Positions 1-64,000 of a stretch of DNA of 64,000 nucleotides are shown here, piece by piece. How positions within the stretch are numbered: position 1 is the stretch's first letter; every line of letters starts with the position of its first letter. The notes below the pieces were generated by a model. The model searched no databases. It saw only the letters and a list, made by a program, of their open reading frames with translations, and was not told the DNA's origin. Location: NCBI GenBank assembly GCA_965215345.1, contig CBDCDL010000001.1, forward strand, positions 448,251 through 512,250, in the 5' to 3' direction. A program made the position numbers and the translations under genes. The DNA comes from Spirochaetia bacterium. Lineage in GTDB: Bacteria > Spirochaetota > Spirochaetia > SZUA-6 > Bin103.

Positions 1-441
<441 letters not shown>

Positions 442-449
442 CCCCACCG

Positions 450-1517
450 ATGAACGTCCGGGCCGCGGCCGTCGAGCCGGCCCATGCCCCGCAGCTCGAC
501 GAGTTGCGGGCGCAGGTGCTCGAAGGGCTGCGTCAGGAGCAGAAGTGGCTCCCGTGCCGGCTGTTCTACGACGAGCGTGGCTCCGCGCTGTTCGAGAGGA
601 TCACCTGCCTTGAGGAGTACTATCCCACGCGCACCGAGCACGCCATCATGGCCGCGGCCGCGTCGGAGATGGCGCGGCTCATCGGCTCCGGTTGCGTCCT
701 CATCGAGTACGGCAGCGGCAGCAGCACCAAGACCCGCGCGCTGCTCGATCATCTGCTCGCCCCGGCGGCGTACGTGCCCATCGACGTGAGCCGTGCTCAG
801 CTCGAAGCCGCCGCCGCCGGGATACGCGACCGCTACCCCGCGCTGGAGGTGGCGCCGTTGTGCGCCGACTACAACGGCAGCGTGCGCCTGCCGTCGGCCG
901 CCGCGCGCGGTCCCCGGGTCGCCTACTTTCCGGGCTCCACCATCGGCAACTTCACCATGGACGAGGCGGTGCCGTTCCTGCACGGCATAGCGCGCACCGT
1001 CGGGCCGGGCGGCTGCCTGCTCATCGGCGTGGACCTGCAAAAGGACCGAGCCGTGCTCGAAGCGGCCTACGATGATCGGCAGGGGGTGACGGCGGCGTTC
1101 AACCTCAACGCGCTCCGCCATCTCAACCGCGTCCTGGATGCCGGCTTCGATCCGGCCACCTTCACGCACCACGCCTTCTACCACCCGGCGCGCGGCCGCA
1201 TCGAGATGCACCTGGTCAGCACGACGGCGCAGACGGTGGAGGTGGCGGGCGAGCGGTTCCGGTTCGCCGCCGGCGAGACCATCCTCACCGAGGTCTCCTA
1301 CAAGTTCACCCTGGACGGCTTCGCGCTGCTGGCGGCGGCGTCGGGGTTCGAGGTGGTGGCCGTCTGGACCGACCCGCGGCAGTTGTTCAGCGTGCAGTTG
1401 CTCCACGCCGGTCCGGCGCCGGCCGGAGCGCGCGTTCCCATCGACGTTCGCGCCGTGCATCGCGTCGCCCGGGGCGATGGAACCGGGATAACGGAGGTGG
1501 GCGCATGCGCGCCTTGA
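450..1517 (+). CDS. egtD: L-histidine N-alpha-methyltransferase EgtD
   Basis: The translation LPCRLFYDERGSALFERITCLEEYYPTRTE...IEYGSGSSTKTRALLD matches the EgtD SAM-methyltransferase family. It lies immediately downstream of egtB. Confidence 0.85.
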   Translation: MNVRAAAVEPAHAPQLDELRAQVLEGLRQEQKWLPCRLFYDERGSALFERITCLEEYYPTRTEHAIMAAAASEMARLIGSGCVLIEYGSGSSTKTRALLDHLLAPAAYVPIDVSRAQLEAAAAGIRDRYPALEVAPLCADYNGSVRLPSAAARGPRVAYFPGSTIGNFTMDEAVPFLHGIARTVGPGGCLLIGVDLQKDRAVLEAAYDDRQGVTAAFNLNALRHLNRVLDAGFDPATFTHHAFYHPARGRIEMHLVSTTAQTVEVAGERFRFAAGETILTEVSYKFTLDGFALLAAASGFEVVAVWTDPRQLFSVQLLHAGPAPAGARVPIDVRAVHRVARGDGTGITEVGACAP

Positions 1518-1552
1518 ACCGCGCCGCCCCACTGGCGGTCTGAGCCGCTTCG

Positions 1553-2329
1553 CTACAGGCCGCCGCCGACTCCCACGAGCAGGCTGAGGCTGAATGACCA
1601 GGGCGTGAGCTTGGGCTTGCTGCCCTCCAGCACCGGGGCGCCGTCGAGCAGGCCGGCGCCGCCGAACAGCCGGTACGTCGGCTCCAGGGGAGCGTAGGCG
1701 ACCCCGGCGATCAGGCCGGCGTGCACGCCCCATGGGTCGCCGGGCGGCAGCACGGCCAGCTCGAAGCCGGCCGATGCCCTGAGCACCAGCGTGTTCGTGC
1801 TGACCGAGAACACGTTGGGACTGCCGTCCAACGAAACCACCTCGTCGAATCCGCCAGGTCTGTCCGGGTATCCGCGCAGCCCCACCGTCTGTACGCCCGC
1901 ACCGGCGGTAACGAAGCCGATCGCCGCCGGCAGTTTGAGCGGAGCGTAGCCGACCTGCAGGGACAGCGCGTCGCTGGACAGCTCCACGGACCGGCTGTTC
2001 CGTGTGCTTGCGGTCCCCGCGTGGCTGCTCTCGAGCATCGCGACGAACTGCCCGTAGGTGACCAGGGCTCCCCAGCCGTGCGAGAAGCTGTTGCGGTCCG
2101 GATCCCGGCTCTGTTCCAGGCGTTCGAGAAGGCTCGGATACTCTTCATCGAACCCCAGATGGGTCCAGCCGGCGCTGTAGTAGGTGAGCATGGTCAGGTC
2201 CGGTGGCCCGTAGAAGGCCGCGAGCAGGTCCTGTTGCGGGTTGTCCTGCGCGACGGCAAGCCCCGATACGCTCAGCGACACGACTGCCGCTGCCAACCAT
2301 GCGAATCGCCTGTGCGTCGTCCTTCGCAT
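1553..2329 (-). CDS. Secreted hypothetical protein (N-terminal signal peptide)
   Basis: Begins MRRTTHRRFAWLAAAVVSLSVSGLAVAQD, a signal-peptide-like N-terminus. Composition is protein-like. The ATG sits 258 codons upstream of the stop. Confidence 0.5.
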   Translation of the reverse strand: MRRTTHRRFAWLAAAVVSLSVSGLAVAQDNPQQDLLAAFYGPPDLTMLTYYSAGWTHLGFDEEYPSLLERLEQSRDPDRNSFSHGWGALVTYGQFVAMLESSHAGTASTRNSRSVELSSDALSLQVGYAPLKLPAAIGFVTAGAGVQTVGLRGYPDRPGGFDEVVSLDGSPNVFSVSTNTLVLRASAGFELAVLPPGDPWGVHAGLIAGVAYAPLEPTYRLFGGAGLLDGAPVLEGSKPKLTPWSFSLSLLVGVGGGL

Positions 2330-2451
2330 GTCGTTCCCCTCCACGCCCGGCAGGCACGGATGCCCGCCGGACAGGCGGAGTGTACTACGTATGCCGCCGC
2401 TGTCGGTATCCGCGTATCCGCGTCTGAGCGCTCCTCGCCCAGGACCGTCGC

Positions 2452-3048
2452 CTACGGCTCGGCTCTTGGCCCATCCCGACCGGGCTCCGCGGAATCTGGC
2501 GGGTCTGCCGCTGCCGCGCCGGATTCGCCGGATTCCTTGAGCCAGAAGCGCAGCATCATGAGCGCCGCCACCGAAAGCGCGACCACGCTCAGGCCTCCGA
2601 TCCAGAAGATCGCCGGCGCCGTCCGGTCCGCCAGACGCGGCGCGTACCCCACGCCCAGCACGGCCACCACGAAGCCGGCGATCACCGCGCCGACGCCCAC
2701 CCTTGTCAGATAGGCGCGCCTGACCGCGTAGCGGCGGCCGGCGGCGCGGCCGCGCAGGATGGTCAGATGGTCGTAGGACGCCTCCATGATCATCAACAGC
2801 CCCAGCCCGTACGCCAGGCCGGGCCATACCTGCACCGGTGTGCCGGCGGTCACCAGCGCCCCGGCGTGCGCCACCAGCAGCGCGAACACGCCGGCGGTGA
2901 CGAAGCCGGAGCGGTGCTGCTGGGCGCCGTAGACGACCGCCGCCACGCCTGCCAGCGACGCCAACACGGTGCCGATGGTGATGCCCGCCAGCGCCAAGTT
3001 CCACGCGCCCAGGACCAGCGGCAGCCCGAGCAGGACGAGCCGAGTCAT
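2452..3048 (-). CDS. Integral membrane protein (multi-TM), last gene of the MoxR/DUF58 operon
   Basis: Hydrophobic helices (LVLLGLPLVLGAWNLALAGITIGTVLASLAGVAAVVYG...). Its start ATG overlaps the stop of the DUF58 gene (ATGA). Confidence 0.55.
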   Translation of the reverse strand: MTRLVLLGLPLVLGAWNLALAGITIGTVLASLAGVAAVVYGAQQHRSGFVTAGVFALLVAHAGALVTAGTPVQVWPGLAYGLGLLMIMEASYDHLTILRGRAAGRRYAVRRAYLTRVGVGAVIAGFVVAVLGVGYAPRLADRTAPAIFWIGGLSVVALSVAALMMLRFWLKESGESGAAAADPPDSAEPGRDGPRAEP

Positions 3049-4322
3049 TGCAGCAGCAGCCGGCGGCGGCGCAACGCGTCGATGCGGGCGGCAAGGAGCT
3101 CGACCGGCTCGTCGGGCTCCAGGCGGATGATGGGCACGCCGACCTCGGCAAGCTGGCGCGAGGCGGTGTCGGTCTCCATGCGCCACAGCGTCACCGCCGC
3201 GGCTTCACTCGGTGTGGCGCCGTACACGGGTGCCAGCGCCAGCGCGGGGTTGATCACCACGGCGGCCACGTCATAGCGGCGGCTGGCCAGGTTGAGCAGC
3301 GTGTCGGTGAAGCGCACGTCGATCAGAGGTGTAAAGGCGGCGATCAGCGCCTGTGCGGGCAGGATCTGCCGCGGCACCTTGGTGATGTCGCGGTCGACGT
3401 CGCTCTCGCGGGCGCGCACGTCGGTGAGGAACTCCAGGATCCGGTACTGCTGGCGGGTCCCCAGGTTGGGGCTCACCCAGCGCAGCAGGCCGGACAGCTC
3501 GATGCAGCCGACGCGGTTGTTGCCGGTCAGGAAGTAGCGCGCCAGCGCGGCGACGATGCGGGTCGCCTGGTCGAGCACCGTGGAGCCGAACGCCCCGGCG
3601 TCCTCGAATGCATCCAGCAGCAGCACGATGTCGGCGTTGCGCTCGCGCGTGTACTCGTTGACGTACATGCGGCCGTTGCGCTGCGTGGCGCGCCAGTTCA
3701 CGGTGCGCAGCCGGTCGCCCGGCACGTACTCGCGCATGCTGGCGAACTCCAGGCCCTCGGAGGCTTCGCGCGAGGGGTAGTTGCCGACGTTCACCTGCGT
3801 GTGGAACGGCCGGATCGGGCGGCTGACCGAGTCGACCCGCGGGTAGGCGGTGCAGATCTTGGGGTCGCTCCACTCCGCCTCCCACATGATCATGCCGGAG
3901 CCCGTGTAGGCGCGGTGGAACAGCCGCCCCTGCGTGAAACGGGCCCGCCGGTCGATACGCAGGCGGTAGCGGCAGGTCTCGGTCTGACCGGGGCCCAGCG
4001 ACACGATCACGCCGTTGCGGCCGGAGACCAGCGAGGCGCCGGCCGGCAGCGGATCGATCACCTCCGCGATTGGCACCGCGGTGCCGGCGTGGACGGTGAA
4101 CTCGACGTCCACCTCGTCCCCCTCGAACAGCGTCAGCCGGGAGATGCTGTGGCTGAAGCGCAGGCGCGGCTGGCGGTCGCCGAGCAGCGCGGCGACGATC
4201 GCCACGGCGAACGTGGCGCCGATCATCACCAGCTCGATGCGCCGCAGCAGCGCCGCGAACACCAGGCTGACCAGGGTCAGCGCCAAGTAGGCGACGAAGC
4301 GGGAACCGAAGTGCTTGGTCAC
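3045..4322 (-). CDS. DUF58 domain protein (MoxR-associated, vWA-like)
   Basis: Carries the DUF58 signature block ...NVGNYPSREASEGLEFASMREYVPGDRLRTVNWRATQRNGRMYVNEYTRERNADIVLLLD. It follows a MoxR ATPase gene. Confidence 0.75.
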   Translation of the reverse strand: MTKHFGSRFVAYLALTLVSLVFAALLRRIELVMIGATFAVAIVAALLGDRQPRLRFSHSISRLTLFEGDEVDVEFTVHAGTAVPIAEVIDPLPAGASLVSGRNGVIVSLGPGQTETCRYRLRIDRRARFTQGRLFHRAYTGSGMIMWEAEWSDPKICTAYPRVDSVSRPIRPFHTQVNVGNYPSREASEGLEFASMREYVPGDRLRTVNWRATQRNGRMYVNEYTRERNADIVLLLDAFEDAGAFGSTVLDQATRIVAALARYFLTGNNRVGCIELSGLLRWVSPNLGTRQQYRILEFLTDVRARESDVDRDITKVPRQILPAQALIAAFTPLIDVRFTDTLLNLASRRYDVAAVVINPALALAPVYGATPSEAAAVTLWRMETDTASRQLAEVGVPIIRLEPDEPVELLAARIDALRRRRLLLQ

Positions 4323-4329
4323 GCCTTGT

Positions 4330-4386
4330 CCCTGGTCACGCTTCGGCCCTGGTCACGCTTCGGCCCTGGTCACGCTTCGGCCCTGG

Positions 4387-4397
<11 letters not shown>
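4330..4397. repeat. Intergenic tandem repeat, ~4 copies of a 17-bp unit (cctggtcacgcttcggc) between the DUF58 stop and the MoxR stop/start region
   Basis: Direct reading of the sequence. Confidence 0.7.
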
Positions 4398-5385
<988 letters not shown>

Positions 5386-5400
5386 TCCGTCACTCCTGTA

Positions 5401-5985
5401 TCAGGTGATGTCGCCCGCGTCCGCCCGTTCCAGCTCCTGCACCACGCCGGCGAGCTGCGCAAGCGGGACACCCCGGCGTATCAGCCGTTCCGGCAGCCGA
5501 TCGGCCAGCTTGTCGCCGGGCCGCCCGAGCGCTTCGATGCGGTCGAGGATGCGACGGCTATCGGCGGTACTCACCAGCCCGGACGCGACCGCCGCCAGCC
5601 GGGGCAGGAACACGCGCCGGTAGTACCGCGTGCTGGTCTGCGAAAGCTCGATCTCCGCGGTGATCTTCGTCAACGGCGTCGGCACCGCGGGCTGCCCGCG
5701 CCGGGCGGCCTGCTCGCTCAGCACCCGTTCCAATCGGGGGGCTTCGTGGAACGCCAACTCGCTCTGCACCGAGCTCACGGCCACCACGGCGGCCAGCGAC
5801 GCGACCGTGGCGCCGATCGCGAGCATCACCTCGTCCAGGTCCTGCACGCCGGACGTGAACGTGACCAGCAGGACCAGGCCGGCGGTAAGCGCCGCCAGGC
5901 CGATCGTGCTCAACAGGCGCCGCGTCCGGCTGCGTCCGGTCTTGCGAACGCGGTACGCCGACGGCCCCCAGGTGGAACTGCTCAT
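5401..5985 (-). CDS. Hypothetical membrane protein (DUF4129/DUF4350-like MoxR-operon accessory)
   Basis: One TM segment (LLSTIGLAALTAGLVLLVTF). It sits directly upstream of moxR on the same strand. Confidence 0.45.
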   Translation of the reverse strand: MSSSTWGPSAYRVRKTGRSRTRRLLSTIGLAALTAGLVLLVTFTSGVQDLDEVMLAIGATVASLAAVVAVSSVQSELAFHEAPRLERVLSEQAARRGQPAVPTPLTKITAEIELSQTSTRYYRRVFLPRLAAVASGLVSTADSRRILDRIEALGRPGDKLADRLPERLIRRGVPLAQLAGVVQELERADAGDIT

Positions 5986-6138
5986 CTGACCAGGATCATA
6001 CCACTGCAGCCAGCCACCGGTGAACCCTGCGGTACGGCGCCTGGCACACGACGCCGCCTCTTGTCAGAAAGACAAGAGACATCTTCAATGCCTAAATACC
6101 AGCACTAACCGACGAATGCCTTCTGGCAAGGAATGACG

Positions 6139-6600
6139 CTACTGCAGTATGGATTCGAGCAACGTGTTGACCACGGAGTCTGAGTCTGTTGTGAACTCCC
6201 CACTGGTTTCCTCGGCGCCATCACCCTCGCCGCAGGATGTCAACAAATATCGAACTGGCGTGCCTTCGGGAGGAATAACCAACATCAGCTCCTTACCGCT
6301 TACACGATCCCATTCCAACTCTATACCACCGTCGGCCATGGGAGCAACGAAGGGTTCGCCCGCCTGGGAAAAGATGTGTCTATCTATCGCGACCAATATG
6401 CGGGTGCATTTCCTTACTGAGGAGCGAGCAATAGCTACAGAGCCGTAGCCATCCCAGTCGGGCTTCAGGTCAGCCAGGAGCTTCAACCGTTCTGCAAGTT
6501 CAGGGTGAGACCTTCGTAGAGACGATCTATCGTGGAAAGGTTCGAACAAGGAGAAAGGTTCGAGCAAGGAGTCTACAGCGTTCTTTCGGAAGACGTTCAA
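6139..6600 (-). CDS. Orphan hypothetical protein in a lower-GC islet
   Basis: A 153-aa ORF with protein-like composition and no recognisable motif. Local GC is clearly lower than the flanks. Confidence 0.4.
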   Translation of the reverse strand: MNVFRKNAVDSLLEPFSLFEPFHDRSSLRRSHPELAERLKLLADLKPDWDGYGSVAIARSSVRKCTRILVAIDRHIFSQAGEPFVAPMADGGIELEWDRVSGKELMLVIPPEGTPVRYLLTSCGEGDGAEETSGEFTTDSDSVVNTLLESILQ

Positions 6601-6907
6601 GATAATTCGTCTCTGATCTTGTGCGCCTGCTTCGACAGACTCCCAAGTGCCGTGAGGTCAGGAGTGTATGCATAGTATATGTGTGTTGGCAACCATGGGC
6701 ATAGGAAGGCATGGGACGTGGGCGACAGGATGTAGTCGAGAGTTTCGACCGTCGTGGAGCAGTGGGGCCGCGCCGCAGGAGGAAGGAGGTGGGAGGAGCC
6801 CGGAAAGGCGGGTGCAGGCTCGGCGGTCGGGAGCTGGATGATGATGAGGTGGTTGAGCTCTCGGGGACTGTTGAGCGGCGTCGCTCATCGAGCGTGACCG
6901 CAGGAGG

Positions 6908-8482
6908 TTGTCGCCGGAAGGGACAACCTCCTATGGTCAGCACATGACTGACGGCCTGACGGGCATCGGCGCGCACGCATTCCGGCCCGGCGAGTGGCGG
7001 GACGAAGGACAGGGGCGGGAGACGCTGCGCACCCGCGAAGCGCGCGCCGCGTGGAACCCGCTGATCGATTGGGAGGAAGTCCATCCGGGCAACCGGGGGG
7101 TCACCCGCGACGGCCGCTACGAGCTGTTCGACGCGCCGGTCGGAGTGCGCCTGGCGGTGGAGCCGGCCTGCAAGTCGGCGGCGCTGATCCGCTCCGACCC
7201 CGCGGTGGAAGGCGGCGGCGGGCTGCACAACGTGCTCGCCTGGCACGACGGCGACTACCACATCCTGTACGGCTCCTTCCCGCCGGACGGCAGTTCCGCG
7301 CTGCGGTACGCGCGCTCGGCCGACGGCTATCGCTTCGAGAAGACGCCGGTGGGCGGCAGGGCCGACAACGTCACCGGCGGGCCGGCCCACTGCGGGATGT
7401 TCATCGACCCGACCGCCGGGCCGGCCGAGCGCTTCAAGGCGATGCGGATGGCCGGCGGCTACTTCGATCCCGACACGAACGAGCTGCTGCCGTCAGGCGA
7501 GTGGCAGAAACGCATGGCGGCGGCCGACTACGCGGGCGCCGGCTACGACGGCCCGCGCATCGTCAACCGCAACTGGCTGGAGGGGTGGACCTCTCCGGAC
7601 GGACTGCAGTGGACGGTGATCGACGAGCCGCTGGCCGACATGCCGGCCGACGGCGGCATCGCTCCGGGTTACGACGCGGCGACCGGCTGCTACTTCGCCT
7701 TCGTGCGTCCCGGCGGCACCGGCCGCCGCAGCATCGGCATCACCAAGACGGCCGACTTCCGCCGCTGGCCGCTGTCGCGGCTGGTGCTCACCGCCGATCC
7801 GCAGGACCCGCCGGACACCTCGTTCTACGGCATGTACTACTTCCCCTATCCCGGCCGGGACGACCTGCACGTGGGCGCGGTGCAGGTCTACCACCAGATC
7901 GGCGACGACGGCGACGCGCAGCTCGCCTTCAGCCGCGACGGCCTGTACTGGACGCGGCCCGAGCGCCGCCCGGCCATCCCGGTGGGGCCGCCCGGCAGCG
8001 ACGAGGCCGGCATCGCCTGGCCGTGGGGCGTCGGGCTGATCACCCTGCCGGACGGCTGGTGGGCGGTGCCCTACGACGCCGGCGCCTGGCTGCACAACGC
8101 CGGCGACACGATGCCGCGCGCCAACGGGGTCATCCGCTGGGCGCGCTGGCGCCCGCACCGGCTGGCCGGCATCGACGCGGCGACGGAGGGCCGCTTCACC
8201 ATCCCCACGATCACCCGCTCGGGCGGGCCGCTGCGCCTCAACTACCGCTGCCGGGCGGGCGGCTGGATCAGGGTCGAGCTGATCCGCTCGATCCCCTCCC
8301 GCCTGAACCCTGACGTGAGGGGACTCGACGGCTACACGTTCGAGGCGTGCGATCCCCTGACCGGCGACGAAGCCGACCGGGTGGTGACCTGGAACGGTCA
8401 GAGCGACCTGGACGCCGCCGGCTCCACCGTGGTGATCCGCATCAGGATGTTCGCCGCCACGCTGTTCGCTTACCGGGTATGA
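6908..8482 (+). CDS. Beta-propeller glycoside-hydrolase-like protein, paralog 1 (GH43/GH32/GH130-clan-like)
   Basis: Repeated S/T-x-DG-x-x-W blade motifs (SADGYRF, TSPDGLQWT, SRDGLYWT). It is paralogous to the genes at 8479, 23613 and 25120. The true start may be the ATG at 6944. Confidence 0.55.
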   Translation: MSPEGTTSYGQHMTDGLTGIGAHAFRPGEWRDEGQGRETLRTREARAAWNPLIDWEEVHPGNRGVTRDGRYELFDAPVGVRLAVEPACKSAALIRSDPAVEGGGGLHNVLAWHDGDYHILYGSFPPDGSSALRYARSADGYRFEKTPVGGRADNVTGGPAHCGMFIDPTAGPAERFKAMRMAGGYFDPDTNELLPSGEWQKRMAAADYAGAGYDGPRIVNRNWLEGWTSPDGLQWTVIDEPLADMPADGGIAPGYDAATGCYFAFVRPGGTGRRSIGITKTADFRRWPLSRLVLTADPQDPPDTSFYGMYYFPYPGRDDLHVGAVQVYHQIGDDGDAQLAFSRDGLYWTRPERRPAIPVGPPGSDEAGIAWPWGVGLITLPDGWWAVPYDAGAWLHNAGDTMPRANGVIRWARWRPHRLAGIDAATEGRFTIPTITRSGGPLRLNYRCRAGGWIRVELIRSIPSRLNPDVRGLDGYTFEACDPLTGDEADRVVTWNGQSDLDAAGSTVVIRIRMFAATLFAYRV

Positions 8483-9663
8483 GCCGCGCCCTGATTCGGC
8501 ACGACGCACCGGAAGCCGCGGAGCTCCTCGCGGACGATCCCGACCTGCAGCCGGCGCTGGCGCCGGGCGAGTTCGACGAGCGCTTCCTGGCGCTGCACCG
8601 GCAGCTCTTCCGCACCGACGAGCCGGACTTCTACGAGGTTACCACGCACGTCTTCCGCCCGCCCGCGCCGTACCACGTCGCCGATCACCAGTTCCTGTGG
8701 GACGGGAACCGCTGGCACCTGCTGTACGTGACCGGCGACATCAGCAGGATCGACGCCTACCGCCGGCACATGGAGGCGGGGCGTCTGGACGAGGCGGCGG
8801 CCCAGAGCCCGGAGGTCGGCATCGGCCATGCCAGGGGCGACGGCCTCGGCACGCTTGCCTTCCGCCGCAACCTGCTGCTGCCGTCGCAGGGCGCGTTCGA
8901 CAAGGTGACCCGCGGCGTGCCGTATTGCTTCCGCTACCAGGGACGCTGGGGGATGCTCTACGAGGTGCGCGGCGCGGGCGGCGACCACCAGAGCTTGGCG
9001 TGGTCGGACGACGTGGAGGATTGGACCCAGGACGCCGACAACCCCGCGTTCGGGCTGCCGTCGTGGGGGCCGAATCCGGGCGGCGCGGCGCAGGACGTCT
9101 GCGTGCTGCGCCGGCCCGGCGGGCTGTACCTGATCTTCTTCAAGTCGAAGGCGGGCGAGGGACAGGTCGCCGTCGGGCTCAACGCCACGCGCGACTTCCG
9201 CACCTTCGTGGAGTTGGGGCCGGTGTTCCGCTCGCCGCCGATGCTGCGCGGCACCATCGGCCTGGAGTCGCCGTGCGTGGTCGAGCGCGACGGCATGTGG
9301 CACCTGTTCTTCACGCTCGGGCCGGGGACGTGGCACGCGGTCAGCGACCGGCCGACCGGGTTCCTGCAGGGCGGCACCTACTGGCGGGTGGGCACCGGCA
9401 GCTACCTGCTCGGCCACTTCCACGCCGCCGAGGTGTTCGACCGCGACGGCCGCTGGTTCCTGTCGACCACGCGCAAGGAGCAGTCGCGGCTGGAGAACCG
9501 CCGGCAGGGGCGGCTCTGCTACCGGGGCACCTACGAGGACGAGATCGTCCTGGAGGAAGGGGTGTTCCTGAGCGAGATCGAGTGGGACGGCGATCAGCCG
9601 TTCGTGGCCAAGCCGGATCTGGCCAAGCCGGAAGTGGCCAAGCCGGAAGTGGGGGGAACATGA
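8479..9663 (+). CDS. Beta-propeller glycoside-hydrolase-like protein, paralog 2, with a C-terminal AKPEV pentapeptide repeat
   Basis: ATGA overlap with the upstream paralog. It has the same blade motifs. The C-terminus reads AKPDLAKPEVAKPEV, encoded by 15-bp repeats at 9607-9651. Confidence 0.55.
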   Translation: MSRALIRHDAPEAAELLADDPDLQPALAPGEFDERFLALHRQLFRTDEPDFYEVTTHVFRPPAPYHVADHQFLWDGNRWHLLYVTGDISRIDAYRRHMEAGRLDEAAAQSPEVGIGHARGDGLGTLAFRRNLLLPSQGAFDKVTRGVPYCFRYQGRWGMLYEVRGAGGDHQSLAWSDDVEDWTQDADNPAFGLPSWGPNPGGAAQDVCVLRRPGGLYLIFFKSKAGEGQVAVGLNATRDFRTFVELGPVFRSPPMLRGTIGLESPCVVERDGMWHLFFTLGPGTWHAVSDRPTGFLQGGTYWRVGTGSYLLGHFHAAEVFDRDGRWFLSTTRKEQSRLENRRQGRLCYRGTYEDEIVLEEGVFLSEIEWDGDQPFVAKPDLAKPEVAKPEVGGT

Positions 9664-10136
9664 GCACGGTGGCCACAGGCCTCTGGCACTTCAGCTACAC
9701 GGTCCGCGACCTGGACCGCAGCATCGACTTCTACTGCCGGCTGATCGGCATGGAGCTCGTCCACCGGCAACGGGGGGCCAACCCCTACACGGCGCGCCTG
9801 GTGGCGTACGCGGATGCGGACATCGACGTGGCGATGCTGCGCATCCCCAACTGTCCGGTGGACGTGAGCGGCCACCACCTGGAGCTGGTGCAGTACCTCC
9901 ACCCGGCGGGTGCGCCGATCGACACCGCCACCAACCGGCCGGGCGTGGCGCACCTGGCATTCATGGTCGACGACATCCACGCGATGTACGACCGGCTGGT
10001 CGCCGAGGGGGTGCGCTTCAAGGGCGAACCGGTGGCGATCGAGGAAGGTCGCAACAAGGGTGGCTTCGCCGTCTACTTCAACGACTTCGACGGCATCCCG
10101 CTGGAGTTGCTGCAGCCCCCGCCGAGCGCGCGGTGA
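9660..10136 (+). CDS. VOC (glyoxalase/bleomycin-resistance/dioxygenase) family protein
   Basis: ATGA overlap with the upstream gene. Blocks such as GLWHFSYTVRDLDRSIDFY...GVAHLAFMVDDIHAMYDRLVAEGVRF fit the vicinal oxygen chelate fold. Confidence 0.7.
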   Translation: MSTVATGLWHFSYTVRDLDRSIDFYCRLIGMELVHRQRGANPYTARLVAYADADIDVAMLRIPNCPVDVSGHHLELVQYLHPAGAPIDTATNRPGVAHLAFMVDDIHAMYDRLVAEGVRFKGEPVAIEEGRNKGGFAVYFNDFDGIPLELLQPPPSAR

Positions 10137-10307
10137 CTTCCCGCCTGCCGCGAGCCGCCCTGCTGGCCGCAGGCGTGGCGCTGTGGGCAGCGTCCCGCGG
10201 AACGGCAGCGGCAGCTTCTCGATCTGATCGGCCTGTGGGGTGGGATCATGCCGCCGGCGGCAGCCGGTGAATCGGCGGGCAGCCACCGGACGTGGTAGCC
10301 TTGTCCG

Positions 10308-10646
10308 GTGAATCTGGACAAGGCGAAGGCTATCTTTGCCCGTCACGCGGACCAGTTCATCACGGCCTACGTGTTCGGCTCGGTCGCTGACGGTACGGCC
10401 GACGAGCACAGCGACATCGACGTCATTCTGGTGCGCGATACCGGCCTGCCGTTCTTCGACCGCATTCGGGAGGTCATGGATCTTCGCCTGGAGTTCGGGG
10501 CGGCCGACCTCCTGATCTACACCCCTTCCGAGCTGGAGGAAATGCTTGCGGAGCAGGGCCGGCACTTCTTCAAGCACGCCGTCCGGACAGGATACCGAGT
10601 TGAGGGAACCCAGCAGAGAAGGCGATCGGTGGCTGAAGCAGGCTGA
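10308..10646 (+). CDS. Minimal nucleotidyltransferase (MNT/MntA-like antitoxin)
   Basis: The motif GSVADGTADEHSDIDVILV is the pol-beta-type NTase signature. It is paired with a downstream HEPN gene. Confidence 0.75.
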   Translation: MNLDKAKAIFARHADQFITAYVFGSVADGTADEHSDIDVILVRDTGLPFFDRIREVMDLRLEFGAADLLIYTPSELEEMLAEQGRHFFKHAVRTGYRVEGTQQRRRSVAEAG

Positions 10647-11028
10647 GAGCGATCTCGCGTACGCCGAGCTCGGACTGCGCGAAGGATTCTTCGCCCAGGC
10701 GTGCTTTCAGTGCCAACAGGTCTGCGAGAAAGCGATCAAGGCCGTTCGCTACGCACGCGGTGAGCGAGCCGTTCTCGGTCACGCGCTCGTCGAGCTTGCG
10801 GCTTCGCTTGAGGCGATGGAGGAGTTCCGCGAGAGCTTGGCGGTCCTCGACCAGTACTACGTGCCCACCAGGTATCCAAACGGACTCCCGGGCGGCATTC
10901 CCTCCGACGTCTACACCAGAGGCCAGGCAACGTCGGCCGTGGAATTCGCCCGGCACGTCGTTGCTGCGGTTCGCGCGGAACTGAGGTTCACTCCCGCGCA
11001 GGAAGATGACCAGGGCGTCGAAGCATAG
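10546..11028 (+). CDS. HEPN domain protein (HepT-like toxin partner of the upstream MNT)
   Basis: W-LKQAESDLAYAE at the N-terminus and YYVPTRYP in the C-terminal region are typical of HEPN. It overlaps the MNT gene, and the true start may be the TTG near 10600. Confidence 0.7.
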   Translation: MRSRAGTSSSTPSGQDTELREPSREGDRWLKQAESDLAYAELGLREGFFAQACFQCQQVCEKAIKAVRYARGERAVLGHALVELAASLEAMEEFRESLAVLDQYYVPTRYPNGLPGGIPSDVYTRGQATSAVEFARHVVAAVRAELRFTPAQEDDQGVEA

Positions 11029-11088
11029 CCACTGTGCGGGAAGGCGAGGCGAGCCGGTTCGGCGGGATGGCGGTCCGCCCGTGCGCTC

Positions 11089-12030
11089 TCAACGCGCCGC
11101 AAGCCGTGCGGCGAAGAAGCGGCGCAGCTCCGGGTTCAGGCCGGCTACGAACGCCTCGTCCCAATTGTCCCGGTAGGTTGCCGTGAACCGCTCGAAGGTC
11201 TCCCGGGCAGCCGGGCAGGTGTCCGCGAGGTAGGCCGGCTCCGTGAACCACGGCTGATAGCTGGCGACGTAGCCGCCGAGCGTGTCCATGTCCTTGCGGG
11301 TAGCGGGCCGCGGGCGCGATGCCGTCCCCCAGGTGACGGCGATGGTGCGGCGGCGCTTGCGCCGGCTGTACACGCCGCGGTGGATGGAGTTGACGTGGAA
11401 GAACGCCAGATCGCCCGCCTGGAGCCTGATCGGCTGCCTGCCGGGCATGGCGTCCGACCAGTAGTCGTTGACGCGCACCTCGTACTCCTCCGGCGTGTCC
11501 CAGCGCCTGTGGGAGCCGGGCACGATCTCGGTCGCTGCCGAGTCGCACAGGCAGATGTGCATGTGGACCTCCCGTGCGGGCACCGCCTCGCTCAGAACGA
11601 TGCGCTCGGTGTCCGCGTCCGGGCGCAGGTCGAACGTGTCGTACTGGCAGTCGCGGTGCCAGCCGCCGACCCACGATTCCCGCGGCGGCTCGACGTAGAG
11701 GTTGCATTGCAGGAACAGCGGCGGCTCGGCCAGGACCGCCGTGGCGACGGACACCGCGTCCTCGCCTGCCACGGCGTTCAGCAGGGCGGCCAGGTCAGCC
11801 GGCCGCTCGCGGTGGTAGTCGGGGTGGTTGAGGTGAATGAGCATGCGCGCCCTGGCCGAGTAGTTGCGGCCGCTCGGCTGGTTGTCCTCGGTCCCGGTCG
11901 TTACGAAGCGGGCGAGCGCGCCCTCGCAGATCCGTCGCAGCTCGCGCACCTGGCCGGCATACGCGCCGCGGACGATCACGTACCCTTCCTCGGCAAAGCG
12001 CGCGCCGAGCGCGTCCGCGTCGGCAGGCAT
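11089..12030 (-). CDS. Phytanoyl-CoA dioxygenase (PhyH) family Fe(II)/2OG oxygenase
   Basis: PhyH-like blocks (WHRDCQYD..., EIVPGSHRRW). Confidence 0.7.
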   Translation of the reverse strand: MPADADALGARFAEEGYVIVRGAYAGQVRELRRICEGALARFVTTGTEDNQPSGRNYSARARMLIHLNHPDYHRERPADLAALLNAVAGEDAVSVATAVLAEPPLFLQCNLYVEPPRESWVGGWHRDCQYDTFDLRPDADTERIVLSEAVPAREVHMHICLCDSAATEIVPGSHRRWDTPEEYEVRVNDYWSDAMPGRQPIRLQAGDLAFFHVNSIHRGVYSRRKRRRTIAVTWGTASRPRPATRKDMDTLGGYVASYQPWFTEPAYLADTCPAARETFERFTATYRDNWDEAFVAGLNPELRRFFAARLAAR

Positions 12031-12037
12031 GGATGCG

Positions 12038-12475
12038 CTACGAGTGGCGGTGGTAGGTCAAGGTAACCGTGACGCCCGTATCGATCTCGGATTCGAGATG
12101 CAACTCGTCGTCGTTCTCGAACTCGTACTCGAAACGGGAGGGAGCGATGCTGCCGGCGTCGGGCGTCAGGGTCAGAGTGTCGTCGTCGTAGTCATACGTG
12201 CCCTCGATCTCGACGCGGAGCCTGACCGCGCCGCTGGCCGACACGCTGACGTAGCGGTAGCTACCGTCGCTTTCGAACTCGTACTCGAATGAGATCCGGC
12301 CACCGGCCACCGGGAACTCGGAGTGCCACTCCCCCAGGAACGGATTCCGCGGCACGAAACTCGTAACGTAGACCCGGCAGCCGGACAGCGCAGTCACGGC
12401 AAGCAGGGTGGCACACATCGCCGCAAGCGCGACGACACCGATCCGGAAGCTGCGTTTGCGCCCTTGCGTGTTCAT
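12038..12475 (-). CDS. Putative lipoprotein
   Basis: Signal peptide with a lipobox (LLAVTALSGC). The mature part is Asp/Glu/Tyr-rich. Confidence 0.5.
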   Translation of the reverse strand: MNTQGRKRSFRIGVVALAAMCATLLAVTALSGCRVYVTSFVPRNPFLGEWHSEFPVAGGRISFEYEFESDGSYRYVSVSASGAVRLRVEIEGTYDYDDDTLTLTPDAGSIAPSRFEYEFENDDELHLESEIDTGVTVTLTYHRHS

Positions 12476-12657
12476 GCTCACATCCTGGTCAGTCATCGGA
12501 GCGAGTCTATCACCATGGCGGGCTCGTGCCTGCCGCAGGGACGGCGGCTTCGACATGCACTCCCGCAGGCCTCTGCCGGCTCGGATCTACCGGATGAGCG
12601 ACGCCTCGATGTCGGCCCGCTGTGGATGTGAGTGCGCCACCCGCTCTTCGAGGACCG

Positions 12658-13464
12658 TCAGGGCCCGCTCGATGATCGCGGTCTTTCTGCCGCGGCCGGA
12701 CAGGCCAAGCTGCGCGGCGTCGGCGCGAGGCGATTGAAGCCCATCGTGTCGGTGCCGTGGATGATCTGCAGGGCATGGTCCGGGGAGTCGTACTCCAGGA
12801 CCTTGACGATGGGGATGATCGCCCGCACCGCCAGCCCGATGCGGCGCAGGTCTGAGCGGTTGGCCTCCGAGTGGTGCAGGGTCCGTTCGTTGAACAGGAT
12901 GAACTCGCCGGGCTGCATCTCCAGGTCGGTCAGGTCGCCCGGGTCGTAGTATCCGGCATCGGCCATCACCTCGAATTGCATGTCCGGGGGCGCCTCGACG
13001 TGAGGGACGATGGTGCGGTGCGAGCCGGGGATCACCTGCAGGTTGCCGTTCTGCCGGGTCGAAGGGTCCACGGCGATCCAGGCGGAGATGATGACCGGCG
13101 GCTCCAGCGGCCAGTAGTGGAAGTCCTGGTGCCAGGGGATCGCCTTGGTGCCCCGGTTCTTGACGAAGAAGTTGGTGCGCCACAGCAGCAGATCGGGCCC
13201 GTACAGGGCCGCCATGCGCTCCACGATCGCCGCATCGGTGGCCAGGTCGTACACCGCTCGGCTGTCGAGGTGACGGTTGTGGACACGGTTGTGCGATGCC
13301 GGCGGATCGGTCTCGAGGACGCGCTCGATGGCCGGCCGCAGCGCCGCCATATCGTCGGGCGAGCACATGGAGTAGGGACCGAGGTACCCTTCGCGGCGAA
13401 ACCGCTCCACTTCGGCGCCGGTCAGAGCTGCGGGAGCCGAAGCCGACACCGCCTGCGTTGCCAT
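12658..13464 (-). CDS. Phytanoyl-CoA dioxygenase (PhyH) family protein
   Basis: Blocks ...WHQDFHYWPLEPPVIISAWIAVD...VIPGSHR... Confidence 0.7.
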   Translation of the reverse strand: MATQAVSASAPAALTGAEVERFRREGYLGPYSMCSPDDMAALRPAIERVLETDPPASHNRVHNRHLDSRAVYDLATDAAIVERMAALYGPDLLLWRTNFFVKNRGTKAIPWHQDFHYWPLEPPVIISAWIAVDPSTRQNGNLQVIPGSHRTIVPHVEAPPDMQFEVMADAGYYDPGDLTDLEMQPGEFILFNERTLHHSEANRSDLRRIGLAVRAIIPIVKVLEYDSPDHALQIIHGTDTMGFNRLAPTPRSLACPAAAERPRSSSGP

Positions 13465-13687
13465 TGGTTCCCTCGCCTCGATCGACTGTATCACGGTGAT
13501 CGCGGGCACGGCGGACTCGACGTCCGTCTGCACGAAGTCGTCGCCTCGGGACCAATCGAGTCGACGAGTCCACGAGTCCACACGGGCGGTTGACATTGTG
13601 CGCCCGGCGTGATACGTCTCAAGGCAATTGGTCCCCGCCGGACTCGCCGAAAGGCCCCGGCGGGGTTATTTCTCTTCTCTGAGAAGC

Positions 13688-14312
13688 ATGCCCCGCGAGC
13701 CCGATGTCAAGCGCGTCGTGTCGTTTATCGACGGGCAGAACCTGTTCCGGCACGCGAAGGACGCCTTCGGGCACTATCACCCGAACTACGACGTACGGAA
13801 GTTGAGCGACGCGGTGTGCGCCGCCCACGGGTGGGTCAATCGGGGCGTACGTTTCTACACGGGCGTTCCCCAGGGCTGATCTGGATCCCAGGTGGCACGA
13901 ATACTGGACCCGTCGCCTGCCGGCCATGAGGCGCTCCGGGATCGTCGTCACGTCGCGCCCATTGCGGTATCGGCTGGAGGCACGTTCCGTGGACGACCGC
14001 GCTTCTCGGGAGAGCCCCATCGGAAGGGAGAAGGGGATTGATCTTCGTCTCGGTCTGGATGTCGTGCGCATGGCGCGCCTTGGAGAACTGGATGTGGCCG
14101 TGATCTTCAGCGAGGATCAGGACCTCGTCGAGGTCGCAGTCGAGGTGCGCGATATTGCTCGCGCTGCGAACCGGTGGTTGAAAGGTGCTTCGGCCTTCCC
14201 ATCAGGACCCAACGCCACCTCGAGGCAGGGTATTCACAAGACGGACTGGTTCAAGATGGACAAGGCGTTCTATGACGCCTGTCTCGATCCAAGAGACTAT
14301 CGGTCTGCCTGA
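13688..14312 (+). pseudogene. NYN-domain (LabA-like) gene disrupted by a frameshift near 13860-13880
   Basis: The N-terminus KRVVSFIDGQNLFRHAK...YD (NYN start) ends at 13879. The NYN core (EKGIDLRLGLDVV...LDVAVIFSEDQDL) continues in another frame from about 13860. Confidence 0.55.
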
Positions 14313-14313
14313 G

Positions 14314-15321
14314 TCACAACGGCGCGACGGCGATCAGCGGGTCTTCGCCCCGTGAGGCGAGAAGGTTGCGCAACGGGCGGCCGAAGTGGGGGGACTCGAT
14401 CTCGAAGCGGTCGCCGGGCTGTGGCTCGATGCCGTGGGCGCAGCTCAGGATGGGGGCGCCGAGGAAGTGGCAGTGGAGGTCCCAAGGGCGGCGGAACAAG
14501 CCGTACTTGAACAGGTGATGCTCCATGTTGGCCAGGGTGTGGGTCATGTTGGCGTCGCCGGTCAGGAAGGTGGCCTGCCAGAGTACGGTGCCGCCGCGGC
14601 GCACGCGAACCTCGCCTTCAACTGACTCCGGAAGGAGGCCGAGCAGCAGCTCCGGGCCGATCGAGCAGGCGCGCAGCTTGGAGTGGGCGAGGTACAGGTA
14701 GTTCTGGCGCTCGATGACGTGGTCGGCGAACTCGTTGCCGAGCGCGAAGCCGACGCGTCGCGGGCGGCCGTCGCGGCCGATCAGGTAGACGGCCACTGCT
14801 TCCGCCTCCTCGCCGCCGTCGCCGGCGAAGCCGGGGAGGGGCAGCTCGTGCTCCGGCGGGATGAGGATGCTGCCGTCGCCTTTGTAGAACCACTCCGGGG
14901 CCACGCCGATGGTGCCGGCCGGCGGCTTGCCGCCGCGCAGGCCGAGCCGGAACATGCGGATCGAGTCGGTCACGGCGTCGTCGTCGGCGCCGTCGCCCGA
15001 GCCTGCTCCGCCGTGCATGGCGTCCCGCGCCATGGCGCTGCCGGTGTGGTTGAGGCCGGTGCCGGAGATCAGCAGGTGGGCGGGATCGGGGTGGTCGATC
15101 GGCGGCAGCAGGCGCCGCTCGTCCACCAGCGCCTGGTAGTCGACGCAGGAGTCGCGTTCGCAGCCGGCCACCAAGTCGACCAGCGGGTGGCCGGTCGCGT
15201 CTGCCGACCGGGCCAGCTCAAGGACCGACGCGACGCCGGCGAGCTGGTCGACCCGGTCGCGGTCGCGCACGACACCCACGCGCCGCGTGCCTGAGGCCGA
15301 TCGATACTGAACCAGGCGCAT
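14314..15321 (-). CDS. Fumarylacetoacetate-hydrolase (FAH) family protein (GguC-like)
   Basis: N-terminus MRLVQYRS...GVV plus Gly-rich metal-binding-like segments. Family assignment is tentative. Confidence 0.45.
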   Translation of the reverse strand: MRLVQYRSASGTRRVGVVRDRDRVDQLAGVASVLELARSADATGHPLVDLVAGCERDSCVDYQALVDERRLLPPIDHPDPAHLLISGTGLNHTGSAMARDAMHGGAGSGDGADDDAVTDSIRMFRLGLRGGKPPAGTIGVAPEWFYKGDGSILIPPEHELPLPGFAGDGGEEAEAVAVYLIGRDGRPRRVGFALGNEFADHVIERQNYLYLAHSKLRACSIGPELLLGLLPESVEGEVRVRRGGTVLWQATFLTGDANMTHTLANMEHHLFKYGLFRRPWDLHCHFLGAPILSCAHGIEPQPGDRFEIESPHFGRPLRNLLASRGEDPLIAVAPL

Positions 15322-15404
15322 CTACTGCCACTCCGGACTCAGGCGAATGAACGCCTTGAGCAACGAACCGCCCGACATGCGACAGGCAGCCTCGGCCGCG
15401 TCGG

Positions 15405-16376
15405 TCACAGCCGCTGCACCTCGCCGGTGCGGATCGCCCGGTCGGCGGCGAGCACGATGCGCGTGGCCTGGATGCCGTCGGTGGCGTCGAGGTCGGGGGC
15501 GCGACCGGCGCGCAGCGCGCCGATGAACTCGCGATTCTCCAGCAGGAAGCCCTCCTCCTCTTCGACCCGCTCCGACCACTGGCGCTCGCCGTCGTTGAAC
15601 GTGGCCTGCTTGAAGCGGTCGTGGAGCTGCACGCTGCGGCCGCCGCCGAACAGCTCCAGGAAGAACTTGCTGGTCATGTGGCCGAGCGCGGCGTCGCCCT
15701 GGATCCAGCTCGCCACGGCGCCGGAGGCGAAGCGGATCGAGGCCACGCACTGGTCGATGCGCGGATGGCCGGGGTGGGTCATGGCGCCGCCGGCCGCCCA
15801 CAGCAGCTCCGGCTCGCTGCGCGCCATCCAGCGGATCACGTCGGTGGTGTGGCAGCCCTGGCTGTAGACGTTGGCGCCGCCGCGCACCGGGTCCTGCGCC
15901 CAGGCGTCGTCGCGCCAGCGGCTGTCCATCATCTGGCCGACGATCACCTGCGGCTCCGGGACGAACTCGCGCGCCTTCCGGAGGAGCGGGTAGTAGCGCA
16001 TCTTGAACGCCGGCATCAGCCACACGCCGGCCTCCTCGACCGCGGCGGCCACCGCCTCGCATTCCTCGACCGACAGCGACAGCGGCTTTTCGATGAGGAT
16101 GTGCTTGCCGGCGTGCGCCGCTTCGATGGCCAGCGGCGCGTGCGAGTCGTGATGGGTGCAGATGTAGACGCCGTCCAGATCGGGGTCGGCAAGCAGGCGG
16201 GGGATGTCCCCGGTCGCGTAGCCGCCGTGCTCGGCCGCAAGCCGCTCGGCCGCGGCCGGCACCACGTCGGCGAAGGCCGTGAAGCGGGCGCCGCCCACCT
16301 CACGCACGCAGCCCGCGTGCACGGCGCCCAGGCTGCCGCAGCCGATCAGGCCGAAGCGCAGGTCGCGGGTTCTCAT
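15405..16376 (-). CDS. Gfo/Idh/MocA family NAD(P)-dependent oxidoreductase
   Basis: Rossmann N-terminus (LRFGLIGCGSLGAVHA) and the EKPLSLSVEE motif. ATGA overlap with the upstream gene. Confidence 0.8.
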   Translation of the reverse strand: MRTRDLRFGLIGCGSLGAVHAGCVREVGGARFTAFADVVPAAAERLAAEHGGYATGDIPRLLADPDLDGVYICTHHDSHAPLAIEAAHAGKHILIEKPLSLSVEECEAVAAAVEEAGVWLMPAFKMRYYPLLRKAREFVPEPQVIVGQMMDSRWRDDAWAQDPVRGGANVYSQGCHTTDVIRWMARSEPELLWAAGGAMTHPGHPRIDQCVASIRFASGAVASWIQGDAALGHMTSKFFLELFGGGRSVQLHDRFKQATFNDGERQWSERVEEEEGFLLENREFIGALRAGRAPDLDATDGIQATRIVLAADRAIRTGEVQRL

Positions 16377-18586
16377 CTCGGCGGATCCGGGGCGGTGGAG
16401 TCTCCGGAGGCGTCGTACATCAGCCGATGCAGGTTCGTGAGCAGGCGGTCGTCGGTGGTCATGCGCATCTGCGGCGCGATGCAGGGCATGCCGCGGCTCA
16501 ACGTCGGGTCGCGGTACACGTTGGTCCGCCGTTCGGCCAGGTCGATGTCCGCGCAGGCCACGCCGTCGCCGTGGATCTCGGCGATGATCGCCCCGGAGGA
16601 GTCGATGATCATGCTCGGCGGACCGGTCGCGGCGGCGACGAAGTAGAGGCGGTTGTCGAGCGCGCGCGTGCGCCACGTGATCGGCTTGCCGCCGGCGACC
16701 GGCAGGAACAGGATCTCCGCGCCGAGGTGCGCGTAGTAGCGGGCGACCTCAGGGAACCACTCGTCGTAACAGATGTGGAGCGCCACCCGCCCGACGTCCA
16801 GGTCGAACACCGGGTACTCGGCGCCGCAGGAGATGCCGCCGCGCAGCTCGCCGAACGTCAGGTGGGTCTTGTCGTAGCAGCCCAGCAACTCGCCCGAGCG
16901 GTCGAACAGGACCGCCGTGTTGAACACGTGCCGGCCGCGCCGGCAGATGACGCCGGCGATCACGTACATGCGGTGGCGGCGCGCGGCCTCGGCCAGCACC
17001 CGGCACACGGGGCCGTCGGGGACCGGCTCCGCGGCGTCAGCCCACGACCCGTAGGCGCGTTCGGGGACGCCCTGCACGGGCGAGAACTCGGTGAGGGCGG
17101 CGACGTCCACCCCCATCGACCCGGCCTGGTCGAGTTTGGCGGCGATGCGCTCGCGCTGCTCGGCCATGGTCAGCGGCGCGGGCGGATCGCCGAAGCGGAT
17201 CGTGGCGATGCGCGCGATGCGCGCCGGGGGCCGCGGGACCTGGGTGACCACGGCGCGCGACCACGCGATCCGGCCGCTCGGTGCGGCGCGCAGATAAAGC
17301 TCCATCCGCTCGTGCTCGGATGGGTGGGGCTCGTGCCGGAACGTGCACTCCAGGGACAGCGTTCCCGCCGGCGCGGCCCGCTGTTCGGCGGAACGCAGCA
17401 GCCGTGGCGTCAGGAAGTGGCCGGCACACTGGGCGAACACCGAGAGGGCGGGCCGCTCGATGTTCTCCGGACGGGCCTGCACGCTCGCGCGGTACCAGCA
17501 GCCGGGGACCAGGCGCACCGGGCGGTGCCAGCAGCCGAAGGCGTGCAGGTCGCCGTTCCCTTCCAGGACCAGCTCCTGCTCCCCGTCGCCGCCCGTTTCG
17601 ATCCGGGCGCGCGGCGCGAGCTCCGCGCGTGGGGTGTCGGTCCGCCACTCGCCGTGCAGGCGGTTCGCGTCCGGCAGCGGCGCGGGCTCTCCGGTCTCGC
17701 CCGGATTGACGCCGGCCGCCAGCAGCATGCCAACCCATTGGCGATGGTTGCGCGTCACCGACTCCGGGTGCGTGCGGCTGCGGGCCACGAAGCCGGGGAC
17801 GTTGCTGCGTCCGGTCGGTCCGCCGAGGCGGCAGTAGCGGGTGTCCAGGCTCCAGCGCACGGTGTCCGACGTGTTCGGCAGCGAGCGGTGCGCGACCCGC
17901 TCCATGGTCATGAGGACGTCGCCCGGCTGCATCTCGCAGGTGACGCGCTCGCCGTCCGGCAGGTCCTCGTCCTCGATGCCGTGGTACGCGACGACCCCGG
18001 GGATGCTGGTCTCCAGCCGGTGCGGAACGCTCTGCCGGTGGGAACCGGCGATCACTTCCAGGCAGCCGTTCTCGCGCCGGGCGGCGGCCAGCGGGATCCA
18101 CAGGTTGAGGATCACGGTGTCGCCGATGTCCTCGGAGAGGTACGCGTCGTCCTGGTGCCAGGGCACGTCGGCGGGGTCGTGCTCGGGGAGCTTCACCCGC
18201 AGCACCGTCTGCGGATGGGCCAGGATCTCCGGCCCGATCACGGACTCGACCGCATCGAGCAGAGCTGGATGGGTGCGCAGCGCGTACATGCCGGCCGTCT
18301 TGTGCCGCTTGCTGTGCAGCCGGCGCCAGATCCAGGCGAGGGCCTCCTCGTCCAGCTCGCCGGCGACCGCGGCCAGGCGCCGGTCGAAGGGCTCGTCCGC
18401 GAAGGTGGCGGCGGGATCCAGGCGCTCCCAGATGACGAGCTGCTCGACCGCCTGCTCCACGGCGGCGGCGAGATCGTCCGCGAGGGGCTGGAAGGCCGCC
18501 CGCGGCAGCAACCCGGGGAGGATCAGGAAGCCCCGTTCGTGGAGCTCCGCGCACTGCGACTCGGTCAGACCGGTGCCGTGTTCCAT
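16373..18586 (-). CDS. Tri-domain protein: N-terminal PhyH-family dioxygenase, central unknown domain, C-terminal carbon-nitrogen hydrolase (nitrilase superfamily)
   Basis: N-terminal part has PhyH blocks (PWHQDDAYL...VIAGSHR). C-terminal part has CN-hydrolase blocks (HICYDEWFPEVARYYAHLGAEILFLP) and catalytic Cys context. Confidence 0.65.
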   Translation of the reverse strand: MEHGTGLTESQCAELHERGFLILPGLLPRAAFQPLADDLAAAVEQAVEQLVIWERLDPAATFADEPFDRRLAAVAGELDEEALAWIWRRLHSKRHKTAGMYALRTHPALLDAVESVIGPEILAHPQTVLRVKLPEHDPADVPWHQDDAYLSEDIGDTVILNLWIPLAAARRENGCLEVIAGSHRQSVPHRLETSIPGVVAYHGIEDEDLPDGERVTCEMQPGDVLMTMERVAHRSLPNTSDTVRWSLDTRYCRLGGPTGRSNVPGFVARSRTHPESVTRNHRQWVGMLLAAGVNPGETGEPAPLPDANRLHGEWRTDTPRAELAPRARIETGGDGEQELVLEGNGDLHAFGCWHRPVRLVPGCWYRASVQARPENIERPALSVFAQCAGHFLTPRLLRSAEQRAAPAGTLSLECTFRHEPHPSEHERMELYLRAAPSGRIAWSRAVVTQVPRPPARIARIATIRFGDPPAPLTMAEQRERIAAKLDQAGSMGVDVAALTEFSPVQGVPERAYGSWADAAEPVPDGPVCRVLAEAARRHRMYVIAGVICRRGRHVFNTAVLFDRSGELLGCYDKTHLTFGELRGGISCGAEYPVFDLDVGRVALHICYDEWFPEVARYYAHLGAEILFLPVAGGKPITWRTRALDNRLYFVAAATGPPSMIIDSSGAIIAEIHGDGVACADIDLAERRTNVYRDPTLSRGMPCIAPQMRMTTDDRLLTNLHRLMYDASGDSTAPDPPR

Positions 18587-18655
18587 ACCGGAGCGATTGA
18601 ACGTCGGCGTGCGCCGCCTTGACAAGCCGCTCACCTGCCGGGCGATCGTCCGGCG

Positions 18656-20005
18656 GTGATCGGTCTGTTCGTCCGGTATCACCTCCGGCCGGCGATCCGG
18701 TACTACACCACCGGTATCACGCCGCTCTCCGTGATCGGGGCGCTGGCGATCGTCGGCCTGTTCGCGACGGCGTACGGGAGCTACTTTGCGGCGGTACGGC
18801 GAGGGCTGGTGACGGTGGACGTGTCGCTGTACCACCTGCGCGCTCTTACCCTGGAGTTCGTGGTCGGGTTCCTGGTGGCCGGTCTGCGCAAGCGTCAGGG
18901 AGTGGTCACGTTCTTCACCTCGACTCCTCTGAGGCCTGCAGGTGTGCTGCGGCTGCTCCTACTCAGCAATGGCGGCAAGCTGCTCGGTGGGGAGGTGGTG
19001 TTCATCGCCTTCGTTCTCCCGTTCGTCCTGCGGCTGTCACCGTCGACCGAGCGCGCCGTGCTGCACGTGGCCGGCGATGCGGTCACGGTGGTGCTGCACT
19101 ACCTGGCGGCGACCGTGATCGCGGCGTTGTGGCGCCGCAGGCGGAAGGACGGGACGCTTGCCGCCGCGGTGTTCATCGCATTCGTGGGCGTGGAACTCCT
19201 GGTGTTTCGCCAGCGGCCGGACGCGGACTACGTGCTGCTGCCGGCGAACATCGCCGCGTGCGTTGCGTGTTGGACCGTGGTGATCGGCCGTCATGATCCC
19301 ACGAGGGTTCAGCGATTCCTCATCAGCGCCGTACCGAGGAGGGGTGGCCGCTCCACGATCAACCGATTCCTGCATCCGCTTCCGGTGGAGGCGAAGCTCT
19401 ACGTGAAGGAATGCCTGATGCGTCCCGAGTCTGCGATCGCGGTGCTCACCGCGGCCGCGCTGTTCACGGGTTTGATCGTTGCGCTGATCCTCGGCATACC
19501 GGACGAGGCGCGCACGACGACGATCATCGGCTGTATGTACGCGGCAGCCGGATTCGGCGCCGCAGTGCTCGAACGGCCCGATCGCGCCCACATGGAGTTC
19601 TTCAAGACCACCCCGGTGACATTCGGTCGTCTCACGGTTGCCCTGCTGGCACCGCACTGCACGGTGTATCTGCTGGCGGCGGCGATCGTGGGAACGGTGG
19701 GCGCGGCAGGGGGGATGAACCTCGGTGCCCTGCTCATCCTGCTGTCACAGGGCGTATTCGTGACATCGGTCATGTGGTTGATCCCGTTCCGGTTTCTCTA
19801 TAGTTCGAAGCTCTTCGTGCTGCTCGTATCCGGGCTGATTCTGACCGCGGGATTCGTACTGGCAGTCGGAGCCGGGGCTGTCCAGGGCGCGGGCCTGCCG
19901 GTCGTGTACGCGGGGTTCGTGTTGCTGATTCCCGCGATCCTCTATCCAGGGGCCTCGTTCAAGTACGAGGACTCCACCGTCGAAGATTGGGTTCACGCGG
20001 CGTGA
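18656..20005 (+). CDS. Polytopic membrane protein, putative ABC-transporter permease component
   Basis: Many hydrophobic helices. It is translationally coupled to the downstream ABC ATPase, with a GTG start overlapping its own stop. Confidence 0.5.
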   Translation: MIGLFVRYHLRPAIRYYTTGITPLSVIGALAIVGLFATAYGSYFAAVRRGLVTVDVSLYHLRALTLEFVVGFLVAGLRKRQGVVTFFTSTPLRPAGVLRLLLLSNGGKLLGGEVVFIAFVLPFVLRLSPSTERAVLHVAGDAVTVVLHYLAATVIAALWRRRRKDGTLAAAVFIAFVGVELLVFRQRPDADYVLLPANIAACVACWTVVIGRHDPTRVQRFLISAVPRRGGRSTINRFLHPLPVEAKLYVKECLMRPESAIAVLTAAALFTGLIVALILGIPDEARTTTIIGCMYAAAGFGAAVLERPDRAHMEFFKTTPVTFGRLTVALLAPHCTVYLLAAAIVGTVGAAGGMNLGALLILLSQGVFVTSVMWLIPFRFLYSSKLFVLLVSGLILTAGFVLAVGAGAVQGAGLPVVYAGFVLLIPAILYPGASFKYEDSTVEDWVHAA

Positions 20006-20712
20006 TCGAGCTTGTCGGGGCGGCCAAGACCTTCGTGAACGGCAAGGGAGTGTTCGACGTCAACCTTCGGCTCGAATCCGGGCTCACGGGCTTCCTGGGG
20101 CGCAACGGATCGGGCAAGACCACGACGATGCGGCTGATCATGGGGCTGCTGGCCCCCGATCGGGGCGCGGTGCTCATCGACGGGCGGGACCTGTGGCAGT
20201 ACGACCACATCTACACGCTGAAGCGCGACCTGGGGTTCCTCCCGAACGAGGACTACTTCTTCGCGCGGCTCACCGGCCGCGAGAACCTGGAGTACCTGAG
20301 CCTCCTCAAGACCGGCAAGCGCGACGCCTACGCGGCGCTGGACCGCTTCATCGGCGAGCTGGAAGTGGACGCCTTCATCGACGATCCGTTCGACAGCTAC
20401 TCCACGGGCATGAAGAAGAAGGTGCAGCTCGTCGGCGCCCTGATCGGCGACCCCGGCAACGTCCTGCTCGACGAGCCGCACAACGGCCTGGACGTGATGG
20501 CCAACATCGCCCTGAACCGGACGCTGCTGGCTCTTCGCGACGAAGGCCGCACCGTCTTCGTGGCCAGCCACCTGGCCGAGGTGTTCGACACGATCGGCGA
20601 CACCCTGGTAGTGATCGACCAGGGCCGGATCGTGGCGGAGCACCGCGCTCCGTTCCAGACGAAGCCGGTGGACCTGTACCTGGAAGCGATCGGCGACGGT
20701 GCGTCAGCTTGA
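19987..20712 (+). CDS. ABC transporter ATP-binding protein
   Basis: Walker A (GRNGSGKTT), ABC signature (YSTGMKKK) and Walker B (LLDEP). The start is either the TTG at 19987 or the GTG at 20002. Confidence 0.8.
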   Translation: MGSRGVIELVGAAKTFVNGKGVFDVNLRLESGLTGFLGRNGSGKTTTMRLIMGLLAPDRGAVLIDGRDLWQYDHIYTLKRDLGFLPNEDYFFARLTGRENLEYLSLLKTGKRDAYAALDRFIGELEVDAFIDDPFDSYSTGMKKKVQLVGALIGDPGNVLLDEPHNGLDVMANIALNRTLLALRDEGRTVFVASHLAEVFDTIGDTLVVIDQGRIVAEHRAPFQTKPVDLYLEAIGDGASA

Positions 20713-21014
20713 TCTCGGGGGACGGTCGCTGTCTTTGTCGTTCTCTAATAAAGCTTCCGATCGTCTGGATGATCCAAAGTAGTATCCGAATACTGCTCCA
20801 GCTATAGGTCCCAGATAAGATGCCCACGTTCCTACGATGGTGTCCAAGTCGGCGGGCGAGATCACGCCGAGTACCAACACCAGGAGTGCCAAGACGGGTC
20901 CGCCAAAGAACGCTACGGCGGTAATGAGCGCGAGAGGCTCCGTATCCTGGAGTCGTTCGGTACCGTGGACGGATTCGTCGATCTCGCCGTCTCGTCGTCC
21001 CGCACGTGCCTGAT

Positions 21015-21461
21015 CTATTGTAGCGCTATGACGTCGCCGACATCCGGTACTATTCGCGAATAGAGATCAGGAACGCCTTCCACTTCTCGATGCCAAGCGC
21101 CCCAAGGTGCCTTTTCCTGCACGTATCCGTTGACTTCAGTTACATAGAAATGGTCTTGAGCCAGGAAGATCTTGAAGTTCACGATCTCTTGCTGATCCCA
21201 TCTGAGCCTCAAAAGTCCATGCCGATCGGGGGTTTTTGTCGTGTTGGTGATGGATGCGATGAAGGACAAATCCGTCACTGGTTCGACCTCGTACTGTATG
21301 CTCGGGGGAACATCTTCGTTGTACAGCAGCTCCGTGAGGCTCTCGATCCAGTGTATGATGACGTCGTTCGAGTCGCCCCCCTCGGCCGAATCATGATCGT
21401 CCGCCGACGCCAACGTAGAAGTCACTATCAGAACGAAACAGGCAATCGTTACCCGCAACAT
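21015..21461 (-). CDS. Secreted hypothetical protein in a lower-GC islet
   Basis: Signal peptide MLRVTIACFVLIVTSTLASA. Local GC is noticeably lower than the flanks. Confidence 0.4.
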   Translation of the reverse strand: MLRVTIACFVLIVTSTLASADDHDSAEGGDSNDVIIHWIESLTELLYNEDVPPSIQYEVEPVTDLSFIASITNTTKTPDRHGLLRLRWDQQEIVNFKIFLAQDHFYVTEVNGYVQEKAPWGAWHREVEGVPDLYSRIVPDVGDVIALQ

Positions 21462-21565
21462 CGTGCTGCTCCAGCGCAAGGATGGCAAACGGCAGAATGA
21501 GTCGTCAACCGGGCTCTCGACGTATGAATCTGTCCGATCTTTCGTGCTGAGCACCACCGGATCAG

Positions 21566-22486
21566 TCATTCCAGCGTCTCGCTCAGCACGCCGTTCGGAC
21601 CCACCAGCAGGACTTCCCCGGATGCGAGTTCGTCCTCCGCGAACTGCAACGCCCTGCCGGGCTCGATCGCCGCGACGGTCGCGTTGTCCGTCAGCGTCTC
21701 GCCGGCCAGCCGTTCCCAGATCACCTCGACGCTCCGCCGTGCGGTCCAGCGCTCATCGTCTTCCCCCTCTACGAAGACGGCGGTCCCCGACCGGCGGACG
21801 GGATCGTGCGCGCCGTCGGTCGTGAGGACGAGTCTGCCTTCGCGCGGCGTGTGCACGAGGTGGCGCTCAGCGAGGATTCCTTCCGGTATGCCGATCGCTT
21901 CGATCAGGCTGTTGTCCGGCTCGGTCGGCTGGTACGGTTCGGGCGGGGTTGCTCCCCTCGCCAAGCGGTCGAGCACTTCGGTATGGCCGGCGTCGGTGTC
22001 ATCGGTGGTGAGGCATCGGAACGGGCGCTCGGGCTCGATCAGGTGCGCCCGCGTGTCACCGGTGTGGGCGAGCATCCCGCTCCGGCGTTCCCAGACCGCG
22101 GCGGTCAGGGTCGTCCCGCCCCGTCCCTTGAGCGCCTCCAGCACCTCCCGTTGCGCGCGCAACACGGCTTCCGCGAGCACGTCGCGGGGCGTGTCGTGCT
22201 CGCCGGACAGGCAGGTCTCGACGACGATTCGCACCGTGTGGCGGCTCGCCCAGCCGCCGTCCTCCATGCCGCCCATGCCGTCCGCAGCCACCACGGCACA
22301 GCGCGGGGAGCGGTAGGTTCCGCGGCGCCAGAGCAGCACCGCGCCGCAGTCCTGCTGCTCCTCGCGCGGGCCCTGCTGCATGCCGAGCGCCATCGCGCCG
22401 TCGGCGCCCGCGTGGATCGCCCCGTCCTCATAGTCGGCGAGGCTGAACGCGTTCAGGATTCGTTCGCGCACGTCAGCCGGCCCCAC
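21566..22486 (-). CDS. PP2C-family Ser/Thr protein phosphatase
   Basis: The DGMGG motif and other PP2C metal-binding blocks. Confidence 0.65.
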   Translation of the reverse strand: MGPADVRERILNAFSLADYEDGAIHAGADGAMALGMQQGPREEQQDCGAVLLWRRGTYRSPRCAVVAADGMGGMEDGGWASRHTVRIVVETCLSGEHDTPRDVLAEAVLRAQREVLEALKGRGGTTLTAAVWERRSGMLAHTGDTRAHLIEPERPFRCLTTDDTDAGHTEVLDRLARGATPPEPYQPTEPDNSLIEAIGIPEGILAERHLVHTPREGRLVLTTDGAHDPVRRSGTAVFVEGEDDERWTARRSVEVIWERLAGETLTDNATVAAIEPGRALQFAEDELASGEVLLVGPNGVLSETLE

Positions 22487-23582
22487 GCACCGCAGTGCGA
22501 CTCGGACCCGTCTTCTCCCGGGTCTGCCCGTCCCGGAACCCCATTCCCTTCCGGCGGCCGCGCATGGCCGCGTGCGCTTCCGGCGACCCGTCGTGGAAGC
22601 TGCCGAACCACTTGTCCAGCGGCACGCCCTCGTTGCCGTAGTTGCACTCGAAGTAGCGGTGGTGCAGGTAGTGGAAGTAGCCGCCGTTGCTGAAGGTCTT
22701 GTCTTCCTTGAGCACGAACTCCGAGAAGCCGGAATGACCGGCCGCCGGGCTCAGCCCGGTGTGCATGAGGTGGAACACCGCGTGGATGGGGTGCGACGGG
22801 AGCACCCAGTGCACGAGCACGCCGGAGAAGTAGATCAGGTGCTCGATCGGGTGCATGGACAGCCCCGACCAGGGGCCGATGTTGACGTTGCGGTGGTGGA
22901 GGTAGTGGGCGATCTTGTAGAGCGGCTTCCAGTGCGTCCACCGGTGCGTCCAGTAGAAGTGCATCTGCCGGATGAACAGGACCGCGATCATCATCAGCGA
23001 GCAGTAGGCGATGCCGGCCGGCGACCGCCACTCGACCCGCGGCAGCCAGCCGTTGCCGTACATCCACAGGGTCACCGCCTCGTAGGCGGTCCAGATGCCG
23101 GCGCCGGAGACCAGCGACCAGAACATGTTGTCCCAGGTCTGGTTGCCGAACAGGAACGCCCGGTTCTTCTTCGCCAGCCAGCGGCCGTTGTACTTGTACT
23201 GCTTCCCCTGCGCGCGCTTGATGTACAGCCGCAGGTGCAGCCCGCCGGCGATCAGCAGGAGGAGCGCGACGTTGCGCAGGTAGATCTCCGCGATCCAGCC
23301 GACCTGGAAGGTGGCGGTGCGCTCCAGCGATGGCGTGAGAAAGAGCCACGCCACCACCGCGATGCCCATGTAGACCAGGTTCTTCGGCCACAGGATGCCG
23401 TCGTGCCCGAAGATCGCCTTGAGAATCACCTTCATCCGCACCGGCCGGTCCCACATCGGGGACGGCTGCGGGAGGTTCGCCGGCTGCCACTCGCCCTTCG
23501 CGTCGCGAACGCCCAGATCCGCCTCAGCCATGACGTTGCAGGATAGCATCTGCCCGCCGGATGTAAACCCCTGGGCGGTCAT
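22473..23582 (-). CDS. Fatty-acid hydroxylase / sterol desaturase superfamily membrane protein
   Basis: Histidine boxes (HRWTHW, HYLHHR, HYLHHRY) plus TM helices. The start may be the internal ATG at 23531. Confidence 0.7.
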   Translation of the reverse strand: MTAQGFTSGGQMLSCNVMAEADLGVRDAKGEWQPANLPQPSPMWDRPVRMKVILKAIFGHDGILWPKNLVYMGIAVVAWLFLTPSLERTATFQVGWIAEIYLRNVALLLLIAGGLHLRLYIKRAQGKQYKYNGRWLAKKNRAFLFGNQTWDNMFWSLVSGAGIWTAYEAVTLWMYGNGWLPRVEWRSPAGIAYCSLMMIAVLFIRQMHFYWTHRWTHWKPLYKIAHYLHHRNVNIGPWSGLSMHPIEHLIYFSGVLVHWVLPSHPIHAVFHLMHTGLSPAAGHSGFSEFVLKEDKTFSNGGYFHYLHHRYFECNYGNEGVPLDKWFGSFHDGSPEAHAAMRGRRKGMGFRDGQTREKTGPSRTAVRGAG

Positions 23583-23612
23583 TCAACGCCGCCGCGTCCG
23601 CCTTCCGGCAGC

Positions 23613-25073
23613 GTGCGTGTGGAGGGTATCGGGCGTGCTACCCTCGGCTGCGTGAGTGACGGAACCAATCTGGAACGGCTCGACGCCGAGCGGCGCCTGT
23701 TCGTCGACCTGCTCGACGTCGCCCGCCGCGACAACGTGAGCCGCACCTTCCACCAGGCGCGCAAGCACGGCCTGCCGGTCATCGCCCAGGAAGAGCCGTG
23801 GGAGCGGATGGGCGGCATGACCGCCTCGGTCATCCACGACGACGAGGAGGGCGTCTTCAAGGCGTGGTACATGGCCGGCATGTATGCCCCCGACAAGGAG
23901 CACGTGCAGTGCTTGGCGCTGTCCGACGACGGCATCAACTGGACCAAGCCCGTGCTGGGCCTGCACGAGGCGCTCGGCAACACGGACAACAACATCGTCG
24001 TGCCGGCCGAGTACCACGACGGCAGGGACCACTTCGAGACGATGATGAAGGATCCCATGGATCCCGACCCGGAGCGCCGCTACAAGGCGATCGGCTGGGC
24101 CAGCTACGACTGGGACGGGCCGCTGAGCGGGATCTATACCGGCACGTCGCCCGACGGCATGCGCTGGACCTTCACCCCGGAGCCGATCATCCGCTACCAC
24201 CCGCGGCCCGGTACCGCCGACCTGGGGCCGATCGGCGACGCGCAGGCGATGATGATCGACACGCGGCGCACGCGCTACGTGGCGATGCTGCGCGGTGCGG
24301 GCAATCATCCCGGCTGGCGGGTCATGTCGGTCAGCAAGGACTTCGTCACCTGGACCAGGCCGGAGCGCTTCCTGTTCCAGCTCAACCACGAGGAGTCGCT
24401 GTACAACAACAACGGCTTCGTCTACGGGGCGCAGTACCTGGGCATCCTGACCCACTTCGACCGGCGCGCGGAGCACCAGTCGCAGACCCTCCGGCTGCTG
24501 ACCAGCCGCGACGGCGACGTGTGGATGCGGGCGCCGGCGGCCGAGTCGCTGGTCGGGCTGGGCGAGGTCGGCGACTGGGACCGCTTCCAGATCATGCTCA
24601 CCGGCGCGCCGCCGGTTCCGGTCGGCGATCGCCTGCATATCTACTACCGCGGCACCTCGCGCCGCCACAACAAGGTGGTGGGCGAGTTCGAGCCCCGGAT
24701 CGACCCGGACCAGGAGCGCGGCGGCATGTCGATCGGGCTGGCCACGCTGCGGCTGGACGGCTTCGCCTCCATCGACGCCAGCTACGACGGCGGCGCCATC
24801 ACGACGGTGCCGTTCGACTTGGCCGGAGCCGAGTTGCACGTCAACGCCAAGTGCGACTTCGGCCGCATCGGGGCGGAGCTGCTCGACGAGGGGTACCGCC
24901 CGATCCCGGGCCATGCCGCCGACGACTGCATCGCAGTCAGCGCCGATGCCACCGACCAGGTCATCCGCTGGCGCGGAGACGCGGCGGGCCGGCCGCTTTC
25001 GGCCATCACCGCGCCGGTGCGGATCCGCTTCCACATGGCCAACTCCCGCCTCTACAGCTACTGGCTGCAGTGA
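23613..25073 (+). CDS. Beta-propeller glycoside-hydrolase-like protein, paralog 3
   Basis: Same family as the genes at 6908 and 8479 (SDDGINWT, SPDGMRWT, SRDGDVWM). The start codon is uncertain (GTG at 23613). Confidence 0.55.
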   Translation: MRVEGIGRATLGCVSDGTNLERLDAERRLFVDLLDVARRDNVSRTFHQARKHGLPVIAQEEPWERMGGMTASVIHDDEEGVFKAWYMAGMYAPDKEHVQCLALSDDGINWTKPVLGLHEALGNTDNNIVVPAEYHDGRDHFETMMKDPMDPDPERRYKAIGWASYDWDGPLSGIYTGTSPDGMRWTFTPEPIIRYHPRPGTADLGPIGDAQAMMIDTRRTRYVAMLRGAGNHPGWRVMSVSKDFVTWTRPERFLFQLNHEESLYNNNGFVYGAQYLGILTHFDRRAEHQSQTLRLLTSRDGDVWMRAPAAESLVGLGEVGDWDRFQIMLTGAPPVPVGDRLHIYYRGTSRRHNKVVGEFEPRIDPDQERGGMSIGLATLRLDGFASIDASYDGGAITTVPFDLAGAELHVNAKCDFGRIGAELLDEGYRPIPGHAADDCIAVSADATDQVIRWRGDAAGRPLSAITAPVRIRFHMANSRLYSYWLQ

Positions 25074-25119
25074 CGTCTCGAACCACGGGGCTACCCGGAA
25101 CCCCACCAAGGAGCACCGC

Positions 25120-26634
25120 ATGATCACCGTCCGGAACAGCGTCCCCAACCCCGTCGTCGAAGAGGCGGTCCTGTTCCCGTTCGACACCTACAGTTGCCCG
25201 TTCTCGGCCGGGCTCCGGCTGCAGCTCATACCGGGCAAGATCCCCGGCCGCGGCAACCCCATCGTCGTCGCCACCGGCGAGCCGGGGGCGCCCGACGACT
25301 TCACCACCCGCTTCTACGGCACGGTCATCCCCATCGACGGCGAGTTGCGCATGTGGTACCTGGCCCGGAGCACCCTGGACGCGGACGGCAGCAACGGCGG
25401 CCAGCTCCGCTGCTGCTACGCCACCAGCACCGACGGCGTCCACTGGGACAAGCCCGACCTGGGCCTGATCGAATTCAACGGTAGTAAGCACAACAACATC
25501 GTCAACCTGCGTGCCGGCCGCTGCGACTTCGCCGCCCTGCCGGTGATGTACGAGCCGGACGACCCGGACCGGGCGCGGCGTTTCAAGTGCGTCTTCGAGA
25601 GCGAGGCGTACGGCAACCAGTTCGCCGTCGCCTACAGCGCGGACGGCCTCAACTGGACCGAGTCGCCTGCCAACCCGGTCGGCCCCGGCCTGGAGCAGAC
25701 CGGGCTGATCCGCCACAATGGCTGCTACTACGTCAACGGCCAGGGCGGCGCGCACTACACCACGGGTCGGGCGCTGGCGACCTTCGCCTCCTACGACTTC
25801 GAGACCTGGACGCAGGCGTCCTGCCTGGGCTTCCGCCGCGACATGGTGCCGCCGGAACCGCTGCTCTACGATCCGCTCTCCTCGGCGCCGAAGGCCAGGT
25901 GGAACCAGAGCGAGGAGGTGCACCTGGGGGCCGGCCTCTGGGACCGGGGCAACGTGATCCTGGGCATCTACGACATCTGGCACGGCACGCCCACCAGCGA
26001 CCGCCAGCTCATCTCCATGGACCTGGGCCTGCTGGTCAGCCACGACGCCCTGCACTTCTCCGAGCCGATCAAGGACTTCCCGATCCTGCCGGCCTACGAG
26101 GAGGCCGGCGCGGTGGTCGGCAAGCCGCCCACGGTCAGCCACGGCCAGGGCATGATCAACTGGGGCGACAAGACCATGCTGTGGTACGAGGCGTGGGGCA
26201 ACCTGCCGGTGGAGGTGCGCCTTGCCACCTGGGAGCGCGACCGGATCGGCTACTTCGAGGCGATGCGCGGCGAAGGCGGCCACCTGGTGACGTGTCCGCT
26301 GGCCGGCGCCACCGAGTTCAGCGCCAACGTCGGCGGCCTTGGCCCGTACACGGAGCTGCGTTTCGAGCTGCTGGACGAGGGCTTCCATCCGCTGCCCGGC
26401 TTCAGCGGCGCCGACGCCGCGGTGCTCACCGGGCTGGAAGGAGCGGGAGAAGGCCAGGAGGACCTGGTCCCGGGTCAGCAGAGCCAGCGGGAGGCCGCGC
26501 CGGCCGCCGGACTGCGCGAGCCGATCCGCTGGCAGCGCCCCCTCCCGGCCGACGCCGGCGCGCTGCGGCTGCAGGTCACCTTCGCCGGCATCCGCCCCGA
26601 GGACGGCCAGCTCTACGCGATCTACGCCCGCTGA
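25120..26634 (+). CDS. Beta-propeller glycoside-hydrolase-like protein, paralog 4
   Basis: AAGGAG ribosome-binding site 7 nt upstream of the ATG. Blade motifs STDGVHWD and SADGLNWT. Confidence 0.6.
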   Translation: MITVRNSVPNPVVEEAVLFPFDTYSCPFSAGLRLQLIPGKIPGRGNPIVVATGEPGAPDDFTTRFYGTVIPIDGELRMWYLARSTLDADGSNGGQLRCCYATSTDGVHWDKPDLGLIEFNGSKHNNIVNLRAGRCDFAALPVMYEPDDPDRARRFKCVFESEAYGNQFAVAYSADGLNWTESPANPVGPGLEQTGLIRHNGCYYVNGQGGAHYTTGRALATFASYDFETWTQASCLGFRRDMVPPEPLLYDPLSSAPKARWNQSEEVHLGAGLWDRGNVILGIYDIWHGTPTSDRQLISMDLGLLVSHDALHFSEPIKDFPILPAYEEAGAVVGKPPTVSHGQGMINWGDKTMLWYEAWGNLPVEVRLATWERDRIGYFEAMRGEGGHLVTCPLAGATEFSANVGGLGPYTELRFELLDEGFHPLPGFSGADAAVLTGLEGAGEGQEDLVPGQQSQREAAPAAGLREPIRWQRPLPADAGALRLQVTFAGIRPEDGQLYAIYAR

Positions 26635-26733
26635 CCGCAGGTCTGCGGTGCTTCGCTCCTTGTAGGTGCGAGGTGTAACATGTGCGTCGGCCAGTCTCTG
26701 GCACCAAAGTTCGGCGATTCACGCAACGGATCT

Positions 26734-26763
26734 TGACGATCCCGGCGCCTGCGCAGTATAGTG
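26734..26763 (+). promoter_or_regulatory. Sigma70-like promoter candidate (TTGACG - 18 nt - TATAGT) in the AT-rich leader
   Basis: Read directly: cTTGACGatcccggcgcctgcgcagTATAGTg. Confidence 0.3.
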
Positions 26764-26923
26764 TCAAGCGTATTTGTGACGAAGACGACAAGGTCGTTCA
26801 TGGGTCGGGTGGTGTCTGATTCCACTATATTGCACCGACAGACGATCTTATTCCGAGTCACATATCCCTGCAAGCGAAGGAGGCTGGAAGCCCATGTAGA
26901 TTCAACAAGTGCGTTTGCAAGTA

Positions 26924-26959
26924 CGATATTGGATCACATACAGCTAGGAGTGGTATAAT
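26924..26959 (+). promoter_or_regulatory. Promoter candidate with an extended -10 (TGgTATAAT) and a TTGGAT -35-like hexamer
   Basis: Read directly: TTGGATcacatacagctaggagTGGTATAAT. Confidence 0.3.
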
Positions 26960-27436
26960 GACCTTCAAGGTGTTTCCAATAGACAACAACAGAAGGAGGG
27001 TCCTTGAAAAGCAAGGGATCGAAAAACAGGAAATTTCGTTTATACACATTATGCATGAATCTGAACATGGGTTGCATGTCAGGCAGGAAAAAAACGCAAG
27101 AAATGTCGCTGTTCAAGGAATGCGCTGAGAATTACGAAGATGATCGTTTTCATGATTTACATACTCAACGGTTTTCCCAGGATATAAGAGCGGATGTAAT
27201 CTGACGCACCGTGAGTGACCTTGCCAGCGAGACTCTGGCCTGCGTAAGCAGAGCTATGAGGGGAGCTGGTACGGTCACTTGCTTGGTCCAGCACCGCAAC
27301 TGTATTATTGTGACAAGTGCTGGTTCTGGTAAGACGCATGCTATGGAGTCTCTAAGCGGTGATTTGTTTCGTTCGGCTTGTGGGATCCCGTTAGGGACTG
27401 TTACACGAGGTCGATCTCAAGGAGAGAATCAAGAAC

Positions 27437-28354
27437 ATGCAACAGATGAAGGATTCGAAATTGACGCGAATCGGAGTGTTCTATGACGGAAGTTACTTCT
27501 CACATGTGAGCAACTATTACTGCTACGACCACCAGCGGAAGGCGCGCATCAGCATTTCCGGCCTGCACGATTTCATACGGGAGGAAGTCGCGAAGAACGA
27601 GCAGGCAGACGCTCGCTATTGCCAGATCGTGGATGCGCATTACTTTCGGGCGCGGATGTCCGCCGCTGACGCCCAGGAACGGGACGCCCTGTATGGTGAA
27701 CGGGTCTTTGAGGACGTTCTCATCAACGCCGGGGTTACGACCCACTTCCTGCCAACCACGTCGCGCGGGGAAAAGGGCGTCGACGTCTGGCTGGCCCTCG
27801 AAGCGTTCGACCTCGCCATCCACAAGCAGTTCAATGTCGTCGTTCTGGTTGCCGGAGACGGTGACTACGTGCCGCTGGTTCGTAAGCTCAATACGCTTGG
27901 GGCGAGAACGATGGTCACCGCATGGGACTTCAAGTTCAGCGATGGCAGCGGCCAGGAGCGGGAGACCAGAACGTCCCAGTTCTTGATCAACGAGGTCACC
28001 TACGCGATCATGATGGACCGCATCATCGATGACCGGTCGCGCAGCCAGGACCGTATAGTCAACAACCTGTTCTTGGCCGCGGCCCAACCGCCTGCTCCGC
28101 GCCGTGTGCAGCCCGCGGCGGCCATCTCGGATGAGCTGCAAGCGGGTGTCATACAGAACATCAAGGATGGCTACGGATTCATAGCTCCCGATTCCGGCGG
28201 CGAGAACCTGTTTTTCCACTGGACGGGAGTGAGAAACGAAGACTTCGAGGAGCTGCGGATCGGCGAACTGGTCCATTTCATCGTCGGCAGCAATGACCGT
28301 GGCCCGTGCGCGGTCGACGTGAGGCGAGTGGAGAACACGAATGCGGGAAGGTAG
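27437..28354 (+). CDS. NYN-domain (LabA-like RNase) protein fused to a C-terminal cold-shock domain
   Basis: NYN blocks (IGVFYDGSY..., EKGVDVWLALEAFD, VVVLVAGDGDYVPLV). The C-terminus carries the S1-like CSD motif GVIQNIKDGYGFIAPDSGGENLFFHWTGV. A good AAGGAG ribosome-binding site precedes the start. Confidence 0.7.
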   Translation: MQQMKDSKLTRIGVFYDGSYFSHVSNYYCYDHQRKARISISGLHDFIREEVAKNEQADARYCQIVDAHYFRARMSAADAQERDALYGERVFEDVLINAGVTTHFLPTTSRGEKGVDVWLALEAFDLAIHKQFNVVVLVAGDGDYVPLVRKLNTLGARTMVTAWDFKFSDGSGQERETRTSQFLINEVTYAIMMDRIIDDRSRSQDRIVNNLFLAAAQPPAPRRVQPAAAISDELQAGVIQNIKDGYGFIAPDSGGENLFFHWTGVRNEDFEELRIGELVHFIVGSNDRGPCAVDVRRVENTNAGR

Positions 28355-28748
28355 GCGAAGGGGACTGCGCGTGACCTACTCAGTCATCTCCGCGACCGCT
28401 CGCAGTAACGGGACTCCGGCGCATGTCGGTGGTGCAAATGGTGTCGCCGAGCGCCTCGCGGTGCAGGTCGTCGGTCGCTCGTGCAGGAGGTGTGGATGCG
28501 AGCGTCGGCTTTGACGTGACGTTGGTCTGCGGGGCCGTGGAACTGTTCGGTTTCCTCGGTCAGGCTGAGCGCCCAGCACGACGTCGGACGGGATCGTCAC
28601 CGCCGTCGTGGACAAAGGTGACCAACCATGCTGCTTTCTCATCGACGGACCACTACCGCGGCACTCCCAATAGCCTGGATGGGTGCGCCGCGCATGCCAG
28701 GTGAGTTGAGAGCCCGATTGCCGGGATGTGGGCCCCGGTGCGTGTCGC

Positions 28749-29213
28749 TTACTCGATCAGCTCCACGATGGCGCCCAGCTCGGCGACGAATCGCTCGTGC
28801 GCCGAGCGGAACGCCGCCAGGGTGGTAGGAATTCGATTCTGCACAATCTGAATGCGGTCCGGGTTGAGCCGCGTGCCGTATAGGTTGCGGAACATGTGGC
28901 GAAACGCGCGCAGCTCATGGATGTCCTGTGCGAGCGATCGATCCAGGAGGCGGGGCCGCAGGTCCTCGATCTCGATCGTCATGCGTTCCACGAGCTCGCG
29001 GTGCCATACCGACGGCGGCAAGTCATTCTCGAAGAACCGGGAGACCCGGAGGAAGTAGGACTCCAGCGCGTTGTAGATGTTGTGAATGGTGTAGGCCAGC
29101 GCCGCCCAGTCCAACTCATCGGTCGCTCCGTGCCGGATGCGGCCGTCGGCTTTCAGGTTGGTCTCGGCAAGGTCGCCGAGAACCTCGGTATCACCGTGCA
29201 ACTCAGCGATCAA
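28749..29213 (-). CDS. HEPN-fold protein (NTase substrate-binding, HI0074-like), partner of the upstream NTase
   Basis: An all-helical ~150-aa protein immediately downstream of a minimal NTase. The family call is tentative. Confidence 0.5.
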   Translation of the reverse strand: MIAELHGDTEVLGDLAETNLKADGRIRHGATDELDWAALAYTIHNIYNALESYFLRVSRFFENDLPPSVWHRELVERMTIEIEDLRPRLLDRSLAQDIHELRAFRHMFRNLYGTRLNPDRIQIVQNRIPTTLAAFRSAHERFVAELGAIVELIE

Positions 29214-29237
29214 TATTGCGACGCGCGCTGCTCTCGT

Positions 29238-29600
29238 TCATACATGAGCCTGCCGTCGATGTTCGACAGCCCGGCTGATCACCGGACTGGCGTTCGGTAG
29301 ATCGACGACGTCGACCTTGAACGGGCTGTCGAGCGCTATCGAGACCAGACGGAGATACTGTGGTGAGTCAACGGCCAGATCCACGTCCGGCTCCCGGTTG
29401 CCCAGGTCGCCGGTAGCCAGCGAACCGAAGAGCACGACCGTGCGGAGGTCGGGGTCCGCCTCAAGGAAGCACTTCGTGAGCCGCTCGGCTTCCGCGAGGC
29501 CGGCCGCTCGCCATTCTCGGCGCATGTGTTCGAGATGAGCCGATCTCTTCGGCGCTCTCGCTGCTTTGAGCCCTTCGGCTACACCACGAAGGAATCGCAT
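29238..29600 (-). CDS. Minimal nucleotidyltransferase (MNT-like)
   Basis: The LFGSLATGDLGNREPDVDLAV NTase motif. The longer ORF extension to 29738 is derived from a fucosidase gene fragment and is probably not translated. Confidence 0.6.
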   Translation of the reverse strand: MRFLRGVAEGLKAARAPKRSAHLEHMRREWRAAGLAEAERLTKCFLEADPDLRTVVLFGSLATGDLGNREPDVDLAVDSPQYLRLVSIALDSPFKVDVVDLPNASPVISRAVEHRRQAHV

Positions 29601-29639
29601 TCCGTTCCTCGTCCACAGCCGGGAGAACGTAGTCGGCTG

Positions 29640-29860
29640 AGACACCGCGTGTCGAGAGTGTCCGCCTTCGATCGAACGCGCTACGCGACGACATTCGTCG
29701 CCGAAGTCCAGGCGGATCACCATCACGGTGCCGGTCATTCGGTTGACCGCTCGCTTCCGTCGTGTAGCAGCGTCGCGCGCTCAGGAGCGACCCGCAGCGG
29801 ATTGAGAGTCAGGCCGGTGCTCTGCGGGGCCGTCGAGCATCTGCCGCACCAATGATTCCG
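29640..29860 (-). pseudogene. Decayed duplicate of the 3' end of the GH29 fucosidase gene
   Basis: About 200 bp is a clear but diverged copy of 30795-31010, with an internal deletion. It encodes ...STGLTLNPLRVAPERATLL...MTGTVMVIRLDFG, against ...STGLILKPLRIAPDRATLL...MAGTVMVIRLEFG in the intact gene. Confidence 0.5.
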
Positions 29861-30344
29861 GCTCAACAAGCACGTCCGAGACACGCTTCCCTAAAGTTTC
29901 AGCGATTGCGGCTAATGTCTTGACCCTGGGCGTCTGTTCGCCGTTCTCGATCCGTACCAGCGTAACGCGTCCAATGTTAGCCGCTCGTGCTAGCTGCTCT
30001 TGAGTCAATCCCGCCGAGTCTCGCAACGTCCTGAGCCGCTCGCCGAGGGTCCGCCTGCCGTGCATGGCTATCGCCTCAACGGTGGACCGGTAGGATTCGT
30101 CACAGTAGTGGCGTGCGAAATCCCAGGGAATCTCAATGTGTTCACCGTTGACCGTGTTGAGAATCATCTGGTATGGGTTCGGCAATTCAAGACTGGACAG
30201 GTCCGTAGCATCACTGATCTCGTCGATATCGCTGTAGGGTATCATGCCTTTGCACCCATCGGCGAAGCTCAACTGGACTCCATTGGCCACTATGTTGGCG
30301 ACCATCATCATCCGATCGGCGTTCTTTACCAAAACCGCATCCAT
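29781..30344 (-). CDS. DUF2442 domain protein with a C-terminal XRE-type HTH
   Basis: N-terminal DUF2442-like region plus the HTH LTQEQLARAANIGRVTLVRIENG. It is paired with an upstream DUF4160 gene. Confidence 0.6.
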   Translation of the reverse strand: MDAVLVKNADRMMMVANIVANGVQLSFADGCKGMIPYSDIDEISDATDLSSLELPNPYQMILNTVNGEHIEIPWDFARHYCDESYRSTVEAIAMHGRRTLGERLRTLRDSAGLTQEQLARAANIGRVTLVRIENGEQTPRVKTLAAIAETLGKRVSDVLVEPESLVRQMLDGPAEHRPDSQSAAGRS

Positions 30345-30347
30345 CGC

Positions 30348-30584
30348 CTATCCTCCATGAATGGCTTCCCACGTGTTCCTGATGTCTTCGACGTGTGTCG
30401 CATATACCTTCAAGATGTCCCTGAAGTTTCCGGGTGGCAGATCGTCCATATAGGTTCCGCCGTTCAGTTCAATGCGGCACACATCTTCGTTGCCAACCCA
30501 AACGTGTACGTGTGGCGGCTCAAAGCTGTTCTCCCGCGTGTTGATAACGAACCGAAACTGTCCTTCCATGACGACGGTCGGCAC
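30348..30584 (-). CDS. DUF4160 domain protein
   Basis: EPPHVHVW motif. Four nucleotides separate it from the DUF2442 gene. Confidence 0.65.
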   Translation of the reverse strand: MPTVVMEGQFRFVINTRENSFEPPHVHVWVGNEDVCRIELNGGTYMDDLPPGNFRDILKVYATHVEDIRNTWEAIHGG

Positions 30585-30785
30585 TCGGAGTCCTCGGACA
30601 GCGTAGCCACGTTTCCCCCGCGCATCGCGATCCTTGATGTATCATAGAGCGATACATGCAGTCAAGCGTCGCTCTGGCAACAGGATGCAGCCTCGGCCGC
30701 GTCCTGGACGCGCGCGCGTGAGGCCGAAGACGGATCGACAACGAAGGCAGTCCCGCGGGCAGCACTGCCGAGCCTCGTGGTGGTA

Positions 30786-32054
30786 TTACGCGGCCACTTC
30801 GGCGCCGAACTCCAGGCGGATCACCATTACGGTGCCGGCCATGCGGTTGACCGGCAGGCCGCTCAGGCGGAGGTAGGGTGGCTCCTGCCAGTGCCAAGGC
30901 GTGGTCTCCACCGTGACTCGGAGCTCGCTTCCGTCGTTCAGCAGCGTCGCCCGGTCGGGAGCGATGCGTAGCGGCTTGAGGATCAGGCCGGTGCTCTGCG
31001 GGGCCGCGGGGAGGTGGACATAGACGGTGTTCCCGTTGCGCGTGACCAGCACGCTGTCGCGCGGCACATGGTGCTCGCCTCCGTGCATGCCGATCGCGTC
31101 GTCCTCGATCAGCGTCGAGGCGGGCATGGTGCCCTCGAACGCCTCCCGGACCTTGCGGTACCAGTTGCCCACCTGCGCGAGCGTGCTCACGTTCTCCACC
31201 GGCAGGCTGCCGTCCGACTTGGGGCCGACGTTGAGGATGTAGTCGCCGCCCATCGCCAGCACGCGGTCGATGCTCTCGATGATGTGGCGGTCGCTGTAGT
31301 AGTCCTCGTCGGAGCGATAGCCCCAACTCTCGCGGCCGAGCGCCTGCACGGCCTGCGTCGGCGCGCCGAACTCGCGGGCTTCGGGCACGTGCCGTTCCGG
31401 CGTGCCGTAGTCGCCGGGGCTCGGGCCGCGGTCGTTGATCAGGATGCCGGGCTGCAGATCGCGCACCATCTCGTTCAGGCTTGGGTCGTGGTGCTCGGCC
31501 ACGTTCACGTCCCAGAAGAAGTCGCGCAGCGGGCCGTAGTTGGTGCAGAGCTCCCGCACCTGGCCGCGGACGAACTCCCAGTAGGCGGCGAGGTCCGGCT
31601 GGTCGCCGGGGCGCGGACCGAACATCTCGTGGTGGCGCCCCAGGTTGGGGTAGTGCGGGTGGTGCCAGTCGGGGCAGGAGTAGTAGAAACCGAGCGCGAT
31701 GCCGCGCCGCTCGCACGCCTCGGCAAGCTGGGCCAGGATGTCCCGGCCGTACGGCGTGTGCATCACCGAGTAGTCGGTTAGCTTCGTGTCCCACAGGCAG
31801 AACCCGTCGTGGTGCTTCGTGGTGATCACCACGAAGCTCATGCCGGCGCTCTCGGCCGCGACCAGCCACTCATCGGGATCGAAGCGGTCCGGGGCGAAGC
31901 GGTGGACAAGCTGCTCGTAGTCGCGCCGCTTCATGTCGGACCGCCAGAGGATCTGCTCGTGCCACGCCGGGATCGCGTACAGCCCCCAGTGGATGAACAT
32001 CCCCAGCCGCTCCGTGAAGTACCGGTCGCGCCCGTCGCCGAATGGTCTGATCAT
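30786..32054 (-). CDS. Alpha-L-fucosidase (GH29)
   Basis: GH29 blocks (MFIHWGLYAIPAW, TKHHDGFCLWDT...). Length is 422 aa. Confidence 0.85.
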   Translation of the reverse strand: MIRPFGDGRDRYFTERLGMFIHWGLYAIPAWHEQILWRSDMKRRDYEQLVHRFAPDRFDPDEWLVAAESAGMSFVVITTKHHDGFCLWDTKLTDYSVMHTPYGRDILAQLAEACERRGIALGFYYSCPDWHHPHYPNLGRHHEMFGPRPGDQPDLAAYWEFVRGQVRELCTNYGPLRDFFWDVNVAEHHDPSLNEMVRDLQPGILINDRGPSPGDYGTPERHVPEAREFGAPTQAVQALGRESWGYRSDEDYYSDRHIIESIDRVLAMGGDYILNVGPKSDGSLPVENVSTLAQVGNWYRKVREAFEGTMPASTLIEDDAIGMHGGEHHVPRDSVLVTRNGNTVYVHLPAAPQSTGLILKPLRIAPDRATLLNDGSELRVTVETTPWHWQEPPYLRLSGLPVNRMAGTVMVIRLEFGAEVAA

Positions 32055-32343
32055 GGTCGTCTCCCTGCTTGCGGCATCTTATCGGGTCTGCCGGTGCGCC
32101 GCCGGCCGCCCAGCCGGCGGCGCACCGGCAGCGAACAACGGACGCCTCTCTCTCTCTTGATCCGAGTGCCGGTGCCCTCCATGCTGCGCCAGTACCTGGA
32201 CGCCATGGTCCGCAACTCCAGGCCCATAGAGCATATCCGAGACATTGGAATGCTCTGATGCCAAGCCGCTGACGACTCGGTGATCTCCTGGAGTGACCGA
32301 GGCGTCGGTGGCGGCACAAGGTAGATTGCGGCATGATCGACGG

Positions 32344-33267
32344 ATGAATTCCTCAGTCCTGACGCCCGCGTCGTTCTCGCCTTCGACGACGTCCGTCGAA
32401 GACTTCGACTTCACCGCTGGGCAGGTGGACGTCGACGCCATGACGGAGGCGTACCGCAGGCACGGCGCCGTGGTGATGCGCGGGTTGTCCGAGGACTACG
32501 TGGCGGACCTGCTGCAGGACATGGAGGCGATCCTGGAGCAGAGCCAGGCGCTTCTTCCCGAGGCGGCGGCCGCCAAGCATCACGCCAACGCCGTGACGAC
32601 GCCGGACGGGACGCTGTTCAACGCCGACCCCAGCGATCCGGGGCGCATGGTCGTCAACACGCTGCGGCTGAACGCGATGATCTCGAGCGCGTTCCTCCGC
32701 TCGCTGGTCAACCCCGAGTTGCTGGAGCTGCTGGCGGCGCTGATCGGTCCGGACATCGAGCTGTGGAAGTGGGGGCAGTGCGTCTACAAGCAGCCCAGGA
32801 CGGGCGTGCCGAAGTCGCTGCACCAGGACGGGTACTACTTCGAGCACAAGCTGCAGAGCCCGACGGCGGTGCTCAGCTACGCGGTCGACGTGGACATGGG
32901 CAACGCGCCCCTGTACGTAGTGCCCGGCTCGCACGAGCTGGGGCTGGTCCGGCATGAGGACGACCGCTGGGCCGGCTTCGCGCTCAACGATCCCGTGTGG
33001 TGGGAACGCGCCGTGCCGATCGAGGGCAGTGCCGGGGACGCCGTGATCTTCCACACCTGCACCATTCACGGCTCGCCGGACAACCGCTCGGACCGGCCGC
33101 GCCCGGTGTTCATCAAGCGCTACCGGCGCGCGGACGACTTCTGCGTGATCGACGTGGCCAACGTCGCTGACCGGCAACGCGCCGAGCAGGCGCCGGTCGC
33201 CGCCAAGACCGAGGACGACTGGGGCCTGATGGTACGCGGCATCCGTCGCTATCAGCCGGCGGAATAG
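32344..33267 (+). CDS. Phytanoyl-CoA dioxygenase (PhyH) family protein
   Basis: SLHQDGYYFEH...VVPGSHE blocks. The ATG at 32344 is chosen over the longer ORF start at 32293. Confidence 0.7.
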   Translation: MNSSVLTPASFSPSTTSVEDFDFTAGQVDVDAMTEAYRRHGAVVMRGLSEDYVADLLQDMEAILEQSQALLPEAAAAKHHANAVTTPDGTLFNADPSDPGRMVVNTLRLNAMISSAFLRSLVNPELLELLAALIGPDIELWKWGQCVYKQPRTGVPKSLHQDGYYFEHKLQSPTAVLSYAVDVDMGNAPLYVVPGSHELGLVRHEDDRWAGFALNDPVWWERAVPIEGSAGDAVIFHTCTIHGSPDNRSDRPRPVFIKRYRRADDFCVIDVANVADRQRAEQAPVAAKTEDDWGLMVRGIRRYQPAE

Positions 33268-33320
33268 AGCACAAAGCCGATCGCGCTCAGGGAGATCCAC
33301 GCTTGTCGCCGCCACGTACC

Positions 33321-33339
33321 TGCACTACGCTGTAGTGCA
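33321..33339. promoter_or_regulatory. Perfect inverted repeat TGCACTAC-gct-GTAGTGCA abutting the vapB start codon (putative operator)
   Basis: Read directly. Confidence 0.45.
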
Positions 33340-33624
33340 ATGCAGAAGAACGAAGTCTACAGTTGGCGGCTCGACGCGGCGCTGAAAGAGGCGCTGGAGA
33401 GGGCTGCTCGCTCCGAAGACACGAGCGTCGCGAGCTTGCTGCGAACGATCGTCACCGACTGGCTTGCGCGCAACTCGGCGAATGGGGACGACGCGGCGTC
33501 GCAGTTCCGGATGCGCAACCAGGCGCTCCGCTGTGCCGGATCGATCCGGGGGGGCGATCCGAATCGAGCGGAACAGGCAAGCAGTCGCGTGCGAGCGGCG
33601 TTGCAGGATCGACGTGCGCGTTGA
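33340..33624 (+). CDS. vapB: Ribbon-helix-helix (CopG/VapB-like) antitoxin
   Basis: The RHH-like N-terminus YSWRLDAALKEALERAARSEDTSVASLLRTIV. It overlaps the PIN-domain gene. Confidence 0.65.
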   Translation: MQKNEVYSWRLDAALKEALERAARSEDTSVASLLRTIVTDWLARNSANGDDAASQFRMRNQALRCAGSIRGGDPNRAEQASSRVRAALQDRRAR

Positions 33625-34033
33625 GGGACTTGCCGATACCGGCGCTCTGCTCGCCTTCCTCGATGAGGACGACAAGTGGCACGAACGATGTGTCGCGGCA
33701 TTCGAGCGCCTGCGTCTCCCGCTCGGGACGACCGCTGCGGTTCTCGCCGAGCTGTTTCACCTGCTCGGCCACTCGGGAGAGCTGACTGCAGCATGGGGAT
33801 TGATCAGGTCGGATGCGGTCACCGTTCTTCCCATCGTCGATGGCGACCTTCCGGCTCTCGATGAACTGATGAAGCGTTACGCCGACCGTCCCATGGACTT
33901 CGCGGACGCCACACTGGTGCATGCCGCGTACCGCGAGGGGATCACGACGGTGTTCACCATTGACCATGACGACTTTCAAACGTACCGAATCGGCAGGCGG
34001 CGTCGGTTCCGGATCGCCCCTGAGCGCTGGTAG
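33614..34033 (+). CDS. vapC: PIN-domain toxin VapC
   Basis: Conserved acidic residues in ...DTGALLAFLDEDD... and FADATLVHAAYREGITTVFTID. GTG start overlaps the vapB 3' end. Confidence 0.7.
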   Translation: MRVEGLADTGALLAFLDEDDKWHERCVAAFERLRLPLGTTAAVLAELFHLLGHSGELTAAWGLIRSDAVTVLPIVDGDLPALDELMKRYADRPMDFADATLVHAAYREGITTVFTIDHDDFQTYRIGRRRRFRIAPERW

Positions 34034-34051
34034 ATCGGCTTGGCAGCTATG

Positions 34052-34063
34052 GTACTATAGTAC
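34052..34063. promoter_or_regulatory. Perfect 12-bp palindrome GTACTATAGTAC 8 bp upstream of the RHH-NTase gene start (putative operator)
   Basis: Read directly. Confidence 0.4.
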
Positions 34064-34070
34064 TATTACG

Positions 34071-34661
34071 ATGGGAGCCCTGTCCGGCCGGTTCGTGGTG
34101 CGCGTGTCTCCGCGGCTGCACGGCGCCTTGCGAGAGCGGGCTGGTCGGCTGGGTGTGTCACTGAACGAGTTGTGCCGTGGCGCACTTGCGGCTGCGGTTG
34201 AGGCGGAACCCGTCGGCACCGTGGCCGAGTCGGCCTTGCCGGACCACGGGATGCTGGCCCGGATCACCGAGTCCTATCGGCCGGACATCGTCGGGGTGAT
34301 CCTGTTCGGCTCCCGTGCGCAGGGCACCGCGAGGCCGGACTCCGACTGGGATGTCGTGCTGGTCATGACGCCGACGACGGCGCTCTCACGCGATCTGTAT
34401 CGGACGTGGGATGAGCGCATCGATCGCGGCACGCGGGAGCCGTTGGTGAATCCGCACTTCATCCATATGCCATCGCCGGCGGGCGGTGGATCGTTGTGGT
34501 TGGAGGCGGCGTTGCATGGACGGGTGCTGTGGCAGCGCGACGCCGGTCTGACGCGCCGCTTGGCGAGCGCTCGGGAGCGGATAGCGGCGGGTCAGGTGCG
34601 CCGGCGCGCCGCCTACGGAACCCCGTACTGGGTACACGAAGAGCCTGATGTACAACCCTGA
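34071..34661 (+). CDS. Fusion protein: N-terminal RHH/HicB-like DNA-binding domain + nucleotidyltransferase (MntA-like)
   Basis: N-terminus GRFVVRVSPRLHGALRERAGRLGVSLNELCRGAL is RHH-like. It is followed by the NTase motif ILFGSRAQGTARPDSDWDVVLV. Confidence 0.6.
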   Translation: MGALSGRFVVRVSPRLHGALRERAGRLGVSLNELCRGALAAAVEAEPVGTVAESALPDHGMLARITESYRPDIVGVILFGSRAQGTARPDSDWDVVLVMTPTTALSRDLYRTWDERIDRGTREPLVNPHFIHMPSPAGGGSLWLEAALHGRVLWQRDAGLTRRLASARERIAAGQVRRRAAYGTPYWVHEEPDVQP

Positions 34662-35067
34662 CCTTACCGCGGACTACCTGCGGCGCGCCGCCAGCAGGCT
34701 CAAGGCGATCGAGGTGCTGCTGGCCGAGTCGAGTTGGGCGGATGTCGTGCGGGAGTCGCAGGAGGTGGTCGAGATCTGTCTCAAGGCACTGTTGCGGCAC
34801 GCCCGCATCGAGGTTCCGCGGCTGCATGACGTGAGTCCCGTGCTCGAGGACAACCGCGATCGCCTCCCGGCGGCGGCCCTGCCTCACCTGGATCGTCTGA
34901 GCGAAGTGTCCCGTTCGCTGCGGCGTGACCGTGAGCTGGCCTTCTATGGAAGCGAGGATCTGACGCCGAACGAGTTCTACCGCCAGGAGGATGCGGAGAC
35001 GGCGCTGCAGGACGCCACCTTCGTGTACGGCACCGTGGTCGAAGCGGTGCATGAACCGGAGAGATAG
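34648..35067 (+). CDS. HEPN domain protein (toxin partner)
   Basis: Helical ~139-aa HEPN-like protein. It overlaps the upstream NTase gene by 14 nt. Confidence 0.65.
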   Translation: MYNPDLTADYLRRAASRLKAIEVLLAESSWADVVRESQEVVEICLKALLRHARIEVPRLHDVSPVLEDNRDRLPAAALPHLDRLSEVSRSLRRDRELAFYGSEDLTPNEFYRQEDAETALQDATFVYGTVVEAVHEPER

Positions 35068-35072
35068 CGCTC

Positions 35073-35954
35073 TTATTGCGCCGCCTCCTGGTCCGGTCCG
35101 GATGGCTCCTCGGCGGCGCTGATCCATATCCGCGTGAGCCGCGCGAGTTCGCCTACGGCTCCGGAGCCGTCGTCCACGAAGCGCGTGATCCGTCCGAACC
35201 GCAGGTCGAGGTACTCGTGCGCCATCAGGTTGCGCAGTGCTGCCAGCGGCTGCAGGCGTCCGGACAGCACCGCGAAGTCGGGCAGAGTTTCCAGTTCGGC
35301 GAGGATCTGACCGTACGTGAAGGGGACCGGGTGCTGCGCGGACGACAGCACGATCTTGCCGATGTCGATCGCGGCGTTGATCAGGATCTCCACCCAGCGG
35401 TCGAGGTTGCGCCGCAGGTCGCGGTCGGATCGATAGCGATGCTGCGTGACCTCCCGGAATCGCTCGCGATCCTCCAACTCGGTGTCGATGAAGTCGACGA
35501 TCCGCTCGAGCCGACTCTGATCGACCGGTGAAAGGGAGCCGCTGCGGTCCCGTATCACGCGGTACTCGCGCTCGGTCTGCAGGAAGTCGATGGCCACCGA
35601 GGTGACCGCGAGGAAGTATCGCGAGTAGAGACCTCCGTCCCTCATCAGGACCACGCGTCCGGACGTGAGCGCCGCGGCGCACACCGTCGCGGGAGCCCGG
35701 TTCAGGACCAGGAGCTCCACGTTGCGCTGCGTCACTCGCTCCAGGGCGATCTGGATCTCGGTCTCCCGGTCGACCTCCCGTTCCCGCTCGATCTCGATCC
35801 GGCCGTCGGACTCGCCATAGACCGCCACGTCGACGTCGGAGTCCGGCCGCAACCTGCCGGAGCAGGCAGATCCGAACAGAACGGCGAACGTCAGGTGGGG
35901 GAAGCGCTCCAGCTCCGAGCCGACCGCCTGGGCGATCTCATCGGCTGCCGACAT
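35073..35954 (-). CDS. Single-chain MNT-HepT fusion: N-terminal nucleotidyltransferase + C-terminal DUF86/HepT HEPN domain
   Basis: N-terminus has LFGSACSGRLRPDSDVDVAV (NTase). C-terminus has the R-x4-HxY motif RNLMAHEY (HepT). Confidence 0.65.
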   Translation of the reverse strand: MSAADEIAQAVGSELERFPHLTFAVLFGSACSGRLRPDSDVDVAVYGESDGRIEIEREREVDRETEIQIALERVTQRNVELLVLNRAPATVCAAALTSGRVVLMRDGGLYSRYFLAVTSVAIDFLQTEREYRVIRDRSGSLSPVDQSRLERIVDFIDTELEDRERFREVTQHRYRSDRDLRRNLDRWVEILINAAIDIGKIVLSSAQHPVPFTYGQILAELETLPDFAVLSGRLQPLAALRNLMAHEYLDLRFGRITRFVDDGSGAVGELARLTRIWISAAEEPSGPDQEAAQ

Positions 35955-35993
35955 CGGATCCGTCGTCGCACGCCGGGAGGGGTGGAGCGCCGC

Positions 35994-36668
35994 TCATGCC
36001 AGCCGCTCCCACCGGTCGGGGTCGATGGCGCCGGTCACCGGGCGGCCCGCGAAGAAGTCCTCCAGCGCGGCTACCGTGGCGTCGCCGATGCGGCGGTGGC
36101 CGTACCGTCCGTGGCCGGCCACGTCGCCGGCGCCGACGATGCCGACGATGGCGCCGGTCAGGTACTGCTCGCCCACCGGGATCTGCGGCGAGCGCCAACC
36201 GCCGGTGCGGCGCACGTGCAGGGCGTGATCCATCAGGCGTTGCGCGCTCATGATGATCAGGCCCAGAGTGGTCTCGGCTACGTTGTAGGCGATCGGCACC
36301 GTTGAGGTGAACACGCAGATGCGGCGCGGGGCGATGTAGTCCGTCCAAACTTGGTCCAGCATGCGGCGCACCGATCCGGCCGAGTGGGCGATGATCCGCA
36401 GCCGGTCGGCCGCCTCCATGATCGCGGGCGTGATCGATGGCGGTCCGCCGGACGCCGGGGCCGCCCAGCCGGTGATGAGCGCATCGTGGCCGCCGATCAG
36501 GGAGCAGATCTCCGCCTCGGTCAGGTCGCGGTCGCCCTCGTTGCGGGTCACCTCGAAAGCGCCCTGCAGGCGCGTCCAGGACTCGGGGGTGAACACCTTC
36601 GCCGTGTGCTCGCGGGCGGGCAGGTGCAGGACGCGCGGCCGGCGCGCCGCGGCCGTGTCAGCCGGCAT
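35994..36668 (-). CDS. D-isomer-specific 2-hydroxyacid dehydrogenase-like protein, shorter than usual and possibly truncated
   Basis: NAD-binding Gly-rich segment GIVGAGDVAGHG. At 224 aa it is shorter than the typical ~310-aa family members. Confidence 0.4.
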   Translation of the reverse strand: MPADTAAARRPRVLHLPAREHTAKVFTPESWTRLQGAFEVTRNEGDRDLTEAEICSLIGGHDALITGWAAPASGGPPSITPAIMEAADRLRIIAHSAGSVRRMLDQVWTDYIAPRRICVFTSTVPIAYNVAETTLGLIIMSAQRLMDHALHVRRTGGWRSPQIPVGEQYLTGAIVGIVGAGDVAGHGRYGHRRIGDATVAALEDFFAGRPVTGAIDPDRWERLA

Positions 36669-38112
36669 GGTGTGCTGCCTTGCAGCCGATCTCGGTGTCA
36701 CCGGTGGCGCGCTGCCAGCCGCGGATGCGGGCGGTCAGGTCGCGGCTGTGCTCGGCATGCTCCGGGAGGAAGGCCAGGTTGGCGGTCTCTCCCGGGTCGT
36801 CGTTCAGGTCGTAGAGCTCGTGCTGACCGGCGGGGCTCAGGCAGAACTTCCACCCCTCGGGCGTGATGATGCAGCGCACGGCGTCGGCCAAGTCGGCCAG
36901 CCCGGCCTCGCGCGTGGTCACCTCGGCCAGGTAGTCGGGCAACGGGTCGCGCTTCAGGTCCTCGTGGACGAGGTAGTTGATGCCCGTCCACTCCACGAAC
37001 GCGGGCCGTGGCGGCGGGTCGGCGCCGTCCAGCCACGGGGTGAGCGACGTGCCCTGCAGGTGCTCGGGCGCGGCGAGGCCCAGCTCGTCGAGCACGGTCG
37101 GCACGACGTCCACGTGACCCACCGGCGCGTGCACGTGCCGGGCTTTGCCCTGCCCGGGCCGGCTGATCAGCAGCGGCACGCCGATCGACTCCTCGTACAT
37201 CAGGTTCTTGCCGAAGAGCTGGTGGCTGCCGGCCAGCTCGCCGTGATCGGCGGTGAGGATCACCAGCGTGTCGTCGGCCGCGCCCGAGGCGTCGAGCTGG
37301 TCGAACACCCGGCCGAGCGCGCGGTCGACCTGCGTGCACAGGCCCCAGTAGCGCTGGATCAACAGGCGCCACGCCAGGTCCGAGCGCAGGGCGATGCCGT
37401 CCTTGCGGTGGTGCAGCACGGACAGGTGCTCCAGCAGCGCCTTGCGGGGCTGGTCCGGGCCGGGCGGATGGTGCCAGTTGTCCGGCAGCGGCACCTGGTC
37501 GAAGGGATGCAGGTCGTCCAGGGGGCCGGACAGCGGATCGTGCGGCTCGTAGAAGCAGAGGGTGAGGGCGAACGGCCGGTCCGCGTGGCGGCGGATGAAG
37601 TCGCACGCCTTGGTGGCGATGTTGGACGGACCGCCCAAGTGTTCGGGGATGGCCGGCCGGTCCGCCTTGCCGAAGCGTACGCCGTCGGCAGGCGTGAGCC
37701 CGTGCGCACGCAGCAGGTGGTCGGGAGCGACGTCGTTGAAGTCGAGTTCGTCGATGCCACAGGCGCGCGGCGCCGGCCCGTCAATGTAGCGGTGGCCGCC
37801 GCTCCGGCCGAAGAACCCGCACACCCAGCGATCGTCGAGCAGATCGGTGAGGCAGGGGATGTGGTCGTGCATGGGATGCTCGCCCAGCGTGACCTGGCCG
37901 TTGTCGTGCGGCCAGGTGCCGGTGAACAGGCAGGCGCGCGCCGGACCGCACACCGGCTGGGCGCAGTAGGCGCGGTGGAAGACGGCGCTCCGCTCTGCCA
38001 ACGCGTTCATGCGCGGCACCTGGATGCGGTCGTTGCCGTGGGCGGCCAAGGTGGAGCGCGCCTGCTGATCGGTGACGATCAGCAGCAGGTTGGGCGGTGT
38101 GCGGGATGCCAT
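36658..38112 (-). CDS. Sulfatase (formylglycine-dependent arylsulfatase family)
   Basis: Blocks LLIVTDQQ, the C-x-P-x-R motif (CGPAR) and TADHGE. Confidence 0.85.
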   Translation of the reverse strand: MASRTPPNLLLIVTDQQARSTLAAHGNDRIQVPRMNALAERSAVFHRAYCAQPVCGPARACLFTGTWPHDNGQVTLGEHPMHDHIPCLTDLLDDRWVCGFFGRSGGHRYIDGPAPRACGIDELDFNDVAPDHLLRAHGLTPADGVRFGKADRPAIPEHLGGPSNIATKACDFIRRHADRPFALTLCFYEPHDPLSGPLDDLHPFDQVPLPDNWHHPPGPDQPRKALLEHLSVLHHRKDGIALRSDLAWRLLIQRYWGLCTQVDRALGRVFDQLDASGAADDTLVILTADHGELAGSHQLFGKNLMYEESIGVPLLISRPGQGKARHVHAPVGHVDVVPTVLDELGLAAPEHLQGTSLTPWLDGADPPPRPAFVEWTGINYLVHEDLKRDPLPDYLAEVTTREAGLADLADAVRCIITPEGWKFCLSPAGQHELYDLNDDPGETANLAFLPEHAEHSRDLTARIRGWQRATGDTEIGCKAAHHAG

Positions 38113-38129
38113 CGCCGGCCCGGCGCCGG

Positions 38130-39023
38130 TCAGCGCCCCAGGGCCGCCGCCTGTTGCTGCGGCCCATCGATCCGGCGCCGCTCCTGTTGGTTCCTGCCGT
38201 CCGGGTCCGGGGTGATCGGGGCGCCGGCCGGCATGTAGATGACGTTCATGGCCCGCCGCCGCCGGTCGGTCGGATTGGGGTCGGAGCCGTGCAGCACGCG
38301 CGGGTTCAACAGACAGGACTCGCCGGCCGCGGCGGTCAGGACCACTTTCTCCTGGTCGCCTTCCTGAGCGGTCGCGCGGGCGCGTGCTCGGGCCGTGACC
38401 TCCTGCCACGACAGGCCGTCGGCGTCGAAGTGCCGGGCATCGGAATGCCGGGCATCGGAATGCCGGGCATCGGAATGCCGGGCATCGGAATGCCGGGCAT
38501 CGGAATGCCGGGCATCGGAATGCTGGCTGCCGGGCAGGATGTACATGGCGCCGTTGTCAGGGCCGGCGTCGTCGAGTGCGGTCCAGATCGTGAAGTACGG
38601 GGTGCCGGGCACGGGAAAGCCGGTCCCGGTGTCCTGGTGCCAGCCGAGCGCGGTGCCGCCGTGCGCGGGCTTCATCAGGATCATCGCCCGGTGGATGGCG
38701 AGCGGCTGCGGGACGAGTTGGTGGATCACCTCGAGCATCGCCGGCCCGGTGATCACCGGGTAGAAGACCGGATCCCACTCCAGGCCGCCGATCTTGCGGT
38801 AGCCGTCGGAGGCGCCGGCGTACGCGTAGCCGGTGGAATCGTAACCGGTGCGGCGCCACTTCTCGTCCAGTTGGAAGCCGACCCGGCCGGGAGGGACGCG
38901 GCCGGAGGTCAGGTCGTCCGTGCGCCGTCTGAGCGACTCCAGCTCCGCGGCGCTCATCACTGCGCCGAGGGGCAGGTACCCGTCGGCATGGAACCGTGCG
39001 AGTTGTTCGTCGTCGAGCGCCAT
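38130..39023 (-). CDS. PhyH-family dioxygenase containing a 6x HSDAR pentapeptide insertion
   Basis: PhyH blocks (LGWHQDTG...YILPGSQH) followed by SDARHSDARHSDARHSDARHSDARHSDARH, encoded by the 15-bp repeats. Confidence 0.7.
   Translation of the reverse strand: MALDDEQLARFHADGYLPLGAVMSAAELESLRRRTDDLTSGRVPPGRVGFQLDEKWRRTGYDSTGYAYAGASDGYRKIGGLEWDPVFYPVITGPAMLEVIHQLVPQPLAIHRAMILMKPAHGGTALGWHQDTGTGFPVPGTPYFTIWTALDDAGPDNGAMYILPGSQHSDARHSDARHSDARHSDARHSDARHSDARHFDADGLSWQEVTARARARATAQEGDQEKVVLTAAAGESCLLNPRVLHGSDPNPTDRRRRAMNVIYMPAGAPITPDPDGRNQQERRRIDGPQQQAAALGR
38432..38521. repeat. 6 perfect tandem copies of a 15-bp unit (ccgggcatcggaatg), in frame within the PhyH gene
   Basis: Read directly. Confidence 0.9.
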
Positions 39024-39027
39024 CGGT

Positions 39028-39474
39028 CTACTCGGTGGCCGGCACGTCGCGCAGCTTTTCCAGGATGAACTCGTTGCCCAACCCGTAGGTCTTCGACTCG
39101 TCCATCATCAGCGCCATGTTCGGGAAGCTGATGATCCGCCAGCCGTCGTTCATCGCTTCCAGCACGCTCTGGTACGGCCACTCCTCGGGGTCCTCCGGGC
39201 ACGCCCTGACCTCGCCGTCCTCGACCAATGCCATGCCGTTGACCTTGGAGGTGACCGATGAGAACAGCGTCCACAGGTAGAGGACATCCTGTCGCCGGCC
39301 GTTGCCGCCCAGCGAGCGGACGGCTTCCGCGCAGGCGCGCAGCCGATCTGCCGGGAGCCGGTCCGACTCCAGCAACCGGACGCACTCCTGCAGCTCGTCA
39401 GCCAGCCTGTCCGCGTCCATGGACGCACGCTGTTCCGTCACCTCGCGTGCTGTCAACAGCTCCGCGTCGCGCAC
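39028..39474 (-). CDS. Small uncharacterised protein, member of a two-copy paralog family (see 47239..47625), upstream partner of a PhyH gene
   Basis: Shares ...DP-EEWPYQSV-EA-NDGWRIISFPNMALMMDE-KTYGLGNEFILEK... with the ORF at 47239. Confidence 0.5.
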   Translation of the reverse strand: MRDAELLTAREVTEQRASMDADRLADELQECVRLLESDRLPADRLRACAEAVRSLGGNGRRQDVLYLWTLFSSVTSKVNGMALVEDGEVRACPEDPEEWPYQSVLEAMNDGWRIISFPNMALMMDESKTYGLGNEFILEKLRDVPATE

Positions 39475-39475
39475 G

Positions 39476-40171
39476 TCAGGCCGAGAACGTGCGCGGTCTG
39501 AAGCCCCGCGGGTTGGTGATGCTCGCGCTGCTGCCGGTGGCCCGGATCACGAACAGCCCCTGGCGCGCCGCGTAGCTGTCGGACGCCTCGTCCGCCTTCA
39601 GGTAGGCCACCGCTGCGTACACCGTGCTCCCCCGATACCGCGGCATCAGGTCGGTGAACTCCTGCATCCGGCTCACGAAGTGGTCGACCTGGCGCACCTT
39701 GAGCGTGGTCTTGACCTCGACCACCACCACCTCGGCGCCGTTGACGGCGAGGATGTCGAACTCCCAGCTCCGCTCCCCGCGATGTCGGACGTTGGTAAGC
39801 GTGTGTTCGACCTCGATGCCGCGCTCCTTGAGCAATTCGATCAGGTCGCCCTCCACGAGCGCCTCCATCAGCTTGCCCCACTGACCGTTGAACAGTTCGT
39901 CGAGCCCGCGGAAACGCCGGTCGGCCTCCTTCGCGCGTTGGTCGGCCTCCTGCGCCTGTCGCTTCAGCAGTTGATCGGTCTCCTGCAGGTGCCGACGAGT
40001 CTCCTGCATGCGCCGATCGGTCTCTCGCTGACTTTCGGACAACTCGCGCAGTATGCTCCAGATTTCCTGGGGAGTTGCCGGAGGACGGTGTTCGCCGTTG
40101 CCGTGGTCGTCCTGGTCAGACAAGGGGGTCTCCGATACCGCGAACGTAGCGGTTCCCGTCCCGTCCGGCAA
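39476..40171 (-). CDS. PD-(D/E)xK nuclease-fold protein with an N-terminal coiled-coil region
   Basis: Gln/Glu/Arg-rich heptad-like N-terminus. The core EFDILAVNGAEVVVVEVKTTL fits an E...D...EVK restriction-endonuclease-like motif. Confidence 0.45.
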   Translation of the reverse strand: MPDGTGTATFAVSETPLSDQDDHGNGEHRPPATPQEIWSILRELSESQRETDRRMQETRRHLQETDQLLKRQAQEADQRAKEADRRFRGLDELFNGQWGKLMEALVEGDLIELLKERGIEVEHTLTNVRHRGERSWEFDILAVNGAEVVVVEVKTTLKVRQVDHFVSRMQEFTDLMPRYRGSTVYAAVAYLKADEASDSYAARQGLFVIRATGSSASITNPRGFRPRTFSA

Positions 40172-40205
40172 GCCTGGAGGTCGCGGGTAGCTCCCGCCTG
40201 CGCGG

Positions 40206-40592
40206 TCACCAGACCATGTCGGCGCCGAGCGCCCCGATCGCGGGATCGGGCGTCGCGACCTTGATCTTCTGGACGATGGCCTGCGCGGCGATCATCCGGT
40301 CGAAGGGATCGCGGTGAAGGTGGGGGAGGGAGCCTGCGCGCAACGCATGCGCGCCGGCGATGGTCAGTTGGCGAAAGCCGTCCTGAGCCAACCGGTCGTC
40401 CCACTCCTCGATGACGTGGCTGCCGGCCGGGTAGTGTCCCAGCCGGTGTCGCGTGGCGATCTCCCAGGCGCTCGCGGCGCTGACCCACACCTTGTTGTGC
40501 GGGTCCTCCAGCAGTCCGCGGACACGGCCGCTGAGCCTGTCGGGATCCGCCCACGTCCACAGCAGGGTGCAGGTGTCCAGCAGGAGCCTCAT
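40206..40592 (-). CDS. vapC: PIN-domain toxin VapC
   Basis: MRLLLDTCTLLW... start with acidic PIN residues. A 4-nt overlap links it to the upstream antitoxin gene. Confidence 0.7.
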   Translation of the reverse strand: MRLLLDTCTLLWTWADPDRLSGRVRGLLEDPHNKVWVSAASAWEIATRHRLGHYPAGSHVIEEWDDRLAQDGFRQLTIAGAHALRAGSLPHLHRDPFDRMIAAQAIVQKIKVATPDPAIGALGADMVW

Positions 40593-40828
40593 CCACCCCC
40601 GTCCCAGGCCGCGAGCTCGGCTTCGTCGAGCGGCTTCAGGAACGAGTCGGGCACCGCGCCGTCGCGGTCGCGATGGCGGCCCAGCTCTCGCGGAGGAGGC
40701 TCCTGGAGCGGCACGAGCCGCACGCAGCGCACGCCCGCCTTGGCGATCACGATCTCCTCGCCGGCGAACGCCCGGTCGACCAGTCGGGCGAGCTGCGGCA
40801 CGGCCTCGTGCACGTTCAGCATCGTCAT
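40589..40828 (-). CDS. Phd/YefM-type antitoxin
   Basis: MTMLNVHEAVPQLARLVDRAFAGEEIVIAKAGVRCVRLVPL is a typical prevent-host-death family N-terminus. Confidence 0.6.
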   Translation of the reverse strand: MTMLNVHEAVPQLARLVDRAFAGEEIVIAKAGVRCVRLVPLQEPPPRELGRHRDRDGAVPDSFLKPLDEAELAAWDGGG

Positions 40829-41128
40829 GCCGGCAGCATAGCGCGCCTCGATCGGTCGGTCGACGAATTTCCGTTGCACCGGATCCTGGTGATTCGGGAC
40901 GGCCGTATCGTCGAGGACGGCACGGACCGGCAACTGCTCGAACGGGGCAGCCTGTACCGCGGGATGTTCACGGCCAGGCCGATTGGTACGAGCGATGCTG
41001 ACGGCAGCCTGCGGCTCGGAGTCGCGGTCCCGGAACGGTCGTTTGGTCGTTGCGCGCGGTCGGGGGATGGGCGATGATCCGGCCATCCCGGGATCGGGCG
41101 ATCGCCCGGTAACGACAAGGAGAGAGCG

Positions 41129-41641
41129 ATGGGCTTTGGAAAGGGCGCGGTCGTCGTGTTGGCCGCGGCGATGGTGATGGTGGCGGCTCAAGCCGCAACG
41201 GCAGACGAGAGCGGGACGTTCCGTTCACTGAGAAGTTACCATTATGACTATGGAACCGTCGATCACGGTGGGCGGACGTTCACCGGAGGGGTGATCACGG
41301 GAACCGGGACGATCATCGAGAGCAGTGGCGGGCCGTTCTTCGAAGGGGCGAACCATTACTCGCAGTGCCTGGTGTTCTCCAGCAGCGTGGATGGCTCCCT
41401 GTCGCTTCTTGAGGCGCCATGTACCGACACCGACACGTCCGGGGATATCCTCTACTCGCGCGCCGTGAGAAGGGAGGGCGATGTGGGCGCCCGCGGCGGT
41501 GGCGTGGGTGTCTGGGAACTGCTGGGCGGCACCGGCAAGTACAAAGGCATCACCGGGACCTGCTCGTACGAAACCGAATACCTGGTAGGCGGCGTCGTGG
41601 TGGCGATGGCCGACTGCACCTGGAGCAACGGCTTGGGGTGA
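41129..41641 (+). CDS. Secreted Gly/Thr-rich hypothetical protein (signal peptide, 4 Cys), intact copy
   Basis: Signal peptide AMVMVAAQAATA. A decayed duplicate of this gene lies at 46244. Confidence 0.5.
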   Translation: MGFGKGAVVVLAAAMVMVAAQAATADESGTFRSLRSYHYDYGTVDHGGRTFTGGVITGTGTIIESSGGPFFEGANHYSQCLVFSSSVDGSLSLLEAPCTDTDTSGDILYSRAVRREGDVGARGGGVGVWELLGGTGKYKGITGTCSYETEYLVGGVVVAMADCTWSNGLG

Positions 41642-41799
41642 GCTCCGACCCTTGATGGGCGTGGTCAGGCAACCCCACACGATCCTGGTGGGCGACGACG
41701 AGCCGCCGATCCGGCAACGGATGCGACGCGACGTCCGCGCCGGCAAGTACAGCGAGCTTGGGTCTGTATCGTTCAACCGCGCGGTAGTACGCTGAAGGC

Positions 41800-42285
41800 G
41801 TGAGGACGATGAGGCATGACGTGACGCGAACGGTGCTGCTGATGCTGTTCCTGATGGTGAGCGCCGCGGCGTGGGCGCAGGAAGGGGGCGGTGTCGAGTG
41901 GGAACCGCTGGCCGGCGCTGGCGGGGTAATAGCGCTTGGAGTGGGGATGATGTTCAAGCTCCTGTCGAGGCAGGACAGGCTGGAAGCCAAGCTGAACGAG
42001 GTGAACAAGACGCTGACCGCCGATATAGGCGAGGTGCGCAAGACGCTGACCGCTCACAGCGAGCGTTTGGTGAGGATCGAGGAGACCACGAAGGCCAACT
42101 CCGCGAAGATCGGCGAGTTGAGCGCCGACACGGCAGATCTGCGCGCAGAGGTGGGCAAGGTGCGGGAGACACAGGCGATCCATGGCGAACGCCTGTCGTG
42201 GATCGAGGGGGCCGTAGATCGAAGGCTGAAGCCATCGCGCTCCGAAGAGCCGCTCCGGCGAGGAGCCGCAGAGATCAGCCGTTGA
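41800..42285 (+). CDS. Signal-peptide/TM + coiled-coil protein containing two 33-bp (11-aa) KTLTA-IGE-R repeats, intact copy
   Basis: N-terminus RTVLLMLFLMVSAAAWAQ, then a TM segment, then the heptad-like LNEVNKTLTADIGEVRKTLTAHSERL. A decayed copy with four repeat units lies at 46648-47144. Confidence 0.5.
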   Translation: MRTMRHDVTRTVLLMLFLMVSAAAWAQEGGGVEWEPLAGAGGVIALGVGMMFKLLSRQDRLEAKLNEVNKTLTADIGEVRKTLTAHSERLVRIEETTKANSAKIGELSADTADLRAEVGKVRETQAIHGERLSWIEGAVDRRLKPSRSEEPLRRGAAEISR

Positions 42286-42495
42286 TTGGTCAGGATCTGT
42301 TCGGAGGACGAGGCGGTTTCCTTTTAGTTCGTGCATGTGTTGTAGCCGGGGAGGGAGTTCTATGGCTCAAGAGGTCACGGCGCGCCTTGAGTCCTTGTTA
42401 AGAACGCGGCGTCTTTATGTGGTGCCGGCCATGCAGATTCGAGAGTCGGGAGTAAATCAGTGCTGTAGCCTCACCTCGAAAGACTCTCGTGGGAC

Positions 42496-44343
42496 GTGAT
42501 GCAAGCGCGATCTGATCGTCGCCGCTTCGACGGGGACCGCTATGGACTCCTGCGCGGAACCTGGATCGTGTTTCAGGACGCGCCGCTGGCCGCCGTGATC
42601 CGTGCCGTGGTGACGCTGTCGGCCGGCGCGGCGACCGGCCCGCTGTTGGTGCTGGCGACCGAGCGCTTCGTCGCCACGGCGCTCGAAGTCGCCCGAGGTC
42701 AACTCGCGATGGCAGCCATCACCGTGCCGGTCATCGCGCTGGCCGCGCTGTTCGCGGTGGAAATCCTCGAAAGCGTAGTCCGTTCGCTGATGGACTCCCG
42801 GATCGAAGCCGGCCTGCGGAGCGGCTTTCGAGCCGATCTGACCGAGAAGCGGGCGCGCTTGGAGTACCGCTACATCGAGTATCAGGAGACGTGGGACCTG
42901 CTGCGCCGTGTCTCGTCTGGTCCTCAGATGGAATCGGAGTCAGCGCCCGAGCGGGGACCCGTGAAGCAGGCATTCGACGACGGAATCGGTCTGGCAGCTA
43001 TCGCCGTGCGTGTGGTCGGCATCGCCGCCGTGCTGGCACGATTGGGGTGGTGGATCGTCCCCGTCGCGATGGCGATTATGGGTCTGTACGTGCTGCTCGG
43101 AATCAGGGGCGGGCGCCGCCTCTACGAGTTCGAGCGCCGCGCGGCGAGCCGGCGACGTCGCGCCGACTACTTGTCGGACGAGGTGCTTCAGGCGAGAGAG
43201 GCCGCCGCGGAGCGGGGACTGTTCGGCTATGCAGGCTATCTGAACGCACGCTGGCGGGCCGTGTACGTCGGCGTGGTCAGGTCGGGCGTCCTGGTGAACA
43301 TCCGCAACTGGATCCGCTTCAAGGGCGCGGCCTTGCCGGCGATCGCCCTGGTCATCGCTGCCATGCTGGCGCTGCTTCGACCCCTGCAGGTGGGCGTGAT
43401 CGATGTCGCCTTCTACGTCGCGTCGGTCATGGCGCTCCTGCAAGCGGAACGTCTGGTTACGATGGAGTTGGTACTGATCACCCAGCGCCTTTCCCAGCAC
43501 CGGGAGTTCTTCGTCGACCTGACGGAGTTTTCGGCGATGGCCGATACGCCGCGCCCGCTCACGCGGCGCACACCGGAGTTGACCTTCAGATCGATCGAAT
43601 TCGCCGGAGTGAGCTTCACCTATCCCGGCACCGAGCAGCCCGTCCTCAGAGAGATCAGCTTCGTGCTGGAGGCCGGCCACCACTACGCGCTGGTGGGCGC
43701 CAACGGATCGGGCAAGTCGACCATCGCCAAGCTGATGCTCGGTCTCTACCGCCCCGACGACGGGCGGATCCTGATCAACGGAAGCGCGATCACGGAGTGG
43801 TCGCAAGATGCCGTGAACGGGCTGTTCGGCGTCGTGTTCCAGGACTTCGCGCGCTACTCGCTGACGGTCCGTGACAACATCGAGGTCGCAGTTTCCGGCC
43901 GCCTGGACGATGCCACGGTGCGGGCGAGCTTGGCGCGCGCCGGCCTGTCCGATGACTTCGTCCGGCGGCTCCCGCAGGGATACGACACGCCCCTCGGCAA
44001 GGTACTGCGTGGCGGCGTGGACGTGTCCGGCGGCGAGTGGCAGCGCCTTGCCATGGCCCGTTCGCTGGCCGGCGAGGCTCCGGTGCGCATTCTGGACGAG
44101 CCGACGGCCGCCCTGGATCCGCTGGCCGAGAGCGAGCTGTATCGGTCCTACTCCCGCATCGCAGCCGGACTCACGACGCTGTTCATCAGCCATCGCCTGG
44201 GCTCGACCAAGATCGCGGACCGGATCCTGGTGATCGACGGCGGTGCGATCGTCGAGTCCGGCAGCCACGAGGAGTTGATGAGGCACGATGGCCTGTATGG
44301 GCGGATGTTCGCGGCGCAGAGGCACTGGTATGAGACCGGGTAG
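42496..44343 (+). CDS. ABC exporter, fused permease + ATP-binding subunit (type I exporter fold), subunit 1
   Basis: Six-TM N-terminal half. The C-terminal nucleotide-binding domain has Walker A GANGSGKST, signature SGGEWQR and Walker B ILDEPT. Confidence 0.85.
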   Translation: MMQARSDRRRFDGDRYGLLRGTWIVFQDAPLAAVIRAVVTLSAGAATGPLLVLATERFVATALEVARGQLAMAAITVPVIALAALFAVEILESVVRSLMDSRIEAGLRSGFRADLTEKRARLEYRYIEYQETWDLLRRVSSGPQMESESAPERGPVKQAFDDGIGLAAIAVRVVGIAAVLARLGWWIVPVAMAIMGLYVLLGIRGGRRLYEFERRAASRRRRADYLSDEVLQAREAAAERGLFGYAGYLNARWRAVYVGVVRSGVLVNIRNWIRFKGAALPAIALVIAAMLALLRPLQVGVIDVAFYVASVMALLQAERLVTMELVLITQRLSQHREFFVDLTEFSAMADTPRPLTRRTPELTFRSIEFAGVSFTYPGTEQPVLREISFVLEAGHHYALVGANGSGKSTIAKLMLGLYRPDDGRILINGSAITEWSQDAVNGLFGVVFQDFARYSLTVRDNIEVAVSGRLDDATVRASLARAGLSDDFVRRLPQGYDTPLGKVLRGGVDVSGGEWQRLAMARSLAGEAPVRILDEPTAALDPLAESELYRSYSRIAAGLTTLFISHRLGSTKIADRILVIDGGAIVESGSHEELMRHDGLYGRMFAAQRHWYETG

Positions 44344-44364
44344 CCGGACTTCGTAGGTATCGGC

Positions 44365-46179
44365 ATGGGAAACGTGGACCTCTCGGCCCCGGGAGCCGCT
44401 GGTATGAGACCGAATGGCCGCCCTCCGTATGTCCGGCTCCTCGCCAAAGTGATTTCCTTGGTCGGCCGCAGGGCGCCGTTCCCGTTGCTTGCCATGGTGG
44501 TCGTCGACCTGACGCTCATGGGCGCGAACATATTGGTGTTCCATCTGCTGGAAGGCGTCCTGTCGCAACTGACCGGCCACCAACGGGTGAGTCAGCTCGC
44601 CGGAGCCATTCTCGTCGCCGGAGCCGTGATCCTGCTCCGAGAGGTGCTGGAGATGGTGGCGGACCCTATTGCGGCGTACGTGTGGGGAAAGACCATCGCG
44701 GTGCTGACCGAAGCCATGAACCAGAAGGTCTCCCGCCTGGAGGTCATCGACCTCGAGACCTTGGACGCGAACGAGCGCATGGAGCTGGCCCAAGCCGGGA
44801 CAGAGGCAGCGATCTCGTTGCTGTTGTCCTTTCTGTTTCCGGTCTTCCAGGTCGCATTCTTTGCGGCCGCAGCGATCTATCTGTATTCGCTCTCTCCCCT
44901 GTTGGCCCTGGTCATTCCCCTCACGTTCGTGCCTCGCATTGCGAGTCATCTCGTTCGCGGCAGTCGCTACTATCGGCTCGAGCGTAAGACGGTGCCGATG
45001 CTCCGCGAGTTTCAGTATCTGGAGCGCTGTCTGACGGATCGCGAGTACTTCAAGGAGACGCGTGTCCTGGGAGCCGGGTCTCGTCTGGCGGAGCGGTACC
45101 GAAGGACACTACGCCGCTTCAGCATGGAACGATGGCGTGAAGATCTCCGCATCGGCAGCATCGATCTTGGACTGAGCGTCCTGGTGTTGCTCGGTTACGG
45201 GGGCTGCTTCGTGCTGGCGGCGTTCCTGCTGGCGAACGGGAGCATCGGTGTCGGCGGATTCGCCGTGGTCATCTACGCGGTAAGCCGGCTCATGCTCATG
45301 ACCCGTGTCGTGATGGACATGTTCGGGCAGTCGTACCGCGCCAGTGCGACCGCCTCCCATCTGTTCGAGTTCCTCGAGCGGGACGAAGGCAGGCCTCCGG
45401 GTGGTCGCGCCCGAGAGGTGGCCGGGACCGTGACCGCTCGTAAGGTGTCATTCACCTATCCGGGAACGGACACGGCCGCCGTCGACGACGTGAGCGTGGA
45501 CCTCGCGCCCGGCACCACCGTGGCGCTGGTCGGCGCCAACGGCGCCGGCAAGACGACGCTGGCCAAGCTGCTCCTGGGGCTCTACGTCCCGAGCCGCGGC
45601 GACATGCTGCGCGGGACCGTCAACACCAGGGACGCGACCCGAAACGAAGTCCGCGAGCGTACCTCCGCGGTGTTCCAGAACTTCCAACGCTACCAGATGA
45701 CGCTCCGGGACAATGTCATCCTGTCGGACGTGAGCCGCGCGGAGGACGAGCAGGCGGTGACCCGGGCGCTCGAACGCGGCGGGGTGCCCGCGGAGCTGTG
45801 GCAGGGAGAAGAAGGACTCGACCTGATGCTGTCCCGCGAGTTCGGGACACGCGACCTGTCGCTCGGGCAGTGGCAGCGGGTGGCGATCGCCCGCGGGCTG
45901 TTCCGGGAGCACGACGTGATCCTGCTCGACGAGCCGACCGCCTCGATCGACCCCCTGGAGGAGCAGGCGCTGTACGAGCGGTTCATGGAGATCGCCGCCG
46001 GCCGCACCGCGATCCTGGTCACGCACCGACTGGGCTCGGCACGGCTGGCGGACCGCATCCTGGTGATGCAGGACGGACGGATCGTGGAGGACGGCGCGCA
46101 CGAGCAACTGCTCGAACGGCGGGGGCTTTACCACGAGATGTTCACCGCCCAAGCCGGCTGGTACGAGCGAGGCCGGTAG
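44365..46179 (+). CDS. ABC exporter, fused permease + ATP-binding subunit, subunit 2 (probable heterodimer partner)
   Basis: Nucleotide-binding motifs GANGAGKTT, LSLGQWQR and LLDEPTASID. Confidence 0.85.
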   Translation: MGNVDLSAPGAAGMRPNGRPPYVRLLAKVISLVGRRAPFPLLAMVVVDLTLMGANILVFHLLEGVLSQLTGHQRVSQLAGAILVAGAVILLREVLEMVADPIAAYVWGKTIAVLTEAMNQKVSRLEVIDLETLDANERMELAQAGTEAAISLLLSFLFPVFQVAFFAAAAIYLYSLSPLLALVIPLTFVPRIASHLVRGSRYYRLERKTVPMLREFQYLERCLTDREYFKETRVLGAGSRLAERYRRTLRRFSMERWREDLRIGSIDLGLSVLVLLGYGGCFVLAAFLLANGSIGVGGFAVVIYAVSRLMLMTRVVMDMFGQSYRASATASHLFEFLERDEGRPPGGRAREVAGTVTARKVSFTYPGTDTAAVDDVSVDLAPGTTVALVGANGAGKTTLAKLLLGLYVPSRGDMLRGTVNTRDATRNEVRERTSAVFQNFQRYQMTLRDNVILSDVSRAEDEQAVTRALERGGVPAELWQGEEGLDLMLSREFGTRDLSLGQWQRVAIARGLFREHDVILLDEPTASIDPLEEQALYERFMEIAAGRTAILVTHRLGSARLADRILVMQDGRIVEDGAHEQLLERRGLYHEMFTAQAGWYERGR

Positions 46180-46243
46180 TTGCGCGCAGCCGCGTTATCG
46201 ACGAAGACCGGGCGGCCGACCTGATCTCGGCAGGAGGGAGCAC

Positions 46244-47144
46244 ATGCGCTTCGGGAAGGCTGCGGCGGCCACGCTGACCGCAGCGATGGTGATGGTGGCG
46301 GCTCAGGCCGCAATGGCAGACGAGAGCGGGACGTTCCGTTCACTGAGAAGCTACCACTATGACTATGGAACCGTCGATCACGGTGGGCGGACGTTCACCG
46401 GAGGGGTGATCACGGAACCGGGACGATCATCGAGAGCAGTGGCGGGCCGTTCTTCGAAGGGGCGAACCATTACTCGCAGTGCCTGGTGTTCTCCAGCAGC
46501 GTGGATGGCTCCCTGTCGCTTCTTGAGGCGCCATGTACCGACACCGACACGTCCGGGGACGATGAGGCGTGACGTGACGCGAACGGTGCTGCTGGTGCTG
46601 TTCCTGATGGTGAGTGCGATCCGGCAACGTGGCTGTGGGCGCAGCTGATGCTGTTCCTGATGGTGAGCGCCGCGGCGTGGGCGCAGGAAGGGGGCGGTGT
46701 CGAGTGGGAACCGCTGGCCGGCGCCGGCGGGGTAATAGCGCTTGGAGTGGGGATGATGTTCAAGCTCCTGTCGAGGCAGGACAGGCTCGAAGCCAAGCTG
46801 AACGAGGTGCGCAAGACGTTGACTGCCGAAATAGGCGAGATGCGCAAGACGCTGACCGCCGAAGTAGGCGAGTTGCACAAGACGTTGACCGCCGATATAG
46901 GCGAGATGGCAAGACGCTGACCGCTCACAGCGAGCGCTTGGTGAGGATCGAGGAGACCACGAAGGCCAACTCCGCGAAGATCGGCGAGTTGAGCGCCGAC
47001 ATGGCAGATCTGCGCGCAGAGGTGGGCAAGGTGCGGGAGACACAGGCGATCCATGGCGAACGCCTGTCGTGGATCGAGGGGGCCGTAGATCGAAGGCTGA
47101 AGCCATCGCGCTCCGAAGAGCCGGTCCCGGCGACTCCCGGCTGA
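46244..47144 (+). pseudogene. Decayed direct duplicate of the 41129-42285 two-gene segment (secreted protein + coiled-coil protein), disrupted by 1-nt deletions and an internal ~360-bp deletion
   Basis: 46244-46400 is near-identical to 41129-41290 apart from a 1-nt deletion (ggg to gg). 46648-47144 matches 41830-42285, with the repeat array expanded to four units and a 1-nt deletion that creates a stop. Confidence 0.55.
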
Positions 47145-47238
47145 CCGGCTGGAGGACGGGACGTATCGTGAGCGCTCGTCTTGATGGGAGCACGTTGATG
47201 ATGCAGAGTTCCTGACGGAGAGAGGAGCCGCAGTTTCA

Positions 47239-47625
47239 GTGGAGCTCAGGGAGGAAATCAAGCGGCACGTTCAGGTATGCCTTGAGGCGCTGCGGCGCAA
47301 CGAGCTCGATGAGGAGAGCCTGCGGCGCATCGCGGAGCTGGCCGAACGGCTTGCTGTTGCTGGCGGCCGGCAGAACCTGCTCTATCTGCAAGCCGAGCAG
47401 ACCTCGGTCACGAGCAGGGTGATCGGCATGAGTCTGTTCGTCGACGGCGAGTTCACCGACGGCCCGGACGACCCGGACGACTGGCCGTATCAGACGGTCG
47501 GCGATGCGCTGGCCGATGGCTGGCGGATCGTCAAGTTCCCGGAGATGGCGATCCTGCTCGACGAACGGCGCACCTACGGACTGGGCTGCGAGTTCATCCT
47601 GGAGAAGTGGAGGGAGGCAACATGA
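47239..47625 (+). CDS. Small uncharacterised protein, paralog of 39028..39474, upstream partner of a PhyH gene
   Basis: Shares ...DPDDWPYQTVGDALADGWRIVKFPEMAILLDERRTYGLGCEFILEK. Confidence 0.5.
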   Translation: MELREEIKRHVQVCLEALRRNELDEESLRRIAELAERLAVAGGRQNLLYLQAEQTSVTSRVIGMSLFVDGEFTDGPDDPDDWPYQTVGDALADGWRIVKFPEMAILLDERRTYGLGCEFILEKWREAT

Positions 47626-48481
47626 GGCTGCACGACTGCGAACCGACCATGATCGACACCCAGGTCCTGGAGTTCTGCAAGAAGGGATACCTGACGCTGG
47701 AGGGAGTCGTCGGCGACGACATCAACCGGCGCACGGTCGAGTTCGTGGAGACCAGGGGCAGCGAGCCGAGCGAGATCCTGCAGCAGGACTGGTTCATGGA
47801 CAACGTCATCCTGCAGCCCGACGCCGCCGGGGCGGTCCGCTCCCTGCTCGGCAGGAACTTCGGCCTGCCGGTCCTGGTGAGCAATCACCGGGTCACCTGT
47901 CCCATGCCTCGGCAGCAGTGGCACCGGGACGGCAACTCTCCGCACGGCCCGGCGCTCCGGTACCTGCAGGTCTTCTACTACCCCCAGGCGGTCCCGCGGC
48001 AGATGGGCCCCACGGAGGTGCTGCCCGGCTCCCACTTTCTCTACACCAACGGACAGCTCCCGCAGAACTACATGGGCCACTACGGCGGGATCCGCGGGTC
48101 GCACTACACCACCGCGCCGGCGGGGACGATCTTCCTGACGGTCTACTCGATCTGGCATCGTCGCAGCGCGTCGACCGGCTCCGGGGTCCGCAACAACCTG
48201 AAGTACAACTACTTCCGCACGGCATCCGTGTCGCCGGAGCGGGACTGGATCCGCGAGGACGGCTTCGACTTCGCGACCGCGGACTACGGGTTCGGCGAGC
48301 CGCTCACCTACCGGCAGCAGCACCGGGACACCATCGACAACGCGGAGATGTTCTGCTGGCTGTGCGGCAAGGCCGAAGAGTTCCGCGTCCTGGGCGGTCA
48401 GGGGTGGCCGTGGTACCGAACTCCGACAACCACGCGCTCATCGCGCCGCCGTACGGGGTGCCGGAGGGGCTGGACTCCTAA
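47622..48481 (+). CDS. PhyH-family dioxygenase, probably frameshifted near 48395-48410
   Basis: Good GGGAGG ribosome-binding site and an ATGA overlap with the upstream gene. Blocks WHRDGNSPH...VLPGSHF. The C-terminal ~25 codons continue in another frame (…VAVVPNSDNHALIAPPYGVPEGLDS*). Confidence 0.55.
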
Positions 48482-49302
48482 GTCCAGGCGGTCGATCTTG
48501 GCAGCGTCCCCCCGTGTCCGTCGCGGCGGACCGGGACCGGCGTGGCCTTCAGCTCCCGGATGAGCTCGATCAGGCCCTCGACGGCCGCTTCCAGGAACAG
48601 CTCACCCTTCTCCTTCGTCGCCTTCGTCGCGTCTCCCATCACGCCGCTGGCCGTGAGGCTGCTCCAGTGGGGCATGAGGCGGGCGGCCGACCCCTGTGGG
48701 TGCGCGCCCTCCAGCAGGTCGATGCTGAAGCTCGGCGGCAGCGGCGTCCGCTCGTCCACGGCCTTTGACATGTCGACCAAGTCGGGCTCCAGCGCCAAGT
48801 AGAGCGATGTCTCGTACTCGCCGGCGTGTGCGGCGCCGTTGAAGTCGGAGTCCCGCAGGTTCAGCGCCACATCCTTCACGCGCCGCAGGTCCCAGTGGCT
48901 GGCGAAGGCGCAGAGGATGCGGCTTTCGTATTCCACGTTCGCAAGGCGCGCCGCCATGTCGAGGGGCGATGCGTTGCTGCCGTGCCCGTTGATGATCAGG
49001 ATGCGCGCGAAGCCCTGGTGGGCCAGGCTGCAGCACACGTCCCTCACGTAGCGGATGAACGTGTCCCAGCCGATGGTGAGCGTGCCCGGGTAGTCCATGT
49101 GGTGCGGGCTGTAGCCGTGCGGCACGGCCGGCACCAGGATGGCCTCCCGCGGGATCCGGGACACGGCGCGGTCGCAGATGCGGGTCGCCAGCACGACGTC
49201 GGTGTCGACCGGCAGGTGCGCGCCGTGGTCTTCGTAGGTTGCCACGGGCAGGACGGCCACGCGATCCTGCCGGGCGGCGTCCCTGACCTCGTGCATGGTC
49301 AT
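48478..49302 (-). CDS. Creatininase-family amidohydrolase
   Basis: Blocks AVLPVATYEDHGAHLPVDTD..., HGYSPHHMDYPGT and ILIINGHGSN. Confidence 0.65.
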   Translation of the reverse strand: MTMHEVRDAARQDRVAVLPVATYEDHGAHLPVDTDVVLATRICDRAVSRIPREAILVPAVPHGYSPHHMDYPGTLTIGWDTFIRYVRDVCCSLAHQGFARILIINGHGSNASPLDMAARLANVEYESRILCAFASHWDLRRVKDVALNLRDSDFNGAAHAGEYETSLYLALEPDLVDMSKAVDERTPLPPSFSIDLLEGAHPQGSAARLMPHWSSLTASGVMGDATKATKEKGELFLEAAVEGLIELIRELKATPVPVRRDGHGGTLPRSTAWT

Positions 49303-49609
49303 CTGGGCGAAGCGGTATTTCACGGTGAGATCCCCCGGTCGCGGATGATTCCCGGTTCGGTCCGTGACGCGCAATCCCATGGATTCCCGGTTCCCAGGGC
49401 GGCGCCGTTGGACTGCACGCCGGCCAAGTGAGCGGGGCGAAGGCGGCGCCGGTACGGTCGTGGCGGTGGCCGATCATGCAAGGTCGGGGCGCGGGTCGCC
49501 GACGTGGGCGGCGTAGTAGAGGGGCAGGAAGGTGAGCCGCTGTTCCGGCAGGCGGGCGTAGGGTTCGGAGTACAGGACCGTCCCGTGCGGACATCTGCTC
49601 GCTGCCGGG

Positions 49610-50990
49610 ATGAGCGGCAGCGCCTGTGCTCGCCAGCTCGGCATCCCGGCGAGCACCTTCAACGAGAACCGGCGCGCCGGCGTCATCGCCGACCCCACAC
49701 CCGCTCCGGTCGCCGCCGCAGACGCTGCGCAGGCGGCCACCGATCTTGGCGCCGGCGCCCCCATCGACCCGGCGCCCGCCACCGATCGCGCCAGCCGCGA
49801 CGCCCGCGACACGCACGCCCCCATGGGCCGTGCGGCGCGTGACGTCGAGGGCCGCACCCTCGCCAGTGCCGGCGTGCTGACCGAGGCCACACCGGTGTTC
49901 GCCGAGCCGGCCCACGCCGTCGCCCACGGCGGTGTCCTGGCGGCACTGCCGATGCTGCTGCGCGAGGGACTGCTCGATGCCGCCAAGCGCCTGTTCCGCC
50001 TGCCGGCCGGATTCTACGGGCTGAGCACCATCCTCCTGTTCGTCGCCTTCATGGCGCTGGCCCGCGTACGCAACCCCGAGGCGCTGCGCTACCAGGCGCC
50101 CGGCGAGTGGGGCGCCATCCTCGGCCTCGACCGCTGCCCCGAACCCAAGACGCTGCGCCGCAAGATCAGGCTGCTGGCCAGCGCCGAGCACACCGTGCGC
50201 GCGTGGCAATCGACGCTGGCCCGTACCTGGGCCAGCGAGCACGACGACGATTGGGCCACGCTGGCCGTGGACGGCCACGTGAAGGTCTACTCCGGGCGCA
50301 ACGGGCGGCTGCCGAAACACTTCGTCGCGCGCCAGAAGCTGTGCCTGCCGGCCTCCGTGAGCTACTGGATCAACGCCCTCGGCGGCGCGCCCCTGCTGTG
50401 CTTGCACAAGGCGCTCGACCCCAAGCTGGTCAAGGCACTCGAACACGACGTGGTGCCGCAGTTGCTGGAACTGGGCGTGCTGCCGCACGCGGCCCCCGAC
50501 CTGACCCAGCCGCACGCCAGCGCCCCGGCGCTCACCCTGGTGTTCGACCGCGAGGGCTGGAGTCCGGAGCTGTTCAAGCGCCTTGCCCGCCGCGGCATCG
50601 CCTGCATCACCTGGCACAAGAACTTCAAGGGAGAGGACTGGCCGCAGGAGCAGTTCCGCAGCCGTGCGGTTCCGATTCATGGGCCCGCCGGCACCAGCAC
50701 CGTTGACCTCGCCGAGCAGCGGATCGTCCTGCGCAACGGGCTCACGGTGCGCCAGATTCGGCGCCGTCTGGACAACGGTCGCCAAGTGCCACTGATCACC
50801 ACCCACCCACAGATGCCCGTGCAGCAGGTCGCCGGCGCCCTGTTCTCGCGCTGGTCGCAGGAGAACTTCTTCAAGTACCTGCGCGAGCAGTTCAACCTCG
50901 ACGCCCTGCCCGCGCATCGGCGCCTTCGAGCAGACACACGAACCGCCGGCCGCGACCTCCACGGCCCCCCAATCCCCGCAGGCGCCCCAG
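49610..50990 (+). mobile_element. DDE-type IS transposase gene (family not assigned); the C-terminal part runs into an IS110 fragment
   Basis: Transposase-like blocks (...HVKVYSGRNGRLPKHFVARQKLCLPASVSYWINALG... and ...QVPLITTHPQMPVQQVAGALFSRWSQENFFKYLREQFNLDALP). The ORF tail after this is low-complexity. Confidence 0.5.
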
Positions 50991-51530
50991 AGGTCCCCGG
51001 AGGCACCCGAGCCGACCCCGCAATCGTTCAGTCTGCCAGCCCATCTGACGCGGCTGTTCGGCACCGACCTGACCCTCATTCCCGGCATCGGGTCGGCCAC
51101 CGCGCTGGTACTGTTCAGCGAACTCGGCTCTGATCTGTCGCGGTTCCCGAGCGCGTCGCAGTTCGCGTCCTGGTTGAACCTCTGTCCGCAGACCAAGATC
51201 ACCGGCGGCACGGTGATCAGCTCGCAGACCGGGCCCGGCGTCAACCGGGTGGCGCAGGCGCTGCGCATGTCAACCCAGAGCCTGTACCGCAGCCGCTCGG
51301 CGCTGGGCGACTTCTTCCGCCGCAGGCGCGCCAGCGTCGGCACCCCGCAGGCGATTACCGACACCGCCCACAAGCTGGCGCGCATCATCTACCATCTCAT
51401 CACGCACCATGCGGATTACGACGACAGCATCCTCGACACCCATCAGCGCCAGGACCGAAAACGCCTTGAGCGCCGCCTGCGCAACGAAGCCCGCGCGCTC
51501 GGGTTCGATCTCGTTCCGGAGGCCGCCTGA
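50990..51530 (+). mobile_element. 3' fragment of an IS110-family transposase gene (transposase_20 / HhH region only)
   Basis: The IPGIG motif region reads ...LFGTDLTLIPGIGSATALVLFSELGSDLSRFPSASQFASWLNLCPQTKITGG...AHKLARIIYHLI, with no N-terminal DEDD domain present. Confidence 0.55.
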
Positions 51531-51583
51531 CGGCCTTACCAACGGGACGAGAGAGCGGGTTTCTAAGGAGGAGGAGTCAGGAC

Positions 51584-51886
51584 TTGATAGCCGAGTTGCT
51601 GCGCTATTGCAAGAGCGAGTTCGGTGTCGATCTGAGCCGGTCGAGCGGGCCCAGGGATCTGCTGGCCGCCGAACTGGGGCTGCCGATCGGCAGCGGTACC
51701 GTGGAGAGTGCCTGCAAGAACGTGGTCGCGGCGCGGATGAAGCAGAGCGGCATGATGTGGGGCATGCCGGGAGCGACCGGCATGCTGCAACTCCGCGCAT
51801 CCCTCAAGAGCCGCCGCTTCCGCCGCGATCACGAGCGCCTGCTCCCCTTCTCACCTCCACGGCAGTCTGAACGCATGGCTGCCTGA
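51584..51886 (+). mobile_element. Possible C-terminal fragment of another IS transposase (ISKra4-like tail)
   Basis: ...LPIGSGTVESACKNVVAARMKQSGMMW... resembles conserved transposase C-termini. The call is weak. Confidence 0.35.
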
Positions 51887-52037
51887 GATCCGTCACGCTG
51901 AGGGAATGCACCCGGTAGTGCGGTAGTGCCCCGCCGGTAGTGCCTCGCCAGGAATGAGGGTAAGGTTCGGAGGATCCATGGGTACGGTACCACCGTTGCA
52001 GAGGAGCTGGTGCCGGCGCCAGCTCCTCTGCGGGCTG

Positions 52038-53249
52038 ATGGAACCGGTGCAGTTCGACCGGGAGTTGCGCCGACTGTTCGGGCCGCAGGCGCGTAGCGAG
52101 GGGCCGCTGGCCGTCAGCGGCGCGGGGCGGCGCTTGCTCGGCATCGACCTGCGGAGGAGGCTCGATGCCGAACAGGTGGCCCTGCTTCTGGATGCCCTGA
52201 GCCAATTCCGCATCGTGTGCATTCCCGGCCAGGATCTGGATTCCTTTTCGCTGGCCGACTTCGAGCGTTTCGCCAATCACTGGGGGGCGCCGGTTCCGCA
52301 TCCCACCAACTTCCTGCGCGGGGGCAAGCCCGCCCAGTCCGACGGAGCCTCCGACGGCCCGATCGAGACCGTGCCGTTCGCCCAGCGACGCGCGGCGTCC
52401 GTGAACGCGGCGTTCCCCGGCCGCCTGCAGTGCCTCCCGCACGAGTCGCCGGCGGTCCTGGTGGTGGCCAACTTCCGGGGCGGCGCAGCGGGCGGGGGGA
52501 GCGTCACCACCAGCGTGGGCGGCTCGTGGCATACCGACATCGAGTACGAGCCGCTGCCGATCTACGTGTCGATGTTCCTTGTCCATCACATGCCGCTACG
52601 GCGTGATGCGCCCGGCGGCACGTGGGTGCAGCGTCCGGAGCGTGGCGAGGGGCCGGCAAGCCGCTACTTCGCAGGCTCCGACCCGGAGTTGATGCGGCTG
52701 CGCACGACGCTCCCGTTGAACGGCGAGACCGCGTTTGCGGACACCGCCGCGGCCTTCGCGGCGCTGCCGCCGGAGCGCCAGGAGTTGCTGGAGCGAACGC
52801 GGGTACGACGCCGGCTGAACGAAGGCGACGACGGCTGGCTGGCCCCGCTGGTGCGCACCATCCCGCGCTCCGGCATCAAGGCGCTGCACAGCCCGGTCTG
52901 GGCTTCGCGGCCGCGCATACGCCCGCCGGTCGAAGTCGACGGGATGTCCCGCGAGGAGTCGCGCACCTTTCTCGATGAGCTGGAGGCGCACGTGCTGCAA
53001 CCGCGGTTCCGCTACGACCACCCGCACGTGCCGGGCGACGTGACGCTGTGGGACAACTACATGACGCTGCACAACGTCCCGCTGCTCAAGGAGAACATCG
53101 ATTCGATCGACGATGCGCGCCTGCTCTATCGCCTGAGCTGCAAGGGCGAACCGGCGTTGACCCTGCCCCGCAACGACCCGCCCGAGTGGCTGGACGCACA
53201 CGTCACCGCCGGCTACGCCACCCCGGCGGCGATCATCGACGGGGCTTGA
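52038..53249 (+). CDS. TauD/TfdA-family Fe(II)/2-oxoglutarate dioxygenase
   Basis: Blocks WHTDIEYEPLP, ...GDVTLWDNYMTLH... and a TauD-like C-terminus. The start may be the ATG at 51978. Confidence 0.7.
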   Translation: MEPVQFDRELRRLFGPQARSEGPLAVSGAGRRLLGIDLRRRLDAEQVALLLDALSQFRIVCIPGQDLDSFSLADFERFANHWGAPVPHPTNFLRGGKPAQSDGASDGPIETVPFAQRRAASVNAAFPGRLQCLPHESPAVLVVANFRGGAAGGGSVTTSVGGSWHTDIEYEPLPIYVSMFLVHHMPLRRDAPGGTWVQRPERGEGPASRYFAGSDPELMRLRTTLPLNGETAFADTAAAFAALPPERQELLERTRVRRRLNEGDDGWLAPLVRTIPRSGIKALHSPVWASRPRIRPPVEVDGMSREESRTFLDELEAHVLQPRFRYDHPHVPGDVTLWDNYMTLHNVPLLKENIDSIDDARLLYRLSCKGEPALTLPRNDPPEWLDAHVTAGYATPAAIIDGA

Positions 53250-53275
53250 ATCTGCGCCAGCCGGGAGAATCCACG

Positions 53276-54295
53276 GTGCCAGCAGCCGGTCGGGTCGTCG
53301 TCGTCGGGAGCATCAATACCGACCTGGTCGCCTACGTCGAGCGTCTGCCGGAGCCCGGAGAGACCGTGGGCGGCGCACGGTTTGCGGAGACCGCCGGCGG
53401 CAAGGGTGCGAACCAGGCGGTAGCGGCAGCGCGCGCCGGCGCGTCCTGCGTGCTGCATGGCGCAGTGGGCGATGACGCGTACGGCACGGCGCGTGTCGAT
53501 GATCTTGCCGCGGCCGGTGTGGCAACCGAGCACGTGGCGGTGCTCCCGGAGGAACGCTCGGGGGTGGCGCTGATCTACGTCGACGCGCGCGGCGAGAACC
53601 AGATCGCCGTGGCGCCCGGCGCCAACGGCGCCTTTCGGTTGGAGGCGGAGGCGTTCTGCGCCGGAGTGGGACCGAACGACGTCGTGCTGCTGCAGAACGA
53701 GGTCGCCCCGAGCGTGACGACGGCGGCGATCGCGCTGGCGCGCGACGGAGCGACGGTGATGTGGAACATCGCTCCCGCGTTGACGGCGGTCGGCGAGGCC
53801 GAACGGGCCGCCATCGTGCAGGTGGACTATCTGATCGTCAACGCGGGTGAGCTGGACGCGCTCATGGCGCGTCGGGCCGGGGAGTCGGCTACCGAGGCGG
53901 CGCGCCGGGCGGTCGCCGAGCTCGGCTGCCCGCGGGTGTTGGTGACACTCGGCGCCGACGGTGCGGTGCTGGCCGATGCTCGCGGCGTCCATCGACAGGC
54001 CGCAACATCCGTACAGGCGATCGACACGGTAGGGGCAGGCGACTGCTTCGCGGGCGTGTTCGCGGCGTCCATCGCGACCGGCCGGGAACCGATCGACGCG
54101 CTACGGCGGGCCGTCGCCGCGGCCGGTCTGTGCGTGACGCGTGAAGGGGCGCAGCGCGCCATGCCGTCGGACGAGGAGATTGTCCGCGCCACTACCCTGG
54201 CGGACGTGAGCCCGACGTCCGTGGGCCGCGTGCTGGCGCCACTGCGTCCCGGTGAAGACCTGCTCGCAGAGATGCTCGACGATGATCGGGATTGA
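53276..54295 (+). CDS. Ribokinase / PfkB-family carbohydrate kinase
   Basis: Motifs VVVVGSINTDLV, GGKGANQAVAAARAG and DTVGAGDCFAGV. GTG start with a GGGAG ribosome-binding site. Confidence 0.8.
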   Translation: MPAAGRVVVVGSINTDLVAYVERLPEPGETVGGARFAETAGGKGANQAVAAARAGASCVLHGAVGDDAYGTARVDDLAAAGVATEHVAVLPEERSGVALIYVDARGENQIAVAPGANGAFRLEAEAFCAGVGPNDVVLLQNEVAPSVTTAAIALARDGATVMWNIAPALTAVGEAERAAIVQVDYLIVNAGELDALMARRAGESATEAARRAVAELGCPRVLVTLGADGAVLADARGVHRQAATSVQAIDTVGAGDCFAGVFAASIATGREPIDALRRAVAAAGLCVTREGAQRAMPSDEEIVRATTLADVSPTSVGRVLAPLRPGEDLLAEMLDDDRD

Positions 54296-54488
54296 CACGA
54301 CGTTTCTCGTTCACCTTGAGATCCAGGAATCCGAAGCGCATGCAGCAGCGATGGACCTGGGTCGCAAGCGCCTGCTCGACACGACGCTGGCGGCCACGTA
54401 CTACGCGAACGGGATCACCACGATCGCGACGTCGAATACCCGTGACTATCGGGGGTTCGGCGTTTTCGACCTGGTCGAAATCCGGTAG
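54282..54488 (+). pseudogene. Remnant PIN-domain (VapC-like) ORF with an internal deletion
   Basis: It has only the N-terminal (MIGIDTTFLVHLEI) and C-terminal (ATSNTRDYRGF) PIN blocks in 68 aa. Confidence 0.3.
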
Positions 54489-54543
54489 CCTCGCGCCCGT
54501 GAACGCGTCCCAGTGGGTCGCGAGCGATGTCGCGTAGCGTGAC

Positions 54544-55704
54544 TCACCTGAGGTCCAACTCCTCCAGGGCCTCGCGCCAGTGCAGGCACAGGACGCCGTC
54601 AAGGAGCATGCGCGTCGGATCCCTGCTGATGCACAGCGCCAGCGGGTCGGAGAAGTCAGGAGTGAAGCGGGCGAGCTGTCGGACGTCCCGCTCATCGATA
54701 CGTTCGGACGACTTGATCTCGATCAGGGCCTCCGGCATGCCCGGGCGTTCGATCACCAAGTCGATCTCCACCCCGGCTCCCGTCCGAAGGTAGGAGAGCC
54801 TCCAGTCAGGGTAGCGATATCGCGACAGATGCAGGATCTGGGTGATGACGAAGTGCTCGAACGCCTTCCCGTACTCGTAGGTCCCGGTCCGGAGCGGCAC
54901 GTCGAGCGTTCGTTGCAGCGATCGTCTGACGCCGGTATCGAAGTAGTAGAACTTCGGATTGGCGCTCTGCTGCTTCCTGATCGAGCGGTGATGGGACGGC
55001 AGGAGAAAGCCGACCAGCGTGTCTTCCAGGATGCTGAAGTAGGAGATGACGCTCTTGGGATCCGCTCCCACGTCCCTGGCGATGTTGGCGTAGTTGACGA
55101 TCGCGCCATTCGATTGCGCGGCGACCTCCAGGAACTCCCGGAAAGGATCGAGCCTGCGGATGATCTGCTCGGCGACGATCTCCTCTTTCAGGTAGGTCAG
55201 GGCGTATGCCCGGAGGTACGCCCGTTTTTCTTCCGCGCTCTCCAATGAGTAGATCTTGGGCAAGGTCCCCCAACGCAAGGCGTCGTCGAGTTCGAACGCA
55301 TCCTGCAACTCGGGCACGGTGAGCGGGTAGAGGTTGTACACGAACGCCCGCCCGGCCAGGAGGTTCGACGCCCCGCGCCGGAGCTTTCTGCCGCTGGATC
55401 CGGTGAGCACGAACCGCCTGCCGGTGCTCTCGATCAGCCGGTGGGCCACGTCCAGGAGCCGTGGCACCCGCTGCACCTCGTCGATGAGGATCCACTCCAC
55501 CGATGCGGGGAGCGCTCTGACCTCGCTCTCCAACAAGCCCGGGCGTCTCCGGTACCGGTCCTCCATCTCCGGGTCCAACAGATCGACGTACATCGACGCG
55601 CTCGCGTCGAACGCATCCTGGATCCAGGTGGTCTTGCCCGTGCCGCGTGCGCCGAACAGGAAGAACGAGTTGCGTCGGCCGGCATCCAGAAGCCTGGGGA
55701 ACAT
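54544..55704 (-). CDS. AAA+ ATPase with a C-terminal DUF4143 domain
   Basis: Walker A (FGARGTGKTT) and Walker B (ILIDEVQ), in the typical AAA_14 + DUF4143 arrangement. Confidence 0.75.
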   Translation of the reverse strand: MFPRLLDAGRRNSFFLFGARGTGKTTWIQDAFDASASMYVDLLDPEMEDRYRRRPGLLESEVRALPASVEWILIDEVQRVPRLLDVAHRLIESTGRRFVLTGSSGRKLRRGASNLLAGRAFVYNLYPLTVPELQDAFELDDALRWGTLPKIYSLESAEEKRAYLRAYALTYLKEEIVAEQIIRRLDPFREFLEVAAQSNGAIVNYANIARDVGADPKSVISYFSILEDTLVGFLLPSHHRSIRKQQSANPKFYYFDTGVRRSLQRTLDVPLRTGTYEYGKAFEHFVITQILHLSRYRYPDWRLSYLRTGAGVEIDLVIERPGMPEALIEIKSSERIDERDVRQLARFTPDFSDPLALCISRDPTRMLLDGVLCLHWREALEELDLR

Positions 55705-55715
55705 GGCGAGATCCT

Positions 55716-55770
55716 ATTCGAAATGAGGATCATGGTCCATATTTCCATTCGAAATGAGGATCATGGTCCA
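55716..55770. repeat. Two perfect direct copies of a 24-bp element (ATTCGAAATGAGGATCATGGTCCA) separated by 7 bp, in a divergent promoter region
   Basis: Read directly. Confidence 0.8.
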
Positions 55771-55835
55771 CGTGCAGGCGAGGGGCTCTCGCGGCGTGCC
55801 TTTACGCCCGGAACGGTCCGGCACAGGATACCGGC

Positions 55836-57359
55836 ATGTCGAGTGACCAGTACCCCTCCGACTCCACGTCCTTCAAGGTCGCCTTCATCGGCGCCGGCAG
55901 CATCGGGTTCACCCGCAAGCTGGTGGGGGACATCCTCGCCGTACCCGAGTTCGCCGGCATCGAGCTCGCCTTCATGGACATCAGCGAGCAGAACCTGTCC
56001 ATGGTCGAGCGCCTGGTGCGGCGCGACCTGGAGGCCAACGGCCTGCACGGCGTGCGCCTCGCCGGCACCCTGGACCAGCGGGAGGCGGTGAGCGGGGCGC
56101 GCTACGTGTTCTGCACCGCGCGCATCGGCGGACTGCCCGCGTTCGCCACCGACATCGAGGTGCCGCTGCGCTACGGCATCGACCAGTGCGTGGGCGATAC
56201 CCTGTGCGCCGGCGGCATCATGTACGGCCAGCGCGGCATCCCCGTGATCCTGGCGCTCTGCAAGGACATCCGCGAGGCGGCCGAGCCCGGCTGCCGGTTC
56301 TTCAACTACTCGAACCCGATGGCCATGCTCACCTGGGCGGCCAACCGCTACGGCGGGGTGCCGACGGTCGGCCTGTGCCACGGCGTGCAGGGCGGCCACA
56401 CCCAGATCGCCGACGCGCTGGGCATCCCCGCCGAGGATCTCGACTACCGCGCTGCCGGTATCAACCACCAGACTTGGTACATCCAGCTCCTGCACCGCGG
56501 CCGCGACGTCGCGGGCGAGCTGCTGGAGGCGTACGAGCGCCACCCGGTCTACCGCGAGACGGAGAAGGTGCGGATCGAGATGCTGCGCCGCTTCGGCTGC
56601 TACTCGACCGAGTCCAACGGCCACCTCAGCGAGTACGTGCCGTGGTTCCGCAAACGCCCGGACGAGATCCGCGACTGGATCGACATGAGCTCCTGGATCC
56701 TGGGCGAGACCGGCGGCTATCTGCGCGTGTCAAGCGAACGGCGCGACTGGTTCGAGGAGGATTTCCCCCGCTGGATGGCCGAGCCGCCGGCGCGGTACAC
56801 GCCCGGGAACCGCTCGACCGAGCACGGCTCCTACATCCTGGAGGGGCTTCAGACCGGACGCGTCTACCGCGGCCACTTCAACGTCGGGAACCGCGGCTGC
56901 ATCACCAACCTGCCGGACGACGCCTGCGTCGAGGTGCCCGGTTACGTCGACCGCACCGGCCTGCACATCCCGCGGGTGGGCGACCTTCCGCTCGGTTGCG
57001 CCGCCGTCTGCAACGCCAGCATCTCCGTGCAACGGCTCGCGGTCGAGGCCGCGATGCGCGGCGACGACCGGCTGCTGGTGCAGGCCATGATGATGGACCC
57101 GCTGGTCGGCGCCGTGTGCACGCCGCCGGAAATCGCGCAGATGGTCGACGACCTGCTGATCGCCCAGGCCGAGTGGCTGCCGCAGTATGGCACGGCGATC
57201 GCCGCCGCCCGCGAGCGGCTGCGCACGGAGCCGCGACTGCCGACCCGTGACTGGGAAGGGGCGGCCCGGCTGCCGGTGCGCAGCATCGAGGAGCTCCGCC
57301 AGGAGGACGCCGCAAAGACCATCAAAGCCGAGGAAGAAGCTCTGGCGGCCGGCGCGTAG
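55836..57359 (+). CDS. GH4-family NAD+-dependent glycosidase (alpha-galactosidase/alpha-glucosidase type)
   Basis: Rossmann N-terminus KVAFIGAGSIGF plus GH4 blocks (CHGVQGG..., INHQTWY). Confidence 0.85.
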   Translation: MSSDQYPSDSTSFKVAFIGAGSIGFTRKLVGDILAVPEFAGIELAFMDISEQNLSMVERLVRRDLEANGLHGVRLAGTLDQREAVSGARYVFCTARIGGLPAFATDIEVPLRYGIDQCVGDTLCAGGIMYGQRGIPVILALCKDIREAAEPGCRFFNYSNPMAMLTWAANRYGGVPTVGLCHGVQGGHTQIADALGIPAEDLDYRAAGINHQTWYIQLLHRGRDVAGELLEAYERHPVYRETEKVRIEMLRRFGCYSTESNGHLSEYVPWFRKRPDEIRDWIDMSSWILGETGGYLRVSSERRDWFEEDFPRWMAEPPARYTPGNRSTEHGSYILEGLQTGRVYRGHFNVGNRGCITNLPDDACVEVPGYVDRTGLHIPRVGDLPLGCAAVCNASISVQRLAVEAAMRGDDRLLVQAMMMDPLVGAVCTPPEIAQMVDDLLIAQAEWLPQYGTAIAAARERLRTEPRLPTRDWEGAARLPVRSIEELRQEDAAKTIKAEEEALAAGA

Positions 57360-57365
57360 CCGGCC

Positions 57366-57930
57366 ATGTCGGGCGGGAGAATTCCGGACGGGCCGTTGGT
57401 CACGTTCGAGGACATCGTCGATGCGCTGCGGCACGTGCAGGTCGGTCGCGGCGCGGTCGTCTACGCGCACAGCTCGCTCAGCAGCATGGGGTACGTGCCG
57501 GGCGGGGCGGCCCATGGTGGAAGAAAGCATCGCGGCGCTGCACCGGAATCCGGCCCGGTTCTTCGCGGACGGTGAGCGAAGCGATTACGTTCGCTGGTAT
57601 CGGAGCATCCCGTCCCTCCGACGACGCATCCAGGCGGGCGCGGCTCAGGTGCCGATCGCTCCGGCTTCCGAGTCGTCCGGATCGGAGCCCTGACCGTGAT
57701 CGGCGGTCCCGGCGAGCTGTTCGCTCAGACAGCGCTCGACATCAGGGCGGGCCACCCGCGGGACCGGACGGTCATCGCCGGACTGGTGAACGGCGACCTC
57801 CGCCACCCGCTGCGTACGCGCAGGGCGGCTACGAGGTGGCGCCGAGCGCCCGCTCCCGATTCGACCGGCGCGCCGAACCGATGATCAGGCAGGCGATCCG
57901 CCGGCTACTCGCGGCCGGCGAGTAGCGCTC
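57366..57930 (+). pseudogene. Decayed gene; the first frame resembles the N-terminus of AAC(3)-family aminoglycoside N-acetyltransferases and is followed by frameshifted pieces
   Basis: ...VTFEDIVDALRHVQVGRGAVVYAHSSLSSMGYVPGG... followed by frame changes. No intact long ORF remains. Confidence 0.3.
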
Positions 57931-57934
57931 TCAG

Positions 57935-58444
57935 TCAGGGCGCCACTCGACTGGCGAAACAGCCGGGGAGCGCTTTACCCACGTCCTCGACCGACACGAC
58001 GATGCAATCGGAAATGTACGTGCGCTTCCACGGCGTGTCCGCCTCCTGAGCCAGGCGATCTCGCAGACGGTCGGTCAGACCAGCCATCAACGGTGGCTGC
58101 AGCGAAAGGCGCTCGGTACCGATCACGACGACGTACCTCATCGGCTTCGTGTCCCGCGCCATGAGGTGAAGGAACCCGTAGGAGGTGCGGGCCTTGGGGG
58201 CCAGCTCCTCGTGCGTGAGCTCCTTCGATTTCATCTTCTTCACGAAATTCTGACGATTGGCGGCCGGTGCGTGCGCGGCGGACGGGTCCTTGACCTCCAC
58301 CGACACGAGCTCGTCTGCTCTTTCCGCTATGAAGTCGACCGGCGACACGCCCTTCGGGAAGGATGCGCCGGGGCGGTCGAAGTGTTCGGCGTGCCATTCA
58401 TCGCCAAACGCGAACCGAAGTTCTCCTTCCGCGAAGGGAGTCAT
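57935..58444 (-). CDS. Small PD-(D/E)xK-like protein, downstream partner of the ABC-type ATPase
   Basis: ...PVDFIAERADELVSVEVKD... fits a D...E-x-K motif. Its start overlaps the ATPase stop (ATGA). Confidence 0.45.
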   Translation of the reverse strand: MTPFAEGELRFAFGDEWHAEHFDRPGASFPKGVSPVDFIAERADELVSVEVKDPSAAHAPAANRQNFVKKMKSKELTHEELAPKARTSYGFLHLMARDTKPMRYVVVIGTERLSLQPPLMAGLTDRLRDRLAQEADTPWKRTYISDCIVVSVEDVGKALPGCFASRVAP

Positions 58445-59517
58445 CGGGCACGAGTCCCCAGCGAGCGCTCGATCTCGCGGTCATAGAGCGACGTGAACGC
58501 TTCGGCAATTGCGCTGTGTCCGAGCTTGAACGGCCGGTCGGCGGATTCGCAGCTCACCTCGCCTTCCGAGTCGCGATACAGCGCGTGAAAGCGAACTTCG
58601 TCGTCCTCCAGCATGAGCAGCTCCAATTCCTTCAGAACGGCGTACTCATGGGTGGCGATCAGGATCTGGACGCCCGACCGTTGAAGCTGCAGCAGGGCGT
58701 CGATGACCACGGTGAGAAGTTTCGGGTTGAGATGAGCTTCGGGTTCATCCCAGAATAGAACGGACCCCTCCGGCAAGGATCCGTTACGGATCAGGAGCCA
58801 CAGGAGTCCGAGCTTGCGCATCCCTTCCGCGAGCAGTGTGAACTCGATTTCGCGTTCCTCCGTCTTGAGAAAGAACTCCTCGTTTTCGACCGCGACATTA
58901 CCTCCGATCGCGTCCGCCAAGTCTACGAGGATTCGCGCGCGCGTGTCATCCAACCGTCCGCGCAAGGGCGGCAGACAGGAACGGTCGATGATGTCGGCGT
59001 AAACTTCCTCGAAATGGATCTCTCGATACGCGTAGAGTGAGCGGAATCCGGGAGCGTGTGCAAGCATCTCCGTGGCAGGAACGAAGACGCTCCTTGTATT
59101 CGTATTCGACCAACCAGCGTCGATGACTTCGACGAACTGCCGCAATTCGGCGAACACCGGGATGCGGATCCTCCGGTCTTCGCCGCAGACTTCCATGATT
59201 CCCGGGTGGTCGTCGCCCGGATGTCTCATCAACCGTCCAACGTCGTCCCCTGACGGCAGGAATATCTGTACCAGCTTGTCGTGAGCGGCAACCTCGGTCA
59301 AGGACTCAGGAGTCATTCTGGTGAATTCGCATGCTGCGTAGGCAACTTTCAGGAGGTGAGTCTTGCCGGTCCCGTTGGCTCCCACGAACACGTTCACGCC
59401 TGGGCCGATCTCCAGATCGAGTTTCTCGAACGCCGTGAATCGTTCGATACGAATGCGCGTCAGCGTGCGGTACGTACGCTTTGGTGGACGACCGGTTACC
59501 TGGGATTCATCGTGCAT
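58441..59517 (-). CDS. ABC/SMC-type (AAA_21-like, OLD-family-like) ATPase
   Basis: RecF-like N-terminus IERFTAFEKLDLEIGPGVNVFVGANGTGKTHLL. Walker B/D-loop LFWDEPEAHLNP and H-loop LIATHE. Local GC is lower than the flanks. Confidence 0.65.
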   Translation of the reverse strand: MHDESQVTGRPPKRTYRTLTRIRIERFTAFEKLDLEIGPGVNVFVGANGTGKTHLLKVAYAACEFTRMTPESLTEVAAHDKLVQIFLPSGDDVGRLMRHPGDDHPGIMEVCGEDRRIRIPVFAELRQFVEVIDAGWSNTNTRSVFVPATEMLAHAPGFRSLYAYREIHFEEVYADIIDRSCLPPLRGRLDDTRARILVDLADAIGGNVAVENEEFFLKTEEREIEFTLLAEGMRKLGLLWLLIRNGSLPEGSVLFWDEPEAHLNPKLLTVVIDALLQLQRSGVQILIATHEYAVLKELELLMLEDDEVRFHALYRDSEGEVSCESADRPFKLGHSAIAEAFTSLYDREIERSLGTRAR

Positions 59518-59633
59518 TCTGATGCCTCCGCGCGAAGTCGACGGAATCGGGACATTGCACGCGCTCGGCTGACCTTGACAACGATTCCCGTCGAAGTCGC
59601 TGCCCGGGTCGGATCGGAGGCATGGCCGCGCAA

Positions 59634-60287
59634 TCAGAAGTCGATGCCGCGCTGTGCCTTGATGCCGGCCTGGAACGGGTGCTTGACTTCGACCATCTCG
59701 CTCACCAGGTCGGCGTAGTCGATCAGTTCGGGCGGAGCGTCGCGGCCGGTCAGGATCACGTGCGTCCGGGACGAGCGAGCCTCCAGGCACTGCAGGACCT
59801 CGTCCGCCGGCAGGTAGTCGTAGCTCATCACCACGTTGATCTCGTCGAGGACGACCAGGTCGAGATCGCCCCCGGTGATCATCTCGCGCGCGATGGCGAG
59901 TCCCGAGCGCGCGGTGGCGATGTCCGCCTCCCGGTCCTGGGTGTCCCAGGTGAATCCCGAGCCGGTGGTGCGCCACTCCAGCAGGTCCGGGAAGCGGCTG
60001 AAGAACTGGCGCTCGCCGGTCTTCCATGCGCCCTTGATGAACTGGACGACGCCGACGCGCTTGCCCCAGCCGAGGGCGCGCGACACGACGCCGAAGGCGG
60101 CGCTCGACTTGCCCTTGCCGTTGCCGGTGTGAACCAGCACCAGCCCGTGGTCCGGATTCGACGCACGGGCGACCCTGGCTCGCTGCTCGGCCTGCAGCTC
60201 GCGCATGCGCTCGGCGTGCTCGCGGTCCGTCGGGGCAGCGTGCCGAGTCGCTCCGCTCACTCTTCGAGTGAGGTTCGCTCCGCTCAC
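59634..60287 (-). CDS. cobO: Cob(I)yrinic acid a,c-diamide adenosyltransferase (CobO/BtuR type)
   Basis: The P-loop-like VLVHTGNGKGKSSAAFGVVSRALGWGKRVGVVQFIKG is characteristic of CobA/CobO. Confidence 0.85.
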   Translation of the reverse strand: MSGANLTRRVSGATRHAAPTDREHAERMRELQAEQRARVARASNPDHGLVLVHTGNGKGKSSAAFGVVSRALGWGKRVGVVQFIKGAWKTGERQFFSRFPDLLEWRTTGSGFTWDTQDREADIATARSGLAIAREMITGGDLDLVVLDEINVVMSYDYLPADEVLQCLEARSSRTHVILTGRDAPPELIDYADLVSEMVEVKHPFQAGIKAQRGIDF

Positions 60288-61198
60288 TCGGATACCACGT
60301 CGAACGCCGCGAACACGTCGTTCAGCAGCACCGGCAGCAGCACGAACGGTCCGTCTGCGTCGGACGAGGTCGCCACGTGCGCGGCCTCGGCCTTCGGATA
60401 GATCGTCAGCCGGTGCGAGGTTTCGGCACCGCGAAACTCCAGTTCCACCAGCGGCGCGGCCTCCGGGACGGGTTCGACGAAACGGGTGGCCACCATCCCC
60501 GCCAGGCGGTCCAGCGCCCGCCTGATCGTCTCGGGATCGCGATCACCGCCGCCGACAGCGCTCCAGGTTACCGACTCCTCCTGTGTCGGCGGCACGCCGC
60601 GCCGCAGCTCCAGGGTTCCGGCCGCGGTCCGCACCGAGATCGCGGAGACGTCGGCCGTCCCGAAGCTCAGGATCGACTTGTCGCGCAGCACCTGCTCCTG
60701 CGTCGAGAAGACGCGGGTCAGGTCGCCGGTCGCCTGGTACACGCGCGGGTCGTCGTCGATCAGCACGTAGGTGTGGCTGTAGGTCGGCGCCCGCTTGCCG
60801 ATCCTGAGCACCCGCAGGCGGTCGGAGCCCTCCAGGAACGTGGCGGTGATGGCCTCCGTCTCGTCCAGGCCGTAGCGCCCGTAGGTCGGCTCTTCGGCGA
60901 TCAGGTCACTCAGGGTGAGGGTGGCCGCGACGCGCACCATGCCGTCGACGACCCTGGGCTCCGCGGAATAGTCCGGGCCGTCGATCAGCCAGCCGTCTTC
61001 GGTGCGCTGCAGCACCACCCGCGCCTCGCCGCGCTCGACCTCGACCCGGTCGACGGCGGCCTCCGCCATCGGCGGCAGGACCGGCAGCTCGTAGTGCAGC
61101 CGGTCGTCGCGCCGCACGACCAAGTAGACCGACAGGGCGGCGATGATCGCCAGCGGCAGCGCGTAGCGAAGCAGCGCGCGAACGGCCAGGCTCACGAC
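60284..61198 (-). CDS. DUF4340 domain protein (accessory to the GldG/ABC-2 system)
   Basis: N-terminal TM segment, typical positioning downstream of gldG-like genes, and ATGA-type coupling with cobO. The GTG start at 61198 is uncertain. Confidence 0.55.
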   Translation of the reverse strand, partial: VVSLAVRALLRYALPLAIIAALSVYLVVRRDDRLHYELPVLPPMAEAAVDRVEVERGEARVVLQRTEDGWLIDGPDYSAEPRVVDGMVRVAATLTLSDLIAEEPTYGRYGLDETEAITATFLEGSDRLRVLRIGKRAPTYSHTYVLIDDDPRVYQATGDLTRVFSTQEQVLRDKSILSFGTADVSAISVRTAAGTLELRRGVPPTQEESVTWSAVGGGDRDPETIRRALDRLAGMVATRFVEPVPEAAPLVELEFRGAETSHRLTIYPKAEAAHVATSSDADGPFVLLPVLLNDVFAAFDVVSE

Positions 61199-63354
61199 GC
61201 GCTCCCGCCTGCCCGCGCACCCGCCGCCGCCTGCCCGAAGCGCGCCTGAATGCCGCGCTGCCGCAGGCGCCACCACAGCCAGAGCGCAGCCCCGGCCAGC
61301 GCCACCAGGGCCGGCGGCCCGGCGATCAGGAAGGTCTTCACGGCGCTCTGGATATCCGTGGAGAAGGTGCCGAGGCGCCGCACCAGGCCGCCGCGGCCGC
61401 GCAGCGCGGCGCGATCCTCCTGGCCCGAGAGGTAGTCGACCAGGTTGTGTATCAGCATCGTGTTCGGGTTCTGCTGCCCGGCCTCGATGAAGCCGTTGCC
61501 CAGGATGGTGGAAGTGCCGATCACGAACAGCCGCGCGCCGGGCGCGCTCTCCGGCACTACCTGCGGCGCGGCCTGCACCGCATCGCCGGAGAGCAGCATC
61601 CCCTCCTGTTCCTCGTCGTCGTCCTCGTCGACCGGCCGCACCGGTGGGGTCCGATCGGCGAAGTAGCTGGTGAAGCGCCCCTCGCCGTAGACCGCCAGCA
61701 GGTTTGCTGCCCGCTCCTCGGCCGGCGGCGGCGTCGTGGCGCGGGGGTCGATCAGATCGGTGCTGCCGGGCACCTCATAGGCGGTGGCGGAGCTGCGCAG
61801 CGCCTCCACGAAGCGCGCGTCCGGCTGCGCGCCGGTGAGCTCCAGCGGCGACGCGTTCATCACCAGGATGTCGTCCAGCCGCTGCAGCGGCGGCCACGAG
61901 GTATCCATCTCCGAGCGGCGCACGATCGGTACGAAGGCGATGCGGCTCTCGGTCACGCCGCCGCGCTCGTTCGGCTGGACCTGCACGAACGCCTGCTCGT
62001 CGTCGAGCACGTAGGTTGGGCGCACCCGCACCCCGTAGTGGGCGAGCAACTCCTCCAGGCCGGTCTGGCGCGGGACTTGCAGCGAGCTGCCGCCGGTGAA
62101 CGTCTGGGTGGTGAAGATGGAGTGCGTGTCGACGAACGCCAGCAGCGCACCGCCCCGCATCAGATGCTGGTCGATCTGGAAGAGCGCCCACTCGCTGAGC
62201 GGCTCCTGCGGCGAGACGATCAGCAGCGTGCGCAGGTCGGGCGGGATCTCGCGGTCCGCAAGCAGCAGGCCGCGGTACTGGTAGTCGCGCGACAGCAGCG
62301 CGAACAGGTCCGCCAGATCGGTCATCACCGGCTGCCGTCCCTCGGTGAGGTTGCCGCGGTAGGGCGGGGTCCCGAAGTCGGCCAGGTAGCCGATCTCCGG
62401 CTGGCTGCCGAGCAGGCCCTTGAGCGTGCTGTCGACCGATCGCCGGATCGTCTCCGGATCGGCCACGCGGGCGCCCTGCGGCGTGGTCTCGATCAGGTTG
62501 AGCGTCAGCGTCTTGCCCTCCGAGGAGAGGACGACGCCGGCGTAGGCGAAACGCTCCTCACCGTCGGCGGTGCGGAAGCCCAAGGGCGTGAGCTGCAGGC
62601 GCAGGGCGTCCATCGGATCGAGCCCGGTCGCGGACGGGTCGACGGCCGTGAAGGCCAGCCGGCCGAAGTAGGAGCCGTCGAGCTCCTCGACGATCTGGCC
62701 TACTGCGGCCGGCAACGCCTGCAGCCCGGGGTTGAGCGCGGCCAGCTCGCCCGAAAAGTAGAGCCGCACCGCGATGTCCTCCTCGAGCGCCAGCAGCACG
62801 CTGACCCGCTCGGTCAGGCGGCCGATCGCTTCCGTGATCCGCATCTCCAGCCCGTCGGTGCTGGTCAGGGCGCCGATCGTCTCCACCAGGTCGCCATGCA
62901 CGATCGCCAGGCCGGAGTACACGGAGCGCACCACCACCTCCGTGCGGTCGACCTGCTCCACCTGGATCGGGTAGATCAGGTAGTCGCGCGCCAGCACCTC
63001 GGTCTCCTGCGCTTCCGGGCCGTCGCCGATGGTATGGAAGGTGCTGTTGAAGAACTCGCCGCCGTGCTGGGCATAGGAGTCGAACAGGTCCTTCACCGCG
63101 CGCTCGATGTTGTTGAACGGCGCCTGCAGGTCGGTCGAGAAGAACGCCCGGATCGTCAGCGGCTCCCGCAGGCGGCTGACCGCCTCGATGCTCTGCGGCG
63201 CCAGCGAGTGCACCTTCCCCTCGGTGAGATCGGCCTGGAAGAACAGGGTGGTGGAGGCGGCGTTGAGAAGCACCACCGCCCCCAGCCAGAGCAGCGGCGG
63301 GACCAGGCGGTCGGCGAGCCGCCACGGGGAGCGCCGGTCGATGTCCTGCCTCAT
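61192..63354 (-). CDS. GldG-like ABC-transporter auxiliary protein
   Basis: A ~720-aa protein with N- and C-terminal TM anchors, positioned directly after an ABC-2 permease gene. Confidence 0.65.
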   Translation of the reverse strand: MRQDIDRRSPWRLADRLVPPLLWLGAVVLLNAASTTLFFQADLTEGKVHSLAPQSIEAVSRLREPLTIRAFFSTDLQAPFNNIERAVKDLFDSYAQHGGEFFNSTFHTIGDGPEAQETEVLARDYLIYPIQVEQVDRTEVVVRSVYSGLAIVHGDLVETIGALTSTDGLEMRITEAIGRLTERVSVLLALEEDIAVRLYFSGELAALNPGLQALPAAVGQIVEELDGSYFGRLAFTAVDPSATGLDPMDALRLQLTPLGFRTADGEERFAYAGVVLSSEGKTLTLNLIETTPQGARVADPETIRRSVDSTLKGLLGSQPEIGYLADFGTPPYRGNLTEGRQPVMTDLADLFALLSRDYQYRGLLLADREIPPDLRTLLIVSPQEPLSEWALFQIDQHLMRGGALLAFVDTHSIFTTQTFTGGSSLQVPRQTGLEELLAHYGVRVRPTYVLDDEQAFVQVQPNERGGVTESRIAFVPIVRRSEMDTSWPPLQRLDDILVMNASPLELTGAQPDARFVEALRSSATAYEVPGSTDLIDPRATTPPPAEERAANLLAVYGEGRFTSYFADRTPPVRPVDEDDDEEQEGMLLSGDAVQAAPQVVPESAPGARLFVIGTSTILGNGFIEAGQQNPNTMLIHNLVDYLSGQEDRAALRGRGGLVRRLGTFSTDIQSAVKTFLIAGPPALVALAGAALWLWWRLRQRGIQARFGQAAAGARAGGSAS

Positions 63355-64000
63355 GGCCGCCGCCTCAGGGCGAAGCCGGTGCCCGTCAGGAAGACGGCGA
63401 TGCCGGACAGGAAGTAGACCAGGTCGCGCGAGTCGAGCACGCCGCGCGCGATGTTGCGGAAGTGGTAGTCCGCTCCCAGGTGCTGCACCACCGCGGTGAT
63501 CCTGCCCGGCACGTAGATCAGCAGGTCGTCGATCAGTGCCAGGCTCACCGAGATCGCCAAGCCGATCACGAACGCGACGATCTGGTTGCGGGTCAGTGCC
63601 GAGGCGAGGATGCCCACCGAGCAGTACAGCGCGATGAGCAGCACGGCGCCGATGTAGCCGGCCACCACCGGCCCCCAGTCCAGGTCCCCGAGCCGCGAGA
63701 TCACGATCGGGTACAGGACGGTCGGCGCCAGCACCAGCACGACGAAGCCGACGGCGCCGGTGAACTTGCCGATCAGGACGTCCAGGTGGGTCACCGGCAG
63801 CGTGGCCAGCACCTCGTAGGAGCCGGTCGAAAACTCCTCCGCGAACGCGCGCATGGTCACCGCCGGCACCATCAGCGCCAGGGTGAGCGGCAGCAGCTCG
63901 AAGAACTGGCGCAGGTCGGCGCGCCCGCCCAGGAAGAACGGCTGCATGAACAGCCAGCCGGTCATCACCAGGAAGACGATCGCGACGATGTAGCCGATCG
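63351..64000 (-). CDS. ABC-2 type transporter permease (GldF-like), 5' end beyond the window
   Basis: Multi-TM protein. The reading frame stays open to the window edge. Confidence 0.6.
   Translation of the reverse strand, partial: IGYIVAIVFLVMTGWLFMQPFFLGGRADLRQFFELLPLTLALMVPAVTMRAFAEEFSTGSYEVLATLPVTHLDVLIGKFTGAVGFVVLVLAPTVLYPIVISRLGDLDWGPVVAGYIGAVLLIALYCSVGILASALTRNQIVAFVIGLAISVSLALIDDLLIYVPGRITAVVQHLGADYHFRNIARGVLDSRDLVYFLSGIAVFLTGTGFALRRRP

Follow-up and report, generated by a model that had tools for sequence, protein, structure and literature searches.

The window analysed here, a 64-kb stretch of DNA from a Spirochaetia bacterium, contains a gene for a protein that joins a NYN domain to a cold-shock domain (NYN-CSD). 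The gene is preceded by an AT-rich spacer that forms the largest low-GC patch of the window (Table 1). GC content falls from 0.73-0.79 at 26300-26599 to 0.40-0.54 across 26700-27499, between flanks of about 0.70, and is lowest (0.395) at 27000-27199, which bears out the sharp drop described in the original prediction. The spacer is the left edge of a strain-variable island of about 4 kb and lower GC that holds NYN-CSD, a HepT/MNT pair and a DUF4160/XRE pair. The HepT-like toxin matches Pfam HepT-like_2 (8e-26) and its partner carries Polbeta and NTP_transf_2 domains; the presence or absence of this pair differs among sister loci. The XRE/DUF4160 pair is the right end of the island and adjoins an alpha-L-fucosidase gene (30786-32054). 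In a sister locus, L001, a copy of IS66 closely follows NYN-CSD. A scan of the window for tRNA and tmRNA genes returned none.

Table 1. Position of the spacer, its elements and the neighbouring genes in the window
Feature	Position	Strand	Basis or remark
Conserved upstream gene, 504 aa, no Pfam family	25120-26634	+	DNA 94-96% identical to sister strains up to the stop
Low-GC intergenic region (spacer), 802 bp, between the 504-aa gene and NYN-CSD	26635-27436	.	
Lineage-specific insert, approximate extent	26644-27407	.	As judged against the ~40-bp spacer in sister strains
Sigma-70-like promoter P1, TTGACG-18-TATAGT	26733-26762	+	Motif scan
AAGGAGG, 10 nt, ATG-TAG (start-stop mini-ORF)	26877-26899	+	Within a 52-nt block identical in L091
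AGGAG Shine-Dalgarno (26946-26950) and ATG (26958)	26946-26960	+	Overlap TGgTATAAT (26951-26959)
Candidate orphan small ORF; removal of one A gives 81 codons	26958-27204	+	89 codons in L091
Long stable hairpin, GUAA loop	27211-27282	+	Starts 7 nt after the stop codon of the small ORF
91-codon "P-loop" ORF, ...SAGSGKTHAM...	27211-27486	+	Judged spurious
AAGGAG ribosome-binding site of NYN-CSD	27419-27424	+	12 nt before the ATG (27437); kept in L091
NYN-CSD gene, 305 aa: PIN-like NYN/LabA nuclease domain and C-terminal cold-shock domain	27437-28354	+	Pfam
HepT-like toxin (28749-29213) and MNT nucleotidyltransferase (29238-29738)	28749-29738	-	Pfam
XRE-type HTH protein (29781-30344) and DUF4160 protein (30348-30584)	29781-30584	-	Pfam, synteny

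The NYN-CSD gene and its family

The gene downstream of the spacer had been read as a fusion of NYN and cold-shock domains, and this holds. NYN (PF01936) scores 66.7 bits (cut-off 24.2, E 4e-18) and the CSD (PF00313) 52.3 bits (cut-off 27, E 5e-14); both exceed the Pfam gathering scores, in that N-to-C order and in a protein of about 300 aa, which places it in the family. The accompanying claim that the architecture is uncommon was wrong. The best 120 of 3,897 matches all carry both domains, the window's protein is 53-82% identical to almost all of these 120 over at least 95% of its length (one match covers 89%), and at least 554 species-representative genomes, spread over many phyla, encode a relative. 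Judged by these comparisons, NYN-CSD is a widespread family and not a rare fusion. It is highly conserved (50-60% identity across phyla) and mostly chromosomal; 2.9 million viral contigs yielded a single full-length copy. Residues D17, E112, D116, E122, D141 and D143 are invariant across 28 diverse homologues, and we predict an RNase with a built-in single-strand-binding domain. We found no experimental study of any family member in the literature searched; fusions of NYN to OST-HTH have been predicted to form a stand-alone RNA-degradation system, and NYN fusions to S1/cold-shock-type OB folds have also been noted (PMC2848206; PMC5499597). A retron with an Se72-type CSD effector was considered and rejected: the match to the NCBIfam model retron_eff_Se72 covers the CSD only (30.8 bits against a cut-off of 82), and there is no RT domain among the island genes.

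The gene is present in every strain examined, and its dN/dS of about 0.1 indicates purifying selection. In a comparison of the window with L001, dS reaches 1.08 for NYN-CSD and 0.144 for the upstream gene, a roughly 7-fold synonymous excess. To judge from this excess, the window's allele is an import, deeply divergent, that replaced the resident one by recombination.

The spacer in sister strains

The spacer was compared across 16 syntenic loci in related "Spirochaetia" MAGs that have the same upstream gene and NYN-CSD. It measures only 28-44 bp in nine of them and about 120-190 bp in three, while the long spacers (629-863 bp) come in five versions that are mutually unrelated in sequence. In L001-L006 the flanks are 92-96% identical to the window and positions 26639-27455 have no counterpart. 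The window's spacer resembles the short spacers over its initial ~10 nt and final ~25 nt (GCGCGTGTC...CGATCTC...AGAGA). Thus, the spacer is an indel relative to sister strains, at a site that carries several unrelated long inserts. The window's own version recurs only in two short contigs, L007 (98% identical) and L091 (94%); in L092, an NYN-CSD of the window's allele class (dS 0.17) lies behind a different insert of 629 bp. When the long spacers were compared by MAFFT, blastn, tblastx and nhmmer with one another and with the sequences preceding NYN-CSD at 80 distant loci, the sole link among them was a hairpin element of about 57 nt common to L005 and L011 (E 7e-5), and the 80 distant regions had nothing in common with the window's spacer.

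Between the window and L091, substitutions affect 46/758 positions of the insert (6.1%) and 8/54.5 adjacent synonymous sites (14.7%; p=0.02). The trend against L007 is the opposite (4/192 differences in the segment, 2/918 in the gene), in a contig of 3x coverage. Indels relative to L091 measure 3 and 21 nt within the small ORF of Table 1 and 1, 4, 1, 1 and 1 nt outside it, four non-triplet ones falling between the hairpin and the NYN-CSD gene.

The origin of the insert was sought more widely. "Distant" blastn searches with the 802 bp gave no match in plasmids or phages; a 20-mer scan of JGI metagenome contigs gave three matches with the insert, which are due to chance because none extend, and a 23-mer scan of viral contigs gave none. 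No second copy was present in the 64-kb window or in the ~93 loci compared, and none of the insert's ORFs gave anything above threshold against Pfam, NCBIfam and PADLOC. The pentamer AGGTC flanks the insert (26639-26643 and 27408-27412) as a direct repeat that may be chance. Other direct repeats in the spacer are limited to pairs or triplets of 10-13 nt. TRF (score >=30) found no tandem repeats in 26635-27436, on which ground an RNA array of a type III (ToxIN-like) toxin-antitoxin system was rejected.

Promoter-like elements and small ORFs

Both promoter-like elements named in the original prediction are present, although they fare differently. P1 is the only site with at least 10 of 12 matches on either strand of the 64-kb window (chance in 802 nt about 6%); in L091 both hexamers are unchanged and two substitutions fall in the 18 nt between them. 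TGgTATAAT is the sole TGNTATAAT of the window (chance about 1%); as an extended -10 it is questionable, as it overlaps a Shine-Dalgarno sequence and ATG, and its TG is TA in L091, where the AGGAG and ATG are kept. A general promoter scan of 2.4 kb gave 3 sites, where shuffled sequences gave 0.9 +/- 1.0; such motifs are expected more often because the DNA is AT-rich. The scan showed nothing like a terminator behind the upstream gene, so that transcription may read through from upstream. The ribosome-binding site expected ahead of NYN-CSD is present as AAGGAG, at a rather long spacing.

The spacer had been called non-coding. Its low GC is real, but the label is uncertain, because the supposed extended -10 overlaps the Shine-Dalgarno and start codon of an ORF. 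In the window an extra A in an A7 run (27088-27094) divides this candidate into a 56-aa part, 26958-27128, and a 66-aa part in the frame of 27004-27204. A programmed -1 frameshift at the A7 run was considered and dropped because the downstream frame is +1, not -1. The intact 89-aa ORF of L091 (P0122) is the only homologue among 5.8 billion proteins; there was no match in Pfam or NCBIfam, and an AF2 model of the 89-aa product is uninformative (pLDDT 49). The two copies differ by 3 synonymous and at least 4 non-synonymous changes. The window's product is hydrophilic (maximum 15-residue Kyte-Doolittle mean 0.0-0.8), and an ORF of ~89 codons in 800 nt of such composition is not improbable (an estimated ~0.4 expected).

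Three unrelated inserts also have an ORF followed by a hairpin: AGGAGG and a 38-aa peptide with a hydrophobic helix (Kyte-Doolittle 2.6) in L005, TAGGAGG and a 26-aa hydrophobic peptide (1.9) in L092, and GGAGGAGG and a 79-aa ORF in L009. The small ORFs of these inserts and of the window have no similarity to one another and no Pfam or NCBIfam family, and a search upstream of distant NYN-CSD genes indicated that small ORFs with a Shine-Dalgarno sequence are not a general feature. The window's ORF was rejected as a type I toxin-antitoxin peptide, being hydrophilic, with the expected hydrophobicity found only in the L005 and L092 inserts; neither an antisense RNA promoter nor a known toxin family was identified at it.

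The P-loop ORF reported earlier does exist as a reading frame, but it cannot be recognised as a piece of any gene. Against 1.84 billion representatives, a full HMMER scan returned one match, a spurious repeat protein; scores against Pfam P-loop families were 12-18 bits, below their cut-offs of 23-27; and in L091 the GSGKT codons are broken by indels of +4, +1, +1 and -1. A fragment of a P-loop NTPase or UvrD-like helicase was rejected, as homology does not go beyond the Walker A motif and that motif is destroyed in L091.

RNA folding

The hairpin in the spacer is predicted to be very stable. The 106-nt stretch that holds it (27195-27300) folds with a dG of -48.9 kcal/mol and a z-score of -3.9 on the plus strand against -1.2 on the minus strand. 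L091 preserves every base pair of the hairpin, the three changes in it being one-sided (G-C/G-U). The plus strand folds better than shuffled sequences (z -4.2 with 20 shuffles, -2.5 with 100). The minus strand of a 496-nt stretch comes close to this, with a z of -2.4, and the start-codon region has 86% complementarity to the segment 27066-27079.

The original prediction favoured a structured leader acting as a thermosensor or regulatory RNA in the manner of cspA, and proposed a search for covariation across homologous loci. That search had two close copies to work with and yielded no compensatory changes. At E<=10, with the cspA thermoregulator model in the library, Rfam gave no match in the spacer; the only hit of cmscan over 25500-29500 was a chance mir-765 match inside the upstream gene, and at gathering thresholds there was nothing in the whole window or in five long-spacer loci. 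Nine of the 16 syntenic loci have room for no such leader and the other long spacers are unrelated. The conserved-leader idea fails since homologous loci lack a conserved leader, the very observation the prediction had named as refuting it. On these comparisons the spacer is not a family-wide thermosensor, and as a family feature the thermosensor can be regarded as already refuted.

Discussion

We favour the view that the window carries a lineage-specific, horizontally acquired insert of about 770 bp in a spacer that is normally about 40 bp, and that this insert supplies its own promoter; we put the probability of this reading at roughly 0.7. Where the spacer is short, NYN-CSD would share a transcript with the upstream genes, from which the window's insert would uncouple it. 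The insert would also bring a sigma-70-type promoter of its own, P1. A transcript from P1 would pass through the possible small ORF and then the stable hairpin before reaching the ribosome-binding site of NYN-CSD, and the hairpin could act as a terminator, an attenuator or a stabiliser. A foreign insertion had been the fallback of the original prediction, and both the indel relative to sister strains and the neighbouring allele with its synonymous excess support it. The term "remnant" used there may be too dismissive, since the promoter hexamers and hairpin pairing are kept in a copy that is 94% identical.

The alternative that we take most seriously, although we consider it unlikely, is that the insert is decaying foreign DNA whose promoter-like motifs, hairpin and ORFs are by-products of an AT-rich composition. 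It would account for the lack of homologues in plasmids, phages or JGI metagenomes, the unconserved P-loop ORF, the frameshifted small ORF with its few synonymous changes, the non-triplet indels between hairpin and gene, and the fact that sister strains manage without the insert. It sits poorly with an insert that has diverged less than adjacent synonymous sites, with the retention of the P1 hexamers and every hairpin pair in L091, and with P1 and TGNTATAAT each being unique in 64 kb. In addition, a gene under purifying selection needs some promoter once it lies 800 bp from the upstream gene.

A little less probable is an independent small-gene module, whose product or RNA would partner or counteract the NYN-CSD RNase (e.g. 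as an antitoxin, a regulator or a type-I-toxin-like cassette). The same layout of Shine-Dalgarno sequence, short ORF and hairpin in the unrelated inserts of L005, L092 and L009 is suggestive, as are the good Shine-Dalgarno sequence of the ORF in the window and L091, its in-frame indels, the hairpin close behind its stop codon and the wealth of toxin-antitoxin pairs in the island. However, the ORFs resemble neither each other nor any known family, and that of the window is hydrophilic, broken at the A7 run and without synonymous excess. The low AF2 confidence, the odds that such an ORF arises by chance and the lack of one in most alleles and distant homologues also count against the module.

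The insert could instead be left over from a mobile element, an IS or MITE, that landed in a hot spot directly upstream of NYN-CSD, which we find doubtful. L011 holds an N-terminal fragment of an IS1380 transposase at the same position (NCBIfam 4e-15), and the hairpin element common to L005 and L011, the IS66 copy in L001 just 3' of the gene and the flanking AGGTC point the same way. So does a 14-nt imperfect inverted repeat near both ends (26649-26662 and 27418-27431, 86% complementary), but its right arm is the ribosome-binding site of NYN-CSD, present in short-spacer alleles too, and ten comparable inverted pairs occur in 1.1 kb. The window's insert has no transposase-like ORF or family match in any frame and occurs as a single copy in the window and loci compared, and its junctions display no clear terminal inverted repeats and no unambiguous target duplication. 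It is equally speculative that the site upstream of NYN-CSD is one of cassette exchange, at which unrelated AT-rich mini-modules (promoter, strong Shine-Dalgarno, short ORF, hairpin) tune or neutralise the RNase. If true, a widespread and apparently unstudied RNase family would have a partner system of a kind not described before, in which the modules are rapidly swapped. Finally, a cspA-like thermosensor or other cis-regulatory leader, in which a 5' UTR refolds with temperature or a ligand to control translation, is highly improbable: the plus-strand folding, the complementarity to the start-codon region and the strand-specific hairpin are outweighed by the missing Rfam match, the absent or unrelated leaders at syntenic and distant loci, the minus-strand folding, the lack of compensatory pair changes and a CSD that belongs to a nuclease, as its C-terminal domain, and not to a stand-alone Csp.

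Under the favoured reading of an acquired insert with its own promoter, the spacer would be an example of AT-rich foreign DNA rewiring the expression of one gene in a strain-variable islet. As it stands this matters little, and annotation of the spacer as a riboswitch or thermosensor is not warranted. What may prove of use is that NYN-CSD is a large and very conserved family, experimentally untouched in the literature searched, and that within one clade the spacer ahead of the gene is replaced much faster than the gene itself. This turnover provides natural "promoter-swap" variants for studying control of the RNase.

The locus invites comparison with several known systems. Like horizontally acquired low-GC islets (hot spots of toxin-antitoxin and defence type), the island has a GC content below that of the core genome, lies between conserved genes (that for the 504-aa protein and that for alpha-L-fucosidase), differs in content among strains (HepT/MNT, DUF4160/XRE, IS66, the IS1380 relic and bPH_3-SHOCT) and has undergone allele replacement with excess synonymous divergence. 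Unlike such islets, no integrase, tRNA or att site was seen, and NYN-CSD occurs in every strain and belongs to a mostly chromosomal family. Type I toxin-antitoxin and small-peptide cassettes likewise combine a strong Shine-Dalgarno, a short ORF and a stable hairpin in an AT-rich spacer, and the L005 and L092 peptides resemble type I toxins in being short, N-terminally basic and hydrophobic; the window's ORF differs in being hydrophilic, 81-89 codons long and frameshifted. The enterobacterial cspA 5' UTR is also long, AT-rich, predicted to be structured and upstream of a CSD-encoding gene, but the window's spacer is five times longer, lacks a covariance-model match and is not conserved at orthologous loci, and the gene encodes a 305-aa nuclease fusion and not a 70-aa Csp. 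The protein itself is most readily set beside the NYN/LK-nucleases (LabA-like, COG1432) fused to OST-HTH/LOTUS domains, with which it has in common an N-terminal NYN domain, invariant acidic residues and a C-terminal RNA-binding module, the difference being that in NYN-CSD this module is the cold-shock domain alone.

Results

A low-GC spacer of 802 bp (26635-27436) separates the stop codon (26632-26634) of a 504-aa gene from the ATG (27437) of NYN-CSD, the gene for a 305-aa protein in which a NYN nuclease domain is fused to a cold-shock domain. The GC content, 0.73-0.79 directly upstream, falls to 0.40-0.54 within the spacer (minimum 0.395), which is the largest low-GC patch of the 64-kb window. 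The original prediction had singled out this low-GC stretch together with two promoter-like motifs, a P-loop ORF and a ribosome-binding site, and all of these were found in place (see the table). Each of the two promoter-like sequences occurs once in the whole window, both strands having been checked; in simulations that kept the base composition, the + strand chance was ~6% for TTGACG-18-TATAGT and ~1% for TGgTATAAT. A simple promoter scan of the 2.4-kb neighbourhood returned 3 sites against 0.9 +/- 1.0 in shuffles. Two other low-GC patches (<0.52) lie at 6051-6750 and 21001-21300, and the ORFs over them (6139-6600, - strand, 153 aa; 21015-21569, - strand, 184 aa) belong to no Pfam family.

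Features of the spacer and of the adjoining islet (coordinates of the window)
Feature	Position	Strand	Basis
Promoter-like TTGACG-18-TATAGT (P1)	26733-26762	+	motif scan
Extended -10-like TGgTATAAT	26951-26959	+	sequence
Small ORF piece, 56 codons (product P0123)	26958-27128	+	ORF reading
Small ORF piece, frame of 66-codon TTG ORF	27004-27204	+	ORF reading
Hairpin with GUAA loop, starting 7 nt 3' of the small ORF stop	27211-27282	+	folding
P-loop ORF, 91 codons with SAGSGKT	27211-27486	+	ORF search
AAGGAG ribosome-binding site of NYN-CSD	12 nt 5' of ATG 27437	+	sequence
HepT-like toxin/MNT nucleotidyltransferase pair, intact	28749-29738	-	Pfam
DUF4160 protein (78 aa) directly upstream of 187-aa protein with C-terminal XRE-type HTH	29781-30584	-	Pfam

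The closest NYN-CSD proteins (75-82% identity) are encoded on large MAG contigs labelled "Spirochaetia bacterium", and these sister loci share with the window the order PP2C-like, fatty-acid hydroxylase, 473-aa gene, 504-aa gene, NYN-CSD, variable genes, XRE-HTH and alpha-L-fucosidase. Flanking DNA is 92-96% identical as far as the 504-aa gene's stop codon; positions 26639-27455 have no counterpart in the sister loci compared at the DNA level, and the NYN-CSD gene itself is just 78-80% identical. The two adjacent genes upstream of the islet (23613-26634; ~473-486 aa and 504 aa) match no Pfam or NCBIfam family, yet every sister strain has them at 92-96% DNA identity.

Measured from the conserved end of the 504-aa gene, the spacer is only 28-44 bp long in nine loci (L001-L004, which encode one identical protein, L006, L008, L010, L012 and L013) and roughly 120-190 bp in L015-L017, or up to ~225 bp since the start codons of L015 and L017 are set ~30-40 nt too far upstream. 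Besides the window, long spacers occur in L005 (650 bp), L011 (685 bp), L009 (863 bp) and, as a fifth version, L092/L093 (629 bp). MAFFT, blastn, tblastx and nhmmer found no similarity among them except a ~57-nt hairpin element common to L005 and L011, and the DNA upstream of the gene in 70 more distant members of the family has nothing in common with the window's spacer. A stable hairpin 100-230 nt 5' of the gene is also present in the other long spacers (z -2.1 to -3.5). The original prediction of a conserved structured leader was to fall if homologous loci lacked one; because nine of them have a very short spacer and the long versions are unrelated, the hypothesis fails.

The window's version of the insert was found in just two other contigs. 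L007 (1.2 kb, 3x coverage) spans its last 192 bp at 98% identity, and L091, a Tara scaffold of 1,046 bp that was found via the small ORF product, spans 26676-27694 at ~94% identity in aligned columns. The NYN-CSD of L092/L093 is of the window's allele class (90% DNA identity, dS 0.17) and follows the same upstream gene, yet the insert differs, so that turnover is faster in the spacer than in the gene. For NYN-CSD the dS between the window and L001 is 1.08, compared with 0.144 for the 504-aa gene; against L001, L006 and L009, the synonymous divergence of NYN-CSD (27437-28354) is ~7-fold that of the 504-aa gene. Among the remaining strains, too, NYN-CSD has 2-3 times the flank dS. The dN/dS is ~0.1 for both genes (window vs L001). 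The excess indicates that NYN-CSD was replaced by a divergent but functional allele or that the locus carries an old polymorphism.

Against L091, the insert differs at 46 of 758 aligned positions, whereas in NYN-CSD, over its first 86 codons, 8 of 54.5 synonymous sites have changed (p=0.02, Fisher test between the two); the lower divergence of the insert hints that the insert may be under some constraint. L007, a low-coverage contig, points the opposite way (4/192 differences in the insert vs 2/918 in the gene).

The hexamers of P1 are identical in L091, with two substitutions in the P1 spacer and one on each side. The extended -10 overlaps an AGGAG (26946-26950) and an ATG (26958); in L091 its TG is TA, and both AGGAG and ATG are retained. 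From this ATG, L091 has an intact 89-codon ORF (product P0122) ending at the equivalent of TGA 27202-27204. The window has one A more, giving an A7 run (27088-27094) that breaks the small ORF in two: the TTG frame (27004) reaches the common C-terminus with A7, and the ATG frame does so with A6, as in L091. A genuine mutation, phase variation or a mistake in the assembly could account for the difference. Evidence that the small ORF codes for a protein is weak. Indel lengths favour coding (within it 3 and 21 nt, besides one shift that is compensated locally; 1, 4, 1, 1 and 1 nt outside), but the substitution pattern (3 synonymous, 4 non-synonymous and a 4-residue cluster) does not, nor do the absence of a Pfam or NCBIfam match, the absence of homologues besides P0122 among 5.8 billion proteins, and a pLDDT of 49 for the AF2 model. 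A perfect AAGGAGG is followed after 10 nt by an ATG-TAG start-stop mini-ORF (26877-26899), within a 52-nt block 100% identical in L091.

The 106-nt stretch 27195-27300, which holds the hairpin, folds with a dG of -48.9 kcal/mol (z -3.9; 0/200 shuffles as stable; complementary strand z -1.2). L091 retains every pair, with three one-sided G-C/G-U changes, one GUAA loop change and no compensatory double changes, a pattern compatible with, but not proof of, a conserved structure. The P-loop ORF is judged spurious: its motif and frame are broken in L091 by +4, +1, +1 and -1 indels, an HMMER scan of 1.84 billion representatives gave no real homologues, and its Pfam matches are below threshold and confined to the Walker A motif.

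Discussion

On sequence comparison, the insert is best read as lineage-specific, ~770 bp placed in a spacer of normally ~40 bp, on the margin of a lower-GC islet whose content varies between strains, which supports the foreign insertion that the original prediction had offered as its alternative. In strains with the short spacer, NYN-CSD would be co-transcribed with the upstream genes. In the window's strain it would be expressed from a promoter carried in by the insert, P1 being the best candidate, and the transcript would have a long 5' region with a possible small ORF and the strong hairpin.

Three other explanations overlap with this reading. The insert may be inert debris; the insert region matches no plasmid, phage or JGI metagenome contig. 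It may be an independent small-gene or TA-like module, as its small ORF and hairpin would allow; it holds no ToxI-type tandem-repeat array. It may also be an IS/MITE relic. The L011 spacer holds an N-terminal fragment of an IS1380-family transposase (3437-3796; NCBIfam 4e-15, profile positions 2-92 of 419); no transposase relic was found in any frame of the window's insert, nor a second copy in the window or ~93 fetched loci. The ~57-nt hairpin element lies 3' of the IS1380 fragment and recurs in the otherwise unrelated L005 spacer (5862-5914). A cspA-like thermosensor is not supported: no Rfam family was hit by the insert region, even with the threshold at E<=10, and whole-leader folding, computed over 496 nt, is not strand-specific, the z-scores being nearly equal (-2.5 on the + strand, -2.4 on the - strand).

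The rest of the islet also varies among strains (HepT/MNT, DUF4160/XRE, IS66 in L001, bPH_3-SHOCT in L092). At the position of the HepT/MNT pair, sister loci have the MNT part alone or other genes. The DUF4160 and XRE-HTH genes, in a region of low local GC (0.52-0.55), are likely a toxin-antitoxin-like pair. A three-gene IS66 element (TnpB_IS66, DDE_Tnp_IS66) lies directly downstream of NYN-CSD in L001 (7243-9582), which again points to the islet as a hot spot for insertions. No tRNA is present in the window. The insert is a commonplace outcome of the turnover of an islet in a MAG lineage.

The gene behind it belongs to a widespread family. NYN-CSD matches the Pfam NYN (N-terminal, E 4e-18) and cold-shock (C-terminal, E 5e-14) domains, and its relatives are encoded in at least 554 GTDB species representatives, from groups including Planctomycetota, Chloroflexota, Acidobacteriota, Gamma- and Betaproteobacteria, Desulfobacterota, Campylobacterota, Bacteroidota and Cyanobacteria; 2.9 million viral contigs yielded one full-length copy. 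The best 120 of 3,897 hits (277-349 aa, down to 53% identity) all have both domains; contrary to the original prediction, the architecture is not uncommon. Roughly 90 columns of the alignment do not vary at all, among them those of the acidic residues that a PIN-like nuclease should have. We found no experimental study of the family in the literature. Sequence analyses have described NYN/LK-nucleases fused to RNA-binding modules, the module being OST-HTH or, in certain bacteria, an OB fold of the S1/cold-shock type; the prediction was that such fusions form stand-alone systems for RNA degradation (PMC2848206; PMC5499597).

Of modest interest is the recurrence, at one spot in sister strains, of unrelated AT-rich modules consisting of a Shine-Dalgarno (SD) sequence, a small ORF and a hairpin.

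In the unrelated spacers of L005 (5679-5795) and L092 (507-587), a strong SD is followed by a short ORF and a stable hairpin. The peptides, of 38 and 26 aa, are hydrophobic with a basic N-terminus. Although they match no family, this layout is like that of type I toxins.

Follow-up and report, generated by a model that had tools for sequence, protein, structure and literature searches.

A chromosomal toxin–antitoxin cluster of a Spirochaetia bacterium that includes a putative RHH-nucleotidyltransferase/class II HEPN module

The type VII HepT/MntA systems, for which the HEPN/MNT pairs SO_3166/3165 of S. oneidensis and those of A. flos-aquae and L. pneumophila serve as examples, are among the closest described relatives of the genes reported here. 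In HepT toxins the AMP acceptor is the tyrosine of the RX4HXY motif. The canonical motif is confined to class I HEPNs (PMC11586414), and the MNT antitoxins are without a DNA-binding domain (Yao et al., 2020; PMC7641770). The class II HEPN–MNT modules (COG1708/COG2250) are known from comparative surveys (Makarova, 2009; Anantharaman, 2013), and no experimental study of such a module was found in the literature searched. In the survey of Makarova (2009) the fusion partner of an RHH domain was HEPN (the paREP1 family) and not MNT. Fusions of MNT with DUF86 were already listed by Anantharaman et al. (2013; PMC3710099), and the biochemistry of one fused MNT–HEPN toxin–antitoxin (TA) system, FhepTA (SO_1440) of the Shewanella oneidensis prophage CP4So, was published in 2026, showing that it self-oligoAMPylates a tyrosine beside its Rx4H (Yao et al., NAR 2026; PMC13000451).

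The window analysed here is the whole stretch of 64,000 nucleotides from a Spirochaetia bacterium. Five intact genes, forming three TA modules, lie within 2.6 kb of it (33321–35954; Table 1). In this high-GC genome they sit between genes for a PhyH-family protein and a 2-hydroxyacid dehydrogenase that converge on each other. The window contains neither an integrase nor a tRNA gene, and a scan of the region with a strict sigma-70 consensus yielded no promoter. At the same site in related Spirochaetia genomes, the modules have been lost or have decayed independently of one another. The locus is an ordinary chromosomal TA cluster that holds one modestly new variant, the RHH-nucleotidyltransferase (RHH-NTase)/HEPN family, and it is probable that vapBC, the RHH-NTase/class II HEPN pair and the FhepTA-kind fusion are three independent TA modules with the functions proposed below. 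The original prediction, made from the sequence, had placed three modules here; its five ORFs were all found where it put them, and what it said of domains, gene overlaps, palindromes and catalytic motifs proved correct throughout when compared with Pfam and NCBIfam profiles and with the sequence itself.

Table 1. Features of the cluster and further MNT/HEPN pairs, by position in the window
Feature	Coordinates	Strand	Remarks
Inverted repeat TGCACTAC-GCT-GTAGTGCA	33321..33339		Putative VapB operator
vapB-like antitoxin, 94 aa	33340..33624	+	N-terminal ribbon-helix-helix (weak match)
vapC-like PIN toxin, 139 aa	33614..34033	+	GTG start; overlaps vapB stop by 11 nt
Operator of RHH-NTase/HEPN operon, ATGGTACTATAGTACTAT	34049..34066		4–7 nt before ATG; putative DNA-binding site
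RHH-nucleotidyltransferase, 196 aa	34071..34661	+	Putative antitoxin and autorepressor
Class II HEPN (PF05168, 'HEPN-T'), 139 aa	34648..35067	+	Putative toxin; overlaps NTase gene by 14 nt
Single-chain MNT-HepT fusion (FhepTA-like), 293 aa	35073..35954	-	No internal stop
Classical class II pair: minimal NTase 10308–10646 and PF05168 HEPN ORF 10546–11028	10308..11028	+	
NTase 29238–29738 and HepT-like_2 (PF20797) 28749–29213	28749..29738	-	

The first module has the VapBC-type order that was predicted for it, with vapB upstream of a PIN gene and overlapping it. VapC is matched well by the PIN profile (PF01850, E=2.2e-11, 44.8 bits against a cutoff of 23.6) and has M. tuberculosis VapC26 as its sole sequence match in the PDB (5x3t_B, E=0.0025), whereas the RHH match of VapB is weak (Pfam RHH_1, residues 10–44, E=0.013), its 15.9 bits falling below the curated cutoff of 20.5. 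The window has a single copy of the inverted repeat, and none of 100 shuffles has one. The repeat adjoins the vapB ATG at 33340, as had been claimed, and thus leaves no space for a Shine–Dalgarno sequence; homology with four related genomes (L005, L008, L009 and L010) begins exactly at its first base, 33321, which is the left homology edge of the island. VapB would bind and inhibit the PIN RNase VapC as in other type II pairs, and the 19-bp repeat is probably the site at which it shuts down its own promoter, likely a leaderless one.

The second module contains the new variant. The RHH-NTase is laid out as an RHH domain (residues ~5–45), a disordered linker (46–54) and an MntA-like NTase domain (58–190), with Pfam matches to HicB/RHH at residues 5–39 (E=5e-7) and to Polbeta/NTP_transf_2 at residues 65–113. 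Its catalytic motif reads G80-S81 followed by D90-S-D92-W-D94, and GS-x10-DxD is intact, not degenerate, both here and in the NTase of the third module. The protein scores 35.7 bits with the NCBIfam MntA model, below the cutoff of 60, and its best structural matches in Foldseek are MntA antitoxins, with ANT(4') and KNTase also among the matches. Membership of the aminoglycoside nucleotidyltransferases (ANT/KNTase) is ruled out by NCBIfam ANT scores of 18.7–18.8 bits, far below cutoffs of at least 340, and by the lack of a KNTase-like arrangement, the whole chain superposing poorly on ANT(4') (rmsd ~16 Å, TM ~0.27). Directly downstream of this MntA-fold NTase with its GSX10DXD motif, and sharing with its gene the overlap of 14 nt that had been noticed earlier, is a HEPN gene whose product matches PF05168 with E=1.3e-17. 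The Rx4-6H-x-Y motif is absent from this 139-aa HEPN, in which R58-x-H60-D61 and R92-R93-D94-R95-E96 are invariant and Tyr100 is not, three relatives having Cys or Thr in its place. The RX4HXY motif of type VII toxins is thus found in the fusion only; with a class II partner of this kind and a Tyr that is not invariant, the type VII HepT/MntA logic that the original prediction ascribed to the cluster is something that we infer for the pair, in which type VII chemistry may operate.

The RHH-NTase had also been called unusual, and this is correct in that no description of the family was found in the literature searched, but not in the sense of rarity, the family being populous, with at least 432 clusters at 50 % identity (E<=1e-30). 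All 150 listed matches cover nearly the whole profile, and there are invariant residues in both the RHH and NTase parts. At every locus examined (25/25, the window counted) the next gene overlaps it and encodes a PF05168 HEPN without RX4HXY, and the neighbourhoods of these loci are unrelated to each other. Where the NTases are 47–52 % identical the HEPNs are 63–73 % identical, which is the usual pattern of a toxin more conserved than its antitoxin, and at one of the 25 loci (L001) the HEPN gene is frameshifted with the NTase gene intact.

Upstream of the operon is a perfect palindrome, GTACTATAGTAC (34052–34063), which lies inside ATGGTACTATAGTACTAT and ends at position −8 from the ATG at 34071, as was predicted; the operator holds the −10-like hexamers TATAGT and TACTAT. 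GTACTATAGTAC occurs once in the window, and with up to two mismatches at least one match is found in 14 of 100 shuffles, and taken alone it is not significant. Its conservation in relatives makes it a convincing candidate operator: the same palindrome or one that covaries is located 0–11 nt upstream of the gene in relatives whose proteins are as little as 37 % identical, most start codons of the family being adjoined by AGTACTATAGTACT or a covarying variant, with GGTACTATAGTACC, AGTACCATGGTACT and GATATCATGATATC among the forms observed, and palindrome arms of at least 7 nt are present in 63 % of the upstream regions of the family as against 14 % of control windows. The region upstream of the L028 member reads TTGACG-17 nt-TACTAT-6 nt-ATG.

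The RHH-NTase appears to combine two roles, those of an enzymatic antitoxin and of a repressor of its own promoter. An RHH dimer would bind a AGTACTATAGTACT-type operator that overlaps the −10 region, the promoter being leaderless or nearly so, and in doing so the enzyme would autoregulate its operon; the MntA-like domain would keep the translationally coupled HEPN toxin inactive, most likely by nucleotidylylation or, alternatively, by simple complex formation. We tentatively suggest, as a possibility with a little less than an even chance of being right, that these genes represent a widespread RHH-NTase/class II HEPN TA family in which one protein is both the AGTACTATAGTACT autorepressor of a leaderless promoter and an enzymatic antitoxin, a hybrid of types II and VII. 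If so, neutralization would need a different acceptor (the invariant T106 and Y111 are candidates) or a different chemistry, since the HEPN toxin has neither RX4HXY nor the HepT acceptor tyrosine, and the toxin would use the alternative His60/Arg-Asp active site predicted in 2013, for which no experimental test was found in the literature searched.

The same two proteins could instead be the parts of a split nucleotidyltransferase, following the HI0073/HI0074 or kanamycin-NTase model, and not a TA system at all; the HEPN would then bind substrate or nucleotide, the complex would modify a small molecule or nucleic acid, and the RHH would only regulate expression. Such an arrangement would agree with the placement of PF05168 HEPNs in the nucleotidyltransferase substrate-binding clan, with a HEPN that is without the Rx4-6H RNase motif, with the ANT(4') and KNTase hits of the Foldseek search and with the role in antibiotic modification left open by Makarova (2009). 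We nevertheless consider it unlikely, as the ANT scores are far under their cutoffs (18.7 against 340 bits), the unrelated neighbourhoods are those of a mobile two-gene cassette, and an RHH autorepressor with its operator over the −10 region is a hallmark of TA antitoxins. The greater conservation of the HEPN and the inactivation of the HEPN gene alone in L001 also argue against it, and motif-less HEPNs scored as toxins in a genome-wide cloning screen (Anantharaman, 2013).

It is highly improbable that the polarity of the pair is reversed, such that the NTase is a toxin of the MenT/AbiEii type and the HEPN is its antitoxin. NTase toxins are known in other TA families, which counts in favour of reversal. 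So does the original proposal of Makarova et al. (2009), in which MNT was the possible toxin and HEPN the possible antitoxin. However, the NTase has two antitoxin traits, the DNA-binding RHH and the first position in the operon, and its nearest structures are MntA antitoxins; L001 tolerates a frameshifted HEPN gene beside an intact NTase gene, which would be lethal if the HEPN were the antidote, and the HEPN is the toxin in every characterized HEPN–MNT pair.

Two further MNT/HEPN pairs that were predicted elsewhere in the window are both real. The class II pair at 10308–11028 is only distantly related to the module at 34071–35067, and the true start of its HEPN ORF (10546–11028) is probably near 10620. 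In the pair at 28749–29738 the NTase domain occupies residues 86–157 of its ORF (29238–29738), and thus the true start is probably internal. This pair is situated within a patch of lower GC.

The third module is, as predicted, a single polypeptide of 293 aa in which an MNT domain is joined to a HepT domain containing RNLMAHEY. The gene is convergent with the HEPN gene of the second module, the stop codons being 5 nt apart, and the dehydrogenase gene precedes it on the same strand by ~40 nt. Its product comprises an MntA-like part (residues ~1–135) and a HepT part (~142–281), matched by Pfam Polbeta (residues 14–106, E=4e-15) and HepT-like (residues 157–258, E=6e-10) and by the NCBIfam models for MntA (65 bits, cutoff 60) and HepT (43 bits, below the equivalog cutoff of 60). 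The motifs are G28-S29-x10-D40-x-D42 and R241-NLMA-H246-E-Y248, and RNLMAHEY aligns with RNRLVHEY of the A. flos-aquae HEPN toxin chain (7ae9_A). In the AF2 model (pLDDT 92.7, pTM 0.86) the N-domain superposes on MntA (7bxo_A, TMt 0.78) and the C-domain on HepT (7ae9_D, TMt 0.85), and the family profile matches both the MntA and HepT chains of 5yep, 6m6u, 7ae2 and 7ae9. The view that this fusion is unusual does not hold, since it belongs to a conserved family of 317 matches, fusions were published in 2013 and FhepTA was characterized in 2026. More than 100 of the matches are full length with both domains (280–306 aa), down to 60 % identity, and among 53 aligned members G28, S29, D40, D42, E247 and Y248 are invariant, with R241 and H246 at 90 % or more.

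The chance that the ORF results from an assembly or frameshift artefact joining separate mntA and hepT genes is negligible. Such an artefact has in its favour only the prior that MNT/HEPN systems mostly consist of two genes, together with the >90 % protein sequence similarity of fused and split forms in Shewanella (PMC13000451), and it is already refuted by one uninterrupted ORF of 293 codons, by full-length homologues that are independent and come from many assemblies and several taxa, and by an AF2 model that is confident over the junction (pLDDT 87–96, residues 121–160); nor does any ATG occur in frame from codon 105 to codon 243.

Carrying over the mechanism from experiments with FhepTA (PMC13000451), the N-terminal MNT (D40/D42) would AMPylate Y248, which stands next to R241-x4-H246 in the HEPN RNase domain of the same chain, and would also sterically hinder HEPN dimerization, and the protein would remain self-neutralized until ATP drops, the MNT domain is degraded or the AMP is removed. 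The gene is probably co-transcribed with that for the dehydrogenase. The order dehydrogenase, fusion, convergent PhyH is kept at 65–66 % identity (L021, L022), homologues were not found on plasmids or viral contigs, and there is neither a DNA-binding domain nor an obvious promoter of its own, all of which would fit a domesticated, vertically inherited and regulated RNase or RNA-processing factor, co-expressed with the dehydrogenase, in place of a selfish or defensive TA system. Domestication seems to us rather unlikely, however, as members at 62 % identity (L023, L024) are in unrelated contexts, transposase genes flank the locus in L021 and L022, the catalytic and acceptor residues of the self-neutralizing system are all conserved, and the gene has been gutted by deletions in L005 and L010 and is thus dispensable. 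In its conserved synteny, and with no plasmid or viral homologues found, the fusion resembles a mobile addiction module less closely than FhepTA does.

When the three modules are compared with known systems, the first resembles type II VapBC, e.g. M. tuberculosis VapBC26, in the overlap of its putative RHH gene with the PIN gene and in having an inverted repeat where promoter and start codon lie; there is no notable difference, apart from the weak RHH match and a transcript that is probably leaderless. The third, going by the published description of FhepTA, is of the FhepTA-kind architecture, already described and tested. GS-x10-DxD is in near-identical register (D40/D42 here, D41/D43 in FhepTA), R-x4-H-x-Y places the acceptor Tyr similarly (Y248 and Y240), and neither protein has a DNA-binding domain or an internal start codon for its HEPN part. 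The fusion differs from FhepTA in length (293 as against 276 aa), in coming from Spirochaetia-type MAGs, in being chromosomal and syntenic with the dehydrogenase gene and not prophage-borne, and in its junction (residues ~125–145, LQTEREYRVIRDRSGSLSPVD), which is charged and does not resemble the hydrophobic FhepTA linker SAQNHFIIL. Its only cysteines, C31 and C92, are both in the MNT domain, and with none in the HEPN domain the C163/C270 redox switch of FhepTA cannot operate; these two residues are unique to FhepTA among the Shewanella homologues (PMC13000451), and their absence here therefore does not exclude the wider architecture. Like type VII HepT/MntA systems it has an MntA-fold MNT part with GS...DxD and a HEPN domain with RX4HXY that superposes on HepT structures, although it is one gene, not two.

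In the second module, the likeness to HicB is confined to the RHH: the match covers profile positions 17–51, towards the C-terminus of the Pfam HicB model, and the earlier label 'HicB-like' reflects no more than this; NCBI names some members of the family 'HicB family antitoxin'. Membership of HicAB is rejected, as the HicB N-terminal domain is missing and the neighbouring genes are PIN and HEPN, with no HicA partner among them. The RHH-NTase shares with type VII systems the MntA fold and GS...DxD, its core superposing best on MntA chains, but it has an extra DNA-binding domain and its partner is a PF05168 HEPN without RX4HXY, not PF01934 (DUF86). It resembles class II HEPN–MNT modules in that an NTase gene is followed by an overlapping PF05168 HEPN gene and the distribution is similarly scattered and mobile-looking; as described for HEPN-T, Asp replaces the motif His ([R/K]89-x4-D94) and an alternative conserved His (H60) lies upstream. 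It departs from those modules in that the NTase is not minimal (~80–150 aa) but is a protein of 196 aa with a family-conserved N-terminal RHH, and in that the operon carries a conserved palindromic operator.

The segment from 33321 to 35954 contains five ORFs, with third codon positions of 73-87 % G+C in a window of 67 % G+C, and the five genes, their domains and the palindromes proved, by ORF, Pfam and motif reading, to be as the original prediction had described them in every particular; the two further NTase/HEPN pairs that it named elsewhere in the window are also real. The locus as a whole is of an ordinary kind. Its most advertised feature, a single polypeptide joining an MNT nucleotidyltransferase to a HepT-type HEPN domain, had been put forward as an unusual architecture but is of a kind already published (PMC3710099, PMC13000451), and the RHH-NTase/HEPN pair counts as a variant of modest novelty. 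The sole PDB sequence match of the PIN protein is Mycobacterium tuberculosis VapC26, and by analogy with characterized relatives VapB would repress at its own palindrome and inhibit the VapC RNase. The HEPN and fusion genes are convergent (35065-35075), with 5 nt separating the stop codons and no terminator-like hairpin found between them, and the two modules may interfere with each other's transcription or overlap in antisense. No intrinsic terminators were found in a scan of 33200-36100 and no tRNA genes in the 64 kb window, and PADLOC returned weak NTase-core matches only, to the candidate system PDC-S09.

Features of the toxin-antitoxin cluster and of the low-G+C patch, with window coordinates
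Feature	Coordinates	Strand	Remarks
NYN-nuclease and cold-shock-domain protein	27437-28354		Pfam NYN E=4e-18, CSD E=5e-14
NTase/HepT-like_2 pair	28749-29738	-	inside the low-G+C patch
187-aa protein, C-terminal Xre-type HTH	29781-30344	-	inside the low-G+C patch
Inverted repeat TGCACTAC-GCT-GTAGTGCA	33321-33339		last base directly precedes the vapB ATG
vapB-like RHH gene, 94 aa	33340-33624	+	RHH_1 E=0.013, weak, under the Pfam cutoff
PIN gene (vapC), 139 aa, GTG start	33614-34033	+	PIN E=2e-11; 11-nt overlap with vapB
Palindrome GTACTATAGTAC	34052-34063		ends 8 nt ahead of the RHH-NTase ATG
RHH-NTase gene, 196 aa	34071-34661	+	RHH and pol-beta nucleotidyltransferase in one gene
HEPN gene, 139 aa	34648-35067	+	PF05168 E=1e-17; 14-nt overlap with RHH-NTase
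MNT-HepT fusion gene, 293 codons	35954 to 35073	-	MNT domain, then HepT-type HEPN domain

The RHH-NTase was likewise predicted to be unusual, and this holds to the extent that we found no description of an RHH-NTase/HEPN family in the literature searched; the protein is nevertheless widespread. A word-indexed search gave 43 relatives, 184-215 aa long, of identical HicB(RHH) plus NTase architecture, and an exhaustive profile search gave 432 clusters at 50 % identity (E<=1e-30), with nearly the whole profile covered by all 150 matches listed. In the window protein, residues 5-39 align with the RHH portion of Pfam HicB (E=5e-7) and residues 65-113 give the NTase match, with G80-S81 and D92/D94 present. 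The invariant positions of the family fall in the RHH strand and helices (F8, R11, L16, H17, S30-L31-N32), in the NTase motif (G80, S81, S91, D92, D94) and in the C-terminal part (W143, G183, Y186, W187). The AlphaFold2 model (pLDDT 84) consists of an N-terminal segment, two helices, a disordered linker (46-54) and an alpha/beta domain, whose closest solved relatives are the MntA antitoxins 7ae9_G, 7bxo_A and 6m6u. Identification as an aminoglycoside-resistance NTase is ruled out by the scores and the fold arrangement, and identification as HicAB by the Pfam match, which is confined to the RHH part of the HicB model. Yao et al. (2020; PMC7641770) state that MNT antitoxins have no DNA-binding domain, and the RHH fusion reported by Makarova (2009) was with HEPN, not with MNT; we therefore class RHH-MNT as a variation on a known module rather than with any subfamily already described.

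An overlapping PF05168 HEPN gene (135-161 aa) follows the RHH-NTase gene in all 25 loci compared, the window included, although it is frameshifted in one of them (L001, a homologous locus from another contig). MAGs labelled Spirochaetia, Longimicrobiales, Vicinamibacterales, Deltaproteobacteria and Pseudomonadales contributed these loci, together with unassigned metagenome contigs; the genome scan used an alignment of 9 sequences. The surrounding genes are unrelated, and pairing this constant amid unrelated neighbourhoods marks the pair as a mobile two-gene cassette. Searches of 72,556 plasmids with tblastn gave NTase-core fragments only, and pattern scans of IMG/VR a single weak NTase-core match. 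Among the distant members compared the HEPN proteins are 63-73 % identical, whereas the NTases are only 47-52 % identical.

The HEPN family lacks an Rx4-6H-x-Y motif and has instead [R/K]89-x4-D94 inside an invariant RRDRELAF block, with P57-R58-x-H60-D61 also invariant. This is the 'HEPN-T' pattern of Anantharaman et al. (2013), in which Asp replaces His and an alternative His lies upstream, and corresponds to the 'class II' of later authors, who place the canonical motif in class I only (PMC11586414). Y100, the counterpart of the HepT acceptor tyrosine, is Cys or Thr in three relatives, while T106 and Y111 are invariant. With less support than for the other modules, the RHH-NTase would inactivate the class II HEPN by nucleotidylylation. 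That the HEPN is the toxin fits its inactivation in L001, a single case, where the NTase is kept. There are two main rivals to this reading: in one, the proteins form a split nucleotidyltransferase, with the HEPN as its substrate-binding subunit, and in the other the RHH-NTase neutralizes the HEPN by sequestration, without chemistry.

The 12-bp palindrome ahead of the RHH-NTase gene is not significant within the window when taken alone, and it is the comparison among relatives, not the window statistics, that makes a putative operator credible. An A+T-rich palindrome lies 0-11 nt ahead of the start codon in most relatives; the same core, AGTACTATAGTACT, recurs in members of only 37-39 % identity (L026, L028), and covarying palindromes (AGTACCATGGTACT, GATATCATGATATC, GGTATCATGGTACC) are found in others. 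Arms of >=7 nt are present in 63 % of the upstream regions, compared with 14 % of 35-nt windows drawn at random from those loci. A dimer of the RHH-NTase may repress at this element. There is no room for a Shine-Dalgarno sequence in any of the upstream regions. The L028 gene is preceded by TTGACG-17 nt-TACTAT-6 nt-ATG and those of L003, L019 and L020 by TTGACC-17 nt-TATCAT-9 nt-ATG; in both patterns the predicted -10 element is inside the putative operator and the transcript would be leaderless or nearly so. Since a strict sigma-70 consensus scan of 33200-36100 returned no promoter, what we say of promoters in the window draws on hexamers resembling a -10 element and on the patterns in relatives (L028, for example), from which we infer a leaderless or near-leaderless promoter, its -10 element in the putative operator, here also.

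The closest relatives of the window are MAGs of 5-7.4 Mb labelled Spirochaetia, in which the content of the cluster is mosaic at the same chromosomal site and each module is dispensable. All three modules are present in the window, L008 and L009; vapBC has been lost from L006, L007 and L011, with about 30 nt from the 3' end of vapC left behind; L001 has lost vapB and the 5' half of vapC and has the frameshifted HEPN gene beside an intact NTase gene; and the fusion gene is gutted by deletions in L005 and L010, the latter having also lost the operator and the RHH N-terminus. We note that in L010 (2935-3516) the NTase reading frame now continues upstream, past the deletion, into the 3' part of vapC, and that the vapBC promoter may have come to drive the NTase and the intact HEPN. 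L005, L008 and L009 have about 460 bp between the PhyH stop codon and the vapB palindrome (L008 1786-2248), compared with about 57 bp in the window. In L021, whose fusion is 65 % identical, the site holds only the dehydrogenase gene, the fusion and a convergent PhyH gene downstream of it. The fusion was likely resident first, with the two two-gene cassettes arriving later in the convergent intergenic gap. As a natural experiment, if a small one, the mosaic of losses bears on which components can go first. A recent duplication of the two PF05168 pairs of the window (10308-11028 and 34071-35067) is rejected, as they give only short alignments (HEPNs 37 % over 46 aa, NTases 31 % over 54 aa).

Elsewhere in the window, the segment 27000-30800 has a lower G+C content (0.47-0.63, against 0.67 for the whole window) and looks like a separately acquired segment; two long ORFs upstream of it (486 and 573 aa, 23613-26634) have no Pfam match at E<=0.001. 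L001 carries many other toxin-antitoxin-type and mobile genes near the site (1-5000 and 11600-12400), and its flanks include a group II intron reverse transcriptase, DUF433, Phd/YefM and a further PIN pair, the region of the last being homologous to window 40203-40869. Within the region homologous to an alpha-L-fucosidase gene, window 30876-30942 and 31479-31530 are 90-94 % identical to L001 494-560 and 1797-1848, which flank the intron reverse transcriptase gene, and these stretches may be a small dispersed repeat.

The fusion has 317 relatives in a protein search, with source names including Spirochaetaceae and Gammaproteobacteria; over 100 of these have both domains in a chain of 280-306 aa, their identities running from 94 % down to 60 %. 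Its motifs are G28-S29-x10-D40-x-D42 in the MNT domain and R241-NLMA-H246-E-Y248 in the HEPN domain. In a 53-member alignment (whose output omits Met1 and numbers residues one lower) the NTase Gly-Ser, the two Asp and the Glu-Tyr after the RNase motif are invariant, and the Arg and His of that motif are kept in at least 90 %. The AlphaFold2 model is a confident single body (pLDDT 92.7, pTM 0.86), in which the N-terminal domain superposes on MntA antitoxins (7bxo_A, TM 0.78, 2.9 Å) and the C-terminal domain on HepT toxins (7ae9_D, TM 0.85). The uninterrupted ORF, the full-length homologues and this model rule out two genes joined by a frameshift or assembly artefact, and the intact motifs, invariant in the family alignments, rule out degeneracy of either NTase. 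The family profile matches the MntA and HepT chains of both crystallized type VII systems, and RNLMAHEY aligns with RNRLVHEY of the Aphanizomenon flos-aquae HEPN toxin chain 7ae9_A; in HepT toxins the tyrosine of RX4HXY has been described as the residue that accepts AMP (PMC13000451, PMC11586414). From characterized relatives, the fusion would AMPylate its own Y248, with the MNT domain additionally holding it inactive.

The exact protein has no record in the assembly index, and relatives were found neither in the 72,556 plasmids (tblastn) nor in the IMG/VR pattern scans; these searches, together with those for the RHH-NTase and the scan for tRNA genes, led us to reject mobile-element carriage. 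At 65-66 % identity (L021, L022) the 2-hydroxyacid dehydrogenase gene is still upstream on the same strand, with PhyH further upstream in L022; at 62 % the neighbourhood differs. The window dehydrogenase gene itself (35994-36701, -) encodes only 235 aa, compared with 352 aa for the syntenic L001 gene, of which about 375 bp (L001 8055-8430) have no counterpart; it has only a sub-threshold Pfam catalytic-domain match and is probably an in-frame deletion pseudogene.

As leads, the two NTase modules differ in value. We found no experimental study of any class II HEPN-MNT module in the literature searched, and the RHH-NTase/HEPN family, the more useful lead, deserves a bench test: it is a compact and well-conserved model that makes clear predictions, has an obvious putative operator and keeps its candidate catalytic residues invariant, and it could test whether HEPNs lacking the motif act as RNases and are modified by MNT antitoxins. 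DUF86-type HEPN domains 'occasionally fused to MNT' were noted by Anantharaman et al. (2013; PMC3710099), and in FhepTA of Shewanella oneidensis (SO_1440, 276 aa; Yao et al., 2026; PMC13000451) Y240 is self-oligoAMPylated through D41/D43, the MNT domain blocks HEPN dimerization and two extra cysteines form a redox switch. The window fusion has the same layout in almost identical register but, unlike FhepTA, has no cysteine in its HEPN domain, was not found in the plasmid and viral collections searched and keeps its neighbours down to 65-66 % identity. For these reasons, and given the change of context at 62 %, we place it in the FhepTA kind as a new and distant representative, long resident in the chromosome. 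What it adds is a chromosomally fixed example lacking the redox cysteines, whose main use would be to set apart, by natural comparison, the general FhepTA features (self-AMPylation and the MNT block on dimerization) from the redox switch.

Follow-up and report, generated by a model that had tools for sequence, protein, structure and literature searches.

A copy-number-variable 15-bp coding repeat of native origin in a PhyH-family dioxygenase gene of a Spirochaetia bacterium

The locus described here raises the question of where a perfect peptide repeat came from and what it does to its host. The gene encodes a PhyH-family Fe(II)/2-oxoglutarate dioxygenase, and in the middle of it the pentapeptide HSDAR is repeated six times. 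It lies in what we call the window, that is, the whole stretch of 64,000 nucleotides that was analysed. The original prediction, made from this DNA alone, treated the repeat as an insert in the enzyme and as a very recent expansion, and left open an equal chance that it was an assembly artefact. Comparison with related loci, protein family searches and a structure model lead us to a different emphasis: the array is very likely an ordinary coding VNTR (a 15-bp minisatellite), made by slippage in a permissive loop and probably of little functional consequence. The coordinates of the features discussed are collected in Table 1.

Table 1. Positions of the array, its host gene, neighbouring genes and other repeats, in window coordinates
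Feature	Position	Strand	Remarks
PhyH-family Fe(II)/2-oxoglutarate dioxygenase gene	38130-39023	-	297 aa; Pfam PF05721
HSDAR block	38433-38522	-	six identical CAT TCC GAT GCC CGG units; residues 168-197
Full array, ancestral phase	38421-38525	-	seven (Q/R)-H-(S/F)-D-A units: QHSDA, 5x RHSDA, RHFDA
Sulfatase gene	36658-38109	-	Pfam PF00884, E 2.9e-38; immediately downstream of the PhyH gene, intact
2-Hydroxyacid dehydrogenase gene	35994-36701	-	downstream of the sulfatase gene; 384-bp in-frame deletion at about 36116-36124
Small conserved protein gene	39028-39474	-	about 130-148 aa; immediately upstream of the PhyH gene
Hjc-type ORF	39476-40171	-	231 aa; weak nuclease domain match, PF01870, E 9e-5
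PhyH-like paralogue	32293-33267	+	
PhyH-like paralogue	47607-48563	+	
Paralogous pair, small protein and PhyH-like gene	47239-48563	+	
EgtB array	82-153	+	15-bp in-frame GCCGACTTCGTGCCG x4.8; EgtB C-terminal (FGE-sulfatase) domain
MoxR/DUF58 junction array	4316-4398	-	17 bp x4.9; multiplied overlapping stop/start junction GCGTGACC
C-terminal tail array	9605-9652	+	15-bp in-frame, 396-aa protein: AKPDL AKPEV AKPEV
33-bp array	46803-46924		x3.7; 11-residue repeat EMRKTLTAEIG; small ORF 46648-46920

The array and its host gene

The repeat is visible directly in the raw sequence, where the plus-strand reading of its unit is TGCCGGGCATCGGAA. TRF reports a 15-bp tandem array at window positions 38431-38523, with 6.2 copies, 100% matches and a score of 186, the maximum for the window; a perfect periodic run of 93 bp makes a chance origin impossible. 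In the protein the array stands in the context ILPGSQ-(HSDAR)x6-HFDADGLSWQE, and His, Asp and Arg each make up 20% of its residues. The array, its frame and the number of units as assembled are those first described, and only the coordinates given then (38432-38521) are one base off. When the phase of the ancestral unit is used instead, the array has seven units, and the CAG that opens it and the CAC TTC GAC GCC that closes it are native sequence.

The assignment of the host gene to the PhyH dioxygenases, also part of the original prediction, is borne out by the family search. The protein scores 88 bits with PF05721, for which the cut-off is 22 (E 1.4e-24, the whole profile, positions 1-213), and its reading frame is the only one across the array that has a family match; no Pfam family other than PhyH was found in it at E <0.01. 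At the equivalog level of NCBIfam there is no match, the best score, 35.9 bits, being for ectoine hydroxylase, whose cut-off is 336.5. Sequence matches in the PDB are PHYHD1, GriE, EctD and human PhyH. The landmarks of the protein are an HxD motif at H129/D131, a distal histidine at H245, an arginine cluster at 254-257 and PGSQ at 164-167. In the alignment of homologues (A1), H129 and D131 do not vary and H245, R256 and R257 hardly do, so that both the metal-binding triad and the 2OG-binding arginine are in place; in PHYHD1, the HQD and H..S..N...R motifs are the counterparts of H129/D131/H245 and the Arg residues. The AF2 model built on the same alignment has a mean pLDDT of 81, a pTM of 0.81 and a core above 90. 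Foldseek matches this model to 2opw, 5nci, 4mhu and 2a1x at a probability of 1.00, so the fold is a double-stranded beta-helix, its structural neighbours being PHYHD1, GriE, EctD, SnoN/SnoK and PhyH. The enzyme most likely retains activity.

The order of the PhyH and sulfatase genes is kept in all related loci (synteny, L001-L005). The small protein encoded on the other side, for which no Pfam family was found, has the motif ...DGWRI..FP.MA...DE..TYGLG.EFILEK and precedes a PhyH-type gene at two sites in the window; with the paralogous pair in Table 1, this suggests that the small protein and the PhyH-type gene form a conserved two-gene module. The Hjc-type ORF is located in an insertion of ~730 bp between a PIN gene and the small protein gene upstream of PhyH, and this insertion is missing from every related locus aligned. 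An Rfam scan of the whole window returned no RNA family.

Origin of the unit and copy number among relatives

The origin of the unit becomes apparent when the gene is compared with its orthologues. Homologues in the protein collection number 22, and the nine closest, at 67-81% BLASTP identity (73-90% over aligned columns), are 258-263 aa long and read PGSQ-HFDADGLPWQE, with nothing between. The comparison of DNA covered five metagenome contigs (L001-L005) and ten species-representative 'Spirochaetia bacterium' MAGs (L006-L015), at 82-91% nucleotide identity to the window gene. In all fifteen the gene is exactly 90 bp shorter and has a single native CAG CAC TTC GAT GCC, encoding QHFDA. One further MAG, L016 (CBDATQ010000002.1), has four units at the site and in the phase of the window array. 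They read QHSDA-QHSDA-QHFDA-QHFDA and are followed by DG; in DNA, there are two copies of CAG CAT TCC GAT GCC and two of CAG CAC TTC GAT GCC, then GAC GGC. The number of units is thus seven in the window, four in L016, and one in L001-L015 and the listed cluster members. Some 110 proteins are listed in the nine orthologue clusters, and P0027 of L016, at 275 aa, is the only one longer than about 260-263 aa. The two PhyH-like paralogues in the window have no array past the PGSH motif, as had been noted at the outset, and the wider survey extends this absence to nearly all orthologues, with a single unit in more than 100 relatives.

The window and L016 have in common the derived change of two bases from CAC TTC to CAT TCC, to which the units in the window add CAG to CGG, and in both arrays the 3'-most unit or units are of native type. 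Since native and variant units stand side by side in L016, the unit derives from the gene's own QHFDA codons. The array unit is therefore the gene's own 15 bp (CAG CAC TTC GAT GCC) duplicated in place and not foreign DNA, and what had been called an insert is a tandem multiplication of native codons.

The idea that a mobile or exogenous repeat unit was inserted into the PhyH gene has one observation to recommend it, namely that the identical 15-mer CAGCATTCCGATGCC occurs in 5.7 perfect copies in the unrelated intergenic context of another contig (L017). Yet only two to three bases separate the unit from native gene sequence, native-type and variant units are neighbours in L016, and terminal structures or target-site features are lacking. 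One chance match in 241 million contigs is, moreover, not very improbable (the rough expectation is about 0.04-1), and the match is probably a coincidence. We regard such an insertion as scarcely credible. L017 itself is a sediment metagenome contig in which the 15-mer, identical to the variant unit of L016, lies between mreB and a SAM hydroxide adenosyltransferase-like gene; 1 kb away is a second perfect 15-bp array, AADEP x3 (the two arrays are at 2613-2698 and 3657-3704). It was the only contig returned by a scan of metagenome contigs for two consecutive units, which gave no further alleles of the PhyH locus.

The same comparison bears on whether the array, or its copy number, was created by assembly or consensus error. 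The exact PhyH protein of the window, when sought in a public gene index, was not on record, and a 33-bp array not far away has a 1-bp frameshift that may be a consensus error. Against this, an independent MAG, L016, carries an array at the matching site and in the matching phase with a different and internally variable structure; 93 bp is below typical read length; the array is exactly in frame, with intact native sequence on both flanks; and other arrays of the window are confirmed as variable loci in independent assemblies. The two possibilities are hence not equal, as the independent array in L016 and the shortness of the tract relative to reads make an artefact very improbable. The PhyH array is a real feature of variable copy number, for which the count of units is the assembled one. 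The repeat can be treated as real biology: it is neither contamination nor a mobile element, and no misassembly is obvious.

The age of the array needs to be separated from the age of its last expansion. Six identical units do indicate that the last round of expansion was recent, but this holds for the final rounds of the CGG-type unit only. The array as such is older than perfect identity suggests, since L016, another species-level MAG with a gene 90.6% identical, has the CAT TCC variant at the same site in its four-unit version. The gene tree makes L016 the sister of L001, which has no array (96.7% identity); the identity of the window gene to every member of that clade is ~90%. The array-bearing alleles are not sisters, so a single origin would mean either that the array shrank back to one unit several times or that a short tract was exchanged by recombination. 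Such shrinkage would be easy, because removal of internal units restores the native sequence. Two SNPs are exclusive to the window and L016, at gene positions 657 and 678, which follow the perfect units at distances of 66 and 87 nt downstream. A recombination tract between the two was considered and dropped as a claim, the two shared SNPs being too weak for it; they give a weak hint of a common haplotype.

We propose that the array arose in the following way. The native 15 bp after the PGS(H/Q) motif would first have been duplicated in tandem, in place. One copy would have gained the change from CAC TTC to CAT TCC (F to S), and the window lineage would have added CAG to CGG (Q to R). The variant unit would then have been multiplied by slipped-strand mispairing or by unequal recombination between direct repeats, leading to the seven units of the window (six extra, 30 aa), the four of L016 and the one found elsewhere. 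Replication slippage is the most likely of the mechanisms.

The lid segment and the state of the enzyme

A structure model had been suggested as a check of whether the repeat falls in a surface loop, and in the AF2 model it lies in an unstructured stretch just after the PGS(H/Q) motif. Residues 171-200 have a pLDDT <50 and no secondary structure, and are located between a strand at 160-163 and a helix at 206-219. The low pLDDT is partly automatic, as the window protein stands alone in the alignment at those columns. The placement of the loop is based on the sequence alignment to EctD and PHYHD1, in which residue 168 aligns near EctD residue 188, together with the published description of EctD. 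In EctD, residues 195-211, which join strands IV and V of the DSBH, are invisible in the crystal and have been proposed as a mobile lid, and the matching loops of PhyH (223-233) and AsnO behave likewise (PMC2871039). By this homology the array lengthens a flexible, length-variable lid segment that adjoins the active-site entrance. It resembles the lid loops of known PhyH-type dioxygenases (EctD 195-211, PhyH 223-233, AsnO 208-223) in its equivalent position in the fold, after a PGSH-type motif, and in being predicted to be unstructured; it differs from them in that the window lid is 30 residues longer than that of the orthologues and consists of a perfect pentapeptide repeat.

The unit is five codons long, so that a change in copy number never shifts the frame and alters only the length of a hydrophilic stretch of His, Ser, Asp, Ala and Arg. 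The segment that joins strands IV and V in the jelly-roll core, a mobile lid in EctD, PhyH and AsnO, tolerates extra residues. The array is most likely neutral or nearly so, and tolerated rather than selected.

It is also conceivable that the array has a function, either as a His/Asp/Arg-rich lid extension of 30 residues that alters substrate access or as a metal-binding or metal-delivery arm, with copy number as a selected tuning knob. Each unit holds H-x-D, the spacing of the iron-binding HxD, and the array borders the active site and is rich in metal-binding residues. The derived unit containing Ser persists in two species-level lineages, and the gene is under purifying selection by a crude count. 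However, more than 100 orthologues manage without the array, and the other arrays of the window are of unrelated composition (ADFVP, AKPEV), one of them being intergenic, which makes the formation of arrays look mutational rather than selected. To our knowledge, no member of the PhyH family has been reported with such an arm. A selected function is on balance unlikely.

Another reading is that the array is tolerated because the operon is decaying and the PhyH gene is turning into a pseudogene in the window lineage. In the window only, 384 bp (128 codons) are missing from the next gene but one, which encodes a 2-hydroxyacid dehydrogenase, and the window PhyH protein differs by a private Y-to-C substitution and a changed C-terminus. 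On the other hand, the PhyH and sulfatase frames are intact, the PhyH protein has kept its catalytic H/D/H and Arg residues, and the four-unit array of L016 is situated in a fully intact three-gene operon. The private codon changes, in what is a crude count, are 16 synonymous and 9 non-synonymous on the window branch versus 48 and 22 pooled over the other ten branches; the ratio resembles that of the other lineages and thus gives no sign of relaxed constraint on the window PhyH branch. The dehydrogenase deletion leaves some room for operon decay, which we consider improbable as the reason for the array.

The deletion in the dehydrogenase gene is evident against all related loci. It extends from just past the GxGxxG motif to the catalytic PHVAGH region, removes most of the NAD-binding domain, and lies between short ACGT-GGCC-like direct repeats. 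The gene is probably dead, in this genome only.

As a coding VNTR, the array can be compared with several known classes of repeat. It shares with the bacterial coding VNTRs used in MLVA typing the head-to-tail arrangement of units of high identity, a unit length that is a multiple of three, a local origin of the unit from native sequence, and a copy number that differs between related genomes (1/4/7); in both, the units closest to the edges have diverged most or are native, and those inside are homogenised. It differs in lying inside the catalytic domain of a cytoplasmic enzyme and not in a surface or secreted protein, and in having been seen so far in only 2 of >100 orthologues. The presumed mechanism, slipped-strand mispairing at tandem repeats, is also that of phase-variable simple-sequence contingency loci, but the window array does not belong to these, since its 15-bp unit lies within an ORF, 417 bp upstream of the start of the next gene; it causes no frame shift or on/off switching and is not in a promoter. 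With the pentapeptide-repeat proteins (PF00805) it has only the five-residue periodicity in common: HSDAR departs from the A(D/N)LXX consensus in any phase, there is no match to the Pfam profile, and the array is predicted to be unstructured.

For practical purposes, an annotation as an intact PhyH-family dioxygenase is appropriate for the gene, with its lid extension marked as lineage-specific. The alleles with one, four and seven units constitute a natural series for testing how much length the lid between beta-IV and beta-V tolerates. The understanding of tandem-repeat evolution is unchanged, the array being a fresh instance of a well-known kind of feature.

Short tandem arrays in the window and its relatives

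The PhyH array is not the only one of its kind in the window. Two other genes had been said to carry 15-bp in-frame repeats, and both repeats are real: one is in the gene for EgtB (ergothioneine sulfoxide synthase) and the other in the C-terminal tail of a 396-aa protein. Exact tandem duplications with periods of 10 bp or more occur in the window only at period 15 (three arrays) and period 17 (one array). The three arrays besides that of PhyH also multiply native sequence, and two of them vary between close relatives. In EgtB the array reads ADFVP x3, ANFVP and then the native ANFVE, where homologues have a single xxGNFVE; the search for EgtB orthologues returned mostly fragments of distant EgtBs and one close match (P0108) that begins inside the array region. 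The AKPDL/AKPEV tail has one unit in P0229, P0233 and L019 and three diverged units in P0228 and L018 (about 11090-11185 in L018 and 11120-11155 in L019). The junction of the MoxR-type AAA and DUF58 genes is present in one copy in L019 and in about two in L018.

Several arrays of like period, two of them variable in copy number, make a shared propensity to slippage reasonable, and the lineage plainly tends to multiply short stretches of about 15 bp in tandem. The proposal of a shared mechanism stands to that extent; for a claim of a specific mechanism the sample is too small. Expansion driven by hairpins was considered as a general mechanism and dropped. The PhyH array DNA is moderately self-complementary, with folding z-scores of -2.4 and -3.0 on the two strands, and it has a GGCAT/ATGCC stem made longer by the derived changes of C to T and A to G. 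The energies of two units are not monotonic, however, at -3.2 (native), -2.6 (L016 type) and -5.2 kcal/mol (window type), and the other window arrays, with z from -1.6 to +2.4, have no excess structure.

A broader conjecture is that this high-GC 'Spirochaetia' MAG lineage has a mutational process that prefers tracts of ~15-17 bp and repeatedly turns native sequence into pentapeptide arrays in loops and termini of conserved enzymes (the PhyH lid, EgtB, a C-terminal tail) and into arrays at gene junctions. We hold it to be unlikely. If it were true, the preference for 15-17 bp would point to the footprint of a specific polymerase or repair system and not to generic slippage, and a new metal-handling feature could evolve from the His-x-Asp lid array. 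The 15-17-bp arrays are in any case possible strain-typing markers for these uncultured bacteria.

Some further features of these repeats were observed. The EgtB units fit the A(D/N)(L/F)xx pentapeptide-repeat pattern and precede the conserved NFVE motif, and the junction array separates the MoxR-type AAA gene from the DUF58 gene by about 70 bp. In the 33-bp array, a 1-bp deletion inside the final unit breaks the frame, and the reading goes on to 47144 in a different one; its ORF is either a pseudogene or a consensus error. TRF applied to the related loci found another independent 15-bp array. In L001, L002, L006 and L016 (about 15300-16150, locus coordinates), a 15-bp array of CCGCCGGAGTCACCG x4 with ~80% identity sits in a 98-aa hypothetical gene that is present in relatives and missing from the window. 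These four loci are dense in toxin-antitoxin pairs (PIN, HEPN/MNT, YoeB) and in PhyH paralogues.

Follow-up and report, generated by a model that had tools for sequence, protein, structure and literature searches.

The window analysed here is a 64,000-nucleotide stretch of a contig from a Spirochaetia bacterium, with a GC content of 62-73% (computed per 2-kb window). It contains two genes for small proteins, named small A and small B, each followed by a gene for a PhyH-type oxygenase. Small A lies on the minus strand (39028-39474) and encodes 148 aa from a GTG at 39474 or 130 aa from an ATG at 39420; the 130-aa version is the gene call in another assembly. Small B lies on the plus strand, where its open reading frame was confirmed at 47239-47625, and encodes 128 aa from a GTG start with a Shine-Dalgarno sequence, GGAGAGAGGAG, upstream. 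The two proteins share 50% identity over 117 aa (E 4e-33), and an HMM of the small family matches small A at 4e-50. At the DNA level, the core alone aligns (72.5% over 204 nt), with 53% identity at third codon positions. Judged by these comparisons, small A and small B are true paralogues. Both points of the original prediction concerning these genes, their paralogy and their position next to PhyH-type genes, were thus borne out, with a 4-nt spacer separating the genes of pair A and an ATGA overlap joining those of pair B.

In pair A, the oxygenase gene phyA (38130-39023, minus strand) encodes a canonical PhyH-family Fe(II)/2OG dioxygenase of 297 aa. The TAG stop codon of small A is followed by the spacer ACCG and by the ATG of phyA at 39023. 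The protein matches the Pfam PhyH model (PF05721) over its full length (profile positions 1-213) with 88 bits (cut-off 22; E 1.4e-24). It carries the iron-triad motifs WH(129)QD(131) and LH(245)GS, which are kept in five orthologues; the triad residues were assigned by motif position. Among solved structures, its nearest relatives are PHYHD1, leucine hydroxylase, EvdO2, SnoK, and PHYH, and SyrB2 is also found among the relatives of phyA in the Protein Data Bank (PDB). The loop directly after the PGSQH motif contains a (HSDAR)x6 repeat, which is encoded by a perfect tandem repeat of 15 nt x 6.2 (38431-38523, minus strand; Tandem Repeats Finder). Orthologues contain one HSDAR unit (loci L048, L060, L016, and L007) or three (L004), and this variation in unit number, from 1 to 3, points to a loop insertion that stays in frame and varies rapidly. 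The third gene of the operon, which starts about 18 nt past the phyA stop codon, encodes a Cys-type sulfatase with a CGPAR motif (36658-38112, minus strand; Pfam Sulfatase 5.5e-38).

In pair B, small B and phyB overlap in an ATGA at 47622-47625, and a Shine-Dalgarno sequence, GGAGGGAGG, precedes the phyB start. As it stands, the phyB reading frame extends on the plus strand from 47622 to 48563. It contains a GT dinucleotide at 48410-48411, a 2-nt insertion that is absent from five orthologous loci. The insertion shifts the last ~22 codons, after which the reading frame runs 85 nt into the convergent creatininase gene (48478-48563). The conserved tail of the protein (...VPNSDNHALIAPPYGVPEGLDS*) survives intact in the alternative frame, with its stop codon at 48481, which marks this position as the ancestral phyB end. 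The end originally predicted for phyB, 48481, is hence correct for the ancestral gene but not for the present reading frame. The insertion reflects either a frameshift of recent date or an error of assembly. The convergent neighbour of the module (48478-49380, minus strand) encodes a creatininase-family amidohydrolase (Pfam Creatininase 9.5e-71).

PhyB belongs to a divergent branch of the PhyH clade. Its original assignment to the PhyH family finds support at the level of its own protein family, in which 23 of 27 aligned members match Pfam PhyH at E <= 1e-3 (best 1.6e-10), but the window copy itself stays below the Pfam threshold (E 0.023, 15.4 bits, cut-off 22). The phyB orthologue of locus L081 reaches 29.8 bits, and many of the phyB homologues (n=882, about 276-285 aa) have precomputed PF05721 matches. 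In addition, the phyB-family profile gives a weak match to EctD (3emr; E 0.005), with a HMMER alignment that spans the WHRD region, and H101-x-D103, H179, and R190 are invariant in 27 phyB sequences. Given the PhyH matches of the family, the match to EctD, and the invariant HxD...H triad with its conserved arginine, phyB looks like a divergent PhyH-clade Fe(II)/2OG dioxygenase that is apparently catalytically competent. The family also has a strongly conserved N-terminal segment, DCxPTLxDxQVLxFC. Its DCxPTL motif was considered as a partner-specific feature and rejected, since phyB paralogues that have no small gene of their own keep the motif.

Comparison of phyA with phyB revealed no BLASTP similarity and no similarity at the DNA level. 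The two loci had been described as a duplicated gene pair; as only the small genes are paralogous and their partners come from different PhyH clades, this description does not hold, and the duplication concerns the small gene alone. A recent segmental duplication of the whole pair, which had been named as an outcome that would speak against a functional unit, is likewise not present in the window, because the two PhyH genes share neither DNA nor protein similarity.

The small proteins form a family of their own. An exhaustive profile search of 1.84 billion proteins yielded 310 clusters at 50% identity, and the homologues of small B (n=212) carry no Pfam annotation. Searches with the small proteins produced only noise in Pfam (even at E <= 10) and in NCBIfam and no match in PADLOC or PHROGs, which gives no support to defence or toxin-antitoxin models, and comparison of the family profile with PDB sequences returned nothing below E 0.3. 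The original statement that no known family could be recognised thus extends to all five of these databases. As far as the databases searched show, the small protein is the founding member of an undescribed family, and none of the sources consulted names it. The family alignment (A1) contains 19 invariant residues, which fall in the motifs QxxLYL, WPY, DGWR, FP, and GxEFxLE, and the C-terminal part is the best-conserved region. All members of the alignment considered, no serine, threonine, or lysine is invariant, and there is consequently no obvious site for covalent attachment.

In small B, a helical hairpin makes up the N-terminal ~40 aa and is joined to a beta-rich, conserved core of ~85 aa; the protein is acidic, with a pI of about 4.5. 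AlphaFold predicted its structure with moderate confidence (pLDDT 84, pTM 0.58), placing the hairpin before a core of ~7 strands and one short helix. A search for solved structural neighbours of this model found none. The hairpin is variable and dispensable. Model confidence drops over the last 30 residues, despite the high sequence conservation of this region; this is compatible with a C-terminus that folds on a partner and provides weak evidence for it.

A survey of one genome per species identified 341 loci that encode a relative of the small protein, and the best 80 of these were analysed. They come from about nine phyla and include Spirochaetia, Latescibacterota, Poribacteria, Chloroflexota (Dehalococcoidia and Caldilineaceae), Gemmatimonadota, Planctomycetota, Lentisphaeria, Verrucomicrobiota (Opitutales and Moanabacter), and one Rhizobiaceae metagenome-assembled genome. 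Clustering of open reading frames showed that only two families recur across the best 80 of the 341 loci, namely the small gene (79/80) and phyB (72/80), while the next commonest family was found at 14 of the 80 loci. HMM searches of the same loci placed a small gene directly upstream of phyB for 77 of 84 phyB genes, a pairing that is far beyond chance. At most junctions, the two genes overlap in ATGA or TGATG or lie <40 nt apart. The family that had been noticed in the window does, therefore, sit beside PhyH genes in other genomes, and the proposal that the two genes of a pair act as a conserved functional unit is supported by a linkage kept across about nine phyla.

The two proteins also diverge together. 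Pairwise identities of small proteins and of their phyB partners correlate with a Pearson r of 0.87 (76 pairs; the highest of 500 permutations reached 0.10), and mean pairwise identities in these pairs are similar (small protein, 55%; phyB, 58%). One locus each of Gemmatimonadaceae (L006) and Moanabacter (L008) has both genes at about 75-77% identity to the Spirochaetia pair, so the module moves between phyla as a unit. Taken together, these genomic comparisons show that the small gene and phyB behave as a two-gene module, which is inherited and horizontally transferred as a unit and is usually translationally coupled.

The remaining neighbours of the module depend on the lineage and include creatininase, ABC importers, Gfo/Idh/MocA oxidoreductases, xylose-isomerase-like TIM barrels, and sulfatases. 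A creatininase gene follows phyB in the closest Spirochaetia loci, and in some loci of Chloroflexota and Lentisphaeria, more distant members of the creatininase family lie no more than 6 kb away; overall, creatininase-family genes occur within this distance at ~22 of the 80 loci. Sulfatase genes recur near the module in several phyla. One lies directly downstream of a PhyH gene in the window and at locus L079 (7290-8576), and others are found in the flanks of L028, L044, and L081. The recurrence of sulfatase and creatininase genes may stem from a common function or simply from how abundant they are in genomes of this sort. No adenylation enzyme, phosphopantetheinyl transferase, peptidase, recognition domain, or exporter is conserved near the module at the 80 loci, and its neighbourhoods contain no NRPS or PKS genes.

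Several loci depart from the common arrangement. In Planctomycetota, the protein P0267 and three relatives at 75-77% identity, all 353 aa long, combine an N-terminal PhyH domain (PF05721) with a C-terminal small core, so that the PhyH domain takes the place of the hairpin. P0267 was found on at least 24 contigs, and at loci L081-L084, the gene that follows it, with an overlap of 4 nt, is a phyB orthologue (55% identity). The PhyH half of the fusion belongs to a clade that is neither that of phyA nor that of phyB, which suggests that the small core has an affinity for PhyH enzymes in general and not specifically for phyB. AlphaFold modelled the fusion with low confidence (pLDDT 56, pTM 0.38), with only five homologues for the PhyH half, and the packing of the domains is not readable from the model. 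In loci L091-L093, the gene order is reversed: phyB (44% identity) comes first, and a 90-aa, core-only small gene (P0281) lies 24 nt behind it. P0281 is the sole genuine core-only gene among the short-form candidates; of the others, P0287 is truncated where its contig stops, and P0290, next to a phyB that is split, was called as a short gene. The distant family members P0313 and P0361 precede PhyH genes whose identity to phyB is only about 30%, and in Chloroflexota (L027 and L066), the small gene heads an operon with an RraA-like aldolase, another PhyH gene, and an Ldh_2 dehydrogenase. In all, at least three PhyH clades, very different from one another, are found paired with the small core. 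These variant arrangements provide what we regard as the strongest evidence for a direct relationship between the small protein and PhyH enzymes.

Further loci show interrupted or incomplete pairs. At L017 (3896-5896), where phyB lies upstream of the small gene, phyB is split by an insertion element of ~1.2 kb, and at L069, ~900 nt are inserted between the small gene and phyB. About 8% of the sampled small genes (L018 and L023) have no adjacent PhyH gene. Conversely, the Caldilineaceae loci L040, L054, and L080 contain extra phyB paralogues without a small gene of their own and one small gene in the same cluster. In these loci, phyB is locally amplified, with one or two extra copies at 42-44% identity and 0.6-3 kb downstream of the partnered copy. 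L015 likewise has a tandem phyB duplicate, with a small-gene fragment ahead of it.

The pairs also differ in their cysteines. The two semi-conserved cysteines of the small protein, C14 (helix 1) and C117 (last strand), are lost together in 14 of 76 pairs, and C6 of phyB is Ile or Val in all 14. The corresponding alignment columns are 12 and 113 of the small protein and 6 of phyB, and the effective sequence number of 28 is too low for coupling analysis. The pattern could reflect a shared site or a single clade. A shared inter-subunit cysteine site is no more than a lead, as the 14 pairs probably represent one clade and pair A lacks these cysteines.

The arrangement of pair A has a much narrower distribution than that of pair B. 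Among the best 80 of the 341 loci, its synteny is limited to related Spirochaetia. Orthologues of small A are followed by phyA and the sulfatase gene in L004, L016, L048, and L060, a further copy is located at the edge of L005, and the sulfatase gene is syntenic in L004, L007, L016, L048, and L060. In L007 (~5140-5250, minus strand), small A is reduced to its last ~15 codons (...GPGNEFIPERLR*), while phyA is intact and the sulfatase gene is kept. This genome has lost the partner gene and retained the oxygenase and the sulfatase.

The reading that we favour, and to which we give somewhat better than even chances, is that the small protein serves as a dedicated non-catalytic partner subunit or adaptor of PhyH-type Fe(II)/2OG dioxygenases. 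It draws on a link that outlasts permutation of gene order and gene fusion, on coupling, which implies roughly equal synthesis of both proteins, on a small core that is conserved in its entirety as strongly as the enzyme, and on the joining of the same core with at least three very different PhyH clades. A specificity subunit was among the roles originally suggested for the small protein, and fusion, permuted order, tight coupling, and enzyme-level conservation favour a role of this kind. The small protein would then be made in roughly equal amount with the enzyme and bind to it, and coupling would favour assembly while the downstream oxygenase is being translated. Binding could stabilise the oxygenase or contribute to its substrate-binding surface, and the working hydroxylase would be the complex and not the oxygenase alone. 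The window contains two such modules: small B and phyB represent the widespread type, and small A, phyA, and the sulfatase are a Spirochaetia-specific re-pairing of the small paralogue with a different PhyH clade. Judging by the mixed catabolic neighbours, the substrate may be a small organic compound that the cell takes up from its surroundings or from a host. A more far-reaching version of the partner-subunit model, in which the ~85-residue core is a new fold and an obligate second subunit that completes or gates the substrate pocket, making these enzymes a class of heteromeric Fe(II)/2OG oxygenases, is conceivable, although we hold it to be doubtful. Several observations count against the partner role itself. 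Any two genes of one pathway would also show adjacency, co-transfer, and correlated divergence, the natural fusion involves a PhyH clade other than those of phyA and phyB, phyB paralogues without a partner are present in L040, L054, and L080, and the small genes of L018 and L023 have no adjacent PhyH gene. The intact phyA beside a degraded small A in L007 further suggests that the partner may not be strictly required.

Genomic linkage would fit equally well with a protein that binds a ligand non-covalently and supplies the oxygenase with a substrate of low solubility or abundance, but is no stable subunit of the enzyme. The small size, solubility, and acidity of the protein agree with such a delivery role, the beta-rich core of the AlphaFold model could form a pocket, and a shared substrate-handling module might well serve several PhyH clades, as is found here. 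Fusion to PhyH and coupling, however, suggest a fixed 1:1 association and not a diffusible shuttle, and the protein resembles neither SCP2 nor any solved ligand-binding fold in sequence or structure; on analysis of these points, we consider delivery unlikely. Adjacent, coupled genes are also what one might expect if the small protein were the substrate and became hydroxylated, for example at a residue of the WPY or FP motif or at an aspartate, and invariant Pro, Tyr, Asp, and Arg residues do fall in predicted loops. Yet the whole core, and not one short motif, is conserved as strongly as the enzyme, a coupled or fused 1:1 pair of enzyme and substrate would be unusual, and the protein is paired with three or more very different PhyH clades. 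Moreover, the characterised PhyH-family enzymes that we know of use small-molecule or carrier-tethered substrates, and the known protein hydroxylases are from other 2OG clades, which we also count against this explanation. A hydroxylation substrate, which was also among the roles originally suggested, thus seems quite improbable.

Much the same low likelihood attaches to a regulator, that is, a protein that inhibits or senses the oxygenase post-translationally or controls the operon. A small, acidic protein encoded by a coupled upstream gene, with an N-terminal hairpin that is dispensable and variable, would suit this function, but no DNA-binding motif or family was found in it, its acidic pI speaks against DNA binding, fusion in cis to PhyH fits poorly with a titratable inhibitor, and PADLOC gave no match that would indicate a toxin-antitoxin or defence role. 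The sequence features are least compatible with a covalent carrier of the ACP or PCP type or with the precursor of a ribosomally synthesised peptide or of a cofactor, with the oxygenase as the modifying enzyme. Some PhyH-clan 2OG oxygenases do act on carrier-tethered amino acids, and SyrB2 is a relative of phyA; peptide natural products are common in sponge symbionts, which we also counted in favour. On the other side, the carrier role named in the original prediction is disfavoured, if it is covalent, by the lack of an invariant Ser, Thr, or Lys in the small family. There is no PP-binding or other Pfam match, and the model shows a hairpin and a beta-rich core and not a four-helix bundle. The C-terminus is the most conserved part of the protein and not a variable one, no genes for maturation or export are conserved nearby, where the two families alone recur, and the pattern of a RiPP precursor (conserved leader, variable core, nearby maturation genes) was not found. 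A carrier or precursor is therefore very improbable and, by these sequence criteria, largely refuted.

Comparison with known systems places the oxygenases on familiar ground. Within the PF05721 family, which includes PHYH, PHYHD1, EctD, PhnY, and SnoK, phyA is a clear member at 88 bits, and the phyB clade shares the HxD...H triad and the conserved Arg and matches EctD weakly, whereas the window phyB is too divergent for the Pfam cut-off and carries its own N-terminal segment. To our knowledge, no characterised member of this family has a dedicated, genetically coupled small partner of such a kind. A parallel in concept is mammalian PHYH, to which the small lipid-binding protein SCP2 presents its substrate, reportedly phytanoyl-CoA (work ascribed to Mukherji et al in 2002). 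The predicted likeness lies in a ~120-aa protein that assists a PhyH-type hydroxylase; the small family differs in having no similarity to SCP2 by sequence or by fold, and its members are coupled or fused to the enzyme. Halogenases and hydroxylases of the SyrB2/SyrB1 type likewise combine a PhyH-clan oxygenase with a small partner encoded nearby, but the small protein described here contains neither a phosphopantetheine serine nor a PP-binding domain, and no NRPS or PKS genes lie nearby. Obligate non-catalytic partners are also known for other enzymes, as in prolyl 4-hydroxylase with PDI, MbnB with MbnC (DUF692), and adenylation domains with MbtH-like proteins. These share with the small protein the concept of a neighbour-encoded non-catalytic protein for solubility or substrate binding, and their folds and families are unrelated to it. 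A full Pfam scan of the small protein gave no match to MbtH-like or any other family, and the spacing of its WP...GW residues is unlike that of the MbtH signature.

Several of the surveyed genome sets are, we presume, derived from sponges, and many loci come from metagenome-assembled genomes of Poribacteria, Latescibacterota, Chloroflexota, Gemmatimonadota, and Spirochaetia. The module would represent one clade among the PhyH genes that are strongly expanded in sponge symbionts and in related marine bacteria, and of which almost none has been given a function (Kamke et al, 2014; PMC3909097). In poribacteria, PhyH-domain genes make up >1.9% of all genes, mostly without an assigned function, and the section of that study on PhyH genes does not mention a partner protein (PMC3909097). 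Nor did searches of the literature find a described partner protein of PhyH enzymes. The enzyme is thus of a known kind, and the partner family and its coupled or fused architecture appear to be undescribed, as far as the databases and literature searched show.

If a large PhyH clade does need an unannotated partner, attempts to express or assay these oxygenases alone would fail, and annotation pipelines would go on calling the partner "hypothetical". If the partner is an obligate subunit, part of the sponge-associated PhyH expansion would consist of two-subunit enzymes, whose activity could not be reconstituted from the oxygenase alone. With ~120 aa, the small protein is a compact target, for which the fusion to PhyH, the core-only version, and the pairing with at least three PhyH clades already point to binding. 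The structure of a complex would reveal how a 2OG oxygenase recruits a separate specificity or stability module. The small family merits its own domain entry and a "PhyH-associated" label.

The region around the two pairs contains further features. Upstream of small A on the minus strand lies a gene for a 231-aa protein (39476-40171), whose stop codon is 1 nt before the small A GTG. The protein has weak matches to Hjc, NERD, and YraN-type nucleases (E 9e-5 to 1e-3), and its gene is adjoined by genes for a putative VapC (PIN) toxin (40206-40592) and a putative antitoxin, both recognised by eye. Between the two pairs, a segment that takes in the 3' end of an ABC ATPase gene together with genes for a secreted protein and for a coiled-coil membrane protein is duplicated (40878-42256 and 46052-47127, 89-100% identity), and its copies flank tandem ABC transporter genes at 42496-46179. 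The second copy has no counterpart of ~41446-41803, which leaves the secreted protein truncated, and it contains a 33-nt x 3.7 repeat at 46803-46924.
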